DNA of 64,000 nt from Oopsacas minuta (taxonomy: Eukaryota; Animalia; Porifera). The notes beneath the pieces were generated by a model. That model searched no databases, was not told where the DNA came from, and saw only the letters and a list, made by a program, of their open reading frames with translations. Each line of letters begins with the position of its first letter. Positions within the stretch are counted from its first letter, which is position 1. The DNA lies in NCBI GenBank assembly GCA_024704765.1, contig JAKMXF010000326.1:1-64000 (forward strand). The letters run 5' to 3'. Made by a program: the position numbers and the translations under genes. Of this stretch, positions 1 through 64,000 are shown piece after piece.

Positions 1-99
1 TGTACGGGGTCGATTTCATATATAAGTATAATACAAATATTATCGATTTGAAGTTACAATTTGGCTAATCCCTCATTTTCGCCTTTTTGCCACACTGTG
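1..99. mobile_element. Probable right terminus of a Transib/CMC-type DNA transposon (rest outside window)
   Basis: Ends in ...cattttcgcctttttgccacactgtg; the reverse complement begins CACAGTGTGGCAAAAAGGCG, the CACAGTG start typical of Transib-like TIRs. No partner end or TSD visible. Confidence 0.35.
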
Positions 100-633
100 C
101 TATAACCCCTCTTTTTAGAGAAAGGGGGCGTATAAACAGAGTCAGTGTAGTAGGTATAATACAACATATGCGAATTGACGATTTTGGACCACATTATTAC
201 AAATAAGTAGCAATTTGAAAATAGCAGATATATTTCGATTGAACCGAAATTGTTAAACCTGCAAATTCAGCCCAAAAGGTTTTCGTAGTAATAATTTGGC
301 TTGTAAAGGAACCAGAATTTAATATTAGATTGGACAATTACTTTTCAAAAATTTGCATTCTTTGAACCACCCAAATTTTTACATGTACACATTCTAGATT
401 ATTGCATTTGAATAGTATAGATTACATAGTCAGAGAAATCATTTCAAATTCAGCCTACAAATTTACAAGAAACTAGAAAGGTAACTAAAGTGGTAGCTAA
501 TATAACTTGTTGTCCAGGGTACAACGCCCCTGAACCCAACACAGGATTTACAGCACCACTAACTCCCAGCTGGATAATTATCTACCATAAAAAATTCCTA
601 GATTCCATCTGGTAACTAGTACCCCTTTGATAA

Positions 634-2922
634 CACAGGTCAACAAGGTTTTTCATCACAGATCATAAGTATATCATTTTTCTACCGTGATTTTTTGTTT
701 TGATATCAAATCTGCTCTTCGTTTGTATCTATCACGTATAGCTTTTTCATAAAATCCAACTATATTATTCCATTATTTTCAATAATATAATTCGAAATAA
801 GTTACGTAAAATTTTACAATAGCAGTGGCACAATTTGTATATTAATGCAATTTATCCCAATTTACTAGCTCTAATTTTCTCTTTTTGAATGAATCAATCC
901 GGTTTCTCATAATACATCGCAGATGCATCAATACCCTAGACAGTTTTTGCTATGTTTGTGGCTCTTTTTGTTTAAAATCACAACGACTTACATAACAAAT
1001 GACCTCAAGAGAACATATAGCCAGTATTTTGATTGTGCTTTAGGTGATCAGGATAAGATGTGGGCGCCTCATGCGATTTGTTCTGCTTGTTCTAGTGGCT
1101 TACGTGATTGGGTGAACAAAAGAAAAATTTCAATGCATTTTGCAATACCAACAATGGTTTGGAGGGAACCAAAGAATCACTACGATGATTGCTATTTTTG
1201 CATCGTAAATACAACTGGGTTTCCGATGGAAAGATGAACATAAAATAATTTACCAGTTTCTCATGATGTCTCGTTACCTGTCCCCACTCCTACCTTATAT
1301 GGATTTGATTCTCTTTCTGATGTTGTAGATACTTTGTCATATTCAATGGACAAATATTCTTGGTTCAGAATACGTCCCTGAAGTTAGTAATTTAGCGCCC
1401 CAACCTTCACATAAGGTGAATTGAATGACCTTGTCAGGGATCTTGATTTGTCGGAAGAAAAGGCAGAATTTCTTGCATCAAGGCTTCAACAAAAGAATTT
1501 ACTCAACAAGAATATTATAGTGTACCATTACCGTAAACGAAATTTTGATTTGGCTCAATATTTTACAGTTGAGGGTCCTCTCTGTTATTCTAACGATATT
1601 GACGGGCTGTTTTTAATTTGTCACAGGAACATTCATCTTCTGATTGGCGCCTATATATTGATTCATCGAAACGTAGCTTGAAAGCCGTTTTATTGCATAA
1701 CGGAAATAACATCCTGTAATTCCAATTGTTCACTTTGTACATCTTAAAGAGTCCTATATAAACCTGGAAGAAGTTTGGTAGCGATCAATTATAGAATACA
1801 CAGATGGAATATATGTGGGGATCTTAAGGTCATTGGTCTGTTAATGGGATTGCAACAAGGATTTACCAAATATTGTTGCTTTCTCTGTTTATAGGACAGT
1901 CGTGCAACAATAGATCATTATAAAAAGCGTGATTGGCCCAAGAGAACAAATTTTAAAGTAGGAACATCCAATATTGAATATACACCATTAGTAGATCCTA
2001 ATAATATCTTTTTGCCACCACTTCATATAAACCTCGGATTGATGAAAACTTTCGTCAAAACAATGAGTAAAACAAATCCTACAGGGGTCGCTATATGCTG
2101 AGAAATTTCCCAAACTAAGTGATGCCAAGCTTAAAGGGGGTGTATTTATTGGACCGCAAGTTAGGGAAGTTCTCAAGGATGAAGATTTTGACAATATATT
2201 TTCCGCTAAGGAATTCACAGCTTGGAAATCTTTCAAATGGATTAGTGTGAAAATTTTAGGTAATATGAAGTCAACAGGGTATATAGAGGGAGTAAACAAC
2301 TTAATTCGATCATATGAAAACATGAGATGCTGTATGTCATTGAAATCACACTTTTTGCACTCCCATCTTGATATTTTGCCCGAAACACATGGTGCTGTAA
2401 GCGATGAACAGGACGAACGATTTCACCAAGACATTCTCAGAATGGAAAATTGATATCAAGGTTTCTGGAATAACCGTATGATGGCGGACTATTGCTGTAT
2501 GTTATACAGGGATGAATCCAATAGAGTTTGCAAAAGAAATTCTTATTCTTAACATTTTTGACGTCTAAATATTTTCTTCTTTGTTTATTCAACTTATATA
2601 TCTCACAAGTGTGAAAATTTTTAAATTTCCTATTGCAAGAAAGTTAGATTCTAATTTGATACTCAATTAATTATTGAATTATCCACATTGAAACTCTAAT
2701 AACAAGTAACATTAGTTAGCTAAACAACTTTTAGCATCAATTAAGCATAATCAAATATATAATATTTCGAAATTGGATTCGAAAATTTCAAGCAAGAATA
2801 TAAAGAATGAATAAGTGTTAAAGAGGAATGAATGGCAGATTTAAATCAGCACAAAAAACTAGTCTAGAAATATACCCATTTTTGCTTGATGAGAATGATA
2901 AGTGAAAAATTGCTGACCTGTG
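634..2922 (+). mobile_element. Chapaev3-type (CMC superfamily) DNA transposon, full-length but defective
   Basis: TIRs CACAGGTCAACAA (634) and TTGCTGACCTGTG (ends 2922), 12/13 match; TAA target duplication at 631-633 and 2923-2925; encloses a Chapaev3-like transposase. Confidence 0.9.
914..2552 (+). pseudogene. Chapaev3-like DDE transposase, multiple frameshifts and stops
   Basis: Motifs across frames: RRCINTLDSFCYVCG, GDQDKMWAPHAICSAC, VWREPKNHYDDCYFC, LNDLVRDLDL, WRLYIDSSKRSLKAVLLHNGN, ICGDLKVIGLLMGLQQGFTKYCCFLC, PPLHINLGLMK, HSHLDILPETHGAVSDEQDERFHQDI. Confidence 0.87.
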
Positions 2923-3148
2923 TAATTTCTATGCCCCCTTAGACAGTAGTAAAATTCTTAAGTTCACCTGTATGTGCGTATTACAATTGAAGACATAGTC
3001 TTGGCTACTGCATAAATTTATAAAAGCCGGTTCGAGAACAATTTCGAAGAAATCCGAGGTTATCCATGAGGAAAATGGCCTTTGAAATGACAGTCTTTCA
3101 CTGACCTATCTAAGAGTCGTCAAATTGTTTAAGTTTGAGAATGATTAG

Positions 3149-3230
3149 CAGTGGCGTACCGAGTGGGGCCAAAGGGGAAGTCGCCCAGGAGGCACTCTTT
3201 AGGAAACTGCGTCTTGGATATTAAGCCTTA
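3149..3230. mobile_element. Isolated hAT-like MITE left end
   Basis: CAGTGGCGTACCGAGTGGGGCCAAAGGGG... GC-rich terminus typical of hAT non-autonomous elements; no partner end found. Confidence 0.3.
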
Positions 3231-3995
3231 CTTGCCAAACATTTTCTCACCAAAATGACTTGGGTGAAGTAGCATAATTATTCTCTCGCACGTAACCTTT
3301 CTCTTTTCCTGCAAACATATGCTTATATATTCGCTGTGATATCTAGTATGTGAATTCTGAACTATTTTGCTGCATTGTAATAAGCAAAAGGATATTTATG
3401 TTGTCATCCAACATTACCAAAATTGGAAACTCAGTGTCCACGGAATCCTTTAAGGTTGGTGTTTTCTGGAGTCCGGGTTTGGGCAATATTTCCGTTTGAA
3501 GAATCTGATTCTTTGTGAAGTATATTCTTGCCAACGTTTTCACGTACTCACATGCAATCCTGGATACCAGAAGAATTCAGTTGCATAAAGTTTGACCACA
3601 CCCGTGCAACAATAAATACATGACATTACGTTTCATAAGTATTCTCTTGACATACAGAATTTATTGGATTTCACGAATTTGAAATAATATGAAGGAGGTT
3701 ATACTAGCGGTAAGTAAGTTGACATATGTATAGACCTAAAAAGCATGTTAGACTCGAATATTCGCTATCTCGAACAGATTTGATTTCACCTTAGGGTTCG
3801 AGTTAATTGATGCTAACTGTATGATAAAATGATATATATACATAATTAAATATATGAGAGAAAAATTTCCCCATAATTAAAGAATTTCTAGAAATCGAGA
3901 GGGGATATAACAGTTTCATTTCAAAGATATTTGAGTAAACTATTTCATAAGTTTTGTTGGAGATCTAGCCTAAAGGTATTTAAATAAAAGGAGCT

Positions 3996-4402
3996 TCATT
4001 TTGGAGTAGAAAAATATCGATAACCACTATTTTTGGCAGTGTATTCCGATTCTGAATGTACATACCGATTAGAAAGAGAGGGGGAATTTATTGACTTCGC
4101 AGGAGAAAGCAATCGCTGTAGTGTGTTTGAATTGAAGGTCAAGAGTGGTGAATGGAAAGCGCTAATTAGCGGTAGGCTTCTCTCAGGTGTGGTAAAGGAC
4201 ACTTGGTCCTTTACATTCCATGGCTGTGGGCAGAATTCGGGATACAAATCACTTTGTGAGGGTTCAAGTACAACAGGATTATTAGGATGAAGAATCCCCA
4301 TCCTCAACTGCTCATTGCGTATATTCGTCAATAGACGATTGGAATTACGTTCACTGAGAGGTGTTTCTTCACAAAGTATTCTGACCTTCTTATTAGGTGT
4401 AC
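3996..4402 (-). CDS. Probable terminal exon of an unidentified host gene (Ser/Pro/Thr-rich, CDK-site-like motifs)
   Basis: Open frame of ~135 codons ending in TGA, preceded by a pyrimidine-rich acceptor tttcctattttggtag|GT; contains TPNK, TPER, SPAK. Confidence 0.55.
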
Positions 4403-6217
4403 CTACCAAAATAGGAAATTTTCAAAAATGTTAAGACTTAGAGTAACAAGTTAAAATTATCTATGAAAACAGCAACTTTGGTAAAAATACCAAACAAAAA
4501 TTGAAAAGTATCAAGAAATGATAGCAGGGGAATAAATATCATGAACACCGTTGGTATGTTATAAATATCCTAAAGGTGCTTCTATAGTGCAGTTTATGGC
4601 GATTCTATAGAGAAATATTGCAGTGTATACATATTTGAGACAATCAACTGCAAGGCCTTATGCCCTATGAATGATCCATATCACTTAAAATCCGCTTGGG
4701 GAAATTCTGTGAGGATGTTTGCATACAGTCATCAGAAAGTAAAATTGATTGTAAAATAATGAAGTAACAATAATCGGAGTTATAAGATCTACATATAATG
4801 ATTTTCATAATCTGTGCAAAGTTCCACGTCGTTCAAGTGGTCACATGACCATACTCGGATATTTTTTCCTAGCAACGAGGAAGATCTCAGGAATGTGTCA
4901 CCACTCCGCTCTCAAACCTTTCCAAATACTATCAAGTGAGCTCTGTTCGACGCCACTAAGGTTGGTAAGTATATTTATACATATATTGGGCCTCTAGATA
5001 ACCTTAACTCTAATATACGGTATTGCTATTTTTCAAATATTTCTCCAACACACACTATTATCGTTTTGTTAAGCGAAAGATTAACAAAATTTACACTAAA
5101 TGGGTAAGAATTGGATAGAGGTATTTGGTCAAGTTATTATGCTAAGTTTATGTGAATTTTGGTTTGAATATTTAGGAACTACACATTTTGAATAATTGCA
5201 CAAATATTACTAGTTGGAATGTTCATAATTCGAATTCTATCAATTAAAACTTACTATGTTATTGAGAATGGAGGACCTTTTTGCGTTGATATGAAAAGTT
5301 ACTTCAAAATATAGTCATGTGTATAGTGAAAGGACTGGCTATATACAAGTATTTCGAAAATAACTATACTAATCATCTAATTGAAATTCAATGATCATGA
5401 TAGAAGTTAGTTCAATCGTACCTTTACCTGAGGTATCTGCTGACTTTACAAAATTCCTCAAAATAATTTTACTCAAAACAGCTTTTGCATATGCTATAGA
5501 CCTCAAATTCTTCATGGAACAGTTTCACTTATGTGTATTTAACAATCTTTTCGCGGTTTGCCCATTGTTGGTTCTTATTACTGGCCTATTAGTAATATAT
5601 GTAATTTATAGATTCTGATTAGTACCATTAACCAGGAGCAGGGGCTGGCGAATGTGGGAGTGCTTATGCCTTACAGAAATATGGAGAGGTATAAACTAAG
5701 ATAATATTGGGGGAGCTAGTAATAATATTAGTTTTGTTTTATGATTACTCGCTTAATAAATATTCTTTAAATATGCTAGTCAAGATTAAAAAAATCTAAA
5801 TTCTCGTTCGCCCAGCAGTATATATTTCAGTCCCTTGTGAAGAAAAGGATGAATGTTATGTTAAATTGAAATCGAATTTCTATTATCAGAGATGTCGCAG
5901 AATTATGCACTTTGTTTACTTCTTCTGTTTTTATAAAGAAGTAAACAAAGTTCAATATTCTTGACTAAATAAATCGAATAAGTTAAATCCTTGAAAACTA
6001 GTTAATTAATCAGATATAAATATAGTTTTGGATTTATGTACCGTATTACATCGAATAATATCAACTCCCTCGAATGATACCGACATGAGGGTCAAAGAAA
6101 TGAATAACTACTTACAGTGAATTATTTTTCCCTCAATATTTTGGTCAATCTACTGTTTGTAAGGATAAATACACGCAATACAAGTACGCAAATATGTTTA
6201 CAAAACTCTGACTTTAT

Positions 6218-6357
6218 CTCAGGGATTCCCTTCAGAATTCCAACAAGATTCTTATGGGGATTCTCACAGGAGAAATATTCATTCCCACCAACATTCCCTT
6301 CCCAAGGGAATGGAAATGGGAATGTCTTTCGGAATTCCCACCCTTACGGCAACCCTG
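6218..6357. mobile_element. hAT-like transposon terminus with ATTCCC/GGGAAT subterminal repeats
   Basis: Ends in GGCAACCCTG (reverse complement CAGGGTTGCC); clustered attccc/gggaat motifs; no clear partner end. Confidence 0.35.
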
Positions 6358-7174
6358 ATGTTTAGGCCTGGAATTTTGATCCTGGAGAATGCAAAATTGT
6401 GTGTAGCATTGGTGTAATGTTATATGCAAGTGTACTCAGCGGCATTTAAGATAAACAAAATTTAGAGGAGATTTCATTAAGCGTATAAGGCGATTCTATT
6501 TTCACAAGATAGAAATTAGTATTGAATTACCAGGCCACATCAATGGCCTATTCAGGCATGAAAACCACAATTTCGGAACTCAGCCCTGGAGGAGAGTTGA
6601 TAGTGATAATTGATTTTTAAACATATACATGTATTGAGTGGATGAATAGAATAAATAGATGCAAATTATCAAAATATTAAAAGAAAATGAAGAAAACGCA
6701 AAAATTCCCCTGCTCAAAGTATTTGCACTTTAGAATGCTTTCTTCTTCTTTCAGTCTAAAATTTCTTACCATTTCATATGTTGCTTCGAAAAACGAAATG
6801 AAATCTATATTTCTCAACGTCACAATAGGAAAATATTCACCATCAAAATCTAAAATTGCAAACTTTCAGAAGTCTTCTTCGATACACAAAAGTAGCTATC
6901 AACAACTTTATGAATTCTCAAATTATAGAATAATGATGATCCGTATACTCAGGAGAGAGATCTATGTAGATCAAAAATGCCATTTCTCCATCCCAATATA
7001 ATCCCTTATGAATATTAGTTGTGTCCAAATGAAATATTCTAGATTTCATTTGCAAGAGTCCCAAATCACGTGAATATAACTCTTATCAGTTTGAAATGAG
7101 ATGTTAGCATACTATAGTTCCAAAATCCACGCAGGTTATTAATGAGAACTCAAGTATTAGGAAAGACATTTGAG

Positions 7175-10100
7175 CATAGCCTACTAAATATAAGGCCTAA
7201 CAGTAACTTCATTTTTTTGTACCAGGGATAAGTTATTAGCTGATTATATTAACTACCCATTTTCTATTTTTAAAACTTCTGATTATTAATTAACCATACT
7301 GTTTAAATTCATTATAATAGTTATATATTCAAATACAAATTTTTCACTGATATACTCTAGTTACTAGTAATGATATTCCATCACATACCTATGGCATTTT
7401 ACAATCCATTTCTGCTCACTATTAGCTTGTATATTGTATCTCTGATGTCCAGTGCCTGTTCTGCCTCGGGTTGCACAAGTAATTATTACCCAGATGACAG
7501 AGTGCATATATCCAGAATGCCAGAGAATCCACCTGAACTTAAACATACCTGGATACGCGCTCTTCACCGTGAAGATATTGATCGTCTCAAGGTTGTTAAT
7601 GTATGTATCAAGCATTTCCGTGAAGAATATGTTGAGTATTTTCATAAGGTTCCCAATGGTGACGGTACTTTCACTAGTGTACCTCGCGATAAACTTAAGC
7701 TGAAAGAAGGGGCAATCCCCTGTGTACTTCCTGGTTGCCCCTCTTATTATTCATCAACATCGACAAGCAAACGTACTCGTTTGTCTTATGAATCAAAAGA
7801 GAAAGAAATGTTGAATCAAACCATTCAGCTTAGTCTAAAATCTGAGAGTGAAGCCAAACACCAATTCATCATTAGAAATTTACAGGATCTGAAAGCTAAG
7901 TTGAATTATATTGTGTTACCAGACAATTGGTTAGTATGGCATACTGACAATTCTAGTACACGGTTTATTCTTCCTCGTCTTATTGAAAAAACTATTTCAG
8001 TAGATTTATATCTAGAAATAAATTCATTTCTATCTGTTTCAGCCTGGTTCTATGGACAAAGCATACCTACTTCTCTTAATTCAATTAATGATATTCGACA
8101 AATTGAATCATTATTACATCAAATTTCCTCAAAAATTGTATCTGATAATCATCATACTAAATCACATTCATTTCATATTCCTCCTGCTAAACAACACATA
8201 GAGAAGGTTATTAATTTAGCTAGCATAGAGGATAGCGAAAACTATTCTTCCTCAGTTATAGCCAAGCTCCAATTTATCCTCTGTCAATTAGACAATATAT
8301 TTATTCCAAAGAACAGGCGAAGGTACAATATAATTACACAAGTCATGTCAATTAAGACTCCTCTCATTTCTCCAGCATGTTATGTATATCTCCAGGGTTT
8401 AGAGTGACTTTCTCTACCGCATGTTCAGACATTAAATACATTGTATTCTTCGTTTGGCAATGAAAAACGATTTCTCTACCTATCTCTCCCAAATTACTCC
8501 TTCCTTCAGTTCATTGGAGAGAAGTGTTATAGTTCAAATGGATGAAATACACATTAAATCTGATATTACGTATAAAGGAGGGAAAATCTTTGCTCCTAAT
8601 TTAGACCCAGAGGACCCAACCAGAACTGTGTTTGCGGTAATGGTATCTAGCTTACATAACAAATGGTCTTGTATTTCACGTTTATCATCATGTGGTTCTA
8701 TTACCGCTGAAAAGATATTTTCCATCATCAAAGAGTGTATCATTGATATTGAGAATTGTGGTTTACGTGTACAGGTAATTTCAACTGACAATTATCCTTT
8801 GAATGTAAATCTTTTCAAGCTATTTCCTCTGACTGGCAAATTAGAAACTAGGGTGCCTCACCCATTTGATCCTACTAGATTTCTCTTCCTCACATTCGAT
8901 TTTGTTCATATTATAAAAAGTATACGTAATAATTGGTTGAATCAGAAGAATTTTGATAAGACAATGTATTTCTCCAAGTTGGAAGATTTTGAGATTGATA
9001 AATGCCAGTACCCCCCTTTGTCTCCATTCAGCATCTTTTCAAGATGTACGCCTTCTATACAGCTCTGAAAGAGGAAGTTTAGCGAAACTGGCTCCTCAGT
9101 TAACAGCGAAAGCTTGTTTTCTTTCTAGTATAGAAAGACAGAATGTCAGATTGGTTCTGAAGGTTTTTAATGATCTAACACTATCCGCTCTTGAGATTCA
9201 AAATGAAAAACGCTGTGAAGAATATCATAATAATACCTCTACGTTTGTTAGAATCCTTCTTACTCTGTGGAAATATAAAATGTTAGTACACCCTTCAAAG
9301 GCATCCGTTTAAATGACAATCTCTCAATACCCTTGATCTTACACGATGAGCGTTTTATATATTTAGTTCGTATAGTACATTGGCTAGATGCTTGGCAGTC
9401 CTTACCTGGAAAATCGGATAAATTGAGTAAGCAAACGTATACTAGTTTGAAACACGCTTGTATTGCTTTAGAACAGATAACAAACTATCTAACTGAGTCT
9501 TGTGGATTTTCTTATGTTTTGTTTGCATTTCTGCAAACAGACCCATTGGAACATCATTTAGGACTCTATCGTATGATGGCTGGTTCGAATTATCATATTT
9601 CTTACATTCAAATTCTTGAATCCGAGCGTCGTCTTAAGCTCTCTAACATCCTAGAAATGTTTTCTGACCAACAAGACTCTTGTCTATCCATACATACATT
9701 TGTTAAATCTTGTACTTCACTCTTTAGTACTTCTAGTGATGACCAAATAGATCTTGAGCCATATCTTGATGGAATTGGTAATGTATTATCAATTGAATAC
9801 ACTCAGCAGATATTCCAGTCGTTAGCTTTTATCGGAGGATATTCGGTCTATAAATTCTTGAAAGGGTTTCAAGAGTGTAGATTGTACACTGATACGCTAA
9901 CTTATGATAAAGAATTTATTCCTGATAGTGATTCCATTTCTCAATTCAAGCTCTTGCAATTAGCAGATCGAGGGGGGCTCAAATATCCACTGAGCATGTT
10001 CTTAACTCTGTCATTACTCTCTGGAGGATTCTATTTGCTATTGAGGACAATGATCATTTGGCGAATCCACTTGTACACGGTGCAGCTAGAAAAATATTAG

Positions 10101-10577
10101 TTGAGCTCACATTGATATACATGGAAGATGATGCAAGTATTGATATCTGGAAATCAAACTGTTCCATCTGTAATGTTACTAGATGGGATATCATACGTAA
10201 ACTTATTTTTACTACTACTAATTGCTTTCTGGCCAACAAGATTAAGAACTATAATTCACTTGTAACTTCTAGGGGTATAGGAAAACGTAAACTGAAAAAG
10301 TTCTCATGATTTTGTGAAGTGTATATATTATTATTATCGTAATTGTATGTATTTACATTTATTATTTATGTTGATTGGGTTTTTGTCCAATAATATTAGC
10401 TTCAATGAACTTCAAATAGAATTTCAATATCTTAGTTTAATACCAGCGAGGGATTATTAATAACACTTGAGAAAACATTTTGATTAGATTTTTAAGACAA
10501 TAACAGAATTCTCCAATATCAGCTAATAACGCATCCCTGGTACTTTTACTGTTAGGCCTTATATTTAGTAGGCGATG
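7175..10577 (+). mobile_element. P-superfamily (THAP) DNA transposon, full-length, defective
   Basis: TIRs 7175-7244 and 10518-10577 starting CAT(A/C)GCCTACTAAATATAAGGCCTAACAGTAA (left copy 10 nt longer); 7-bp TSD ATTTGAG at 7168-7174 and 10578-10584. Confidence 0.93.
7445..10309 (+). pseudogene. THAP-domain P-element-type (THAP9-like) transposase, frameshifts and stops
   Basis: N-terminal C2CH THAP finger (CSASGC...W...VCIKHF); core motifs QMDEIHIK, ISTDNYPLN, FDFVHIIKSIRNNWL, ERQNVRLVLKVFN, FLQTDPLEHH, DRGGLKYP spread over five ORF pieces. Confidence 0.9.
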
Positions 10578-10878
10578 ATTTGAGATATTTCAGCAATTCT
10601 GTAATTTTTCAAGTTGAATGTCAAATTGTGACGTGACGGAGTAAAAGGATTCACCACGGAAGATTAATCAGTGTGGCACAATGTAATCGATGTCAATTCG
10701 ATTACATAGTTTGAAAACAATAAATTAGTGAAAAATCGACCGATAGAGATCTACTCTTTATAGAGTGTGAATAAAAGAGGGATAGTAATATAATCAACAT
10801 CCAGGATACCACCAAAGTCCATTAACATTAACATTCGTTCTCCCTAAGAAATATTCACTTCCCTTCGTTCTACTTTTA

Positions 10879-12173
10879 CGAGGGATACTCAATAACCTTT
10901 GAGCCTAAGTACCAAAAAGCATCAATCTATATTTATTTTGCTATAATGTTCGAAATAGCATCCCTTAGCTTGAATACGCTTGTTTATTCTTTCAAACCAA
11001 GCTTGAATAGCTTCTCTAAATTCATTTCTGTTGATGTCTCCGATCACTTCTCTAAGGCCCCTCAAGTTCAAATTTAATGAAAAATTTCTGCCATTAAGGT
11101 ATTTTTTATTCTAGGAAAGAGTCAGAAGTTGTGGGGTGCAAGTTGTGGAGAATAATGGGTGTGTGGCAAAATATGTAGTCTTGATTCTTTAATGAATTGT
11201 GTGGCCATTTTTGATGTATGAGAACTGGCATTATCGCGATGCAAAAAAGTTCCCCTTAATCCTGTCCCAGGACGCTGTGAATTTATTGCTTTTATGACTA
11301 GAGGCAAACAACTCTCTGTATACCAGGTTGAATAAATTGTCTTACCAGGTTCAATAGGTACAACAGTTTTAACAACCATTGTATTAAAAAATTGCATGCA
11401 ATTGTTTCTTGGCGTTCTGAGTTCTGCGAACCGTTGTTGGGAGACCTTCTCCAATTTCACATCATTGACGGCTCTGCTGTTTTGTTTCTGGATCATAGTG
11501 ATAGATCCATGTTTCATCACCAAATATTATCTTGGAAATATCTATACTGTTGCAATTGTTGAATTTTTTAAGCATTTCATGGTACCATTTCACTCGATTC
11601 TTTCGCTCAGGATGAAGCTGATGTGGGATCCAGCAGGCACAAAGTTTTCGTAGCTGAAGGGATTGGTGTAAAACGGTGTGCACTGCCCCAGATGAAAAGC
11701 CAATTTCGTGCTGAATCCTCATATATGTAACATTTGGGCCTGCTATCACCATTTCCTCAATTGACTCAACAATTTCCTCTGTAATAGCATATGGGGATGG
11801 TCCAGGGCTGGGTTGGTCTTTAAGATGAAAATTCCCACACTTAAATTCTCTGTACGATCTTTTCACTGTTACCGCGGATACCTTGGTATTCGGAAAGGCT
11901 GTATAGAAATTGTCGTGACATTCTTGTATTGTTTTCAAAATTTTGAACTAAAAAAGTATTATCCACGAATATCACGCCTCGATAACTGTATTGAGGATTT
12001 GGTAACTAAGGAATCCATAGATAATAAAATACTGCGATCTGAAAAGTATATAAGATAAAGTTACAAGATTTTCAGCGAAGTATATTTATTCCATGTTGAT
12101 TCGAAAGAAGTAATGGTTCACTTATATAAGAGCTCGCAACTTAGTCAAGCTCAAAACATATAGAGTGCCCTCG
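10879..12173 (-). mobile_element. mariner element, defective
   Basis: Imperfect ~28-bp TIRs starting CGAGGG, flanked by TA on both sides; 1295 bp. Confidence 0.9.
10933..11938 (-). pseudogene. mariner transposase, frameshifted
   Basis: WIPHQL, IIFGDETW, HRDNASSH, YSPQLAPHNF motifs in adjacent frames. Confidence 0.88.
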
Positions 12174-14825
12174 TAGAACCTATCGCATATGTCAACTCTT
12201 GCATTCTCTATCTTGAAAAGAGTCGGTTTCCACCTGAGGATTCTAGTTACTGGATGTTAACTGTATGTCCATAATAAATAAAGCTTCTTCTCTATATATT
12301 ATATAAGGCAGGAGTGCCAACTATCCAGGTCAACGAGTGTAAAGTTAGCTGATTATTCGACCATATAAACTTCAATCCAAATTTAACCCACTTCAAATTA
12401 TTAAATTTCAACGAATTGATCTAATTCGATAGAGGAGAGTTAAATATTTTATGTAATGTGATCTTTGTGGAAATCTTTACTATTTATGGGAATTTTTGAT
12501 CAATTGCCTATGTATACGAATTCATTAAAATACATATCCTCAAAGTTAGAATTCGATTCTGAATATTAGTATACAGATTTGTACCATATGATTAGAACGG
12601 TTTAATATTATCAATTCAACGAAATAGGTTTATTGATTCACAGAAAATATTCATACACCCCTTCACCAAAATATATGTATTGAAAATATTTCAATCTCCT
12701 GATTTAGTTTTGTTTGCATTGCAATCTTTTTGAATTTGCGTTTGCTCTCATATTTGATATTGTTCATTGCTCTTCACTATTTTGTCTGCCTACCTAGTAT
12801 AATATTTTCATTGATCGGACGTATTCATGATTACCATTGAATTGTTGGATGCTCGCATTGGATTGTACTCTCTTCGGAAATGCTCTAATTGTTCCAGAAC
12901 CTCATTTGAGTCTCTCATTTCTTTTGGTGATATGTCCATACTAATTTCTACTCTGTTTGCCTGTGTAATTTCAATTCTACAGATCTGTTCGCAAATATGA
13001 TGACATATAGCTTATCCTACGAATTCTGGCAATCCATTGGTTGCCGTTTTGGTAACGTTTACTATATCTATATACAAATATAATTATAATATGAACCGAA
13101 AAATGTTTACGTCGATTTGTACACATATATTTGTTTTGTCTCTAGAATTACAAAGGGATATCAGGCTAATGATATGTGAAATGGTCTCCACTAGTTCATT
13201 CTTTTGAAGTTCTCATTAGCAAGTGGTCCAGTATTCCCAGTTCAATTTGGGGATCGATTGGCAAGAAGGTTGTGTGTTATAATAGAGCTGACAAGAGAAT
13301 ATTGTTTGTAGAATATGGTCAACTGTACGCACATCAGGTACTTTTGGTGTTGTAGAATTAAATATACGCAAATATCATCCAGAATTGCGAACCTATTGAA
13401 TGATCCTAATATATCGTAACAACACGAGCACAAGTGTAAAACAATTTAAGAACTTTACTACCAAACCTTTCCCTAAACTATGTGATAGTTCAGGTTTCGC
13501 TTCACATCATAGTCTCAGTCCCAATAATGTGCCACTGGAAAAATAACTAGCCAGGTTCAGGGTCAAAGAGAAGGATATTGCCTGGATGAACTCAGATTTC
13601 CTAGAAGAAGAAAACCACTTAAAAAGGATTTTCTTAGGAAATATACAAAATAACAATTTATCTACTTTGACGATTAGGAAAGCTCCATTCCGGAAAATCA
13701 ACGGAAATGATATTTTAACCGATGAGGGCTTTGCCACCATTGAGTAAATTCTAAAATCTTTAAAAGAGATCCACTAGTGGCTATAACAGCAGGTTTGGAT
13801 AAGTGGAGACGTACATAAATGAAACATTCGGTTTCAATTATTCCATTAGTCACGAAAGAAGGTAATGATTCGACACTTTGAGAATCAGTCATTAGCCCAC
13901 AGTGGAAATAGTTAAATGGATATCTTCCTCTATGAAGCGTAGAAAACTAATCCATATGCCAACTCCCTGTACCTCTATTCTTAGTATTAAGATTTCGTTT
14001 TTCGATGGTGCAATAAATGATTTAGAGATAAGTAAACAAGACGTTCACACTTCGTAATTACAATTAATTAGAGTAAGGCTGCACATGCTAAAGCAGAGGA
14101 ATTAGAAAAACATTCTTAGTGGTAAATTACTGTCAAATTAGAAACTCTACTCACATATCGAGGACTAGATAATTCTTGATTTTTGAATATCGTCAATTCA
14201 TTTTTCCCATTCAATAAGGTGTCTTCCAAAATATTATCATCACAATTCAATTATCTCTACATTATGTTTCATTAATGTTTGGCTTTCAAGTAAGGGAGGA
14301 AAGAGGCGTAAAGGATCGAAGATCAAAGCGCTAGCTGTCAAGATATGACGCTTAGTTAAGGAGATGATTAATCGAGGCTGCAAACAAAAATGAACTTGGA
14401 GTCATTCAAAATGGAACACGAGTAAACTGATATATTTTAAGATTAGATAATAACCCAAGGTACCTTGTATTTTTGAGCTATAGGAATCTCTTAACACCAC
14501 TGTCATCCGAACGAATTGCAATTCGTAAAATGATCTGGCAATATCAACTGTAATTTTTAATTATACTAAGTTGAAATACTTGTAATAATCCAAATATATC
14601 TTTCACAATCACAATACCACGGAAAAATCAGTCATTATGACCATTACCGCCCATTCTATATCTAGCGAAGGTGCCATAAACTATTCTGGTCCTTCATATA
14701 TTAGCGTACTCTGTAATTAATGGATAATGTGCATTCAACGAGTATTTGTTTCCTCATTATCATTGGTAACCCTTACGATGATCCAACCGTACTTGTTCTG
14801 TTGTTAGTTTGCAATACTTCTTATA

Positions 14826-16129
14826 CAGGGTAGCATACGTTCTTTCCCAACAGATAAAAGGCCATAATTTTAGCAAAACTCAATGAATGACTTAAAATCT
14901 TAACACAATAACATACACATTATTTGGATAATAAATTATCATGCTTTTTCAATATATTCACCTTTTTCTTAATTACAGCCCTAAGTCGTGAAACAACCGC
15001 CTCTATTGCCATTGATGGTTTTCTGGGAGATTTCACTTGAAGCAGGTATTATTGATCGCTTCAGGGCCTCCAAATTTTTCTGGGATTTACAACGAGCCTT
15101 TGTTTGTAATATTGACCAAACTGGGAAGTCTAGAGGGTTAAGGTCCAGACTAGATGGGAGTCATAACTGTTTGGAAATAAAGTCAGGAATTTCGGAGTGA
15201 AGCCAGCTTTGAGTGGTATTTGCTGTATGAGCAGGGGCACTGTCTTGTTGGAACAAAAAGGGTTCATTGTTAAACATCGACTTGCCAAGTTCTTTGACTA
15301 TAGGCTTTAGAGCAAGGTTTTGGTAAGTTTGAGCATATATTTTTACCCCAGTTAGGATGAAAACTATCGGAGTCTGGCCAAGTAAGGATATTCCAGCCCA
15401 AACCATAACATAACATGGTTTTTGTACTCTTTTACATATCTGTACTCCTCAGGGATGGCAGACGCTGTAAAAGACAATATTCTGTCGTTTTGTTGATTAT
15501 AAGCTTCCTCTACTATAAATAATATCTCATCTGAGAACAGGGCGTGATCAAGACCTTGGATAGCGAACCGGTCAATGAGACCTTTGCTTCTCTTCAGCCT
15601 CTTCTCCTTCATTTCCTTTGAAATATAGTGTACTTTACGTTTTGTAAATGAGAATAAATCCATGTCTCTTTTGACAATTCTTTGGAGGGAAGAATGAGGT
15701 ACCTTGAGCTCTGAAGCTATTTTTTCACCGATCGACTGGGATTTCGTCATACACGACCTCTTACGATCTTCCTCACCCCTGTTGTCATTGCAAATGCGGG
15801 ACGACCAGATCTGGGCTTGTCAGAGACGCTGCCAGTATCCTTATACCTATTAATGGTACGGTATATAAACTTTCCCCTCGTTTTAGGAATATTGAGAATC
15901 TTCAAAATTTCACTTTGATCTTTCCCTTTTCGAAATAATTCGACAACTGTCACCCTTTCCGTTTCCATCGAGGAATTTGTCTAGATAAAACTATGAGATG
16001 TTAAGATGAACAGTTTAGAATACTTATAAGACTATATAGAAGCTTGAAAAGCAAAACCAATTTCCTAGCTTTACCATAAAATCTATAGTCATGTATTAAA
16101 GTATGGGACAGAACTTATGGGCCGCCCTG
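14826..16129 (-). mobile_element. Tc1/mariner superfamily, DD37D (maT) element, defective
   Basis: Imperfect TIRs CAGGGTAGCATACGTTCTTTCCCA and CAGGGCGGCCCATAAGTTCTGTCCCA; TA flanks; 1304 bp. Confidence 0.9.
14939..15968 (-). pseudogene. DD37D (maT/Bmmar1-like) transposase, frameshifts and stop
   Basis: HTH with KPRSGRP; LFSDE; FQQDSAPAH followed by exactly 37 residues to the D of LDLNPLDF (one W codon mutated to stop). Confidence 0.88.
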
Positions 16130-16879
16130 TATATAAATTTCCATGAATAATGAAATTGGGTAATTCAGATAGGTGTCTTTCAGTTGCTTATGTTGCTGTG
16201 ATATAAGCATGTAAGGATAACAGTCATTCCCTATCATACATCTATCCACTTGATTTCCTTAAGTCAAACGGTTACGTATGTGTTTCTGTCACATTGTATT
16301 GAGCTCCAAGTGAGTAGAAATTAGACAAAGTTGTATTTCCATTGTTTCGAATATTATTATAAAATTATTGTTGATATTTTTCACTGAAACTGGGCACATT
16401 GATAGATCCAATTTTCAAATCAGGGGGAACTATTTGTGCCAGTTTTTGATTAGATTACTATAAATATATACTTTAAATTCAATTCATCAAATTTTGGCAG
16501 CTAGCTAGGATGTTTACGTGAAGAGAAAAAATTACCAGTATTGTAAGTTTCCAAATTGAACAAATGGGTGAATTTCAATGAACTTATTCCAGAATTTCGT
16601 CAACACGGATTCTTCAAAAAAATTGATATAAGTAGGATTAAATTTTTGATTAGTTTTGGGAACAAATTTCCAACAAGATGATCCCAGAATGTCAGGATCT
16701 ATTTGCTATGGCAACGACTAAGAATGCAGCTCAAAATGACTGTTTTATGCCAAAGTTATATTCAAAGGGACTCTATTATAAGCACGTTAAGATGTATACA
16801 GATGGCACATTATAGTATTTAGTTATACCACATTAGTATATTCTTTCGCTATACCACAGTATACCCACATTATACTTAA

Positions 16880-16910
16880 TATGCCTCAATTATGCCTCAA
16901 TTATGCCTCA
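16880..16910. repeat. Short tandem repeat, 11-bp unit TATGCCTCAAT x ~2.8, within a TATACCAC-rich tract
   Basis: Read directly at 16880-16910; the surrounding 16820-16955 has repeated ataccac(a) motifs resembling a transposon subterminal region. Confidence 0.6.
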
Positions 16911-17540
16911 GATATACCTAGCAAATTTACCACAATTATACCAGAACTATACCATGAGTTAGACTAAATATTTTACCTACTTAAATATTACAGGTATGCA
17001 TGCGTCTACTTCAAAATAGTATTGTCAGGTTATCAGTTACATCACACTACACTGAATACTGTTATACAGTTACGTGACGAAACTTAGCGAGCCTATTTCC
17101 GCTCAAATTTCATTAAATAATTCTCATGGCATGCGACTATTCAGTATATCTAGTATAATTGAAATCAAATTTAAGCTGTTCGGAACTGATCACTTGTTTA
17201 GAATATAGTACTTTTTGGAAATACAGTACACACTCGTTAAACCGAAAAGGAGATCCAAATAAATTTCAAATGAAAATTATACGAAATGTCAGTTAAAGAT
17301 GAATAGCCATTAATGGAATTAGACCTGAAATTGTCTGTTGTACTACTCTGAGTATGTTAATCACATTCGATGATTTTCATGATCTTGGTCTAGACCTTTG
17401 AGGGTTCAGAATAGTGAGGTGGTTTTTCCCCATAGGATTTTCAATGGTATTGTACTGTTCTGATTAACGAGGGTGTACTCTACCTGATTTTTTTTAATCT
17501 CAGTAAATTAGCTACCAACTAAATATTCTTTGAGTTAATT

Positions 17541-18685
17541 ATGGCTTCACAATCTACAATAATTGATGGGGAGATGAATGAAGTTGAACTCTCGAGGCAA
17601 ACTAATCCTAAGCGAATACCTCGATGTGATTATATGAAAGCCTTCCAAATAGGAACCAAGGTATCACACATGGTAACCTATATCGGTAGTGTTCTCTATT
17701 CAGAAGACTCATTATTTTTTTCTTCACCTTCACCTCGATTGTATATAATTGACTGTCTTGTGAATAGAAACGAAACATATTTGCCTGAAACTCATGATTT
17801 TATGTATAGTTTAGAGGATGATTGGGTGACTCCACCTTCACTTCCTACGTCAAAATTTCTGAAAACAAATGCTGGGAACACGAATGCGACGAATTAATTT
17901 GGGAAGCTTGGGATTACTCACAATGGCGTTTGCACCATGATTAATGCCAATTCTACCCAAACAAGAAAGGTTATTGACCATCTACAAAACCAATGTCCTT
18001 TCAAAGAAAATAGAAAGAACGCTACCCACTGCAAATCTCTAGTATGAAGCAGTCGGTAATTAATAGCCCCCACCCAGAATTATAGAAAAGCGCTACTAAG
18101 TAACTCTTATAGTCAAGGAGTCTCTTCAATTGAATTTGATAGATACATCAGTATATGTAAAACTGTTCCAACTCTTCAACCGCCTAATACGTTGGGCGGG
18201 TTCCCTTCTAGCCCTCCAACTGATCCGCAAGTGATAATTATCGAAGATTTAGCCGGAAAATTCGCCGTTCAGCTGTCATTACCAGAAGATGGCTTCGAGT
18301 TGAATATAGCTAAACAAATTTAACTACAATTTCTCCGCACTGTCCGTTACCATACCCTCATAGACTTCGAAATGTGATTATTCCTCGTTTATACCAGAGG
18401 GCCAAGTTAGAAATTGAAGATTCTATAAAATTTGGAAATCTGCACAAATTGCAGTTGATACATGACTTGGCCCATCCCGGAGAAGTGAACCTACGCCTTA
18501 CTTTATGTCCATTCTCTGATCCAGCATTGTTCCACGATAGTGAATAAATCGAAGTTCGCAATATTCTCTATGATTACATGTTCGCACCAAGCGAACCACG
18601 AGACCATGAATATTATGGCATTCACTTTTACAATGGACAAAGGCAATATCAGAAAGACTTAAAACACCAGTTGTTAGTTTGATTT
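17541..18685 (+). pseudogene. Decayed ORF of unknown family (~380 codons)
   Basis: One frame runs 17541-~18378 with only scattered single stops, then one shift and ~100 more codons with one stop; protein-like composition; no motif recognised. Confidence 0.4.
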
Positions 18686-19453
18686 ATGATGGAGAGGCAT
18701 CTTTGTTGAAAGGGGCCAGATATGCTCGAAGTTTATGCAATTCATAACTCAAACAGAGTCCTCTATTTATCATGTAGTGTTCTGCACATCTTTTAAATTT
18801 ATTATGCCATAATATCATTACCGTCTTGGGTGCAAAAGTGAAGAAATTGTGGTCTGCATAGAAGATGGCCACTATGACTGATGTCAGATGAAATTCGGCT
18901 TATGAGCCTCTTGACAGTATCACTGCTAATCGTCACTATATCGATGAATATTCTAGGCGAAAGAAATTAGCTCCTTTAATAAGTGGCATTATCCTCAGTA
19001 CTGAGTTTGGGTACGGGGTTAGAAAGTTGTTGGAGGTGATTCGCCCAGTTTGTATTGCTCAATATATAATGCAGAGCGATTCAATTAAGTTTGGAGAAAA
19101 TATCGGCATTATAGTAGGTGTTTCACTTGCTATTGGCCATAGTTCTATTACATAAGTGAATAAATTTCGTGTCATTAGTAAATGTGAACTCGCTTAGATT
19201 TATTGATGAGGGAAATCCAAATTTAGAAAAAATTGGACAATGTTTACGTGCAACAGGATATTGTTGCCATCCTGGTTATCGAGGAATGATACTTTCCTCT
19301 GTTTTGGAATGTCAAAAGATTGCCGAAAATGGCCTAAAGATGTTGCTTGCAAGAAGGCAAAGAGAAGGCCTGAAAGTATCTACAGATGATGTCGCTCACT
19401 GTATTCAACTTGTGTTAGACTTCATAAGTCTGCAAGCGATGTTTGGACTATGA
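18685..19453 (+). pseudogene. hAT transposase internal fragment
   Basis: YDGEASLLKG (second Asp region), CSAHLLNLLCHNI (CxxH), VR*NSAY (degraded TRWNS), LLEVIRPVCIAQYIMQSDS, CHPGYRG. Confidence 0.7.
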
Positions 19454-19479
19454 GCTTTGGTAGCGTCGGAAGAAATCAC

Positions 19480-19522
19480 TAAGGCATACGCCCGTGTGTG
19501 CCCTGGTGTGGCTACGTCACTG
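19480..19522. mobile_element. hAT-type right terminus adjacent to the hAT fragment
   Basis: ...GCCCTGGTGTGGCTACGTCACTG; reverse complement CAGTGACGTAGCC. Partner end not found. Confidence 0.5.
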
Positions 19523-21758
19523 CCTAAAATGCCTTGGCAAATGCTTTGTGAGCGTTAATGAATGAATGTATTACTTATACTAATTGTACAGGGTTGTAAA
19601 GTGGATCATTGTGTAAACTTATATGCTAAGAAAGCGATAAGATGAGGTCATTTTATCATAGAAATAGTTTGTATAGACTGAGTGAGCGAATAGGAAAACC
19701 AATTGGGCCAAGACATATATAACTTCCTAGTAATTGTAGTACACATCGCATGTCTAACCTCACCACATACAAATTATTAGAATTATACAGAACATGCGAA
19801 AATCTAACTCATTAGGAAATTTTCGAAATCAATATTGAGTTTTACATACAACTTCCAACTTTATGGAGGGGAAAAAGTACAAAGGGGTACAATATTCGCA
19901 CAGTTCTGCCAACTAAAATATGGTACTGAACTCATTAAATCTATTTCAAAGAAGGGGTATTATCCAATTGAGTAGCTAGTGTCATTGTATTGGTGTAGTC
20001 AAGATTAGCAATCTCAAAATCCATTACATTGGATTTTCATTATGAGATAAAATTTCAAGACATTAAGACAAGAAAAAAATACGACTTGGCTGGGTCGTTG
20101 TAAAGCTTAACTTTGTTGAAATTATGATTGTTTGTCAATATATTTTCAATACCTAGGAAAAATAGAGAAGAAATCTGTGTTGGTTGAGTATAATGCAGTC
20201 CTTACCATATTAGATACTGAACAAAATCGCTCAATAGTCCCTGTGGTATTAGGAAGAGTTAAAAAATACGATAGAGACCGACAACAGTGGAATAGGCAGT
20301 AGGTATCATGTTTGTAGTGCAGGAGCTTTTAAATAAGGTATAAATAACTCCAAATATCGTGAGGTAAGTGTCAAGATAGTGTTAGAAATTTTACCAAGTT
20401 ATCTTGATCGGACCAGAATGGCCTGTATCAGTTCGGTGAGTCCGAAAATTGGATTTAAATGTCAGGACCGCCACATTGATTAGACCAATCGTTCTGTCGC
20501 GATGGCATAATTGGTCTGAACCAGTCACAGAAATTTCCCAACTACTGCATGCCTGTTAGAAGCACATACACATGTTATGTGAATTTAGAAAAGGTTAAAC
20601 ACACATGGATTCAATTCACCACTCTACAATGTAACTTTTGAAAAACATTTATCATCTAGATCAGTATCATATAAGGTGTCACATCTATGGGTCAGGCCAT
20701 TCAATAGGTCTGGAAAGGTCGAAGATTTTAAACATGCGGTCTGAAGCTGTCCGGACGGTTCCGAATAACCCAATGGTGGTCTCGTTCGTTTGGTAAAATC
20801 AGAGCGCTGCATGTCTGATTCATAGTTTTTCAATCATCTGGCTAACCATGTGTGGGTCAGGTTTAATATAAACATGGGCAGCGCATGCAGAATGGACATC
20901 TAGCTGCTGTTTGAAGTACCCTCAATATTCTGCAATTTAATCCTAACATACGAAACCATTAACATAAACTAATTTCTAATGATTGGTATACCCGCCTTAA
21001 ATAGGGGAATCTATCTAATGTAGAAATGAAAATTGAAAATTGGATTGCAACACACAATACTCGATAATAAACCTAAACCTCTATTACTAAATTTTAGCCC
21101 TAAAAATACTAGGTTTGGATACCAATCCCGAATATGAATATATAGATCAAACTGTTAAAAATTTGATGCTGAGCGAGTATGAGCATAGTAAATAGATCTG
21201 AAATCAACTAAAATAGATAGACTATATTACAACTAGGGCGATTCCTATTGGGTACCAAATTTTAAACACCGATATTTTCAACCTCTAGAGGTCTGATTGT
21301 TTATAGACATTTTCTCTGTAGTAAATTTTGGATAATAAATAAATTATACTGTCAAAATTCACACAATTACGGAAAAAATTGAGCAAATTTGTTTTTTACT
21401 GATCACTCCAACGGAATCTAAAATATATTAAAACTTCATATATCACCTCCAACCCGTGAACTTCTGTATGTTGGAATATGCCTAGTTCTTATACCTCTGA
21501 GATTTCACATTTAAATAGCTTTGTTAAATGAAGATCTGCAAATATTCGTAATTGGTCACAAGTAGCTGCACTGAAATAATTCTTTAGAGCATTGATCATA
21601 ATTTCAAGGATAAAATACTACACTTTTGCTATTATCAATGGTACAAAAAATTATTTTAAGGTTATCTGTCGAGACAGTGGATTTATTAGGACTGGCCAAC
21701 AGATTTTGATACCCTTAAATTGGATAATTATCTTGGTTCAGAGACTATAAACTATGGG

Positions 21759-22264
21759 CTAGGGTGCGACCCGTAAAGCCCGTGGTTCGTGGCCCGCTAT
21801 CAAAGCCCGCGGCCCGCTTATTTATTCCACCAGCCCGTGATTTAGGAAATTTGTTTATTTTATGGCACTGTTGGCTGAATTCGTGAATGTATTCTCAAAG
21901 AATTGAGAATTCCTATAAATTCCGCGTTATAAGATGCGGGAAATCGTGTGCGCAAATAGTATATATATGAAACTTTATATATATGCAACACTTTGATTGT
22001 TTCGTTAGTTACAGATAACACTGACATGATTCTACCTCTCTATGAAGATTATTAGATTAAACGAAAATAAGATTCATAATACTTGTGATACTTACATATA
22101 CTAAAATAGTAATAATTTCATGACCTAATTCTATAATTAAAGTATATTCATCATCTGTAAAATTGTTCTTTTTGACTCTTTTCAGCCCGTTTTGTGCCCG
22201 CGGCCCGTGGAAAAAAGCCCGCAGCCCATGATTTACAATAAAGCCCGCACAGGTCGCACCCTAG
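21759..22264 (+). mobile_element. hAT-family MITE, copy 1 (506 bp)
   Basis: TIR CTAGGGTGCGACC at both ends; perfect 8-bp TSD ACTATGGG; GCCCG subterminal repeats; near-identical inverted copy at 32510-32994. Confidence 0.92.
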
Positions 22265-25200
22265 ACTATGGGTATTGCTGAGATTTGGTTTCACGGTGTG
22301 AATATTGTATATTTCAATGTATTCGCCTACGAGAAGAAACAAGCCTTACAAGATCAGATTTGATATACTGTAACCAGTAAAATATCTATGGATATATATT
22401 TATTATATCTCCCTGCATCTCAAATTTTTAAAAGGAAATTCTTCTGAATTTCTGTTTGGAAATTCGAACAAGGTGGAAAGGTCTATTTGGATATTATTTC
22501 AGAGGTTATTTCAAGCTCCGGTGATCAGAAAAATGCGTAAAATAAGTCATAAAAATTCTGCATAGTATACGAAAATGCAAAATGTAAAGTATATAAAATG
22601 TGTCTAATAATTTATATATTTATCTACTCATACTTACCAACCCCTTATAACTCTTTTCCTGGATATTCTTCTCGGAATCCTAGGATTTTACAATTTCCCA
22701 GGATTTCAAATTTTAAATGCAAATATACAGTTAATGAATTTCCAAGAATGGGGAGTAATCATAAGAATTGGGGACATGACCGCTCTTGGACCGAATTTTA
22801 GTTTACTTTACAAATAGTATCCCACCAATTTAACTGATGTTCTCGCAACGACAACCAGTGAAAATTCAAATATGATAGAGTCGCAAGCGTGTTTTCTTAC
22901 TAAATTTTCATCCCCAGGTTGTAAAGAATTTAGGCATTTCATAGATAATCACTCTGTAAACAGGGGCAGATTCAAGGATAGTAAAGTATTCAAATTTGAG
23001 AAGATGATGTTAGCAAATTCCTTATGTACCATGGATAGCATGTTCAATATTAAATTTTTACAACTCAAAATGTAAATGTTTTGCCAAACAAGTAGGCAAA
23101 ATACGCAGAATATGCCCAATCAAAAATTATGATATGATAGCTCTATCCAACAAGATGTAATCTAAGATATTCGAGTATATAATCATATATAAACCAAGTC
23201 ATAGTGTGTAGAGATACCCTATCAAATGTATTATTTGGATGTGGGAAGTCGGGTATATTCTAGGTATTGGACTGACTGATTTGTCGAAACATTGAAAAGG
23301 ATAATGAAATGTATTAAATATGCCATTATATTAATGGTACCTACAACTTGATCATGTGAATAATAAGATTTTGGGTGAAATATCGTTTGCTCATTGACAA
23401 TGAATTAAGAAATCGTACCGGTAGTGTCATCGTCCTACGGTGAAAATGGATGGAAAAATTTTTTAGGCTAAAAATACATGCTAAGCACAAAATATTACAC
23501 ACTTCGACAAAATTTTGCATTATTGGGATTGATGAAATACATATAACTATTATACAATTTGTCGATGGTGTTTTGGTTTCATTCGGAAATGATTAAGGAA
23601 TATATAAGAGCTAGAGAATCGAAATTTGCCATCTAAGTTGAGTGTGATAAAAGTAGGAACAATTTCTAAGATCTAAGCGATATCTCAAAAAGAGTAAAAG
23701 AAAGTTAACTGATCAGATTTGAGAGTTCAGCAATTAGGGTAATTGTATTCTATTATATGTTATGCTATAACATAGTTCAATTAGGATGCAAAAAATTCCT
23801 CAATTGTTTCAATTGTTAAAATTCCAAATAGTAAAAATAACTGCCACTATATTATACACGATATATACATAGTAAATAAAGATATTTCTGGAATCTAATT
23901 AAAATGTCATGGGTATAAATATATAAATATGTTTAGATTGTATATTGATTGACCAATATAAATTAACTAATATTTATACATTAAAGTATAAATACTAAAT
24001 AAATCGAAAACACAAAATCAGTTAAGTAATATTTCGTGCACATCAAATGAATTGGTACTGGGATACACATGTAAGCACCTTAAATGTATTTCAAAGGGTT
24101 GAAGAGGCCAAAATGGTGAAATAGCCAAATGTAAACGTTAAAGACAGGAAATATTTAACATTTTCGCAAAAGTCCACGAAACTTCATAAAGTAGAATAAA
24201 TTATCAATGCGGTCTAAAGGACCTCTACTCTGAGTCGTTTTCATGCTTCACATCTACTGGATATACTCTTTATCCATACGAGGTATAATGGGGGCTGTTG
24301 AAACGTTACGTAAGGCTACAAAGGTAAGCGGTGGATTATGAAGTGTGATAACTCCATTTTATCTGATATAAAAAAGGCCCAAAAGAGTGACATGTGGTCG
24401 GTGTTAATATTTATGGAATTTGCATAACATTTGAAAGGACTTATACATTTATAATAGTACGGAGCCCCCGAAGGTGCCACCCGCGTACACAAAGTGTTCG
24501 TGAGGCGCGCAACGTAAGAAAGCAAAGCTTGCTTGTCACCATAATTAAGTAATAGATTATTGGGCTAAAATGTGGACACTTGAATTTAGAACTTATGCAA
24601 GTTTCAAGACTCGAGTCCGATCGCTTGCAGTCAATATATATGAACTTCGTAATATTAAACGACAGAATGATTTTCTCAAAGATGACGTTCTGACAACTGG
24701 AATACTGAGGAGTATCTGTAAATGAAATTTCTGCAAATGAATTATTTATCGAACTGGTCTAATTATTTGCTTTGAAAAAATCAAATATGTGAAAATCGCG
24801 TCATATTTAGTTGTAGATGTATATTTAGTCCATAACTCGAAATTGTCCAAGCAGTGCCAAAATATAATTGTATGCAAAAATCAGCTTTAGGGTGCTTCAG
24901 CTTCTTAAATCAATTCTGGAGAGAAAAACAAATCATAAATCAATATCTTGAAGGTTGTATTAAAAAATTTTGTCAAGATAATTGAAGTATTGGTAAGATC
25001 TACGAACTTGAAATTTGGCATGTGTATGCAAATGGTACAAGTAAATGAATCGTAATTTCTAAGACAAAACTCGGATCATCCCTGAGTAAGATGAAAAATT
25101 CTACACTTTGAAAAATGCATTGGGGACCAGTGAAACTGATTTTAGGAATTAGTAAGAGCAACACAATTGTAATTTGATGGGTGTATGGAATCTGATAACT

Positions 25201-27249
25201 TTAGGTTAATTTCCAATATTAAACGATATCAGATACACTCTCTTTGAGAGGACTAAAACGTGTCGATCTGATTTGAAGGTTTACCAAAGGAGAAACCTTG
25301 CCCTATCAGATGTTAAGCAATAATACAGATTAATTAGAATACAAAAATTACAACCTAGTTCGAATTTCTCAAAGTGCAAAACGTAATTTGAGAAATCAGG
25401 GTTAATTGAGATGGAGAATAAAAGTTGATGTGATAAGTAGCGTATGTCAACACTCTAAAGAGTCTTTTTAATGGTGATATACAAGCAGACAATCACAAGT
25501 ATTAGTTCAATTGAGAAGTCGGCAAGGGTCTTGGCTCCAAAATATTCTCCGAGGTCCCACATCATTGCTTTAAGGGTCCAAAAAATTCCAAATTCATGTT
25601 AGATTTCAAACAACGAATTTTGGCAATGGGTTCCCTTCAGAACCTACTGAATGATCACAACGCCCATATACCTTCAACTAGAACTTGCTACCCGCCAAAC
25701 TGAATATGTACCTGCACTGATTTCAAAACCGCACGACGCAACATAGATAGATATATAATACAAAATTTAGAAACCGCTTCGCTTGCTTACGCTCCGCGAA
25801 TTAATGGAATAATAAATGTTCGTGGAAGGCGCCCTTTGGGCGACAATATGAAAATATAGTCGTGTATCATCACCATATTTACATAGGACCATGTATGTAT
25901 ACTAATCTGGTAGTCCATCTACCGTATAGGTTTTAGAAAATGATTAGTATTTTAAAATCATATTAATTTAAGGTTCTAGATAATCACTACGAACTCAAAG
26001 TAGCCCTGAATAAGTGGCGGTGACTAGAAAATGGCTCCAAGACTTGTCAACAAAGTTATCAACAATCTATCTTAGAATTTCTTTGATCAAATTACGCTTC
26101 ATTTAGCAATACGACATATGAGAGTGATTAGTTTCCCTAAATCATTATCAACAAAAGACATGGGTTCAAGAACTGTTGAGTTCTGTTTGCATGAAGCGCA
26201 GCACGAACAAGTTAAATGCCCTTGTAATTATAATATAGGTAGAAATATAAATGAATAGACAAAAATGTTTAAACAAGGCTTTAGTTATTATAGCGAGAAT
26301 GGTAATTCTAAGGAACAGTATCCGAAGTTTTCCGGGACAGCCAACTTTCATATACTGGACATATAGCACGACGCCTCTGATATCCATGTTCCTCCGGATG
26401 CACAACTCCCATCCAGATACTTAACGGGAGGTCTGGTGGGTAACCGCACTTCATGTTACGCAACCAAACGTCTAGGTCTATAAACTAAGGTTTCGCTACA
26501 GAACCGGGCTTCCAGTTTAGAAACATGACGTAAAGATGCTTAATCGGACAGTTGACAAGGTCTAGAAGGAAGTCATGGGCCGTAGGCGCTACTTGGACAA
26601 AACATATTCAATGTTTTCAATATATATTTTTCTCTAAAAACACTTGGTCAAAAAAATGTCGTCAAAAAATTTTCCGAAGATTTGATAAATTATGTTTAGT
26701 ATAATTCTTGGTTGGAACATAGTTAAGAAGGTATATATCAAATTTATCTGTGGCATATTGTACAAAAATCTTTACAAAAGCTGTCAAAATATATTATATG
26801 ATAATATTATGTAAGTCGTGCAGATATCTTAACTCATAAAAAATCACATTTATCTTACAGTCTAAGTATATATATATATTACTTGGTAATATAAGAATAC
26901 CACTATCTTAGAAAGTTAGAAATAAGAATCGTCATGAGATCTAACAAGCGTGCTGCTTCTAAGCCCCAATGGCTAAGCAGGTGCTACGAATGCACATTTG
27001 CTAAGGTTTCTCTACTTCAGCTATACATGAGTTTATGTACAAGCTTTAGTCACTCCTAAGCCTACCAACACTCCTATTGACTCATGTTACATTGTGAGAA
27101 AATCCAGGCTGTTAATCGTGACCCAGATTCTAAAACTGGCACTTCTTTAGATTCGTTTCATCTGCTAAACTTAAGCACAGGTTCAGCCCAAAATGGATAG
27201 CAGAGCTGGACTTCTATGAGATGGACTTTGATGTTGATGTTGTCACAAG

Positions 27250-27640
27250 AACTAGACATCCTGTGACGTCATATGCGGCATCTGCTATATGCAAAACGAG
27301 GAGAAGGATCTGGAGTGGAGTACTAGCAATTCAATAGGAGATCTTTCCATCAAATAATGGCATGGTTAACAATATTATTGGATTTGGAATCTAAGTAAGG
27401 AATCAAGCCATTAAAAGATAGAGCCTTGGAAGGTATTCCTGTACATGGATTTCCTTTCTCCAGATGCAATAAGGACAAGGGTATTTGCTCTGTGCTTGTT
27501 GAATTCCAACAAGAGGTGCGTCTCGTAAAATCACAAGTTATTTGCTTTAGAATTCCAAAATCCCAAAGTGCAAGAATCGATGGGTAATTTAACATTTCTC
27601 TCAGGTTGCTGTAGGTTTCAGGAGCTGCACAATTGCGAAC
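27250..27640 (-). pseudogene. Highly decayed CMC/Transib-like (Chapaev-type) transposase fragment
   Basis: APETYSNLREML ... TCDF ... LVGIQQAQSKYPCPYCIW across frames, paralleling the ETY/CGDLK/GLQ..KYCCFLC block of the Chapaev3 copies. Confidence 0.45.
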
Positions 27641-29350
27641 ACTAAGTTTTTTAGTATGCTATTTAAATTTGACAGGTAGTGACACTACGCAATAACTGAA
27701 AAATATTTACAGATATCTTTAGGAACTGTTGACCATAATTGAATAATCGAGTTGGAATTTCAGCCTTGTATTGGATTTAAATTGATAATAATTTGTGACA
27801 ATATAAACTAATTTATAAATGTCGCTGCAAATCCAAATGGTGTAGGTAAAAGTTTAGCAGATTTATCCATGCTCTTCTCTATATTGAGCATGACTGGAAC
27901 AAATATATCTCGAAAGATGATCCTCTTTTCATCATCCCAAGCAGCCTTTACACCCCCTGCTGAAAGATGAATCCATCTCTACGAAGTATCCTAACTAATT
28001 CCCAATACGCCTTCTTACAAAAACCTGGGTGTCAACTCTTTGTATATCTCGAATAGGTGAATAGCCAAGAGTCTTAATGTCATGGCCCCGAACTATAGAA
28101 CTTACTGTAGTTAGAGCAAGTTGTATATTAGTGTCAACAAAGAGTGTAGCTTTAAGACAGATGAAGATGAAGTCGACGTTGCTTTATCTTCAAACTCTTT
28201 CAACGCGTATCGGAGATAACCACAAGATAATCACAACCAATCAGAATGCACTCTGGCTTGAACAAGTTCAGCGGACAACTGCACTACCTGAGGAGCAGAC
28301 TTGGGGTGATTCAAAACCGTTAGCCACATATAACATGTAAGTATCAAATAATGATATACTATATGATTTTGAATACCAAATTAGATATATTAAGAGTAGA
28401 CAGTGATATCTGCAATTTTAGAGGGATAAAAAATTTTAGAATAATGTCCAGAGATCGGAACACGCAGAATGGTGATTTAGTTCAAAATACAGATTTAGCA
28501 ATAGTAATAATCAAATATTAAGGAATTTCACTATTCATAGCAAACTAAGAGGGATTAAGTTAGGATAATGTTAATCAACACAATCATATAGTTCTTTTAG
28601 TTATATTATATTATGGATATTTAAATATTCGGCGTATCGCCAGAATATATAATTGTACATTTAGATGTGTTGAAATAATGATGCTCAGTTAGTGTATATT
28701 ACTGCTAACTTGTGGACTTAGTAAAATAATATTATCAATGGACTTTAGGGTGAACGAATACTTTGTTAAGAGACTGTATGTAATTGAGCCTGCATTTCCT
28801 GTGCGCAATCTCCTGCTTTCAAAGAACATGGAGGCAAAGACTCAAGAGGAGGATCGACAAGCTCGACAAATTCGACAAATGCACCACTCCAACATGGTTA
28901 CTTGGAACAAGTAGTGTTTCGATGAGACTGGTGCTCAACGAATTCGTATAATATAATGGCTCGTCAATAAAGAGATAGGTAACGGTAAACTGGTATCGCA
29001 GCAACGAGGTTGAAGAGAACGCGAAGCTGCTTGCCTTTAAAAACAAAGCTTTACTGTCGTTTTAGAATTTATCGATTCGTCGCATCTTCCTGCTTGAGCA
29101 AAAAGTGTTTGAGCGAAGTCGTAGATGAGCGACCAACCATTTAGGTACTTATTGTGTGGTATGAGTAAACAAAACGAGTACACTATTGTTGCTGATAAAT
29201 ATGTCATCTATAATTCCGGTAGATCTTTTTACAACTCAAAACAACCTTGTCCCATTGCACAAAGTCTTTGTGGATACTTTGAAAACTCCTGGATACAAAT
29301 AAAAGATCATGATCTCTGGAATATGCATGGGGTCCAACAGTGACCAATAA

Positions 29351-31836
29351 CACTGGTCAACTACGAAATGTCTTCTTGAATGATTTTGATATTTTCTAGA
29401 ACAAAAACTGCGATAATTCTAAATTTGCCATCAGTTTTTCACCTATACGTCAGGATATTTCGTTTTCAATAATTTTGATTTATTGCATTTCCATAGATAT
29501 TTGGTGCTAAATTAACCAGAACTTTGAGTCTTCTTTCACAAGACTTATATAATACTTTAACTAATATACTATATACAATGTAACCTCATAGGTCGGTACT
29601 AACTCTAACTAACTTAATACATTTATCTAAATTCATGTACATTTAGATGTTTTTGTTCCCTATCTTTCTACAATCAATGCATCGCAAATGTGAGAATGAT
29701 CCTGACTGTTTTTGTTATATTTGTGGTATCTACATGTTGGATAGTATGTACAAGAAAATGACTCCGTTAATTATAGAACAATACTATCTGTATTTCGGTT
29801 GTAAAGTCAGAGACCAAGACAAACTATGAGCCCCTCATTATACTTGTCACACATGTTGTACTAACTTAGTCAAATGGTCAAAGGGAAATTTGAAAGCTAT
29901 GCCATTTGGTGTCCCAATGGTCTGGAGGGAACAATGAAACCATTCAGATGACTGCTACTTTTGTTCTGTAAAAGTTCAAGGGCATTCTAAAAAGACTAAA
30001 TCTAGGATAACATACCCAAAATTGCCTTCAGCTTTGCGCCCTGTAGCACATGGCTTGGGAATTCCTGTCCCTAAAGCTCTTGTCGCATCTAAAGTCCAGG
30101 AATGTGTTGATAGTGAACCTAAAGATCAGTTTGATACATCTTTTGAGGTGCAAAGTGATGCCCCAAAGCTATTTTCACAAGCGGACTTGAATGATTTAGT
30201 CGGGGATCTTGAGCTGTCGAAGGAATCAGCTATGCTTTTAGGTTCGAGACTTAAAGAAAGAGCCATCTAGAAACAAGAACTACATTTTACTGGTATAGGA
30301 ATAGAGAGCAGAAATTTGAGTCTTTCTTTTCAATGGACAATAACTTGGTTTATTGCAATAATATTCAAGGGTTGATTTTATCCATGGGAATGAACTATGA
30401 TGCCAATGATTGGAGAGTTTTCATTGATTCCTCTAAGAGAAGCCTCAAAGCGGTCCTCCTTTACAACGGAAACACTGTGTCGTCAATCCCAATCGCGCAT
30501 TCAGTTACCCTTCGAGAAAATTATGAAACCATGAAGTTACTCATTGATATACTCAAGTATGAAGAACATCATTGGCAAATTTGTGGTGACTTAAAAGTAT
30601 TGCTCCCTACTTGGTCACCAAGGTGGTTATACAAAGAATCCTTGCTTTCTTTGCTTATGGGATAGCCGAGCGGACTCTCAACATTATTCAAGGCAAGAAT
30701 GACCAACTAGAACTGAATATATCCCAGGAAGGGAAAATGTGAGGTCTATTCCTCTTGTCGATCCCCAGATGGTCATATTACCCCCGCTCCATATCAAACT
30801 TGGTCTAATGAAGAATTTAGTTAAAGCCGTAAATAGGGAAGGTGATGCATTTAGGTATCTTTGTATGAAATTTCCAGCTATAAGTGAGGCCAAGTAAAAG
30901 CAGGTATTTTTGTGGGACCACAAATACGTCAATTATTTCGGGATCCTCAGTTTGAGGCAGTGCAGAATACCGTAGAAAGAAATGCCTGGACATCTTTCAA
31001 GAATGTCATAGAATTCTTTTTGGGAAATAAGAAAGCGGAAAACTACCAAGAACTTATTCAAACAATGCTTGTTAACTATGAATCTCTTGGCTGTAGAATG
31101 AGCATAAAGATTCACTTTCTACATTCGCATTTAAATTATTTTCCTGAAAGTCTCGGCGCCTTAAGTGAGAAACAAGGTAAGCGGTTTCATCAGGACATTT
31201 GTGAAATGGAGAAAAGATACCAAGGCAAATGGAATACAAGTAGGATGGGAGACTATTGTTGGTGTTTAAGAAGGGACTGCGATACAGGTCACAATCGAAT
31301 GTCAAGAAAACGGCGTTTCATTCCATATATTCCATATTAAAGCTGCTAGTGATTAATAATTTATCGCTTACAATTTCCAAGTCAAATAGTAATAGTGTTG
31401 ATGTTTAAAACTTCTGATCACAATCGTAAATTCAATCATGGGCATTTTATACTTCATACCAGATTGATTTATCAAAAGCATGATATACGTATATGTATCA
31501 CGGATCTCTGAAATCATGATCTTGATCAAAAAAATACGAACCTTACGAAACTTACAGAATAAATTACATTAACTATTAATGGGAACTCGTATTATTGTTA
31601 TATGGGTTCGAATAATATACTTTTAGATTTTTCTTTGGGTTTGAAAACAATATGGTACAATTATTTAAATATATATTTTCCTTGAAGTCAAAGAAATTTG
31701 AAAAATTGATCATCGAAAAATCTGGACGTGTAGATAACAAATGAATGCCATATTTGAAACCAGCATAAAAAAATGGTCAAGAAAAGTTTGAATACATCGA
31801 AGAAGAAATTATAATTTGAAAAAAAGTTGCCCAGTG
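29351..31836 (+). mobile_element. Second Chapaev3-type DNA transposon (different family), defective
   Basis: TIRs CACTGGTCAACT and AGTTGCCCAGTG (11/12); TAA TSD at 29348-29350 and 31837-31839. Confidence 0.9.
29677..31340 (+). pseudogene. Chapaev3-like transposase, multiple stops and frameshifts
   Basis: RKCENDPDCFCYICG, RDQDK, LNDLVGDLEL, WRVFIDSSKRSLKAVLLYNGN, ICGDLK, HFLHSHLNYFPESLGALSEKQGKRFHQDI. Confidence 0.88.
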
Positions 31837-32509
31837 TAATAGCCTTGAAGGGTGGCCTTTGAGCCTCAATCGTTCCTTTAGTAAGACATATGCAAAGTTT
31901 TTCGAATTCATCTAAAATTAATACGAAAACAAGGATCAACCAAGACTCTTCTAACTCAAATATAATTTAGAAATATAAAACTACACTCAAACAACATAAA
32001 GTTAAGCAAATCAATGAGAGAATTGATATGATTACAAGCGAGTATAATTTAGGGAATAAAAAATGCAGACGATTTTGTACACAATTTGGCTCAGCCAACA
32101 AATATTTCACTTTAATTATCATTAATATCAATGAAATCTAATCCAATACTCAATATTTCCTATTTCATTTTTCTATATGTTTTTATGCAATTAGTTCTCT
32201 CTCTTCTATCTACACATAAAATAATAGATTTCATTAAATCATAACTTAATACACAATTCGCTCTTTGGGGGATTCGCTGAAAGGGTTGGTTGCTCAAACA
32301 CCAATGTATCCGACTGATCTCAACTAATCAAGTGATCATATAGTTTCTGAGGCAAAGATGAGCATATTCTGGTCATCGATGGTAGATGTATCAACTGAAA
32401 TTAGTCACTTACACCTATTTGTGATAAGTTTAACTAGCAATCCAAAGAAGTTAATATTGAATAGAAAAAAGAGAATAAGAACGATAAATACGTAAAGAGT
32501 AACAATGAT

Positions 32510-32994
32510 CTAGGGTGCGACCGCGACCCGTGCGGGCTTTATTGTAAATCACGGGCTGCGGGCTTTTTTCCACGGGCCGCGGGCACAAAACGGGCTGAAA
32601 AGAGTCAAAAAGAACAATTTTACAGATGATGAATATACTTTAATTATAGAATTAGGTCATGAAATTATTACTATTTTAGTATATGTAAGTATCACAAGTA
32701 TTATGAATCTTATTTTCGTTTAATCTAATAATCTTCATAGAGAGGTAGAATCATGTCAGTGTTATCTGTAACTAACGAAACAATCAAAGTATTGCATATA
32801 TATAAAGTTTCATATATATACTATTTGCGCACACGATTTCCCGCATCTTATAACGCGGAATTTATAGGAATTCTCAATTCTTTGAGAATACATTCACGAA
32901 TTCAGCCAACAGTGCCATAAAATAAACAAATTTCCTAAATCACGGGCTGGTGGAATAAATAAGCGGGCCGCGGGCTTTACGGGTCGCACCCTAG
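32510..32994 (-). mobile_element. hAT-family MITE, copy 2 (485 bp, inverted relative to copy 1)
   Basis: TIR CTAGGGTGCGACC; perfect 8-bp TSD ACAATGAT; internal sequence is the near-exact reverse complement of 21759-22264, lacking one subterminal repeat unit. Confidence 0.92.
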
Positions 32995-33202
32995 ACAATG
33001 ATCAATGAATTACTCCAGGCTCTAAATCCTAATCAGTTCCCATTACTACTTGTAGTGAATTTTCAAACTCACGTAAGCATACAATAGCAACATTGCTGAA
33101 AATATGAATTTTTGATAGCTCAAAGATAAGGATGTAACAAAAATACTACAAGAGTAGAATATAATGACTGAATAATATTTAAATATGAAGATACAACATT
33201 AC

Positions 33203-33839
33203 CAGTATGGTTGATTTTACAAATGTTAGGATCAGAATCAAAGAGAGTCCTTTTGGACCTACTCTTTTCCTTATGATAGAGTATATTTGATGAAGAATTC
33301 CGATTAATCACTGAAATTTCACGAGAAGTATTCAATAAAAATCCATGAATACTATGATCCTGTATTGATCTATCGTTCTGATTACTGAGTGGAGATGCTT
33401 GACGGAGAAAACTTGAAGAGGGAGATATAGAGGAATCGTTTGAGAAAGAATCTCTAGAAAAATTAAAGACGGAGTCACAAAAAGATCGAGGTGGAGTATG
33501 ACCAAGTGACATATAGAGTACTTGTAAAAATTCAATGTGAACACTTCCAAATCGTTGATCACAATTATTCACTAAATTATGTAGCATAAACTCGGTCACA
33601 TGTGATGGATTAGTGGAAACAGTGAGGAACCTCAATAAAGAGATACACTCTGAAATATAGACATCTGGAGTATGGTTTGATAAAATTCTATGACAAATAG
33701 GGTAAATCAAAAATCTGAGAGTAATTTGGTTCTCAACAGAGGTTATGAGTTGATTTGTAGAAATATGATCCATCTTTATCTGGGATAAATTTTTTAAAGT
33801 TTGTGATGATGTAAATTCAGTGGAAGAGACATCTGCATT
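33203..33839 (-). CDS. Internal exon of an unidentified host gene (helical region then Ser-rich tract)
   Basis: 212 open codons bounded by acceptor tatatttag| (33840-33842) and donor |gtaatg (33201-33202). Confidence 0.65.
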
Positions 33840-34124
33840 CTAAATATAAAGAAGCCAATATTTCAACTATCAATCAAGGATTAATAACGTAAAATAAACT
33901 TGAAAATGACCATATACCATAATATTTGTTTTACGACAAGATACATAAAGCAAAACTGAAATTCGTGTATCATGTAAATACTTAAGTATAAACTTGGTAA
34001 AATATTTGAAAAAACTTATATAAAATACATTGAGAAGTTATAAATATTTCGTATCCAATTTAAATAAATAAATCCATAATATAAATCAAATAGAGATGCG
34101 AATGAAGCGTCAGACAATGATATA

Positions 34125-35400
34125 CGAAGGGCACTCGAAAAGTTTTGTCGTTTATTATCAAACTACAAATACTTTCTAATAAGATTATTTTGTGTATATT
34201 TAGACTCATATTAATTACCTACACAACCAATTTCATCAGTTAATCTTTTATACTTTTCGAATTGTATGATTCCTCAACGAGAATCTGACCTCACAAGACG
34301 CGATTTTAGAGCGATGATTATAATTTTTTGTTCAAACTTGAGAAGAGCCGTTTGGAAATACACGAAACCTTGCAGAAACACTTTAGAAATATAGCTCCTT
34401 GTTTGAGACGAGTAGAGCAATGGTACTCAGAGTTTATTCTTCGAAATTATATTCTTGAACATGGTCCCCGTCCTGGTAGGCCTAACAATACACACACGAT
34501 AGAAATGTAGAGCTGGTGTTGGACCAAGTAACAAAAGACCCTCATGTTACTTAAGCTCAGTTAGAACGTGAAACCAAATTGTCATCGGGGAGTATAAACG
34601 TCATCTACAAAAAGAGCTCGAGCTTAGAAAGTTATGTGCACATTGGATCCCGCAATCTTTGTCGTTCGATCAGAAAAAGTGCCGAGTGGATTGTTGCAAA
34701 TTATGCTTAAACGATTTGCTAATTGAACTTCTAGAGCTATTTCTGAAATACTCGCAGGCGATGAGACATGGCTATACCACTATGACCCAGAAACAAAGAG
34801 ACAATCTAAGGAGTGGGTTGAAGAAGGTGGTTTACCTCGAACAAAGGTCTGGAGAATTAGATCAGTCGGAAAGCAGATGTGACCGATTTCTTTAGACCTA
34901 GTAGATTTGTTGAAGGAATTGCACTTGAGGATAGGAAGACAGTTACTGCTGATTGGTATACCACAATATGTCTTCCGAAAGTATTCAGTGCTATCGAAAA
35001 ACAACGTGAGAAGTCAGGTGTCCGAGGAATCCTGCTTCACCATGATAATGCTTCATCACATACAGCATTAAGAACTCGTGAGTTTTTAGAGATTTCTAGG
35101 ATCTGAACGCTACCCCACCCAACCTACAGTCCAGATCTAGCCTTTGTAATTTTTGTTATTCCCAAAGCTGAAAGATCAAATTCGTGGGAGGAGATTTTTC
35201 AGCAATGAAGAGTTGACCGGGACACTTTTCTTAGCAATTGAGGAGATACCTAAGAGAGAATGGAAATGTGTTTTGATACCTGGTTAAACGCTTGAAAAGG
35301 TGTATAGCGTCAGGCCGAGTATTTGAAAAAATGTGACCATATATTATGTAACACTTATTATATGAGTATATAAACGACAAAACTTTTCGAGTGCCCCTCG
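34125..35400 (+). mobile_element. mariner element with frameshifted transposase
   Basis: 30-bp TIRs CGA(A/G)GGGCACTCGAAAAGTTTTGTCGTTTA (1 mismatch), TA flanks; WIPQSL, GDETWL, HHDNASSH, YSPDLA motifs. Confidence 0.93.
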
Positions 35401-36324
35401 TATATCGTTAAAGAAGTAACTAAAGCTTGAATCCTAGTATTCAATTCAGCAGCCTCATAATTGACAGCAAAAGCTTCATCAATTAGAAATTAAGGGTTAA
35501 GAAGCCTCAAAAACAGATATTTAGTCTTGAAAATATCGAGGATGGACCTGATTAGTTAGATTATAGGATATAATAAATCATGGGATCTAGCAATCTATGG
35601 TCATCTTGTTGACCGAGTGTGGAGATGATTCTCCAGTAGTAGGGCAATGATACTGTAAATGTACAATATTTTGACCAATAAACTGTCAAATATCAACAAT
35701 TAATATACTATACAGGAAAGAGCGAATCAGTAAACCCAAAATAGAAAGGGTGATAAAGAGGGCCTCAGACAGAAGGACAATCACTCTACCTCAATTCAGA
35801 AATTAGGGTATATAGTGACGCCTAAAACGCACATTTGTTGCACGGGCCAGTTTGAAGGTTCGACCATATATGGGGCCGAAAATGCAGGTGGACTTACAAC
35901 CCTTACTTCAATTTTAATGTAGAAGGATATTTTCTAAAAACACAGAATTGTGGGGTATAGACATACTTAGCAAACTCTAAATGAATATTGCTATATATAT
36001 TATGATAATGGGAAAATGACGATCAATTAAGACGATCCAGAATAATAACCCGGAGTTGTATACTTTCGCGAAGGAAATGTCAGCAAAATTCCTCCATAGA
36101 AACTTGACTTTTTGATAATAAGATGTCATCATCAGATCACAATTAAAAACAGAAAATTAGTGCAAACTCCCAAATCAATAGATTTGTCAAGAAGAGATAT
36201 TCGAGCCATTATACTATTTCAGTTTTACCTTCGAAAAAATAACCAAAGGTCTTGAGGGATTCTATAAATCTTTCTGGAATTGAGAAATCCAGCCGTCCTA
36301 ATTACATGAAAATTTGTATACACA

Positions 36325-38980
36325 TGTTGCAGTCCAACTATGAATTTGGCCCATTTACGAATTGACCACACAACTGCCTATTCGCGAATAGACCAATTTC
36401 AATTGGTCCGAGTGCGAAATATTTTTAGAATTACCCAATTGGTTTGTAAATATATTCACAATGCTTCCTCACCATGAAATTTATTAAGAATTTAATAGTT
36501 ACAGAAGCTATTACTTCATACTACTACTTGTTCTTTCTGTGTGCTCAAGAATAATTGTCATACAAATAATTGCTTATATGCTTTCTGGAAGCAGTTACTA
36601 TTTCGCTGAATGCAGTAATAGTAGTTTATATCTGTTATTTTGTATTGCCTATTGCTCATTTCGTTAATGTGCGTTACTCAAGGTGACTGCATTACCACTC
36701 TCATCTGCTTCTGCTGGTTTGCCTAATGACCTTGATCTTTGCTAGCGATTAACATTGAGACGGACAGGGATTAATAAATATATTGATAAGCAATAAATTG
36801 TATATGGTATGAGCTCATCTAGATATCTTAATGAATATGTGATTGAAAATTCTAGAATGGCATCAAAGGAAACATTTTTCACGTCATCTCTGTATCCAAA
36901 GAAGCAATCAATCAGAGTTTCAAACTAGAGAGGAGATTGATGAAAAAGTCAATATCCTGATAAGAGGAAAGCCAACCCAAGGTAAAACTACTTCAAATGA
37001 TATAGACAGAACAAAAAGTATACACTTATCAAATGTCGAAACATCCAGAATATTATATCTTCGCGGAAATGATGATGTTCCAAACAAAGGAGTGGTTGCA
37101 ATTGAAGATATTTACGATATACTAAAAAAAGTACATGTAGATCAAAACCATTGTGGTCGAACTGGGCTCTACAAACGTCTGTCAATGGAGTATCATGGAA
37201 TTCCTCGTTCCCTATATCAAATCTATATCAATCACTGTGAGATATGTCAGCGTAAAAATCAAGAAAATCATTGAAATCCCTTGTAATAAAACCTATTTCT
37301 TCCTCTAATTATCTTTCTCGGAGTCAAACCGATCTTATTGACTTCTCTACTGTATTTCCTGAAGTAAACCAGCCGTATAATTGGCTTGCAGTTCATCAAG
37401 ATCATTTTACCAAATTCATTCGGCCCAGACCCCTAAACAGGAAATCTGCTGAAGAAGTTACTGATTTCCTCAAGGACCTATTTTGTAAACTAGGCCCACC
37501 TTTGATATTGCAATCTGCAATGGAAGAGAATTTAACAACTCTTAGTTGTTCCAACTAATGAACGAGAAGTGGCCTGTGACCACAATTATTCGTGGCAAAC
37601 CTCGTCACACGGAATCTCAAGACTCATTGGAACGAGCGAACCAAGACATCAACAAACATTTTACCACAATGATATTAGAGAATGAGAATGATACCAATTG
37701 GACCAAATATGTAAGGTTAGTGCAGTATAAGAAGAATACGAATTACCACTCAACGATTGGAATGACACCTTTTCAGTCAATATTTAGTAGAAAACCACCC
37801 ATTGGGTTATCTGAACACGGTTTTCCAATCGAATTAGTGTCCGATATATCAACAGAGGAAGATCTCAACCTATCCATTCAAGACTTAAATCATACCGAAC
37901 TCCCTCAACATGAAACTTCCTCCGCAGAATATCAAATATACTCCAACCTCTCTAGTCCAGCTCAACCCGAGTGCTCTGAGTTTCTTTCCCATCCATATTT
38001 GGAGGAAATATCACAACCTCTACCTAACACTGTTCATATTTATGAAGAATCCAAGATCTACGTTTTCCATCCGAACTTTTTCCTTCTGCTTCATTTAATT
38101 TAAAGTTTCCTATTGTGGAGGAATTAGAAGTTAATAACCCAAATGAATCAGTTCATATTAAATCCCAATCCGTAACTTCCACAAAATGTGCTGTTTGTCA
38201 CAAAGAAACAACTCAAGCGCACAGTTGTCCTGGATGTTTCAGGTACATACATGCGATTCGTGGTAGGACTGAAGGAGAAGAAGGATATGGAAGCTCAGTC
38301 TGGTGACATTATTGTGACCTACAGAAGCGTCAGTCAGAATCGGTAACTCAGCGGAGGGCAATTAAACGTAAGCAGGTGAATCTTCATCAACGCATGCTTA
38401 AAGCAAGTTGCAATCGTTTTCCTGATGCAAAAATAGATGACAACACCATTTGACCAATATCCAATCGGATTCATTAACTTTCGGAAATAAGAACATGTTT
38501 GAGTTGTGTTAAGCAAAGAAGATGAACTCTACTCGATTGGAACAAAATGTGGAATATTAGATACGAAATATTCTAGAAACCAGTTCGATATCTGCACGTC
38601 CAAGTTCATAGAAAAAGGAGTTGTTACTCAAAACAGAATTTCTCAAAGAACTGCTATGCAAAATGCTTCTCAAGGTGTTACTTACTTATGCAAGTGCAAA
38701 AGTTGCTCAACTCCTCGTTGTCCATGCCGAATAGCATCTTCAATTTGTCACTCATGTTGTCACAACGGGAAGTGTTGTTTCAACAAACCAAACTGACAGA
38801 GCACTATTAGCATCAATAGATTATATAATCTTTATAGTGTATAAATGCATTTACACACAAATCAATTGAGTAAATCTAAAAATAATTCGCACTCAGACCA
38901 ATTCAAAATGGTCTATTCGTGAATAGGCAGTTGTATTAGTCAATTCGTAAATGGGCCAAATTCGCATTTGGACCTCAACA
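36325..38980 (+). mobile_element. Ginger2/TDD-type DNA transposon (retroviral-like integrase, long TIRs)
   Basis: TGT...ACA termini; ~100-bp TIRs (TGTTG..GTCCAA...GAATTTGGCCCATTTACGAATTGAC...); 4-bp flanks CACA and CATA. Confidence 0.88.
36809..38796 (+). pseudogene. KRAB-A-domain-protein-2/SCAND3-like integrase (HHCC + rve + Cys-rich C-terminus), frameshifted
   Basis: HVDQNHCG...HCEICQRK zinc motif; QTDLID, QDHFTKF, ILQS, GKPRHTESQDSLERANQD; CAVCHK..HSCPGC; terminal CKCKSCSTPRCPCRIASSICHSCCH. Confidence 0.85.
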
Positions 38981-41048
38981 CATATAAAGGAGTAAATATC
39001 ATAATATTTCATACCTAGCTGGGGTGGCCAGATATATATATACATATACATAAATCTTAGAGTAATTGGGTTCTGATTCCGTGTAAATGTGATTTAACTA
39101 GAAAATATACATTGGTGGAGTCAAGTGAATTGTATCTTGACAAATTGGTATCTACGTATTTATTATATATGTTAAATTTACTTAGTGTGGCTGCAACCCC
39201 ATATCAAAACAAAATATTTTGTTACAGGGTAGCAATCCAGCAAAAACAATACAAGAATTTCTACAAATCTTAAATTGTGCCAATCTTCACTGATCTAGAA
39301 TATAACTTGAAAAAGAAAATGTTTATTAGATTATATAGATATAGTAGAATTGGCGAATCATTTAGTAAACAGATGATATAGTTGAATAAAATTGGATTAT
39401 TTTGACAAAGGTATTCTTGTTGAATCGAGTTTGTAGTCAAGTGAGTGTGAAATTGTGTATTCGAAATTCCAATGTAAAATAATCTGATTTCTTTGTCATT
39501 TGATTTCGGGATATTTGTCTTATTAGTATGTAATTTATCTTAGGGTGCAAACAATTGAAATCCGTTCCAATTATTTGGAGTAGGATATATTTAAGTGATT
39601 TTTCAACATGCTGAATTCGTACATGGACTAATTACTAAGAAATAATATGTAGAATTCGTCTGCATATCAATTGGTGTATAAAAGTAATTCAAAATTGTCT
39701 AGTCAGTATTTAGGAAAATGGATTTTGTAAAATCGTTTGGGAGCACAATCAAATGGACAAATAAACAAATTTCAATTGTATATATAAAATTTTTCTCAGG
39801 GTATCATGTAAATCCAAGTCAACAAAATATTTTAGGTCTGGGGTGGGACGCCACCCCGGCTGCCCCTGTAATACGCCTATTCATATGATGAATAGTGTTG
39901 ATGGTGAATTACGCAATATGCGAACTGTAACAACAATTACTTCCTGGATAAGGGAAATAGAAGAAGTACATTGTAATGGCTTCGAAGTCAATAACTTATG
40001 ATATTAGCAAATATATTGAAGCATCATCAACTTTCACAAATATGATGTGATGAATGACATTCCACATCTAGAAATATTTTCAGATCGAAAAGACATCATG
40101 TGGTCGCGTGATAGGCTGATATGTTGGAAAAAGGCTAACGTTATACAACGAAAAATGTTGATCTTTGATGTCAAATTTTCATTATGAAATAGCATAAATA
40201 TATTTTTCTACAAATATCAAAAATTTATCATGATAAAGTAGGCTAGTTCTTGAGTTACAGGTATGCATATAGAGTAGGAATGGAATGGGTATACCATGTT
40301 GAATTGTACTTAAGCCCGAGGTCGATGATGACAACCAAGGAACTATTAAAACCATTACTCAATAATTATTAGTATTGAAATACATCAATTTTGAAAATAT
40401 GCTAAGGAATTGGGTGAATGACTTAGGTCTTTTGAGATATTGAAATCAATCCATTCATAAATTCGGAGAAATATATAAACATGAGAAAAAAATAGAAAAT
40501 AGTTTGAAAGAATTTACAACAAGGGGGAACTTGGGGACTTATAGTATGTTGCCCAATTGGCAATTTAGCAGCAAAATTACCTTAGTACTATGTATTTCTT
40601 TCCACACTAATGCTTCTGGATTATAAAAAAGTGAGCGAGTTGAGTAAGACTGTATCAACTCATTTTGCGTTTTTAAATCAACTCATCTTTTTGAATTAGT
40701 TGAATAAGTTGGTAATAACCAATATTCCAAGTAGGTCATTATTTGCAACATGAATTGGGAAGCATCTAGGATTTTAGATATACGAGTATATATTGCTTCA
40801 GCAGTGCCTGAAATATCCAAGCAAAATTGATTTAGTTGATCGTAAAATAGAAATAAGTTGGTAAATCAATTCAATTTTGGAATCAGTTGGTAGACAGAAA
40901 ATGAGTTGATTTGCAAATACAAAATCAGTTGATGCACGCTGAGTAAATTAAAGATAACGAACGAGGAGATACTACACTATTGAAACCAACAACCTATGTC
41001 TGTTGTGATTGCCACAAACAAGAAGATCCTTTCAGTATCTATGCCAAA

Positions 41049-41727
41049 GAGGTGCATGCATTAGTTCGAATTTTAAAGTAGTTATTAGTTCGAATTTTCT
41101 GAGTAGTAACAAGTAAGAATCAATTTTTAGTTTATTGCAATAAATTCGAATCAATTTTTGGTCTATTGTACAAGCTCGAATCAATGTTCTGACTGTTGTC
41201 ACAAGTCAGAATCGATTTGCCGACTGTTGTCACAAATGAAAATACATTCTCTGAACTGCTGTCACAAGTAGGAATCGATTTTCAGATTGTGTTGTCGCAA
41301 GTAAGAATCGATTTTCAGACTGTTGTCACAAATTTAACAAAAAAATCCAAGGTTCCGCCATTTTGCAAACTTGTATAATAATTAGTCTAACAAAAGTCCA
41401 TCCAAACACAATATTACCATGAAGTCCACATCCCCGCTCCTAGGTAGCTTAATAACGAGTACAAATGATAACTCCCAGATTCACAAGGTAGTGAACTAAA
41501 TCCCTAATCCCCTCCCAATGGTACGGGTTTATAATTACTAAAATAAAAAGTTTTGCCCAGCCTCGTTTTGCCACGCGACATCTCGGAAAAGTAGATCCTA
41601 ACTTGTTACTATAGACTGAAAATCGACTCGAACTTGCTACAATAAACTAAAAATTGATTTTAACTTGTTACAATTCAGAAAATTCTACTAAAGACAACCC
41701 TAAAATTCGAACTAAAGCACCGCCCCC
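41049..41727. mobile_element. Foldback/Mutator-like MITE whose long TIRs are built from ~30-bp tandem units
   Basis: 41049-~41200 is an imperfect inverted copy of ~41575-41727 (TTAGTTCGAATTTT...GAATTTTCTGA...AATCAATTTTTAGTTTATTG); flanks ATGCCAAA and ATGCCAAT. Confidence 0.7.
41085..41335. repeat. Degenerate tandem array, ~30-bp unit (AAGTAAGAATCGATTTTCAGACTGTTGTCAC-like), ~7-8 copies
   Basis: Repeated gaatcgattt(t)cagactgttgtcacaa read directly. Confidence 0.8.
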
Positions 41728-42897
41728 ATGCCAATTGCTTCAAGCATATGTTGTATCAAATTCAAACAAATTTCAGAAGAGAATTCTATGCCATAATAAC
41801 AATGCTACAAAACCACTGTTGTGGGAAGTGTTGATGTCTAAATATCATGCATGATGGGCTAGAGTCCAATTGCCTACTTGAAAACTGATTTTGGCTAGAT
41901 GTCCAACTTTTTAGGAAATAAGTGAGGTCCAATGAGGCAAATATCCAGCAAAAACTTTGAAAAAACTAAAATTGCCACGCTATTATATATTCCAGTTTAA
42001 TAAAAATTTGCTACGCCCGCGATGTCCGCTCAAATTAGTTACCTTCCGTCCAGTAATTTCTTCACTTAGGTTGCAAGTATGCAATTGTATGGTAAATATT
42101 ATACCATACATTTTGGGTAGATTAGTGAAAAATATATTATAGTTTTCACCAAATTTTACAAAATCTTACTAAAGTATGTATAAAATTGTCCGAATTAAGA
42201 AAAAATTTAACTAATTAGCCATAAATTGTATAAAACTGTAAGAAAATTTCTAAATATTTCGTTTAATGATTCAGATCTTCAACATTTTCAAATTATCCTT
42301 TGATGAGTCATCATTTTGGCAAGATCTCATCACATATCAAATAGTACACCAGCAAGTGCAGACTTTTCAACTAACCTTGAATTTTCGAATGAACATAATT
42401 TTCAGTGAATTTGCTTAGTCCAGACTATAAGTTTGAATATTTCTGCTACTGAAGCGCTGTCTTCATTGAGCATATACATATTTAGCCACTTACGGTGTCA
42501 ATTTTGGACAAATTTGAAAAGATCCAATAACTCCTTCAGTTAGTAAAATCTCCACTTTCGTTACTCAAACGAAGTGAAAACTAGAAATATTAATCATTAC
42601 AATCACTGACTATATCCGGGGATAATTGTTTTTCATAGCAGGGCAGGAATGTGGCAAAGTGTGCCGCAGTTCGAAAATGTTGAGAAAGCACTGCCATATA
42701 ATAAATGGAAACATTTTACAGGACTATAAGATACCATATATTACGAAATCACGATGTGCGGAGCACGAGGCTGACGAGCTGAGACCTAGAAACAGAAGTG
42801 TCAATCAGAAATATCTTCTTTCGAATTGCAATAATTCATTGAGTATTTCAGGAATTAGTCAAACGAGGTAATAGTATAGTATTCTAATACACTAAGG

Positions 42898-43019
42898 CAT
42901 TGATTCTCAAACATATTTTCCCGCGGACCTCTTTAGTCCACTTATGGTGTCCTCGGGCCCTGCCAAAAAACATAACGAAAACATTTTTAGGACCGCGGAA
43001 CCCAGGTTGAGAATCACTG
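42898..43019. mobile_element. hAT (Charlie-type) MITE, 122 bp
   Basis: TIRs CATTGATTCTCAAAC and GTTGAGAATCACTG; 8-bp flanks CACTAAGG and CACTAAAG with central TA. Confidence 0.8.
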
Positions 43020-43219
43020 CACTAAAGCAATGGGACTGGTCTATTTTTCAGGACAGGAATTGGAAAAACGAGTTAGGGAGTATTATACTGAGTATATCTT
43101 TCAGGAACAGTGCACTTTTGCTGAATAAATATAATAAATACTCGTATCAAAGTTCTAGAATTTAGATAAACTTCAAGAAATATAGGATACATATAAAAAT
43201 ATATATTCCAAAGGCAAAC

Positions 43220-44821
43220 CTTTGCGATAAGAGATCTGAGTAATGAGTTAGTTGTACAATTCAATTCTGAAGTTTGTTGCATCGAATATATCGAATCAAA
43301 TAGGTCATCACGAGAAATATCAACTTCTTCATGTTTCTTGTCCCAATCAACTAAATGTAATTGCCCAGCTTCATCAGATTTTATATCAGCAACTAGTGAA
43401 GAACGGAGATCAGCTAATTGATAAATTACACTAGAAGGACGGGGAGGCAACCTCAGATAAAACACACCTAATGAGACTTCCAAGTGAAATAAAACATCAT
43501 CTTCAATCCACTCTAATAGACCACTATTATCCAACGTTGGGAAGTAGTGAGCGAGAGGGTTTATTCGGCTGAGGAGGATATTATATACTGGAGAAAGCAT
43601 ATGCAGAGAGAATTGTCGTAATCGTGAAGAATGAGTGTTATCGATAAAAGAGTCCCCACGAAAAACAGTCACAGGGGAATCAATTACTGACTGAAAATCA
43701 AAAATTAATGCAGATGTATTAATTGGGCCAGAAAAAGCGATAGAGCTGGAAATAAATCGCAAAACTACAATAAAGCTGCTAAAATGCGAATCTGTAATCA
43801 GAGCTAAATAATAGTAATCAAGATTTCCGATATGCCAAATCATAGGGTTGGAAATGAAGAAAATGATTTCAAAATCAATCAGAGATAGAAGGTTGATCTT
43901 AGAGGATTTGAGTTTCGATAAAATATTGATAGAGAATTGTGTTTCAAAATTACAATGGAAAACATCAGTGTCCAGTCTGTACAAGAATTTTCTAGAAAAT
44001 CCTCCGAAAAGAGACGGAAAAATAGAATTAAATGCATGCAACTTTGGATGTATTAATCGTATTCCAAAAAAATTGAACACACAAAGGTTAGATATGGGTT
44101 CAAAGAGTGGAAAAACAGACCGATTTATTAGTGAAAACGGAAGTAGAGAAAAGATATTATCAAAAGGTTGATGTACAGTGCAGTTAACAAAGAATATCTG
44201 TTTGATATATTGTTGTAATTCAAGGGCCAAAGGTGACAAATTTTGATTAGTATTGATCCAAACTAGTCGAATTGAATGAGATAAAAGGAATTTAGTCAAA
44301 TCGGGAGTTAGCACATGTTTGAAGAACAAACTCGACAAATTTTTTCCTTCAAACGAGACAAGCTTGGTTGTAAAAAAATATTCGAAATCCTTTCGAGCTG
44401 CAGGAAATCTACCTAAGATAAAGATATATTTTCGAACATATATATTACTATACCTCACAGTAACTGGTGAAAAAATCTCTGCAGGATCCCATGTTTGAGA
44501 ATAGAGAGATTGTATGAGTCCATTCCATAAATCCCGGCTATTAACAGTTGTTGAAACATCATTGTCAGTAATAAAGCTACACATATGAGAAATGGAATTT
44601 TTCCAGGTTGTTGATGAAAATGGCAAAAAAGAGCCATTTGTAAAACTCAAAAATGATAAAAGGTTCATGTTCCATTCGATATCTGAAAACATAGAAAGTG
44701 AAAGGTTAGATATAACGAAAAATTGTAAAAGTAAGGTTAAGATCAATCGCTGAATGTGAAAAAGATTAGAAGTCAATAATTCGGGAAAGACAAGAAATAA
44801 CAACCTCCATTTATTAGCCAT
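43220..44821 (-). CDS. Large intact exon (534 codons) of an unidentified host gene
   Basis: Uninterrupted frame in ~30% GC DNA; acceptor ttgtatttctag| immediately upstream of 44821 and candidate donor AAG|gtttgc at 43219; Leu/Phe/Ser-rich; no domain recognised. Confidence 0.75.
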
Positions 44822-45025
44822 CTAGAAATACAATTATGAAAAGTGAATTATTTTAAGCGGAATTTGGCTCAAGTGTAGACGCAAGCATAACAAACATTGC
44901 ATTGACACTGGAGAGCATCTAGAGAATGAGTAGGGTTTACGATCCAGTATTCTGATAAAATTGTCAATTGGATTCGAATCCCAGGATCCCTTTCAATTAT
45001 TAGCTGAATAACAATTAATACGTAC

Positions 45026-47510
45026 TAGTGATGTTGAACGAATATCATTTTAAAATAATCGGTTATCGAATTGTTAATTCGCAAAGTAACGGATTGATCG
45101 GTTATAATCGGTCAAACTCAATTATCATTATATTCTGCCTTTAACTGCTAGTACTTTCCTGTATCTTAATTTATCAAATGAAATCAAATTAGATAAAATA
45201 ATGAGTTAATGACTAATAATGAAGAAATCCTAAAATCTAATAATTTATTATTACTTTATCTCTTGCTTCTTGAAATATGACTTTAAGATCATTAAGCTAT
45301 CAACCGAGTTCTCACTCAACCGTGATCTCAACTTCTTCACAAAAAGTCCTGCTGCTGAGAAAGCACGTCTTGCCTCAACGCTGTCGGAGGAATTGTATTC
45401 AGTACTTCCTCTATAGAAGAAATATTTTTGGATTTGTCTCCAGTGGCTTCAATAAGGCCATTTCCTATATCAGAGATAGAAATCCAATATCTTCTTTCGG
45501 GGTTCTTACATAAATTGTAGAATTTTGTATTGCTCTTTTTAATTGGTCAGCAAGTAATATCGGAGAGCTACGTATTTCAACGTCTTCAATGTTTCCGAAG
45601 TCTCCTGAGAATTTAAAATTACACTATCGAATTGTTCAGTTCCATGCTGTGAATACAATTGTGAAAGGATCATTTTCATTGTCTTTTGCACTACTTTTCT
45701 TTTAATACACGGATCCTCCCTTATCGAATCAGGATTCAATAAATATCTCATAACATTGATAAGATTAGACTGCCGCCTCCCGTTAAATCTTTGTCTTAGG
45801 TTCTGCAATAATTGTATGGAGAACTCTGAACAAACCATTTCAAGTTTCTGGAACATAAAATAGATTATCCCTTCTGCATTGAGTAAATTTGCGTCACGCT
45901 GGCATAGAGCAGATATCCTCATTTCGATGGGTTTTAAACAACTGCAAAAGTTTTCCAACACTTGCCAATCAAGTTCACAAACTTCCATGTTTAAATTGAT
46001 GTCGATCATTGCTTTGCATAGTGCTTTTCTTACAGTTAACAATCGATTAATCATGCTAATTAAGCTATTCCACCTAGTTTTGCAATCCATGACTAGATTT
46101 GAAGTTTTTCCTAAATCTTCCTTTATGCACGACTGAAGTACTTCATTTTTTAATGGGGACTTCCTAAATATACGAACGATATTTCGAAACTTAACGATAA
46201 CAGTTTCTCTATTTATTTTCGAAGGCGGGATAAACATGTCTTCATCAATTTCACCGTCATCTTCATCTGAGAAAATTGATTCACCTTCAGTATCTTCTGC
46301 ACCACAAAGGCCATCATTATATGAGTCAGAGATAGTCGACTGAATTTGAGATGTGCCAATTGGCTCTTCGTCCGTTCCTTCATCATAAATAGGAATCCTA
46401 TTCTTGGAGTATAATACTGCAACTACTGCTAAATGTACCCCGTGAGCCAAACAAAGTTGCTGATGAATACCACTTAGTCTTCCCATCTTCACCATGACAG
46501 GGGCTCCATCACAGATGATGCTAACAATATGCTTCTGCAACTCAATATTGAATTCAATCCATATCCTTTCCAAAAGCTCAAGAACCTTCTCAGCTGGCAT
46601 CTTTCCATAAATACGCTTCATTCCAATGTTCCAAAAGTTATTGATGCTATGTATATTGACATTCATATACCGCTTATTTTGGATAGAAGTATATTCGTCC
46701 AAGTACACGCTCATCCATTTTCCATTAGCAAGTAAAAACTGTAACTGAGAAGTGACCACTCCCTTAACATGATTTGCATTCTTGAAACTGTAGAATGGTC
46801 TGGAATTGGGGTGAAAGCATTCTCTTGTAACGAAGAACGGATAAATTTACTTTGGCTGATTATCAGATAATCGAAACAATCCTCAGCAGCTAACCTAGCA
46901 ATTACCTCATCCAAACCTTGTTTTTTGGAAAATAATGGTAACAAACTTTGAGTACTATGTTTCTTCGAAGGGGGTTCGTTGTCAGAAATGTGATTCAGGC
47001 CCAATTGGATATTATGTATCAAAAGATGATTTCTTAACCCAGTAGTTGTACTGCCTTTACAACTTAGATTCTTCTTACAAATAAGGCATTTGGCTTCTTC
47101 CCCATATTTCTCGAAATGTTTCCATACCTCAGACCTCTTAGCCATAATACCATACAGTATTGTAAGTATAGAAGTAACGATTTATAGAAAAGCTAGAATA
47201 TTCAAAATTATGCTGTAACAAATACGTTTACAGATAATTATACATATAAATATACGTATCGCCGTATGCCTATAAACTACTATATCTAGCAATTAAGTCT
47301 CTAGCCGTTAAAACATAATTCAAGAATACATAGAATGACAATTGTGTGATTTTTTTAATAGAAATTCCAATAGAAACTTTATTGTTGACTAAAAGGTGAA
47401 ATTTTGAAAATAGCCGATTAATCGAAGTAGAATAATCGGTTATCGATAATAAGTAAAAATTCAATAATCGATTAAATAATCGAATATTTACTAATCGGTT
47501 ACCATCCCTA
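45026..47510 (-). mobile_element. hAT (Ac/hobo-like) DNA transposon, full-length, defective
   Basis: Termini TAGTGATG and CATCCCTA; perfect 8-bp TSD ATACGTAC (45018-45025, 47511-47518); AATCG-type subterminal repeats. Confidence 0.93.
45251..47145 (-). pseudogene. BED-finger hAT transposase, frameshifted, probable 3' intron
   Basis: BED finger VWKHF...CLIC...STTTGLRNHL; LDEYTS; CDGAPVM; CLAHGVHL; KTRWNSL; C-terminal IPPT/VEARRAFSAAGLFVKKLRSRL dimerisation domain. Confidence 0.9.
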
Positions 47511-48723
47511 ATACGTACACTAATTAAGTGGCAGTGTATATACAATGGAAGGGTTAAAATTCCTATGATGTAGTTAAAATAACGTGTAAAATTTTGGAGA
47601 ATTGTACTTTATCAACAACTTGTAAGAAAATGTATATTATAGTCCATTTGTAATTCGTTGTGAACAAGAAAGAGCTCGGTGTGGACCAAACTGATCATTT
47701 CGGATACTAAAACTAAAATTTTATGAAATTTTGTTGAGTCAAAATAGGAAATTCTAGATTTCCTCCGCAAAAATGACCAGTTTCACCAGAATATACCTCA
47801 TAGCAGTTTAGCATGAAATATGAACATACCATTATTCGCAAATCTACAATGATTGGCCATGAGTACTTCAGTGTTCGGGAAAAATTCTGATATTTTAGCA
47901 ATTTTTAATTTTTCAAGGAACATATAATCAAATTTTGAATTGATAGAGTAAAACGGACCCACGAAATCCATTTTCAGTATCAGCATAGTTGGTAATATAA
48001 CATAAAAACAGTACTAAACACAGAAGAAAAATCAGTGTTGAACAGTGTGATCACTAGAGATTAATCCATAAGTACAAATATTTAACATTTTAAAGTATTA
48101 ATTAACTCATATATGATGAAAATTTCCGTGTAATATATATTGAAATTTTTGAGATCTTAGACATATTCCGGCTATATACATATATTTCTGTACATACAAT
48201 GCTAAGTCGCTAGACTGCCCGGGTCTATGACTATGAGCAACAATTCCCGGTATTTACAATGCTACACAAGCCAGATGAACTCGAAAATTTCTCATTCGAG
48301 GTTTCCACCGCGTGAAGATGTTACTGATCTAATTACTGTTTATGAGTATTCCAAGCATTTCAGTGAGGGAGACATTGAGTATTGAGCATACACAAACATG
48401 AGTACCCAATGGAGATGACACTTCTCGAGAAGTCTCTCGCAAGTATCTAAAGCTGAAGAAGTTGCGGTACCGTCTATTTTACCCGGATTTAAAGTATACT
48501 ATTCCATATAGCCAATCACGAATAAGCGGGGTGTTTCCTCTCAAACGAATGATTAACCCCTCTCGCAAACTATGAATCTCAGTTGGATATCATATACTGA
48601 AGAGAATAAAAAGTCTCTGATTACTAGATTCCAGGATCCGTACGCAAAGTTGTAATTTCTTTCTATGTATTTCTCAATAATTTCAATCCGGTATCATAAT
48701 CCACATACATTGATATTTATGTA

Positions 48724-48958
48724 CAGTAGTCTGGAGCTACTTTGGCCCACTGGGTTTGCTATAGCCCAAATATCAAAGTTTCAAAGCAACTAGATTAGAT
48801 TCACTATTATACTTGAATATGACTTGCCAAATTTTTAACGAATTTTCAAATATTGGTAGACAGTTTCGAATACAAATACAATATCTATTCGATACGTAAG
48901 GAAATTTCAATATTTGGGCTAAAACAAACCCAGTGGGCCAAAGTAGCACCAGTTACGG
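48724..48958. mobile_element. Tc1/mariner (pogo-like) MITE, 235 bp
   Basis: ~57-bp TIRs containing GCTACTTTGGCCCACTGGGTTTG...AGCCCAAATAT; TA flanks. Confidence 0.85.
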
Positions 48959-49056
48959 TATGCGTAAGAGCAGGAGTTGATTCAGTAATCGAATTTCTGG
49001 CTCGACACATATTCTTGAGGGACTTTGCCGGGATGGCACTTTTTGATACAGTAGCA

Positions 49057-49968
49057 CAGTGCTTCCCAACCAGGAGATCCCCCCATTGAGGGGATGGCAA
49101 TACCGAAGAGGGGAAATACATATTCGGAGAGAACCATCTATACCTGAGGTGTGCGGAAATAATATAGTCAGAGGTGGCTCGTCGCTATCGCTACATATTT
49201 TAGATCTTTATATTCAATTCCTCGCTCTTGTCCAACCCATTTGCGTTATACGTCGATAAAGTTGGTACTCAGATATAATTATTGTTAATACTTTGTAAGC
49301 ATTAGTAAGCATTACAATGTAAGGGTTTGAAAAGAATGCATGCATCTAACAAATATAAATTGCTTTTGTATGAAAATAAATTCTATGTATTCGATTGTGA
49401 ATACGTAATCGATGTGTGAATTCCAATAATGTGAATAATATGGCATCCAATCGCTTTTCGGACGTCCAATCAATCCCTAAATACCTGCTAACCCCGATGG
49501 ATATGTCACTGGAAGATATGATGGACTTAGACAACATGCTAGTAGAGGAGTTGTTATATTTACAGGCAAATGAGGAGGCAAAAGCTCATTATTCTTTGGC
49601 TAACAAAACTAAATTCTGGTGTTTAGCCAAGGGGGGTAGCACCAAATCTTTTCAAAACAGCTGAAAGATTTCTTTTGCTTCCATTTCCAAGAATAAATTT
49701 TTGTGGGAAACGTTTTCTCCAGCAAATTTTCTTAGATCAAAACACCGCAGGCGACTTGACTTCAGAGAAGATTTAAGGATATCAGCATCAAGTCATAGTC
49801 CAGATATAGAAATATTAGCATCTAACAAGCAATTACAAGGTTCGCATAAATTACAGTTGATTGAATTAAAAAAACTAAACTTCAAATTATTTGGAATTAG
49901 GATGGCGGGGCCAAAAGGGAGATTAAATTTCATGGGGGGGATGGCCAGTAAAAGGTTGAGAACCATTG
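49057..49968 (+). mobile_element. hAT Charlie/Buster-type internally deleted element
   Basis: TIRs CAGTGCTTCCCAACC and GGTTGAGAACCATTG; retains the C-terminal motif LRSKHRRRLDFREDLRISASSHSPDIEILASNKQLQGSH; flanks CAGTAGCA and CAGTACAT only partly match. Confidence 0.8.
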
Positions 49969-50224
49969 CAGTACATATTAATCTTATACTAATTTGAATG
50001 TCGACACATTAGGTGCTTTAGGGTTGATGAAAAGCATCGAGATAAACTCTTGCGCCCTACATTACAACTGTATTAAAGTGATGCATATAAGCTAGTATAA
50101 ATTAGTGGTGGGCGAGGTAAGTCTTTAACCCCTTGCGGGCCCAAAATCTATCAGATCTTGCGACCACAATAACACTTATGTAAAATGTTGATCTTACTAC
50201 AAAACAGTATAAAATTGCATATAT

Positions 50225-50287
50225 TAAAAAGTACTGTGCGCATGTCCATTAGGTACTGTGCGCATGTCCGTTAAGTACTGTGCGCAT
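50225..50287 (+). repeat. Left TIR: TAAAAA + 22-bp unit GTACTGTGCGCATGTCCATTAG x ~2.6
   Basis: Units start at 50231, 50253 and 50275; each contains TGCGCAT(G). Confidence 0.95.
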
Positions 50288-50407
50288 GCATGTAAAATAT
50301 TTATTCAATTTGTTGTATGCATATATAATGTTACTACGGTTGTATGCATATATATTGTGAATGCAGGTCAGAAAAAGTAATATCACGAATTGTACGTATT
50401 CCGATAT

Positions 50408-50590
50408 CAATAGAGTCTCGTTAATACGAACAAGGGTTAAGCCGTAACTCTGGATAAGGACTACAATTTTGTCCCCTTTATCAGTTCCCTTCGATGCCTT
50501 TTCAATGTAATTAGTTCGGATAATACGTACTCCGGATAAGGAGTACGTATTTTGGCAGTCCCTTGTGTACGTAATAACGAGAGTCTACTA
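50408..50590. mobile_element. pogo/Tigger-type MITE nested in the KDZ element
   Basis: Imperfect ~29-bp TIRs CAATAGAGTCTCGTTAATACGAACAAGGG and CCCTTGTGTACGTAATAACGAGAGTCTACTA; internal perfect 12-bp-stem palindrome at 50522-50551. Confidence 0.7.
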
Positions 50591-50672
50591 TAGTATTAGT
50601 ACTCTGGTATAATTCTCTGACTGTCTCATACAATAAGAAATAATCAGTTTCATCCTTCTCACCGGTTTAAAC

Positions 50673-53600
50673 ATGGCCGAAAATATCTCTACCTCAACTT
50701 TTGAAATTAAACACCCACATCCAAGGAAACGAAGAATAGTTGAGGAGAAACTTGACATTACTGCAACAACCCTCAACATTGGAGGAATTGAAATTTCGAA
50801 GACAGATGTTTCGCCAGTAGATATCACAATATCAGAAGAGCAGTTTGAAATTGTACCAAGTAAGTTACGTATTGAAAAGGCCCATTTCCATGGAATGCTA
50901 TACTATTTAACACGACATTACTCAATATACTTTTTTAGGCCATCCCAAGAAAGAAGTATACACTGAAATCTTTTCACAAGAAGAGCTAACTATTCCAGTA
51001 CTAGATCAATATGTACATCTGCTTGCTGATAAACAGAAGGCTTGGCGTTTGCAAGATTGCCTGTAGTATTCATGTCAGATTTTGAAGAAATCAATGGTAT
51101 GACACCTATATGTAACTACAGTGACCCTCGCTAATCCGAACCTCGTCAATCAGAACAGAGCCTAAATGTCATACAAGTATACGAGCCTTTGGTTCGTCGC
51201 TTTGCGAAGAAATCGCCGCATTGCGCCTCGGGATATTCAACGGGCAAACAACAATTGAGATTAAATAATATAGATTTAATTCAACTGCGAACAAAGCCAC
51301 CAAAGAATATAGCCTAGTTAGGCGAGGTGGTGGCTAAGTTAGTTACCATGTATTCAATTTTATCAAACGCTGCTTGGCAGCCTTGTAATCATTTGCACAC
51401 AACATTCGAAAAATGCACTCCCAGATCCTATAGTGTTTCAATTCATGTTTTCATTTTCTAGGTGAAGTAATATTGACCAAGAAAAAAGTTTTGATCGAAA
51501 CTTGTCTGATGAAATGCTTATCTTATCATACGAATTCTTGCACACATTATCAAGCATATGAATTGTGTTTGGAATTCCAAACCTTAAACCATTCCGAATC
51601 CAAATCCCATGCTGGCAGTACTTACTACACATTAGGTGCAAATACAATTTTTTTGCTGAAGAATGGCTATCATTGCCTATATAGGAAAGAAATGAAGTGG
51701 TATTGCGACAATTGTAGTAGTATGTGTAAAGAAAAGTTAATCCTACAGGCAATCATGGCAGAATACAATGATCAGTTACTCATTCCTCAGAAACCTCTTG
51801 ATTATTCTACCATATCTAAACAATATCCTCCTTTTAAACTTAGTATGAACCAGGCCATTATATATAATGAACAGTTAAGACGAGGATTATTTCTACCCCC
51901 AAATCTTGAACCAGATATTTTGCATTGTGAGCAAGGACATAAATATGTTGCCAAAAGTCTAGTCGTAGCAAAAAAGGGAATCATTATATACACAGAAAAT
52001 GATGTCCTCGATTTAAAAGAACATACAGGTATGTTATTTAATTATATACTACATAGTATATATTCTTTATTTGTCCTCTAATATTCAAGCTAGCTTATTT
52101 ACTCAATTTTTAGTGTATACATCTACTTGTGAAGGAAGTTGTAAATGCACCTCTGTGTTTGAAGGAAATAAATATTTACTGCTGAATGTCAATAATCGCT
52201 ATTTCATCCACTATGGAGTATTATTTGAAACAGCGAGTTTATGACGATGTCTCGGAATACACTACATGGATACATGAGGTATGTATTTAGATACATTTTG
52301 TCCGTTGGTTATGTACTCAATCGAATACCAAAATAACAAAAGAAATACATATCGATTGAAAGTGATCTATTACGGTCGGTAGTCATAATTATATAAACAA
52401 TTAAATCAAATTCATTTTAGAAAGTTGATCTGGTTACTCTTTATTATGTTTAGAGCAAAGAATAATAAATTTGAGAGAATGGGAAGGGAACTCACCTTCA
52501 GTTATCATATACAACGGCATGGATGGAATGGGTACTTACGTATGTTAGACATTAACTATAAGACAAACTATATTTGCCCATTATGCCAAGAAGCTCCAGA
52601 ATTCTTAATTATGGATGGCATAACAATGGGGACAATTAAGGAACTCCCGAATACAGTTGAAGAATACCTGGAAGATCAGAGGTTATCGTTTGTCCCATTA
52701 TCAAACAGGGTATTGGTATCTGATCTACAAACCAGAAAATTGATCAAAAGTTACTATTCATTTGGATTGGGTGAAAGCGAGTTTCATACCATGGTCAATT
52801 CTTTAGAGTTTGAAGCAATTACAGAGTACATTATTTACGCTAACAATGTAATTGATGAGGTCAATGTGATTAATCCGACTTATCCAAATGCTAAAGCTAT
52901 TATGGAACTATTCTCCAGATCAGAATGAATTTCTGGCGTTTTTCCTGTATCTATCCTTAGCGAGTGCGAGAAGAAAGCTATTGCTACTCTCTCTTGAATT
53001 AACCAAATTGATGTATGTCTGCTTTATGAGATTTTTGAAAAAATGCATACTCTAAGGCTATTCCTTAGCTCGTTTGGTGAAGTTCAAGAACAATGTACTA
53101 CTAGTACAGGATTTACCCTTCATCCTATTCTTGCTGGTGTTCTAAGGGCTATTCTATCCAAGATTGAATTACTCAATAACTATAGAGAAGGACGGAAGAC
53201 AGTAGAGGCTTCCCCATCAAATGACACTCTAGATAAATACTTTCCAGCAATAACAAAACGTTACAGGTATTATATAATTGTACTCAACTATTCATTCAAT
53301 ATAATGCATCTGTTGAAAACATAATATAAATCCTATTGTGCAAACTTTCAAATATATTGAACCCTTAGATTACCGATGTATGAAGATGATAACGAAGAGA
53401 AATATAAAGGATGTACAAAAATATATCCGAAACATCAAAGGTTATCACCAGGACTGTTAGTTGTTGTCTGTAGACATAAAGTGTGCTATGGATTTCAAAT
53501 ACTTCGTAGTAAAGAATCTACAACTACAGTATTTACCTACTCCTGACGTTGTTCATAAAGCCCCCTCGTATTATAATATACGACAATGCTTGCAATCTAC

Positions 53601-54021
53601 ACAATACATGTATCATCAGGTTAGAATTAATATACAAAATACGTACAGCCGTATACCATCTCTAAGATTTTTAATTTAATCTATGTAATGCTCTTAAAGT
53701 GCTAAGCATACGTACTTACTAGCATTAGATAATAATAACTTCTATATTATCATTAGGGAACCCAAACTTTTCAAAGATACTACATTTTTGGTTGATCGCT
53801 TTCACTGGAAGAATCATTGCTGCAATCCAGCTTATTCTTTGAAGTCAGTGAAGAGTCATGATTTCATGAGAATAAACTCTCAAGTTTGCGAACAGGTGTT
53901 CTCTACATTAAGGAGAATAACCACCCAAGTATCTTTCATGCGGATCGAAAACATATTCTACAATGTACGATATTTCTTATACGGTTTGAATGAACAAGAA
54001 TTACGAAAACTAAAGTGCTAG
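50673..54021 (+). pseudogene. KDZ / HMGXB3-like transposase with Cys-cluster (CxC) N-terminus, ~8 exons, inactivated
   Basis: Spliced product contains CPLCQEAPEFLIMDGITMG (D), GCTKIYPKHQRLSPGLLVVVCRHKVCYGF, IIYDNACNLH (D), REPKLF...FLVDRFHWKNHCC, INSQVCEQVF (E). GT-AG introns start at ~50860, 51097, 52029, 52279, 53267 and 53620. Frameshifts near 51050, 52230 and 53540; TGA at 52926 and 52995. Confidence 0.85.
51119..51160. mobile_element. pogo/Tigger-like MITE end inside a transposase intron
   Basis: TA-CAGTGACCCTCGCTAATCCGAACCTCG; partner end not clear. Confidence 0.4.
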
Positions 54022-54116
54022 TAGCTAATACACTATTCATGATTCATGAATAATGAATAAATTATATTAAATTAACAAGTATACTTTATATTCTCTTTAC
54101 TAAACTCTTTTTGCTG

Positions 54117-55997
54117 TTACAACGAGGAAACCTTTTGTGTAATATCCTGTAGGCCAACACATGGTTTGTGAAACCATTGGGTATACACTTGACAATTCAC
54201 CATATTCTTAAAAGCGAACTCGGGTAGACGACAAATACACCAAAGTTCAATTGTATATTCCAACTTCTTATTGACCTTTATCCGTGAACAGAGTCTTTCA
54301 GAAATTGTAGGCAGGGGTGATAATTTTTCAGAAATAATGAAATTACGCAGGTGACGTCTCATATTGCCCTGGTTCCATCTCAATATACTTGGTTCTAAAC
54401 CATTCGCTAACGCGATACTAACTACAATAGCAAAGACACCACAATCTGAAATCCCTCTTTGTTGTTGTAGCTCTTGAACTGTAACTTTTAAATCTTCAGT
54501 CTCGCTTCGATAAAGCAGTGGAAGTTGGATGTCCAGCTCTTCACTTAGACCCCGGATTAATAACGAATCATATACTGATATATTTCCTTCATCGTCAATC
54601 CTAGACACTTTCCAGTGTAGTTTACCATCGTGGTGTATTTGAAAACTATTTAGTGCTGCTCTAACAAATTGGCGATTCTAATAAGATAAAAGACATACAA
54701 TTTGAAATGCCAATTATTTCAGGACGATAAAATAAGCAAAATAATAGATTTACCTTAGATAAAATAGTATCCTGGAATCCTTCAATGTCTGGATAATTAT
54801 TCTTTATCAAAACCTAAACATAATTTATTAAGTAACCTAGTAAAAGTTGTTTAGTTGTTTGTCGAAGCGAAGTGCGAACGTAGGTTATAAATGGTATTGA
54901 AATGTAATATAATTAAATCATAGAGAGAGCTTACCTCAAAGGCGTTGATAGTCACATCACTAAGAAAGGTTTTGTCATTCGATAGCTCTTTAAGACAGTC
55001 ATCCCTTACTTTTTCGTCTAAAATTCTCACAGATGTTACATTTAATGGAATTAAAGCCTTTGCTGCTGATAATCCTGCCATTGAAACTACAGATGTATCC
55101 AAAAGAGACTGAGGGGAAGTAAAGGGTGAGTGATCGGGTTGCTGTTCTGATATGGTATTTGGTGTTGAATGGATCGATTCACCAAGATATTGTGGAGACG
55201 ATGGGCATTTCTCTGGAGAAGTATTTAGAGATATTTCCACATTGGAATCCAGAGAGGAAGGTGAATGATCAGTTGGATTATATACATTCTCGTCATCCAA
55301 GTCTGAATCTAAACAATCTTCTTTTGATAAATGTATAGGTGACCTGTCTCTAAAACTATCAGATAGATCTGGAGAAAAGTATTCGCGCATCGATTTAATA
55401 ACGAAAGGCAAAGTAGTTCTGCCCATATTCTTTGATTGCTTGAGAAATGGAATTTCCTTGGGCCAAAATGTTGGCCGGTTTTCACTTTTCCCCCAAAAAT
55501 TACGCGGTTTTCCTACAATTAAAATATGATATATGTATTACCAAATTAATACTTACTTAAGTATTACACACCAATTTGTTTCAACAGCAGTACATACCCT
55601 GTACCCACGAAATAACAACAAATGGTGGCTTCCAAAACTAAGGGTAAGAAAACAAGAAACTTACTGTTCATCTTTTGAGTTCCCCATGATAAAATCTTTC
55701 TTAACGCCTGGACATTATGTGTGTGTGGATCTTGTTTCATCAGGTTCATCATTTCATCTTCTTTATAATCATCTCGAACAACTGATGAGTCTCCGACCAC
55801 AGAGCGTTCAAATGTAAGCTTCGCCAAATTTGTTCTTTCGTTTCAGCAACATGCTGCCGGTAAGTATCGCTTCCCAGAACTGATAATTGTCCCCTCCAGG
55901 AGTAGACAACCCCTACAGATTCTCCTGTTACCTTTATAAACGTTGCAATCGCTTTAGCTAAATGCTCCCTAGCGTTGCCCTTGGTAATACGAGGCAT
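54117..55997 (-). CDS. Passenger gene (~510 aa, 4 exons, one frameshift): NRF1/EWG-like DNA-binding domain + Ser/Asp-rich linker + Ulp1/SENP-like (C48) cysteine protease + degenerate PHD finger
   Basis: Exons 55997-55665, 55512-54935, 54813-54754 and 54677-54117 have canonical GT-AG junctions that keep frame; 1-nt frameshift near 55820. Motifs: LRKIL...WGKSENRPTFWPKEIPF; FLSDVTINAF; QIHHDGKLHW; VYDS; QQQRGISDCGVFA; WCICRLP...MVNC..YTQWFHKPC. Confidence 0.82.
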
Positions 55998-56142
55998 TTC
56001 AGCTAATTTGTACAAATTATAGTAAGAAAGTATTCAGCTAGACTGGTAGACTAATTACTAGAGTGGAATAACTGGGATCTGAAAAGCAGTCTAATATAAC
56101 TTAATCTGTATAATATACGCCTACTATGGTACATGAATCCTT

Positions 56143-56205
56143 ATGCGCACAGTACTTAATGGACATGCGCACAGTACCTAATGGACATGCGCACAGTACT
56201 TTTTA
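56143..56205 (-). repeat. Right TIR of the KDZ element (inverted copy of 50225-50287)
   Basis: ATGCGCACAGTACTTAATGGACATGCGCACAGTACCTAATGGACATGCGCACAGTACTTTTTA. Confidence 0.95.
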
Positions 56206-57449
56206 GTACCTCTAAAATTGTATAAAATGTGAAATACTACCAGAACAAGCCCAAATTCATAATCACTGAGATTTGGCAGTCCATCTCTTCAATAAGAAGA
56301 TTGAAATTAGGGGTTAGTGATGTGAGTGAGCAGCGTACCTCATTTTCTAGATTTCGTCAGTTAATCGGAATCTTGTATCTGATTTTACTTTCATTGACGA
56401 AAATATTATGCGTGGAACAAAAAATAGACAGAATTTTAGCAGCTAGTAATCGAATGTAAAATTGAGCTACATTTCTACAGTCAAGAGTTGATTCAGTTGG
56501 GCATGATTGAAGATCAATAAGGTCAATCCATAATCTCGCAAAATCCAACCGGAATATTCGAGCCATATGCTCCACCTTCGACAAAGGAAATTATCTGGAT
56601 TGTGGAGAAAAGTTTAATAACCAGGAATATGTACAAAATACTTAACTAATTGGAAAAATTCTGTTTTAGCAGATTTATCCATTCCAGATATCGATCCATG
56701 TTAGGAATTGATTCTGCTTCTTCATCTACAGACAATCTTAGTTGATTAGGTAAAATGACGCAATTCCATCTGACTTAATTGCTATAAAAACAAATTAATC
56801 TTAATCATTAACACTTTCACTATAATATAGGCTGTCAATAATGTTTGATGTTTCCTGGTAATCCATGGTTAAGATTGTTCAAGTGGTGTGCTATATCAGT
56901 TAGAAAAGCGACATCACGAACCCAATCAATATCACGCAGATATTGGTCGTAAATGTAAACATATTTTGAAACGAAGAAATCGATTAGATGTAGCAACAGA
57001 GCAATAAATCAGTTTAAAACTACAACTCGGTTAACCCATCGAACGTCACTCAAGCATATTTTGCAGTCTATTTTATCTATATTTCAGCTCATTGACATAC
57101 ATTTTAAGTCCCCGATCTTATAATGCAAATAATTGCGTGTTGAACAGTCGACAAATTCGCATAGTATATCTTTCTATATTACATTCTTAATAATTTCCAG
57201 ACCCGCCAAAAGGCGCCCATACTTGACAGTGAGTATATGTGGCACACAATTCGGATGAATTGTATGTTTAGAAAAATTTCATAATAACATCTTATTATTA
57301 CTGTATTTCGAATTCATTAGTATCATTTTATGAAGTATCCAATGCAGAATTGAATTCAGTATACGTATTGTTATTCAAGTTTTTCAATGTATGGCTGAAT
57401 ATTATAAATCACTCAAAAATTTAGAACTCAATTATTCTTGAACCATATT

Positions 57450-57479
57450 ACCCCATTACCGCCATTTTGTCACACTGTG
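57450..57479. mobile_element. Transib/CMC-like terminus (unpaired)
   Basis: ...ATTACCGCCATTTTGTCACACTGTG; reverse complement CACAGTGTGACAAAATGGCGGTAAT. Confidence 0.35.
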
Positions 57480-57874
57480 TAACGGTTACTGCTATTGTAA
57501 ATTTTATTCGAGCGAAAGACTTGAATCATCGTCAATTGTTGGATTTTTTTGTAATTGAATGTGGTGATTGAGTAATGCATAGTGAGAATGAAAAATATAC
57601 ATTTAATTCGTTTTGCAAACGAGTTAAGAATCATCACATGATGCATACGAATACTGATAAATGCCATTGAAGTACCGAAATCCAGGAATGTTGAAATATT
57701 GTAAGGGTATTTAAAGAATAAATATTTGTGGTTCAGGATTTCAAATTTCAAACTTCAGCCTAATTCGAGACTTTGGTTAGCCATGTTATAAATTATTTAG
57801 TATCAAATTATAGTATATTTCTAGGTTTGAAATAGTGTAAAATAGAATGCTTGATAAATAGCGAAGTCAATTTG

Positions 57875-57904
57875 TCACCAATTACCGCATAATTCTACAC
57901 TGTG
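57875..57904. mobile_element. Second Transib/CMC-like terminus (unpaired)
   Basis: ...ATTACCGCATAATTCTACACTGTG; shares ATTACCGC and CACTGTG with 57450-57479. Confidence 0.35.
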
Positions 57905-58214
57905 AGTTATCATAACTGACAATAAGCGATCAATGGAAATTTTAGCAGAGAGAGCCCCTTGAAAGATGATACAGTGAATAAATAAAAAGTGAGGAATTTC
58001 TTAGCGCAACAACGTGGTCAATCACAATTTACAGTCATTAATTGATGGTGCTAGATCAGTTGTTAGAGACAAAGTTATAATTTACAAGCTTATTTTGTGT
58101 CATAATTTTGTAGACATTTGATGCTGCAACTTATTGAGCCGTTTAGTGTCGTAACACAATGGTTTTAAATGTAGATTTTGATAATAAATTCAAAATTACA
58201 ATAGATTAGACCCA

Positions 58215-59170
58215 TACAAGTGGGGTTTCCCCACTTGAGCGACACTCATTTGAGTGAAAACCAAAAGAGCGAAACAAACTTGAGCCAAAGCCTATTTGAG
58301 CGAATCCATATTGCAACGTGTAAAGTTATCAAAATGAGCTAGAATAAAAGGGCACTTTTTGGTGTTAAAATAATACACATGTAGGTATTATAGACCAATT
58401 TCGTATAAATGGGAACCTTGTCCATGTCAAAGAAATTATTTCATCGCATGGCATCTCGATACGAACAAAAAAGTGCCCTGCCTTAAGTTTTGAAGGTCAT
58501 TCTTATAGATTTGACAAATTAATGTAAACAAATACTAAGAAACGATGCCGTTGTCGCAAGTGAGATTGCAATGGCTGTATCTAGAATATAAATGATTAAG
58601 GGAATAGTAATATTCAAACTAGAACACCTCACAGTGAGCATTTTTTCCCAGGTTCAGATGCTAGGGCAATTGAATTAGTAGTTTCTGAGCTGAAAATGAA
58701 GACAACGAATCAACTAACTCTTATGCCAACGTTATATGGTGATGCTGTAGCTACGCATTGTATTAGTCCTTCCATACTTCAAGATTTCCTCTTTCCGGTA
58801 AAATTGATTCTTCTTTGTATCGAGAGAGATCAAGCAATCTCTCTATACTTCCAACTTCTAGGGAGACATTAAATTTAGCGATTAAACTTCAGTAAACAGT
58901 TACTGGTGCTAACTTACTACTCTACTCTTCAACTGGCAGTGAAATACGTATATTTAGTACAGAAGCTAATATCATAAAGCTTTCTACAAAGAAACTGGAA
59001 TTGCTCATAATATTGCACAACCAATAAATATTCTTCTATGATTAATACTCATATATTTTCATTTATGTACTTGTTTTGAATCAATAGTATTAAAATAATT
59101 CATTCATCAAACCGCCAAATAATTGACTTTATGGAATTCGCTCATTTGGGTTTCGCTCAAATTAGTTTCA
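58215..59170 (+). mobile_element. Truncated Mutator-like (MULE) element with FLYWCH finger remnant
   Basis: Degraded frame PALSFEGHSYRFDK...KKRCRCRK*DCNGCI (FLYWCH-like), later IRIFSTEANIIKL; GAGCGA/TCGCTC subterminal repeats in opposite orientation at the two ends. Confidence 0.55.
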
Positions 59171-60539
59171 CAAAACTGAGGACAAGTCACACAATTGGGC
59201 ACAAAGTGATATTATTCTAATGATGTGCAGGGAGTCTCAAAGAATCGTAATCAACATTTCAAAACTATTCCTATCATCAATGATAGCTGGATTTGACGGA
59301 TAAGTTAGAGGTAACCGGCATATGTTTACTAGATATCGTTTTAGTGAGAACAAAACAATGGCTTAACGAAGATAAACAATAGATGCAATCAATTTCTTAA
59401 CATATACTAAACATTCAATTCTTTAATGGTATTTTTCTTTCTTTTGTAGTAAATGCTTCAATAATCTCATTTAAATCGAAATTCTGAGTTATATCTCTGT
59501 TATAGGCTAAAACTACAATATCACTTAAAGACAATCAGATAGTTTCCCCCTCTTGAAAGTTTTATTCTATTCATACATGAAAATGTACGCTCAACAGACG
59601 CTGTAGACACCGGCAATTAATTTTTTAAATTGATCAATTTCATTACATTAGGATAGAATTCAGGGTTCATGTATTTCAAATCAGAATCAACATTAGTAAA
59701 TGCGTGGTATTTCAATATCTCGCTTTGTAGAGAAATTTCGTTAATATTCAAAACCTCAGAATAATGTCCAAGTAATTGTTTTAGAAAACTAAAATTGAAA
59801 AATCCATAGATAGAGAATTTAATCCAACCAGAACCTTCAATATATTGATACTGGGGATTGAAAATCGCTTAACTAAAGCATCTGAAATGAGATTTCGTAC
59901 TTGATTTGTGATATTGTTAAGGAATTCAGCATGGTTAATTTCGGAAATAGTACTATTTGGTACGGTGCAGGGTGTTAATCACTGTCAGAGGTATAGCACA
60001 TTTCCACTTAATATTACGGCCTTTAAATACTATCCGATAATATATTCGGATTATTTAGATCTTCGATTTTCTTAACCTCAGATATTTCGTGAATTGCATG
60101 ATGCTAATTGATACCAGTTGATTGGAGGTAAAGATGGAGCTGGTTAATAATACCTAAAACTAAATGTGTCAATACGCTAGTAAGAATAAATCTACCATCA
60201 CCCAATTTATGATATAAACCAGTTCCAGTTATCGACTACTTATCATATTCTTCAGCTTTATGACATAATGTGATCAGAATTGCTTGATGTCGTTTGTATA
60301 CTGTGTCACTAGAGTAAAACAAGCCCACTAATATCATGTCTTTGTGGAATCTTTTGGATAGTTTCTTTTAGTCCCAGTTTACTTATTTCAAAAAGATCGG
60401 TATTTTTTGGTTGGTTAAATTATGTGTAGAGAGGGTCTAAAATACTAATACAATCTTTACAAGATTATTTTCAAAGAGATTTGCAATTAACAGATTGAGT
60501 CGATGAGCATTACAATGAATGTAAACTAGCCATGGGTAT

Positions 60540-61290
60540 ACATTTTTAAGACGAGCTTGAACACCACTAATATGCCCACTCATCACGCTCGCACCCATCC
60601 ATTGAAACTGCTACGAGTGTTCCAGATGTTCGTAGCATAGAAATAATAACTTCTGATTCATTAGATTGACTTAATGCATCAAATTCTTTAATATGCGAAA
60701 ATCCAAGAATTCTCTCATTGGGTACGGACCCATAACAAAATCGGATGCAGAAACTAAGTTGTTCATGTCCGCTATTATATTTAGACTCGCCCATTAATAA
60801 TGAATAAAATAGTTACTTTCTACTTCATCGCCTATTCTCCTTTGGACTTCAGATGCCATCAATGAAATTAATTCATTGTAAATAGTCACCAAGATAATCT
60901 ACATGCATGGAATATTGACCTTTAATCTTCTCCCTAGCACCCCTAAAATCTTCATTGACCCTAAAATTTACCTCCATTAATTCACTAAAATTCCCTTTGT
61001 TAAGAAAATCTGGAGTTTCGTCATCTCCTCTGAAAGGCATTTCTTGTACACAGAAGTAACGAATATATTCCAATAAGATATTAAAAATTTTACATTATTT
61101 TCCATTATATCTGACTTATGCGAGTTCAACCTTGATGCAATCGAAATGTGTTTGTGTAATATTTGTTCTTTTTATTCCTGCCACTTAGTCATACCAGTTA
61201 TATGCTCTGATGATGTACTATGTTTACCTACCCCTTTCTCCTTCAATTATGCTTTTCCCCAATTATCAAAACCATTTTTAGTAAAGTTGT
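60540..61290 (-). pseudogene. hAT (Tip100/ZMYM-like, DUF4371-type) transposase fragment
   Basis: KHSTSSEH, MPFRGDDE...NKGNFSELM, GESK..SGHEQLSFCIRF...ERILGF, VAVSMDG. Confidence 0.75.
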
Positions 61291-61876
61291 TTCTCGTTTG
61301 TAAGAACTAAAATATACGCATGGTAAATAATATATTCGATTTGTAGAAATACTCTAGCAAATCCGAGGGTGAATATCATACCAACCACTCTGAAAACTAT
61401 TATACTTTCAATTGTTGAATTTATTATCTAATATCGCCTTGGGGTACCAGGAAAGAATTGTCTGGGCAGGACCGTTGTCCTTCGTACCTATATCCGTGGG
61501 AATTTCTAATACAAGGATGGAAAATCATTAGGATCAGCTACATTGTATGCTCTAAATAATGATGCTTGGCCCATTTGAATTGAATTCATACACCCTTGCC
61601 TAACCGATTTTCATCAAGAGAGGAGTTTTCTCAGCATCTCTGACTATTTAGAGAGGTTGTTAATAGTAGATGGAGTTACAAAGAAATTTTCAAGATGTTG
61701 TGTTTCATTAAGCTAATATGATTGAATACTGTACATGGTGATTGAAATTGATATAATTAGACATTTATAAAAAATAAATTATGACAATTATTGACAATTG
61801 TATTTGTCCTTAGATATAACTAATTTGGATTGTTTTGGTTCAAACTTAATCGAATTAGGACAATCAATTACTTATA

Positions 61877-63185
61877 CAAGGGTTGTTCAATAAATAATGA
61901 GACATATTTTCATAATTCATATAGTAAACTTATACTTATCAAAATTGATTATCAAATGTTTCGATAAATTCCTCCTTTAACTGTATACATCGTTTTCATC
62001 GTTCTGGTAACTTTTCCATCCCAGTGGGATAGAATTCTTTGGGGTGCCTTTTCCCACTGATTATTTAATACTCCAGCCATTTGAAATCATCAAATCTCTT
62101 CCTTCGAAGAGATTTCTTCATCTTTCCAAACAGCCAGTAGTCGCTGGGAGCCAGATCTGGACTATACGGGGATGAGGGAGACATTCAAATCCTAAGTCGT
62201 CAATTGCAGCCATTGTCTTGGGGCTTACATGGGGCCTTGCGTTGTCATGTTGCAGCAATACGCCATGTGTCAACTTGCCTCGCCTCTCACGTTTAATCGC
62301 TTGACGCAATTCTTTCAATTCGTCAACGTAATAATCACTGTTTATGGTTGTCTTCTCAGACAACCAGTCGAGGTGCATAATTCTTTCCCTATCCCCAAAT
62401 ACTGTTGCCATTCTCTTCCCTGCTGATTTTGCGGACTTTACCTTGATGGGTACACGTTCATGACGTCTCTTCCACTACTTCGATTGAGTTTTGCTCACTG
62501 GTCCGTAATAATGAAACCAAGTTTCATACCCCGTTACTATACGATCCAAAAGTCTTCCTCTGCCTTGTATCTTGAAAGTAATTCTTTGCTAACTCTGACC
62601 TTTGCGCGTTTTCTTCTTTTGAAAGAAGTTTTTGGGACCCAACGAGCAGTTACCTTCGACATTTCCAGATCTTCAGTGATAATCGTGTGTAGTGTAGCTT
62701 TTGATATACCTACCTTCTCTTCTAACTCTCGCAGGCTTATCCGTCTGTCCTCGTCCAAAATTGTTTGGACCCTCTCGATATTTTGCGGGTTTTTTGAGGA
62801 AGTCGGACGACCTGGACGAGGGTCATCGTAGAGTTCCTCATCGCCATTATCAAAACGTTCGATTCATCTATTTATGGGTGCTTTCGAAGGACATTCATCA
62901 CCGAAAATATCCTGCATTTCACGAAGAATGCATGAGCCAGTCTTCCCCTTTTCCACAGGTACCAAATTATTTGCCGTTTTTCCTTCTTTGCTTTTGTCCA
63001 TTAGTTGAAAAAGTAGTCTATACAAATCAAACTTTATACTGAAGAATATGCTAGTAGGGTAAAGAGTATATTGTATCGAAGTTAGACAACCAGGTAAGGC
63101 TTGTAATCTGATATTAGGCTTAGAGCTGTATTAACAAGAATGTGAATTCGATACATTAGCCTCATTACTTATAGAACAACACTTG
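61877..63185 (-). mobile_element. mariner (D34D) element with frameshifted transposase
   Basis: 27-bp imperfect TIRs CAAG(G/T)GTTGTTC(A/T)ATAA(A/G)TAATGAG(A/G)C, TA flanks; TARWVPK, LQHDNARPH and (after a 1-nt shift) YSPDLAPSDYWLF giving D34D spacing. Confidence 0.92.
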
Positions 63186-64000
63186 TAACTTATAGATTAA
63201 AAATTTAGTAAATGATCTCTCTTCCAGCTTGGTGAGATCACACCTTTATACCTTCTTCATTGAGTTAGTGTAGTTAGCTAGAAATTCTGGACCAAATGTT
63301 TACCATTCGGCCTCAATCAATATTTTTCCATTATGTCTTTAGGAGCCTTATATTGTAATCACTTTTTGAGTACAGCCCAAGGTTCTCAATAAGTTTGAGA
63401 TCCAGACTATTAGCTGACCAATCTATGGTGTAAATAACGATCGATTTTCGAAGATTCTGATACCTTTGATTAGTGGATACTAGAGTTGCCTTCTAACCTG
63501 CTATAATATATTTTACAGCATCTAATAATTTTAGTTTTCCTATTACAGATAGGCAAACAGTAAGTGCTTTGGCATAAGTATTACAAATATACTGATAACA
63601 TTTTTGGCTATGTTAGTTGATATAATTCACGCTAAATGTATCCATATTTCCCAATCATAAATTTTTAGCAACATCTAGTTAATTGAATAGATAATGACCT
63701 AAATAAATTTTCATATTGTTTCAACCACAAATATCAATTGCTATTGAGTAATTCTGATGCCATCTTTGAATCCACTTGTGAGGCACCCTGAGATCAATTC
63801 TTACCAAGCATAAGTACTAAAGTGGCTGCGTTAGCGAGTTACAAAGATCATAATTTTTATGCCACGACCACATTAGGTCGCCACAGTTGCTCCATATTTG
63901 AAAACTAAATTCGCTTGCTACTTTTTATGTTCCATATACGGTAGTCATTCACCATATCGAATTTGAATTGTATCCAAAATGTATTACAGAGTGTCTAATA

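Follow-up and report, generated by a model that had tools for sequence, protein, structure and literature searches.

The DNA between positions 50218 and 56212 of the window, a 64,000-nt stretch of contig JAKMXF010000326.1 from Oopsacas minuta (GCA_024704765.1) within which all coordinates are given, is one transposon of 5,995 bp, and this copy of it is dead. It is probably a two-gene element of the KDZ superfamily whose second gene encodes an accessory protein with an NRF1-type module, the known target of which recurs in the element's own ends. What is new is that the 22-bp repeats of these ends hold the NRF1 recognition sequence. The features are collected in Table 1.

The limits of the element were set at 50218-56212 because a perfect 8-bp direct repeat (TAAAATTG) brackets its termini, 5'-CATATATTAAAAAGTAC and GTACTTTTTAGTACCTC-3'. 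The two inverted-repeat arms (50222-50287 and 56143-56208) are 97% complementary over 66 nt. Each terminal inverted repeat (TIR) measures 66-70 nt and consists of about three tandem copies of the 22-bp unit AAGTACTGTGCGCATGTCCATT, the core of which occurs six times in the 64-kb window, in every case at the element's two ends (0.05 expected). An earlier reading, made from the sequence alone, had described 63-bp TIRs enclosing two genes between 50225 and 56205. These inverted repeats are indeed the element's own ends, with target-site duplications (TSDs) alongside, and not independent MITEs; the TIR-bounded element therefore stands, while its true, TSD-bracketed limits lie slightly further out. 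Among the eight loci examined, TIRs were seen in six and perfect 8-bp TSDs in five, the window included. The other four duplications are all different (ACCATATG in L001, CCATAATC in L002, CTTTCTTG in L004, CAAAATTG in L012). The terminus TATTAAAAAGTAC is common to the window, L001, L004 and L008, and differs by one base in L002 and L012. An 8-bp TSD is a hallmark of Zisupton (PMC12730594).

Table 1 Features of the transposon and their positions in the window
Feature	Positions	Strand	Content or evidence
Left target-site duplication	50210..50217	none	TAAAATTG; identical 8-mer adjoining both termini
Left terminal inverted repeat	50218..50288	+	Terminus CATATATTAAAAAGTAC, then ~2.7 copies of the 22-bp repeat (50229-50288)
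Transposase exon 1	50673..50859	+	ATG at 50673, donor GTAAGT at 50860; homologous N-terminus in L001, L002, L003
Transposase exon 2	50939..51096	+	Private 1-nt deletion at ~51061, frame shifted
Transposase exon 3	51462..52028	+	Cys-rich region; exon 3/4 junction agrees with spliced NCBI model P0039
Transposase exon 4	52114..52278	+	CEGSCKC cluster; private 1-nt deletion at ~52229, frame shifted
Transposase exon 5	52454..53266	+	CPxC...DG motif; exon profile finds KDZ proteins
Transposase exon 6	53369..53619	+	KDZ core ...IIYDNACNL...; private 1-nt deletion at ~53535, frame shifted
Transposase exon 7	53757..54021	+	KDZ core VDRFHWKNH...; stop codon 54019-54021
Spacer between convergent stop codons	54022..54116	none	95 bp
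Accessory exon 4	54117..54677	-	C48 (Ulp1) catalytic core, then PHD finger
Accessory exon 3	54754..54813	-	20 codons inside C48 domain; GT-AG borders, frame; homologous block in L001
Accessory exon 2	54935..55512	-	NRF1-type DNA-binding motif GKPRNFWGKSENRPTFWPKEIPF, Ser/Pro-rich linker, start of C48 domain (FLSDVTINAFE)
Accessory exon 1	55665..55997	-	ATG 55997-55995; predicted helix-strand-strand-helix module and first DNA-binding helix (TLRKILSW)
Right terminal inverted repeat	56143..56212	-	~2.7 copies of the 22-bp repeat (56143-56201), terminus ...GTACTTTTTAGTACCTC
Right target-site duplication	56213..56220	none	TAAAATTG; same 8-mer at right terminus

The two genes are convergent, with stop codons at 54019-54021 (transposase) and 54117-54119 (accessory gene); the 95-bp distance first reported between them (54021 versus 54117) is correct. 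Both had been described as intron-containing, and the introns are genuine, with GT-AG borders and, for two of them, spliced NCBI models (P0039 and P0019) from Oopsacas minuta relatives; the accessory exon 1/2 junction is identical to that of P0019. Several apparent breaks in the reading frames are not introns but frameshifts and stop codons left by decay of the copy. In total, the window copy has suffered four 1-nt frameshifts and a deletion of 14 nt; it also carries two stop codons, and its PHD finger is broken. The in-frame TGA stops lie in transposase exon 5 (52926-52928 and ~52998-53000) and are shared with the 97%-identical copy L003. In accessory exon 1, a private 1-nt deletion at ~55814 shifts the frame, and in exon 4 a Cys-to-Tyr change disrupts the PHD finger, as does the 14-nt deletion at ~54123, which leads to an early stop. 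The C48 core of the same exon retains its His (LHW), Asp (YDS), and Gln and Cys (QQQRGISDCG). The idea of a self-contained system fails for this copy, broken as it is in both genes, and no intact autonomous copy was seen because every copy examined carries some lesion.

The plus-strand gene (seven exons, ~800 aa) encodes a KDZ/Zisupton-type transposase. In L001, two collinear sub-threshold matches to the Pfam KDZ profile (PF18758) fall on consecutive exons (14.6 and 19.0 bits), the equivalent of exon 6 matching profile positions 76-135. Exon 7 of the window itself scored 15.6 bits at positions 145-200, and its L001 equivalent 19.0 bits. A profile search with exon 5 found 228 proteins; the long ones among these score above the Pfam thresholds both for KDZ (27.7-35 bits) and for CxC4 (29.4 bits).

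The minus-strand gene (four exons, ~510 aa) encodes an NRF1-type dimerisation/DNA-binding module that is joined by a Ser/Pro-rich linker to a C48 (Ulp1) protease, with a PHD finger behind it. A profile of the accessory family matched the NRF1 chains 8k3d and 8k4l with an E-value of 1e-5, spanning helix alpha5 and linker2, the sequence similarity being limited to ~42 residues; the Arg of TLRK, invariant in the family, lines up with R206, which contacts bases in NRF1. Pfam Nrf1_DNA-bind (PF10491) was found in L005 (24.4 bits, cut-off 23.5), and sub-threshold matches in the window, L001 and L008 lie at the same profile positions. Consistent with this, NRF1 gave the only credible fold matches to an AF2 model (pLDDT 81.5; probability 0.98-1.00, TM 0.63-0.65). 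The exon 1 module is predicted to resemble a MADS/NRF1 dimerisation domain: the best Foldseek matches to its model (pLDDT 70) were SRF/MCM1 MADS domains, with non-significant E-values (0.28), and the closest fold to the NRF1 dimerisation domain is the SRF MADS domain according to the NRF1 structure paper (PMC10810270). In relatives, the C48 (25.2 bits) and PHD (29-31 bits) domains both exceed the Pfam cut-offs, and the PHD profile is nearest to PHF2, PHF8, BPTF and TAF3. At the level of the family, the KDZ/CxC, NRF1-like, Ulp1 and PHD assignments of the sequence-only reading were all borne out, the first also by the Zisupton-like 8-bp TSD.

NRF1 binds GCGCATGCGC via TGCGC half-sites (PMC10810270). 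In the window, TGCGCATG occurs five times, always in the TIRs (0.68 expected): once in each repeat of the left TIR (starts 50237, 50259 and 50281) and twice on the minus strand of the right TIR (56164 and 56186), which holds one further, degenerate copy. The full GCGCATGCGC is found in three other families, with up to 14 copies per locus, all within TIRs (12/12 in L004, 1/1 in L008 and, at 22-bp spacing, 14/14 in L012, which was added later as a test). In the L001 family, GGACATGTCC takes the place of the GCGC core, and no correspondence was found between this change and changes at the NRF1 base-contacting residues. Covariation of N242/R244 with the GCGC core was considered and rejected, as it failed once L012 was added. 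Since all families have homologous TIRs, the motif in these ends counts in essence as a single evolutionary observation rather than as independent cases.

The NRF1 recognition sequence lies in the 22-bp end repeats, and we therefore read the putative passenger as a likely end-binding accessory protein. The KDZ transposase would cut and paste the element, making the 8-bp target duplications. The second gene encodes a conserved accessory protein, not a passive passenger, with an NRF1-type dimerisation/DNA-binding module at its N-terminus, and the known target of this module (GCGCATGCGC, half-site TGCGC) lies in every 22-bp repeat of the inverted ends. Accessory dimers may coat these subterminal arrays, which could mark the ends for the transposase and/or regulate the two promoters, each just inside a TIR. 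The bound protein would bring along a SUMO protease of the C48 (Ulp1) type and a PHD finger of the kind that reads H3K4me3, with which it could target factors of SUMO-dependent silencing or repair at the element. The repeats could also be bound by host NRF1, or instead by the transposase's own Cys-rich region. This model gives a direct, testable idea of the role of protease-carrying helper proteins in such transposons.

That the second gene is merely a hitch-hiking fragment captured from a host, or the inverted repeats unrelated MITEs flanking two genes, is very improbable and already contradicted. Host-gene capture by DNA transposons does occur, and Ulp1 domains have been captured repeatedly (PMC2836005), but the tail-to-tail pair was found in 8/8 loci examined of the clade, in 6-7 families diverged down to ~40% protein identity, and TSDs directly adjoin the termini in five copies. 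Equal divergence of the two genes, compatible trees and dN/dS of 0.1-0.4 likewise speak against capture. Pairwise identities of transposase and accessory protein are near-equal, and both genes are under purifying selection (dN/dS 0.05-0.4 overall; 0.05-0.23 for the transposase, 0.10-0.24 for the accessory domains). The co-occurrence expected by the sequence-only reading is thus found, and its description of a separate gene of the element holds; the label passenger is too weak for a gene under the same constraint as the transposase. The transposon family occurs in sponge-type genomes, and the copy closest to that of the window (97% identity) comes from Oopsacas minuta. The second gene is missing from more distant KDZ relatives (L006, L007, L009 and L010), and a distant C48-PHD relative on metagenome contig L011 is without KDZ or NRF1-like parts.

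Two further readings concern what the repeats are for. The GCGCATGCGC arrays could be promoter or enhancer elements read by host NRF1, the element's own NRF1-like protein being an auto-regulatory transcriptional regulator or competitor and not a transposition cofactor. We consider this unlikely, though it has the human NRF1 consensus in the ends and the action of NRF1 at promoters (PMC10810270) in its favour. The transposase ATG lies 385 bp downstream of the end of the left TIR, and 146 bp separate the accessory ATG from the start of the right TIR, so that each TIR lies just upstream of one convergent gene. However, arrays of as many as 17 phased 22-bp units at the extreme ends look more like subterminal binding repeats for a transposase or cofactor, and the element encodes its own NRF1-type DNA-binding domain under purifying selection. 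The promoter and cofactor roles are not mutually exclusive; TnpA of En/Spm fills both. Less likely still is that the CxC region of the transposase recognises the 22-bp repeats, while the accessory NRF1-type domain and PHD finger steer integration or activity to CpG-rich, H3K4me3-marked host promoters without binding the ends. For such CxC clusters of KDZ transposases, binding to DNA or chromatin has been proposed (PMC12062965, citing Iyer 2014); relatives match Pfam CxC4, and the PHD finger is nearest to H3K4me3 readers. Against this, all five TSDs (TAAAATTG, ACCATATG, CCATAATC, CTTTCTTG and CAAAATTG) are AT-rich, the flanks inspected hold no GCGC motif, and, were the ends not the target of the protein, end repeats matching the NRF1 consensus exactly would be a coincidence of ~1e-6 per 22-bp unit, as estimated from base composition.

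No prior description of a KDZ element with an NRF1-like/Ulp1/PHD gene was found in the literature searched, Repbase being outside the search, in agreement with the earlier reading, which knew of none. Fish Zisupton has been described with a SUMO-protease (Ulp) domain, and KDZ elements carry extra genes, such as TET/JBP in fungi. Here, by contrast, the protease is encoded apart from the transposase, by a convergent gene in which it is joined to an NRF1-type DNA-binding module and a PHD finger, and the TIRs are arrays of 22-bp units with the consensus site of that module. Shared with the Zisupton/KDZ superfamily (Bohne et al. 2012; Iyer et al. 2014; Kojima 2025, PMC12730594) are the KDZ-type transposase, the upstream Cys cluster, the multi-exon transposase gene, TIRs and 8-bp TSDs.

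PIF/Harbinger (transposase plus a Myb/SANT DNA-binding protein) and En/Spm-CACTA (TnpD plus TnpA) offer a functional analogy, namely a second element-encoded DNA-binding protein with sites in subterminal repeats. TnpA is such a protein, with its sites in the En/Spm subterminal repeats. There is no homology, as both the transposase superfamily and the DNA-binding fold differ, and the accessory protein here contains a protease and a histone reader in addition. Harbinger encodes two proteins (PMC12730594). Precedent for the Ulp1 C48 protease followed by a PHD finger on animal DNA transposons comes from Ginger1 (Ginger1-9_HM) and from Mutator in hydra and lancelet (Bao, Kapitonov and Jurka 2010, PMC2836005), in which the module forms a C-terminal part of the transposase and is accompanied by no sequence-specific DNA-binding domain matched to the ends. 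With NRF1/EWG/P3A2 (structures 8K4L and 8K3D; PMC10810270) the element shares the DNA-binding domain, that is, helix alpha5 with its base-contacting Arg, the GKP...WGK...P.WWP.D.P linker and helix alpha6, as well as a predicted MADS-like module ahead of it and the recognition sequence GCGCATGCGC in its ends. Identity to NRF1 is ~18% over the modelled DNA-binding domain, neither N242 nor R244 is conserved in the window family, and the setting differs as well, NRF1 being a cellular activator and the accessory protein a transposon product in which the domain is fused to a protease and a PHD finger.

The pairing of the KDZ-type transposase gene with the convergent accessory gene extends well beyond the window. 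A search with one transposase exon matched two ORF fragments on long ENA contigs, and the corresponding loci, L001 and L002, are collinear with the entire window element including its terminal inverted repeats (TIRs), with 68-80% nucleotide identity in the coding blocks. A profile of accessory exon 1 retrieved 17 relatives, including two from the glass sponge Oopsacas minuta that NCBI lists as "hypothetical proteins". Another copy in the same genome (L003; O. minuta, GCA_024704765.1) is 95-98% identical to the window element and is split by a Tc1/mariner insertion. Altogether, eight loci were examined (window, L001, L002, L003, L004, L005, L008 and L012), representing six or seven diverged families among which accessory-protein identity drops to about 40%. 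The accessory gene (blocks P1, P2, C48 and PHD) lies tail-to-tail with transposase exons in 8/8 loci; L005 retains just the last two of these exons. The sequence-only reading had taken the two genes for parts of one transposon from the window copy, and the search for other copies bears this out, with the same tail-to-tail pair throughout and homologous TIRs.

No homolog of the accessory gene was found near four more distant KDZ transposase genes, two of them intronless and on short contigs (L006, L007) and two long and multi-exon, in two NCBI animal assemblies (L009, L010). The accessory gene therefore marks a KDZ sub-clade, not all KDZ elements. A related-locus search with a single protein as query returned nothing but L011, a distant C48-PHD relative. 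This relative, at positions 1671-2210 of a 6.7-kb JGI contig (Ga0126336_10008732), shows 28-34% identity, and the contig carries neither a KDZ transposase nor an NRF1-like part. Thus, the protease-PHD module occurs outside this element family too.

Nested insertions interrupt the KDZ transposase gene at two loci: the Tc1/mariner element of the O. minuta copy (L003:13536-14577; DDE_3, HTH_Tnp_Tc3_2) and a MULE transposase ORF at L004:15119-16294. The L008 element, also from O. minuta, is flanked by gene fragments with SAM and Piwi domains (L008:827-2738 and 15302-20522), which sit in a long inverted duplication (2373-3711 vs 16331-17670, 94% identity).

A repeat search of the window identified two inverted arms of 66 nt that are 97% complementary, in each of which a 22-bp unit, AAGTACTGTGCGCATGTCCATT, is repeated about 2.7 times (Tandem Repeats Finder). 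Across the whole 64 kb of the window, six copies of the unit's core are present, all at the two element ends (expected 0.05). Since copies of TAAAATTG directly abut both termini, CATATATTAAAAAGTAC... and ...GTACTTTTTAGTACCTC, the element can be delimited as 5,995 bp with an 8-bp target-site duplication (TSD). Perfect 8-bp TSDs, all different, flank the window copy, L001 (ACCATATG), L002 (CCATAATC), L004 (CTTTCTTG) and L012 (CAAAATTG); none was found at the ends of L008. TIRs homologous to those of the window are present in L001, L002, L004, L008 and L012, and the L003 copy is without one end. An 8-bp TSD together with TIRs is characteristic of Zisupton (PMC12730594), and the window element has this Zisupton-type structure.

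The outermost 7 nt differ between the two ends, being CATATAT at one and GAGGTAY at the other, in the window, L001, L002, L004, L008 and L012. In the window, L001, L004 and L012, CATATAT is at the end nearer the transposase gene, and in L002 and L008 at the end nearer the accessory gene; from this swap, recombination between the two inverted arrays seems to have flipped the element interior. The L002 element adjoins a short hairpin, ccataatccgacat...atgtcggattatgg (L002:15945-15990), and its TSD recurs inverted 40 nt downstream. The L002 element may have inserted into another small palindromic repeat.

Coordinates of the element, its two genes, lesions and other features in the window (JAKMXF010000326.1)
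Feature	Position	Strand	Remarks
Element	50218-56212		5,995 bp
TSD copies	50210-50217; 56213-56220		TAAAATTG
Inverted arms	50222-50287; 56143-56208		66 nt each
Outermost 7 nt	50218-50224; 56206-56212		CATATAT; GAGGTAY
Transposase exons 1-7	50673-50859; 50939-51096; 51462-52028; 52114-52278; 52454-53266; 53369-53619; 53757-54021	+	~802 codons, frameshifts allowed for
Transposase stop codon	54019-54021	+	
Accessory exons 1-4	55997-55665; 55512-54935; 54813-54754; 54677-54117	-	~510 codons
Accessory stop codon	54117-54119	-	created by the 14-nt deletion
1-nt deletions, transposase	~51061; 52229; 53535		private to window copy
1-nt deletion, accessory exon 1	~55814		private to window copy
14-nt deletion, PHD finger	~54123		private to window copy
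In-frame TGA stops, transposase exon 5	52926-52928; ~52998-53000	+	common to window and L003
Three consecutive ORFs	7370-10100	+	345, 204 and 255 aa
Long ORF	43073-44821	-	582 aa
Long ORF	45539-46759	-	406 aa

Splice sites were placed from frame-keeping GT-AG borders, conservation among copies and two spliced NCBI gene models, of which P0039 backs the transposase junctions and P0019 the accessory exon 1-2 junction. The stop codons of the two genes lie 95 bp apart, as the sequence-only reading had stated. The window copy is dead. By comparison with L003, its private lesions include all of its frameshifts, a 14-nt deletion that cost the PHD finger its last Cys pair and gave rise to the present stop, and a Cys-to-Tyr change within the same finger. 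The window copy and L003 have two in-frame TGA stops of transposase exon 5 in common, which suggests that their common ancestor was already defective or non-autonomous and was probably mobilised in trans. The other copies each carry lesions of their own, and no intact copy was seen among the loci examined.

Elsewhere in the window, three consecutive plus-strand ORFs look like a P-element/THAP9-like transposase gene, and so like another putative DNA transposon: a THAP domain was recognised in the first (46 bits) and a TNP-like RNase H N-terminal domain in the second (40 bits). For the two long minus-strand ORFs, no Pfam family or PDB sequence relative was found, and the exact 582-aa product had no entry in the assembly collection.

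Pfam searches with the window's raw ORF pieces gave almost nothing, and domain calls came from more intact relatives and family profiles. The Pfam KDZ profile (PF18758, cut-off 26.6 bits) matches exons 6 and 7 of L001 at collinear segments 76-135 (14.6 bits) and 144-201 (19.0 bits) and the last transposase exon of the window (15.6 bits), each single-exon score falling below the cut-off. An exhaustive HMMER search with an exon-5 profile recovered only 228 proteins among 1.84 billion representatives, including full-length relatives above the KDZ cut-off (P0081, 27.9 bits; P0084, 27.7 bits; P0088, 35.0 bits). The exon-5 region sits between the CxC4 and KDZ domains in such full-length relatives; CxC4 (PF18717) scored 29.4 bits in P0102, above its cut-off, and 24.9 bits in P0088. 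Cys-rich motifs are visible in transposase exons 3-4 of the window, and no Pfam CxC match was obtained on window or L001 pieces. Hence, of the two profiles anticipated for this protein, KDZ was confirmed at the family level (27.7-35.0 bits) and CxC4 was matched in relatives only. Judged by these profiles, gene 1 is a KDZ transposase at the family level, the decayed window copy alone being sub-threshold. Multi-exon transposase genes are typical of Zisupton (PMC9297572).

Within the accessory gene, the Pfam profile Nrf1_DNA-bind (PF10491) matches the start of exon 2 at profile positions 144-178 in four families, above the cut-off of 23.5 bits in L005 (24.4) and sub-threshold in L001 (20.0), the window (15.7) and L008 (14.7), the match spanning only about 35-42 of 213 profile positions. 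A profile of the accessory-protein alignment A5, which runs across the exon 1-2 junction and is headed by the spliced model P0019, matched the PDB chains 8k3d_A (E 9.9e-6) and 8k4l_A (E 1.2e-5) and nothing besides NRF1 chains below E 1. Fold comparison gave the same assignment: the top three PDB matches of an AlphaFold (AF2) model of the A5 segment (pLDDT 81.5, pTM 0.72) are NRF1 chains (probability 1.00, 0.99 and 0.98; TMq 0.63-0.65; E 0.055-0.23), and the next match has a probability of 0.06. By sequence and modelled fold, the segment is thus a predicted NRF1/EWG-type DNA-binding domain (DBD).

NRF1 binds GCGCATGCGC as a dimer in a mode described as novel, each DBD reading a TGCGC half-site via R206, K221, N242 and R244 (PMC10810270). 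Among the accessory proteins, the equivalent of R206 (the Arg of TLRK) is invariant in 15/15 sequences and that of K221 (the Lys of GKP) is mostly retained. N242 is retained in L004, L005 and L008 and replaced by Lys in the window, L001 and L012, and the residue at R244 varies. For exon 1 alone, sequence relatives outside the family were not found in PDB or Pfam. Its model (pLDDT 70) shows a helix-strand-strand-helix arrangement with the MADS domains of SRF, MCM1 and SEP3 as best fold matches, at a non-significant E of 0.28-0.8, and with no NRF1 chain in the top 50. In NRF1, a dimerisation domain whose closest structural homolog is the SRF MADS domain precedes the DBD (PMC10810270). With a possible MADS-like module in exon 1, the order of module and DBD may agree with this layout.

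Further downstream, Pfam Peptidase_C48 (cut-off 20.7 bits) matches an L001 fragment with 25.2 bits and the window with 13.9 bits, and the region matches PDB chain 6dg4, an Ulp1-like SUMO protease (E 0.0027). The catalytic His (LHW), Asp (YDS) and Gln plus Cys (QQQRG..DCG) are present in the window, L001, L002 and L005; in L004, Asn replaces the catalytic Asp. The Pfam match and these residues predict an Ulp1/SENP cysteine protease. The C-terminal PHD finger exceeds its cut-off of 24 bits in L001 (30.9), L002 (31.0) and L005 (29.2), and relatives show the Cys4-His-Cys3 pattern; the broken finger of the window (Cys-to-Tyr, last Cys pair lost) scores 16.7 bits. Its family profile best matches PHF2 (E 1e-10), then PHF8, BPTF, DIDO1, CFP1, SPP1, TAF3 and ING proteins, whose PHD fingers we take to be H3K4me3-reading, and the accessory finger is predicted to belong to this reader subclass. 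All three profiles that had been expected for the accessory protein (Nrf1_DNA-bind, Peptidase_C48 and PHD) were therefore recovered above their Pfam cut-offs in relatives. The combination of Ulp1 and PHD is also found on other animal DNA transposons, namely Ginger1-9_HM and Mutator elements in hydra and lancelet (PMC2836005).

Both genes have been maintained by selection. Between families (Nei-Gojobori; L001 vs window, L002 and L003), dN/dS was 0.05-0.23 for the transposase exons, 0.12-0.24 for the NRF1-like exon 1, 0.11-0.17 for C48, 0.10-0.13 for the C48 end plus PHD, and 0.33-0.41 for exon 2 (DBD head) and linker, values that are rough because dS is near saturation and tblastn-derived alignments favour conserved columns. 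The direction of selection is clearly purifying for both genes, and the accessory gene is kept by selection as strongly as the transposase. Moreover, pairwise protein identities of transposase and accessory protein are near-equal (0.68/0.68, 0.65/0.64, 0.58/0.58 and 0.45/0.44), and maximum-likelihood trees of the two genes show no supported conflict. The accessory gene has therefore been within the element since the families split.

The end repeats themselves contain the NRF1 site. The 22-bp unit of the window carries TGCGCATG, and all occurrences of this 8-mer in the 64-kb window (5/5) lie in the TIRs, compared to 0.68 expected from base composition. The full 10-bp recognition sequence GCGCATGCGC, for which chance occurrence was estimated from base composition at ~0.002 per 20 kb, is present in 12 copies in 20 kb at L004, all within the TIR arrays, and once at L008, likewise in a TIR (1/1). 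L012, fetched blind as a test, has 14 copies spaced exactly 22 bp apart, divided three to 11 between its two TIRs, together with the same gene pair and a perfect TSD. The L001 unit contains a palindromic variant, GGACATGTCC, and L005 has GTGCATGCAC, the CpG-deamination product expected of GCGCATGCGC. With TIRs that are homologous across families, the NRF1 site in the ends counts as one evolutionary fact and not several. It is nonetheless a striking coincidence that a transposon whose end repeats are built around the NRF1 site should encode a predicted NRF1-type DBD, and this coincidence is the main basis for the mechanism proposed below. Given the motif in the element's own TIR arrays, the accessory module putatively reads GCGCATGCGC / TGCGC. 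A co-variation of NRF1 positions 242/244 with the repeat core (Asn/basic with GCGC, Lys/Ser with GTCC) was considered and rejected, since L012 has Lys/Ser yet perfect GCGCATGCGC arrays.

Two loci contain remnants of such ends. At L005:8381-8415, a terminus-like CATATATTAAAAAGT is followed by GTGCATGCAC and then by unrelated GGGAATCCCCAT-type tandem repeats; L005 seems to be what is left of an old copy after decay and truncation. At L012:8310-8440, 1.3 kb from the L012 element, lies an isolated L001-type end (GAGGTATTAAAAAGTACAGTGGAC...GACATGTCC units), split by a hairpin-forming insert. Two families with different cores (GGACATGTCC and GCGCATGCGC) thus coexist in assembly ERZ25071281.

Taking the anatomy, the four domain identities, the conserved gene pairing, the purifying selection on both genes and the NRF1 site in the end repeats as observed, we propose that the accessory protein forms dimers which occupy the phased subterminal repeats. 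There, the protein may help the KDZ transposase to find or assemble the ends, and/or regulate the two TIR-proximal promoters, and it would carry a SUMO protease and an H3K4me3-reader-type PHD finger to the element. SUMO conjugation drives heterochromatic transposon silencing and modulates DNA repair, so that an end-tethered deSUMOylase could counter silencing or tune repair. CpG methylation blocks NRF1 binding; if it blocks binding of the accessory protein too, the system would be shut down wherever the host methylates the ends. A repair-related role has been proposed for transposon Ulp1 and OTU domains in the Ginger study (PMC2836005).

Other readers of the repeats are conceivable. Host NRF1 might use the arrays as promoter elements, or the repeats might be read by the Cys-rich region of the transposase, with the accessory protein directed to host promoters instead. 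An accessory gene that is a pure hitch-hiker, however, is contradicted by its dN/dS values, by the near-equal identities of the two genes and by their compatible trees. The proposal that the accessory protein acts at the element's own ends can also be carried further: the NRF1/EWG/P3A2 DBD would share ancestry with a KDZ end-binding protein, through domestication in either direction, and the transposon module would be a CpG-methylation-sensitive sensor that loads a deSUMOylase onto unmethylated ends and so evades SUMO-dependent silencing. We regard this extended version as improbable.

Several components of this system are already known, namely the KDZ superfamily, its 8-bp TSD, extra genes on KDZ elements, and Ulp1(+PHD) on DNA transposons (PMC12730594, PMC2836005). 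The searchable literature yielded no account of a KDZ clade whose accessory gene is separate, convergent to the transposase and ordered in domains as here, nor of a link between an NRF1-type DBD and transposon ends; cataloguing of either in Repbase or Dfam is possible. A SUMO-protease domain in fish Zisupton was reportedly described by Bohne in 2012, and literature searched for Zisupton with protease or SUMO returned no description of a Zisupton protease domain. Ulp1-type proteases also occur on CACTA and Zisupton elements, and we know of no mechanism shown for any transposon-borne protease of this type. On Mutator, Ginger and other DNA transposons, they have been noted since at least 2006, as far as the references in PMC2836005 indicate.

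In the present family, the predicted protease is fused to a type of DBD whose structure has been solved and whose 10-bp target is known, and this target is arrayed at a 22-bp phase in the element's own ends. This would turn a vague idea of ubiquitin or SUMO involvement into a concrete proposal, delivery of the protease to the transposon ends, and makes the role of transposon-borne Ulp1 proteases, a question of long standing, directly testable. In addition, that a transposon of an early-branching animal encodes a predicted NRF1-type domain bears on the origin of that transcription-factor family. Harbinger and CACTA elements follow a two-protein transposition logic, and the family described here would extend such logic to the KDZ superfamily.

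Follow-up and report, generated by a model that had tools for sequence, protein, structure and literature searches.

NRF1 is usually a single-copy factor in animals, and its mode of DNA binding was reportedly described as novel in 2023. The NRF1/EWG/P3A2 family (PF10491; PDB 8K3D and 8K4L; PMC10810270) combines a three-helix DNA-binding domain (DBD), which has a long W/P-rich loop and reads TGCGC-type sites, with an N-terminal MADS-like dimerisation domain (residues 54-172 in NRF1) and a flexible linker. According to the same paper, the NRF1 DBD alone binds the TGCGC half-site, and half-site DNA is still bound at ~3.8 uM.

The Kyakuja-Dileera-Zisupton (KDZ) DNA transposons (PF18758; PMC12730594, PMC11343200 and PMC9297572) have a transposase encoded by a multi-exon gene between terminal inverted repeats (TIRs), and the TIRs of Zisupton and Dileera come with an 8-bp target-site duplication (TSD) (PMC12730594, PMC11343200). 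It is already known from PMC12477816 and PMC11343200 that KDZ elements carry extra genes. The CxC clusters of KDZ transposases have themselves been proposed to recognise DNA, as cited in PMC12062965. Separate DNA-binding genes beside the transposase are present in Harbinger elements (Myb/SANT, named in PMC12730594) and in CACTA elements (TnpA). In Arabidopsis, VANDAL (MuDR) elements encode VANC, a precedent for sequence-specific anti-silencing by a TE-encoded protein with tandem-repeat targets in non-coding DNA (PMC5735166). In searches of paper listings and abstracts, and in passages of PMC8122590, PMC12062965 and PMC9297572, no tie between an NRF1-type domain and transposons was found; Repbase and subscription papers lie outside this survey. 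By a term search, the main text of the O. minuta genome paper mentions neither NRF1 nor Zisupton, and its supplements may list repeat families.

The window, i.e., the whole 64-kb stretch of DNA from the glass sponge Oopsacas minuta that was analysed, holds a two-gene KDZ DNA transposon with a transposase gene and a second gene. The element is delimited by its TIR pair, the TSD, the divergence of other copies and read depth, as follows.

50218..56212, no strand assigned: whole KDZ (Zisupton-type) DNA transposon, 5,995 bp
50210..50217, plus strand: left target-site duplication, TAAAATTG
56213..56220, plus strand: right target-site duplication, TAAAATTG
50218..50287, plus strand: left TIR, outer 7 bp mismatched, then three 22-bp units
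56143..56212, minus strand: right TIR, three 22-bp units
50673..54021, plus strand: multi-exon KDZ transposase gene, broken in the window copy
54117..55997, minus strand: second gene, with four exons at 55997-55665, 55512-54935, 54813-54754 and 54677-54117

A repeat scan of the window returned a 66-nt inverted repeat, 97% complementary, at 50222-50287 and 56143-56208. Among 32 positions tested in register with this repeat, a single one showed an 8-bp direct repeat, TAAAATTG, which is perfect on both sides of the element (any two window positions would share an 8-mer by chance with a probability of ~3e-5), and the ends were therefore set at 50218-56212. Other copies in public contigs part from the window sequence behind 56212/56213, and just past this point read depth falls to that of unique sequence. 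Both the 8-bp TSD expected of Zisupton/Dileera and the TIRs expected of KDZ transposons are present. An Rfam search of the element gave no match. The sponge element resembles described KDZ transposons in its transposase, the multi-exon gene, the TIRs, the 8-bp TSD and the possession of an extra gene. It differs from them in that this gene encodes an NRF1-type DNA reader with protease-like and PHD domains, not TET/JBP or an unknown ORF, and in TIRs built of tandem NRF1-like sites.

The transposase gene has introns at 50860-50938 and 53267-53368, and its acidic residues are kept in the motifs DG (52614), YDNAC (53582) and CEQ (53890). The last transposase piece of the window matches Pfam KDZ with E 0.016, and the window piece is 93% identical to the sister transposase P0017, which exceeds the cut-off of PF18758 (27.0 vs 26.6 bits). 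A Pfam CxC search on the window transposase pieces gave no match, though Cys clusters are visible; a weak CxC4 match was found in the transposase of another KDZ locus, L029. Relative to other copies, the window transposase has indels at 51059, 52229 and 53534 and a stop at 52926-52928. Within this gene, the stretch 51140-51350 shows numerous loose ends and a far higher summed depth than the remaining element; the probable cause is a distinct high-copy repeat that was inserted here or that the element shares.

The second gene lies tail-to-tail with the transposase gene, and its product has 525 aa in intact copies. The window copy is broken in both genes. In the second one, the damage includes the following feature.

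55814..55815, minus strand: frameshifting 1-nt deletion in the window copy

The window frame ends after 82 aa. The initial annotation had restored one nucleotide near 55820; the intact annotated sisters and all four public runs place the break at 55814/5. A tblastn comparison with the intact sister P0001 showed the frame change at residue 61 (55815/55818), and an additional base behind 55814 was found in each of the four runs, which represent one sample and whose reads speak for the family, not for the window locus. Once the break is filled with X, no gap is needed to align the window copy with three intact sisters of 525 aa, from which it differs at 20-22 of 510 aa; from residue 141 onwards it is identical to the annotated O. 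minuta protein P0005 (370/370 residues). The intron 55664-55513, also proposed in the initial annotation, was confirmed: it has 152 nt, follows the GT..AG rule, agrees with the annotated sister proteins and is seen as a joint in one of the four runs. In this run (X4), the joints 55511/55664, 54811/54933 and 54677/54754 were observed for the second gene and, with two transposase introns, five GT..AG joints show both genes spliced; the kind of run is not on record and several joints have fewer than 30 letters on one side. The joints are consistent with the annotated exon edges, and no different splice pattern, which could have destroyed the alignment to NRF1, was seen.

The DBD lies in the first two exons.

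55378..55752, minus strand: NRF1-type DBD, about aa 83-157, interrupted by the intron 55664-55513 (152 nt)

The initial annotation held that the N-terminus of this protein aligns almost without gaps to the NRF1/EWG/P3A2 DBD, and this is borne out for the DBD proper by profile and by fold. NRF1 was the sole family matched by single window pieces in both Pfam and PDB searches, the DBD piece alone reaching E 0.071 with PF10491 and E 0.15 with NRF1 in the PDB, while exon 1 alone found nothing relevant in either. An N-terminal profile of the three O. minuta families described below matched NRF1 in the PDB with E 5.3e-5 and 2.2e-4 (next 0.4), without gaps across 47 columns, of which 10 are identical in human NRF1. 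The AF2 model has a pLDDT of ~80 over residues 81-160 and ~48 over residues 1-80. With this model, Foldseek placed NRF1 at ranks 1-3 (probabilities 1.00, 0.91 and 0.90, next <=0.06; E values of just 0.12-0.35), and VIA aligned 77 residues to NRF1 186-276 with Z 8.0 and an rmsd of 2.4 A, the runner-up among 48,161 chains having Z 4.8. The comparison with the NRF1 structure proposed earlier thus put NRF1 on top in both programs, and the DBD fold of NRF1 (201-284) is matched by profile, Foldseek and VIA. The Atlas feature score to NRF1 clusters was 0.83, where values <0.9 give a lead at most. Significance is reached with the three-family profile and the fold, not with a single window piece, and homology to the NRF1-type DBD is practically certain.

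The Pfam check on Nrf1_DNA-bind, likewise proposed earlier, had a divided outcome: four of the 13 passenger proteins scanned exceed the PF10491 cut-off (P0013, P0019, P0020 and P0021 of families B/C, at 24.4-25.4 bits) and none of them belongs to family A, that of the window. Seven other family B/C proteins scanned were under the cut-off or without match. In family A, P0001 stays below the gathering score (14.8 vs 23.5 bits) and P0010 gave no PF10491 match at E 0.05. As in NRF1, R206 and W224 are kept and are invariant across the three families in the profile register. N242 is kept in families B and C, where R244 is replaced by Lys; unlike NRF1, family A has Gln/Lys at these positions, after a one-residue insertion. 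The claimed identity of spacings stands for LR-to-W, equal in all three families, and the WGK motif that had been called conserved holds for family A, while the other families carry WND.

The label of DNA-binding domain given in the initial annotation spans two NRF1 domains, the DBD proper, which is supported, and the dimerisation domain in front of it, which is weakly supported in the sponge protein.

55815..55997, minus strand: candidate MADS-like dimerisation domain as in NRF1, about 61 aa

Should this candidate domain be real, its equal distance from the DBD would be a further likeness of family A to NRF1. In this family, 57 residues separate G42 from L99, as in NRF1 from G148 to L205; the distances in the other two families are 53 and 56. 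This linker-crossing spacing, which the earlier alignment had also used, is weak evidence because family A alone matches and the NRF1 linker is flexible. An Atlas model of residues 1-75 of P0013 (family C) gave TM scores of 0.62 to an NRF1 cluster, 0.54-0.55 to SRF and 0.63-0.64 to mollusc zinc-finger proteins, none of which reaches the threshold of the tool. The pLDDT of AF2 over the candidate domain was <60, and a second AF2 model aimed at it had a mean of 51. The Atlas model and the spacing lend weak support to the view that the first half of the N-terminus may form an NRF1-like dimerisation domain.

Two further domains follow the DBD, from which a low-complexity linker separates the first.

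54317..54979, minus strand: C48/Ulp1-like cysteine protease domain with His, Asp, Gln and Cys motif residues
54117..54248, minus strand: PHD finger, damaged in the window copy

Matches to Pfam PF02902 had E 0.047 in the window and E 0.0018 in the best sister, all under the cut-off (best score 18.6 vs 20.7 bits). In fish Zisupton, an Ulp1 domain lies inside the transposase ORF; unlike there, the sponge Ulp1-like domain sits in a separate, convergent gene. The window PHD finger has one altered Cys, and a 14-nt deletion at 54120 removes its end, while an intact sister PHD exceeds the Pfam PHD cut-off. The nearest solved PHD fingers are those of PHF2 and BPTF (E 2e-8), both of which are readers of H3K4me3.

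The passenger genes of O. minuta, gathered by a search with the protease piece and then with the N-terminal profile, fall into three families at 19 dispersed loci, i.e., A with eight loci, B with two and C with nine, which are 29-53% identical to one another in the DBD. P0004 (51 aa) did not align and was left out of the protein cluster. Consecutive accessions put a transposase next to a second-gene copy at another O. minuta locus, which suggests that both may be mobile as a unit. The second-gene protein is not an NRF1 orthologue, as judged from the sequences, because of the low identity (10/47), the C48 protease and PHD domains downstream, and the 19 dispersed loci. Unlike NRF1, the sponge gene is multicopy, bounded by TIRs and TSDs and borne by a transposon, and a C48-like protease and a PHD finger replace the C-terminal part of NRF1. 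Automated names in UniRef already tag some sister proteins as NRF1-domain proteins. In NCBI, P0003, P0012, P0013, P0015 and P0025 bear the name 'Calcium-responsive transcription factor'. Since Pfam showed no CaRF-type domain in those of the five that were scanned, this name looks like a transfer error.

Relatives outside O. minuta were found from the transposase side. A KDZ-based scan yielded 63 loci, of which eight have at least 3 kb downstream of the transposase core; the other 55, with <3 kb, were left uncounted, and L030-L032 are copies of the L029 element. A similar tail-to-tail gene is present in two of the eight, L029 and L042, and absent from the other six, so the second gene is not needed by all KDZ elements. 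In L029, an NRF1-type DBD gene on the minus strand (9950-11300), made up of four in-frame GT-AG exons, faces a CxC4/KDZ transposase and matches the sponge DBD profile at 20.0 bits (0/2000 shuffles); no TIR was found in its 15 kb and no TGCGCA. In L042, the gene that faces the KDZ transposase (9100-14300, minus strand) combines DBD-like exons with C48 exons and an acidic linker. Its C48 exon has a Pfam E of 0.0093, and its DBD-like exons, weak alone (3.9 bits, 18/2000), reach 10.7 bits (1/2000) when L029 is added to the profile; no TGCGCA repeat was seen, and the ends were not located. Conversely, family A matches a profile of L029 and L042 alone at 20.6 bits (0/2000). The exons of both loci were picked by eye, and neither keeps N242/R244. 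Single exons of the two loci did not match NRF1, and a three-exon profile gave E 5.8. Passenger-based scans of metagenome and prokaryote contigs gave 317 and 58 pattern matches, none of them confirmed, and word-based protein searches returned O. minuta passengers only (3/562 and 8/7,994 candidates), which is weak evidence of absence. A KDZ transposase relative was also seen at 10001-10432 of L063, a 58-kb contig of a viral collection.

The TIRs of the window element contain NRF1-like sites, an observation that is new here and absent from the initial annotation. Three 22-bp units make up each TIR, and every unit contains TGCGCA, whose palindromic form presents the NRF1 half-site TGCGC on both strands; of the two half-sites in a unit, the second is degenerate. 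The sites are located at 50237, 50259 and 50281 in the left TIR, matching the 12-bp NRF1 palindrome (the human NRF1 consensus) at 10, 9 and 9 of 12 positions, and at 56144, 56166 and 56188 in the right TIR, matching at 9, 10 and 10. Six of the nine TGCGCA in the window lie within the TIRs of the element. All three matches with <=2 mismatches to the palindrome fall in the TIRs, with none at 58,017 positions outside the element; equally good matches occur at 7 of 278,052 positions in the 63 other loci. When the 22-bp unit was shuffled with its composition kept, 242 of 300,000 shuffles were equally good (P ~8e-4 to 1e-3). The TIR match amounts to a single independent event that was spotted once NRF1 had been proposed, but this proposal had fixed the motif. 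Among the other TIR pairs of the window, five of six are without the half-site, and the sixth, 981 bp, has one per arm. Taken on the sequences, the protein of the element probably binds its own TIRs, whatever its role there.

The second gene might instead be passive cargo, i.e., an old captured gene without a role for the element, with a coincidental TIR match. KDZ elements often bear extra genes (PMC12477816 and PMC11343200), and a GC-rich 22-mer has a half-site in ~4/100 shuffles, which would be in line with this reading; it is rendered improbable by the invariance of motif and catalytic residues across three families with DBDs just 29-53% identical, by the recurrence of the same tail-to-tail layout in L029 and L042, and by the 10/12 match with its shuffle P of ~8e-4. 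Slightly less doubtful, and still quite unlikely, is that a host NRF1 would read the TIR repeats and drive both promoters, the protein of the element binding another sequence or merely competing. The TIR match is indeed to the human NRF1 consensus and family A fits the base-reading residues of NRF1 least well, but it would then remain unexplained that the element combines NRF1 sites with a gene for the rare NRF1 fold.

Several other repeats were seen in the window. Between 21754 and 32999, the two arms of a 456-bp inverted repeat, 99% identical and 10.3 kb apart, carry one TGCGCA each; they may be long TIRs, or else a small element that is present twice. Four further TIR-bounded elements, at 36325-38980, 41057-41719, 34116-35409 and 48731-48952, are without TGCGC. 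The region 7175-10577 is a P-element-like transposon, in which 32-bp inverted repeats enclose a THAP domain and TNP-like RNase H pieces. At 43073-44821 and 45539-47181, a 582-aa open frame without Pfam match adjoins a minus-strand BED-finger (hAT-like) gene.

If the second-gene product binds the TIRs, two roles can be envisaged. By analogy, and at about even odds, it may be a self-targeting regulator that acts on the own ends of the element, keeping the element expressed and its ends open. The protein would dimerise via its N-terminus, each DBD would read one TGCGC half-site in the TIR repeats, and the PHD finger would read H3K4-methylated (active) chromatin. The tethered protease would free silencing proteins at the two promoters of the element from SUMO or a different ubiquitin-like tag. 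SUMO has a part in the silencing of TEs. The broken window copy would have to rely on intact sister copies. Like VANC, such a regulator would be a TE-encoded, sequence-specific protein with tandem-repeat targets in non-coding DNA. Unlike VANC, it is an unrelated protein beside an unrelated transposase and has its candidate targets in TIRs. The regulatory reading is favoured by the DBD homology, the sites in both TIRs, the splicing of both genes, the recurrence in L029 and L042 and the VANC precedent. The proposed DNA recognition by the CxC clusters, the missing TGCGCA in L029 and L042, the six of eight KDZ loci that show no such gene, the degenerate half-site, and the position of family A below the Pfam cut-off with its Gln/Lys at N242/R244 count against it.

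In the other role, which is unlikely, the protein would bind the TIR repeats mainly to assist the transposase structurally, by bringing the two ends together and loading the catalytic subunit onto them. The Harbinger Myb protein and CACTA TnpA are partners of this kind, and they share with the sponge element a separate DNA-binding gene beside the transposase; their fold is different, and most of the related KDZ loci observed have no partner of the sponge type. The symmetrical repetition of the sites in both ends, beside the cut sites, would suit end pairing, and a flexible linker like that of NRF1 could let a dimer span both of them (PMC10810270). Against it stand the six of eight KDZ loci with enough flank that are without the second gene, the protease and PHD domains, which point to chromatin, and the two start codons, both of which face inward from the same repeats (146 bp and ~385 bp away).

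As to the origin of the DBD, the initial annotation had offered a captured NRF1 paralogue or a transposon-linked origin or reservoir of NRF1-type factors. A recent capture is not supported, given the 10/47 identities, families just 29-53% identical and more distant versions beside KDZ transposases in two other contigs. A transposon-linked reservoir is supported by the 19 loci and the KDZ neighbours in the two further contigs. Weak links exist to plant EIN3 (VIA Z 4.3), to the fungal YDR124W-like family (L029 exon, E 0.21) and, at low scores, to GTF2I (VIA Z 4.0 for the DBD, Atlas features 0.78, and Atlas TM 0.58 for the N-terminal 75 aa), the GTF2I and EIN3 leads coming from the sister proteins P0001 and P0013 (window 55378-55997). 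A wider superfamily including GTF2I, EIN3 and YDR124W-like proteins is possible, and these weak ties suggest an old family with a transposon-borne branch, which they fit better than a transposon origin of NRF1. A bolder view, which we regard as unlikely, is that an animal KDZ lineage has long encoded an NRF1-type factor together with matching end sites, and would have given rise to NRF1/EWG of the hosts, or exchanged sequence with it, while spreading NRF1 sites across animal genomes.

With about 19 transposon-type copies in the sponge and two KDZ contigs, the NRF1 fold gains mobile and diversifying relatives. An encoded fold that matches its own terminal repeats makes this element a directly testable case of a transposon with a reader for its own ends, to which a protease-like domain and a PHD finger are attached. 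The families also offer natural variants for studying the site choice of the NRF1 fold.
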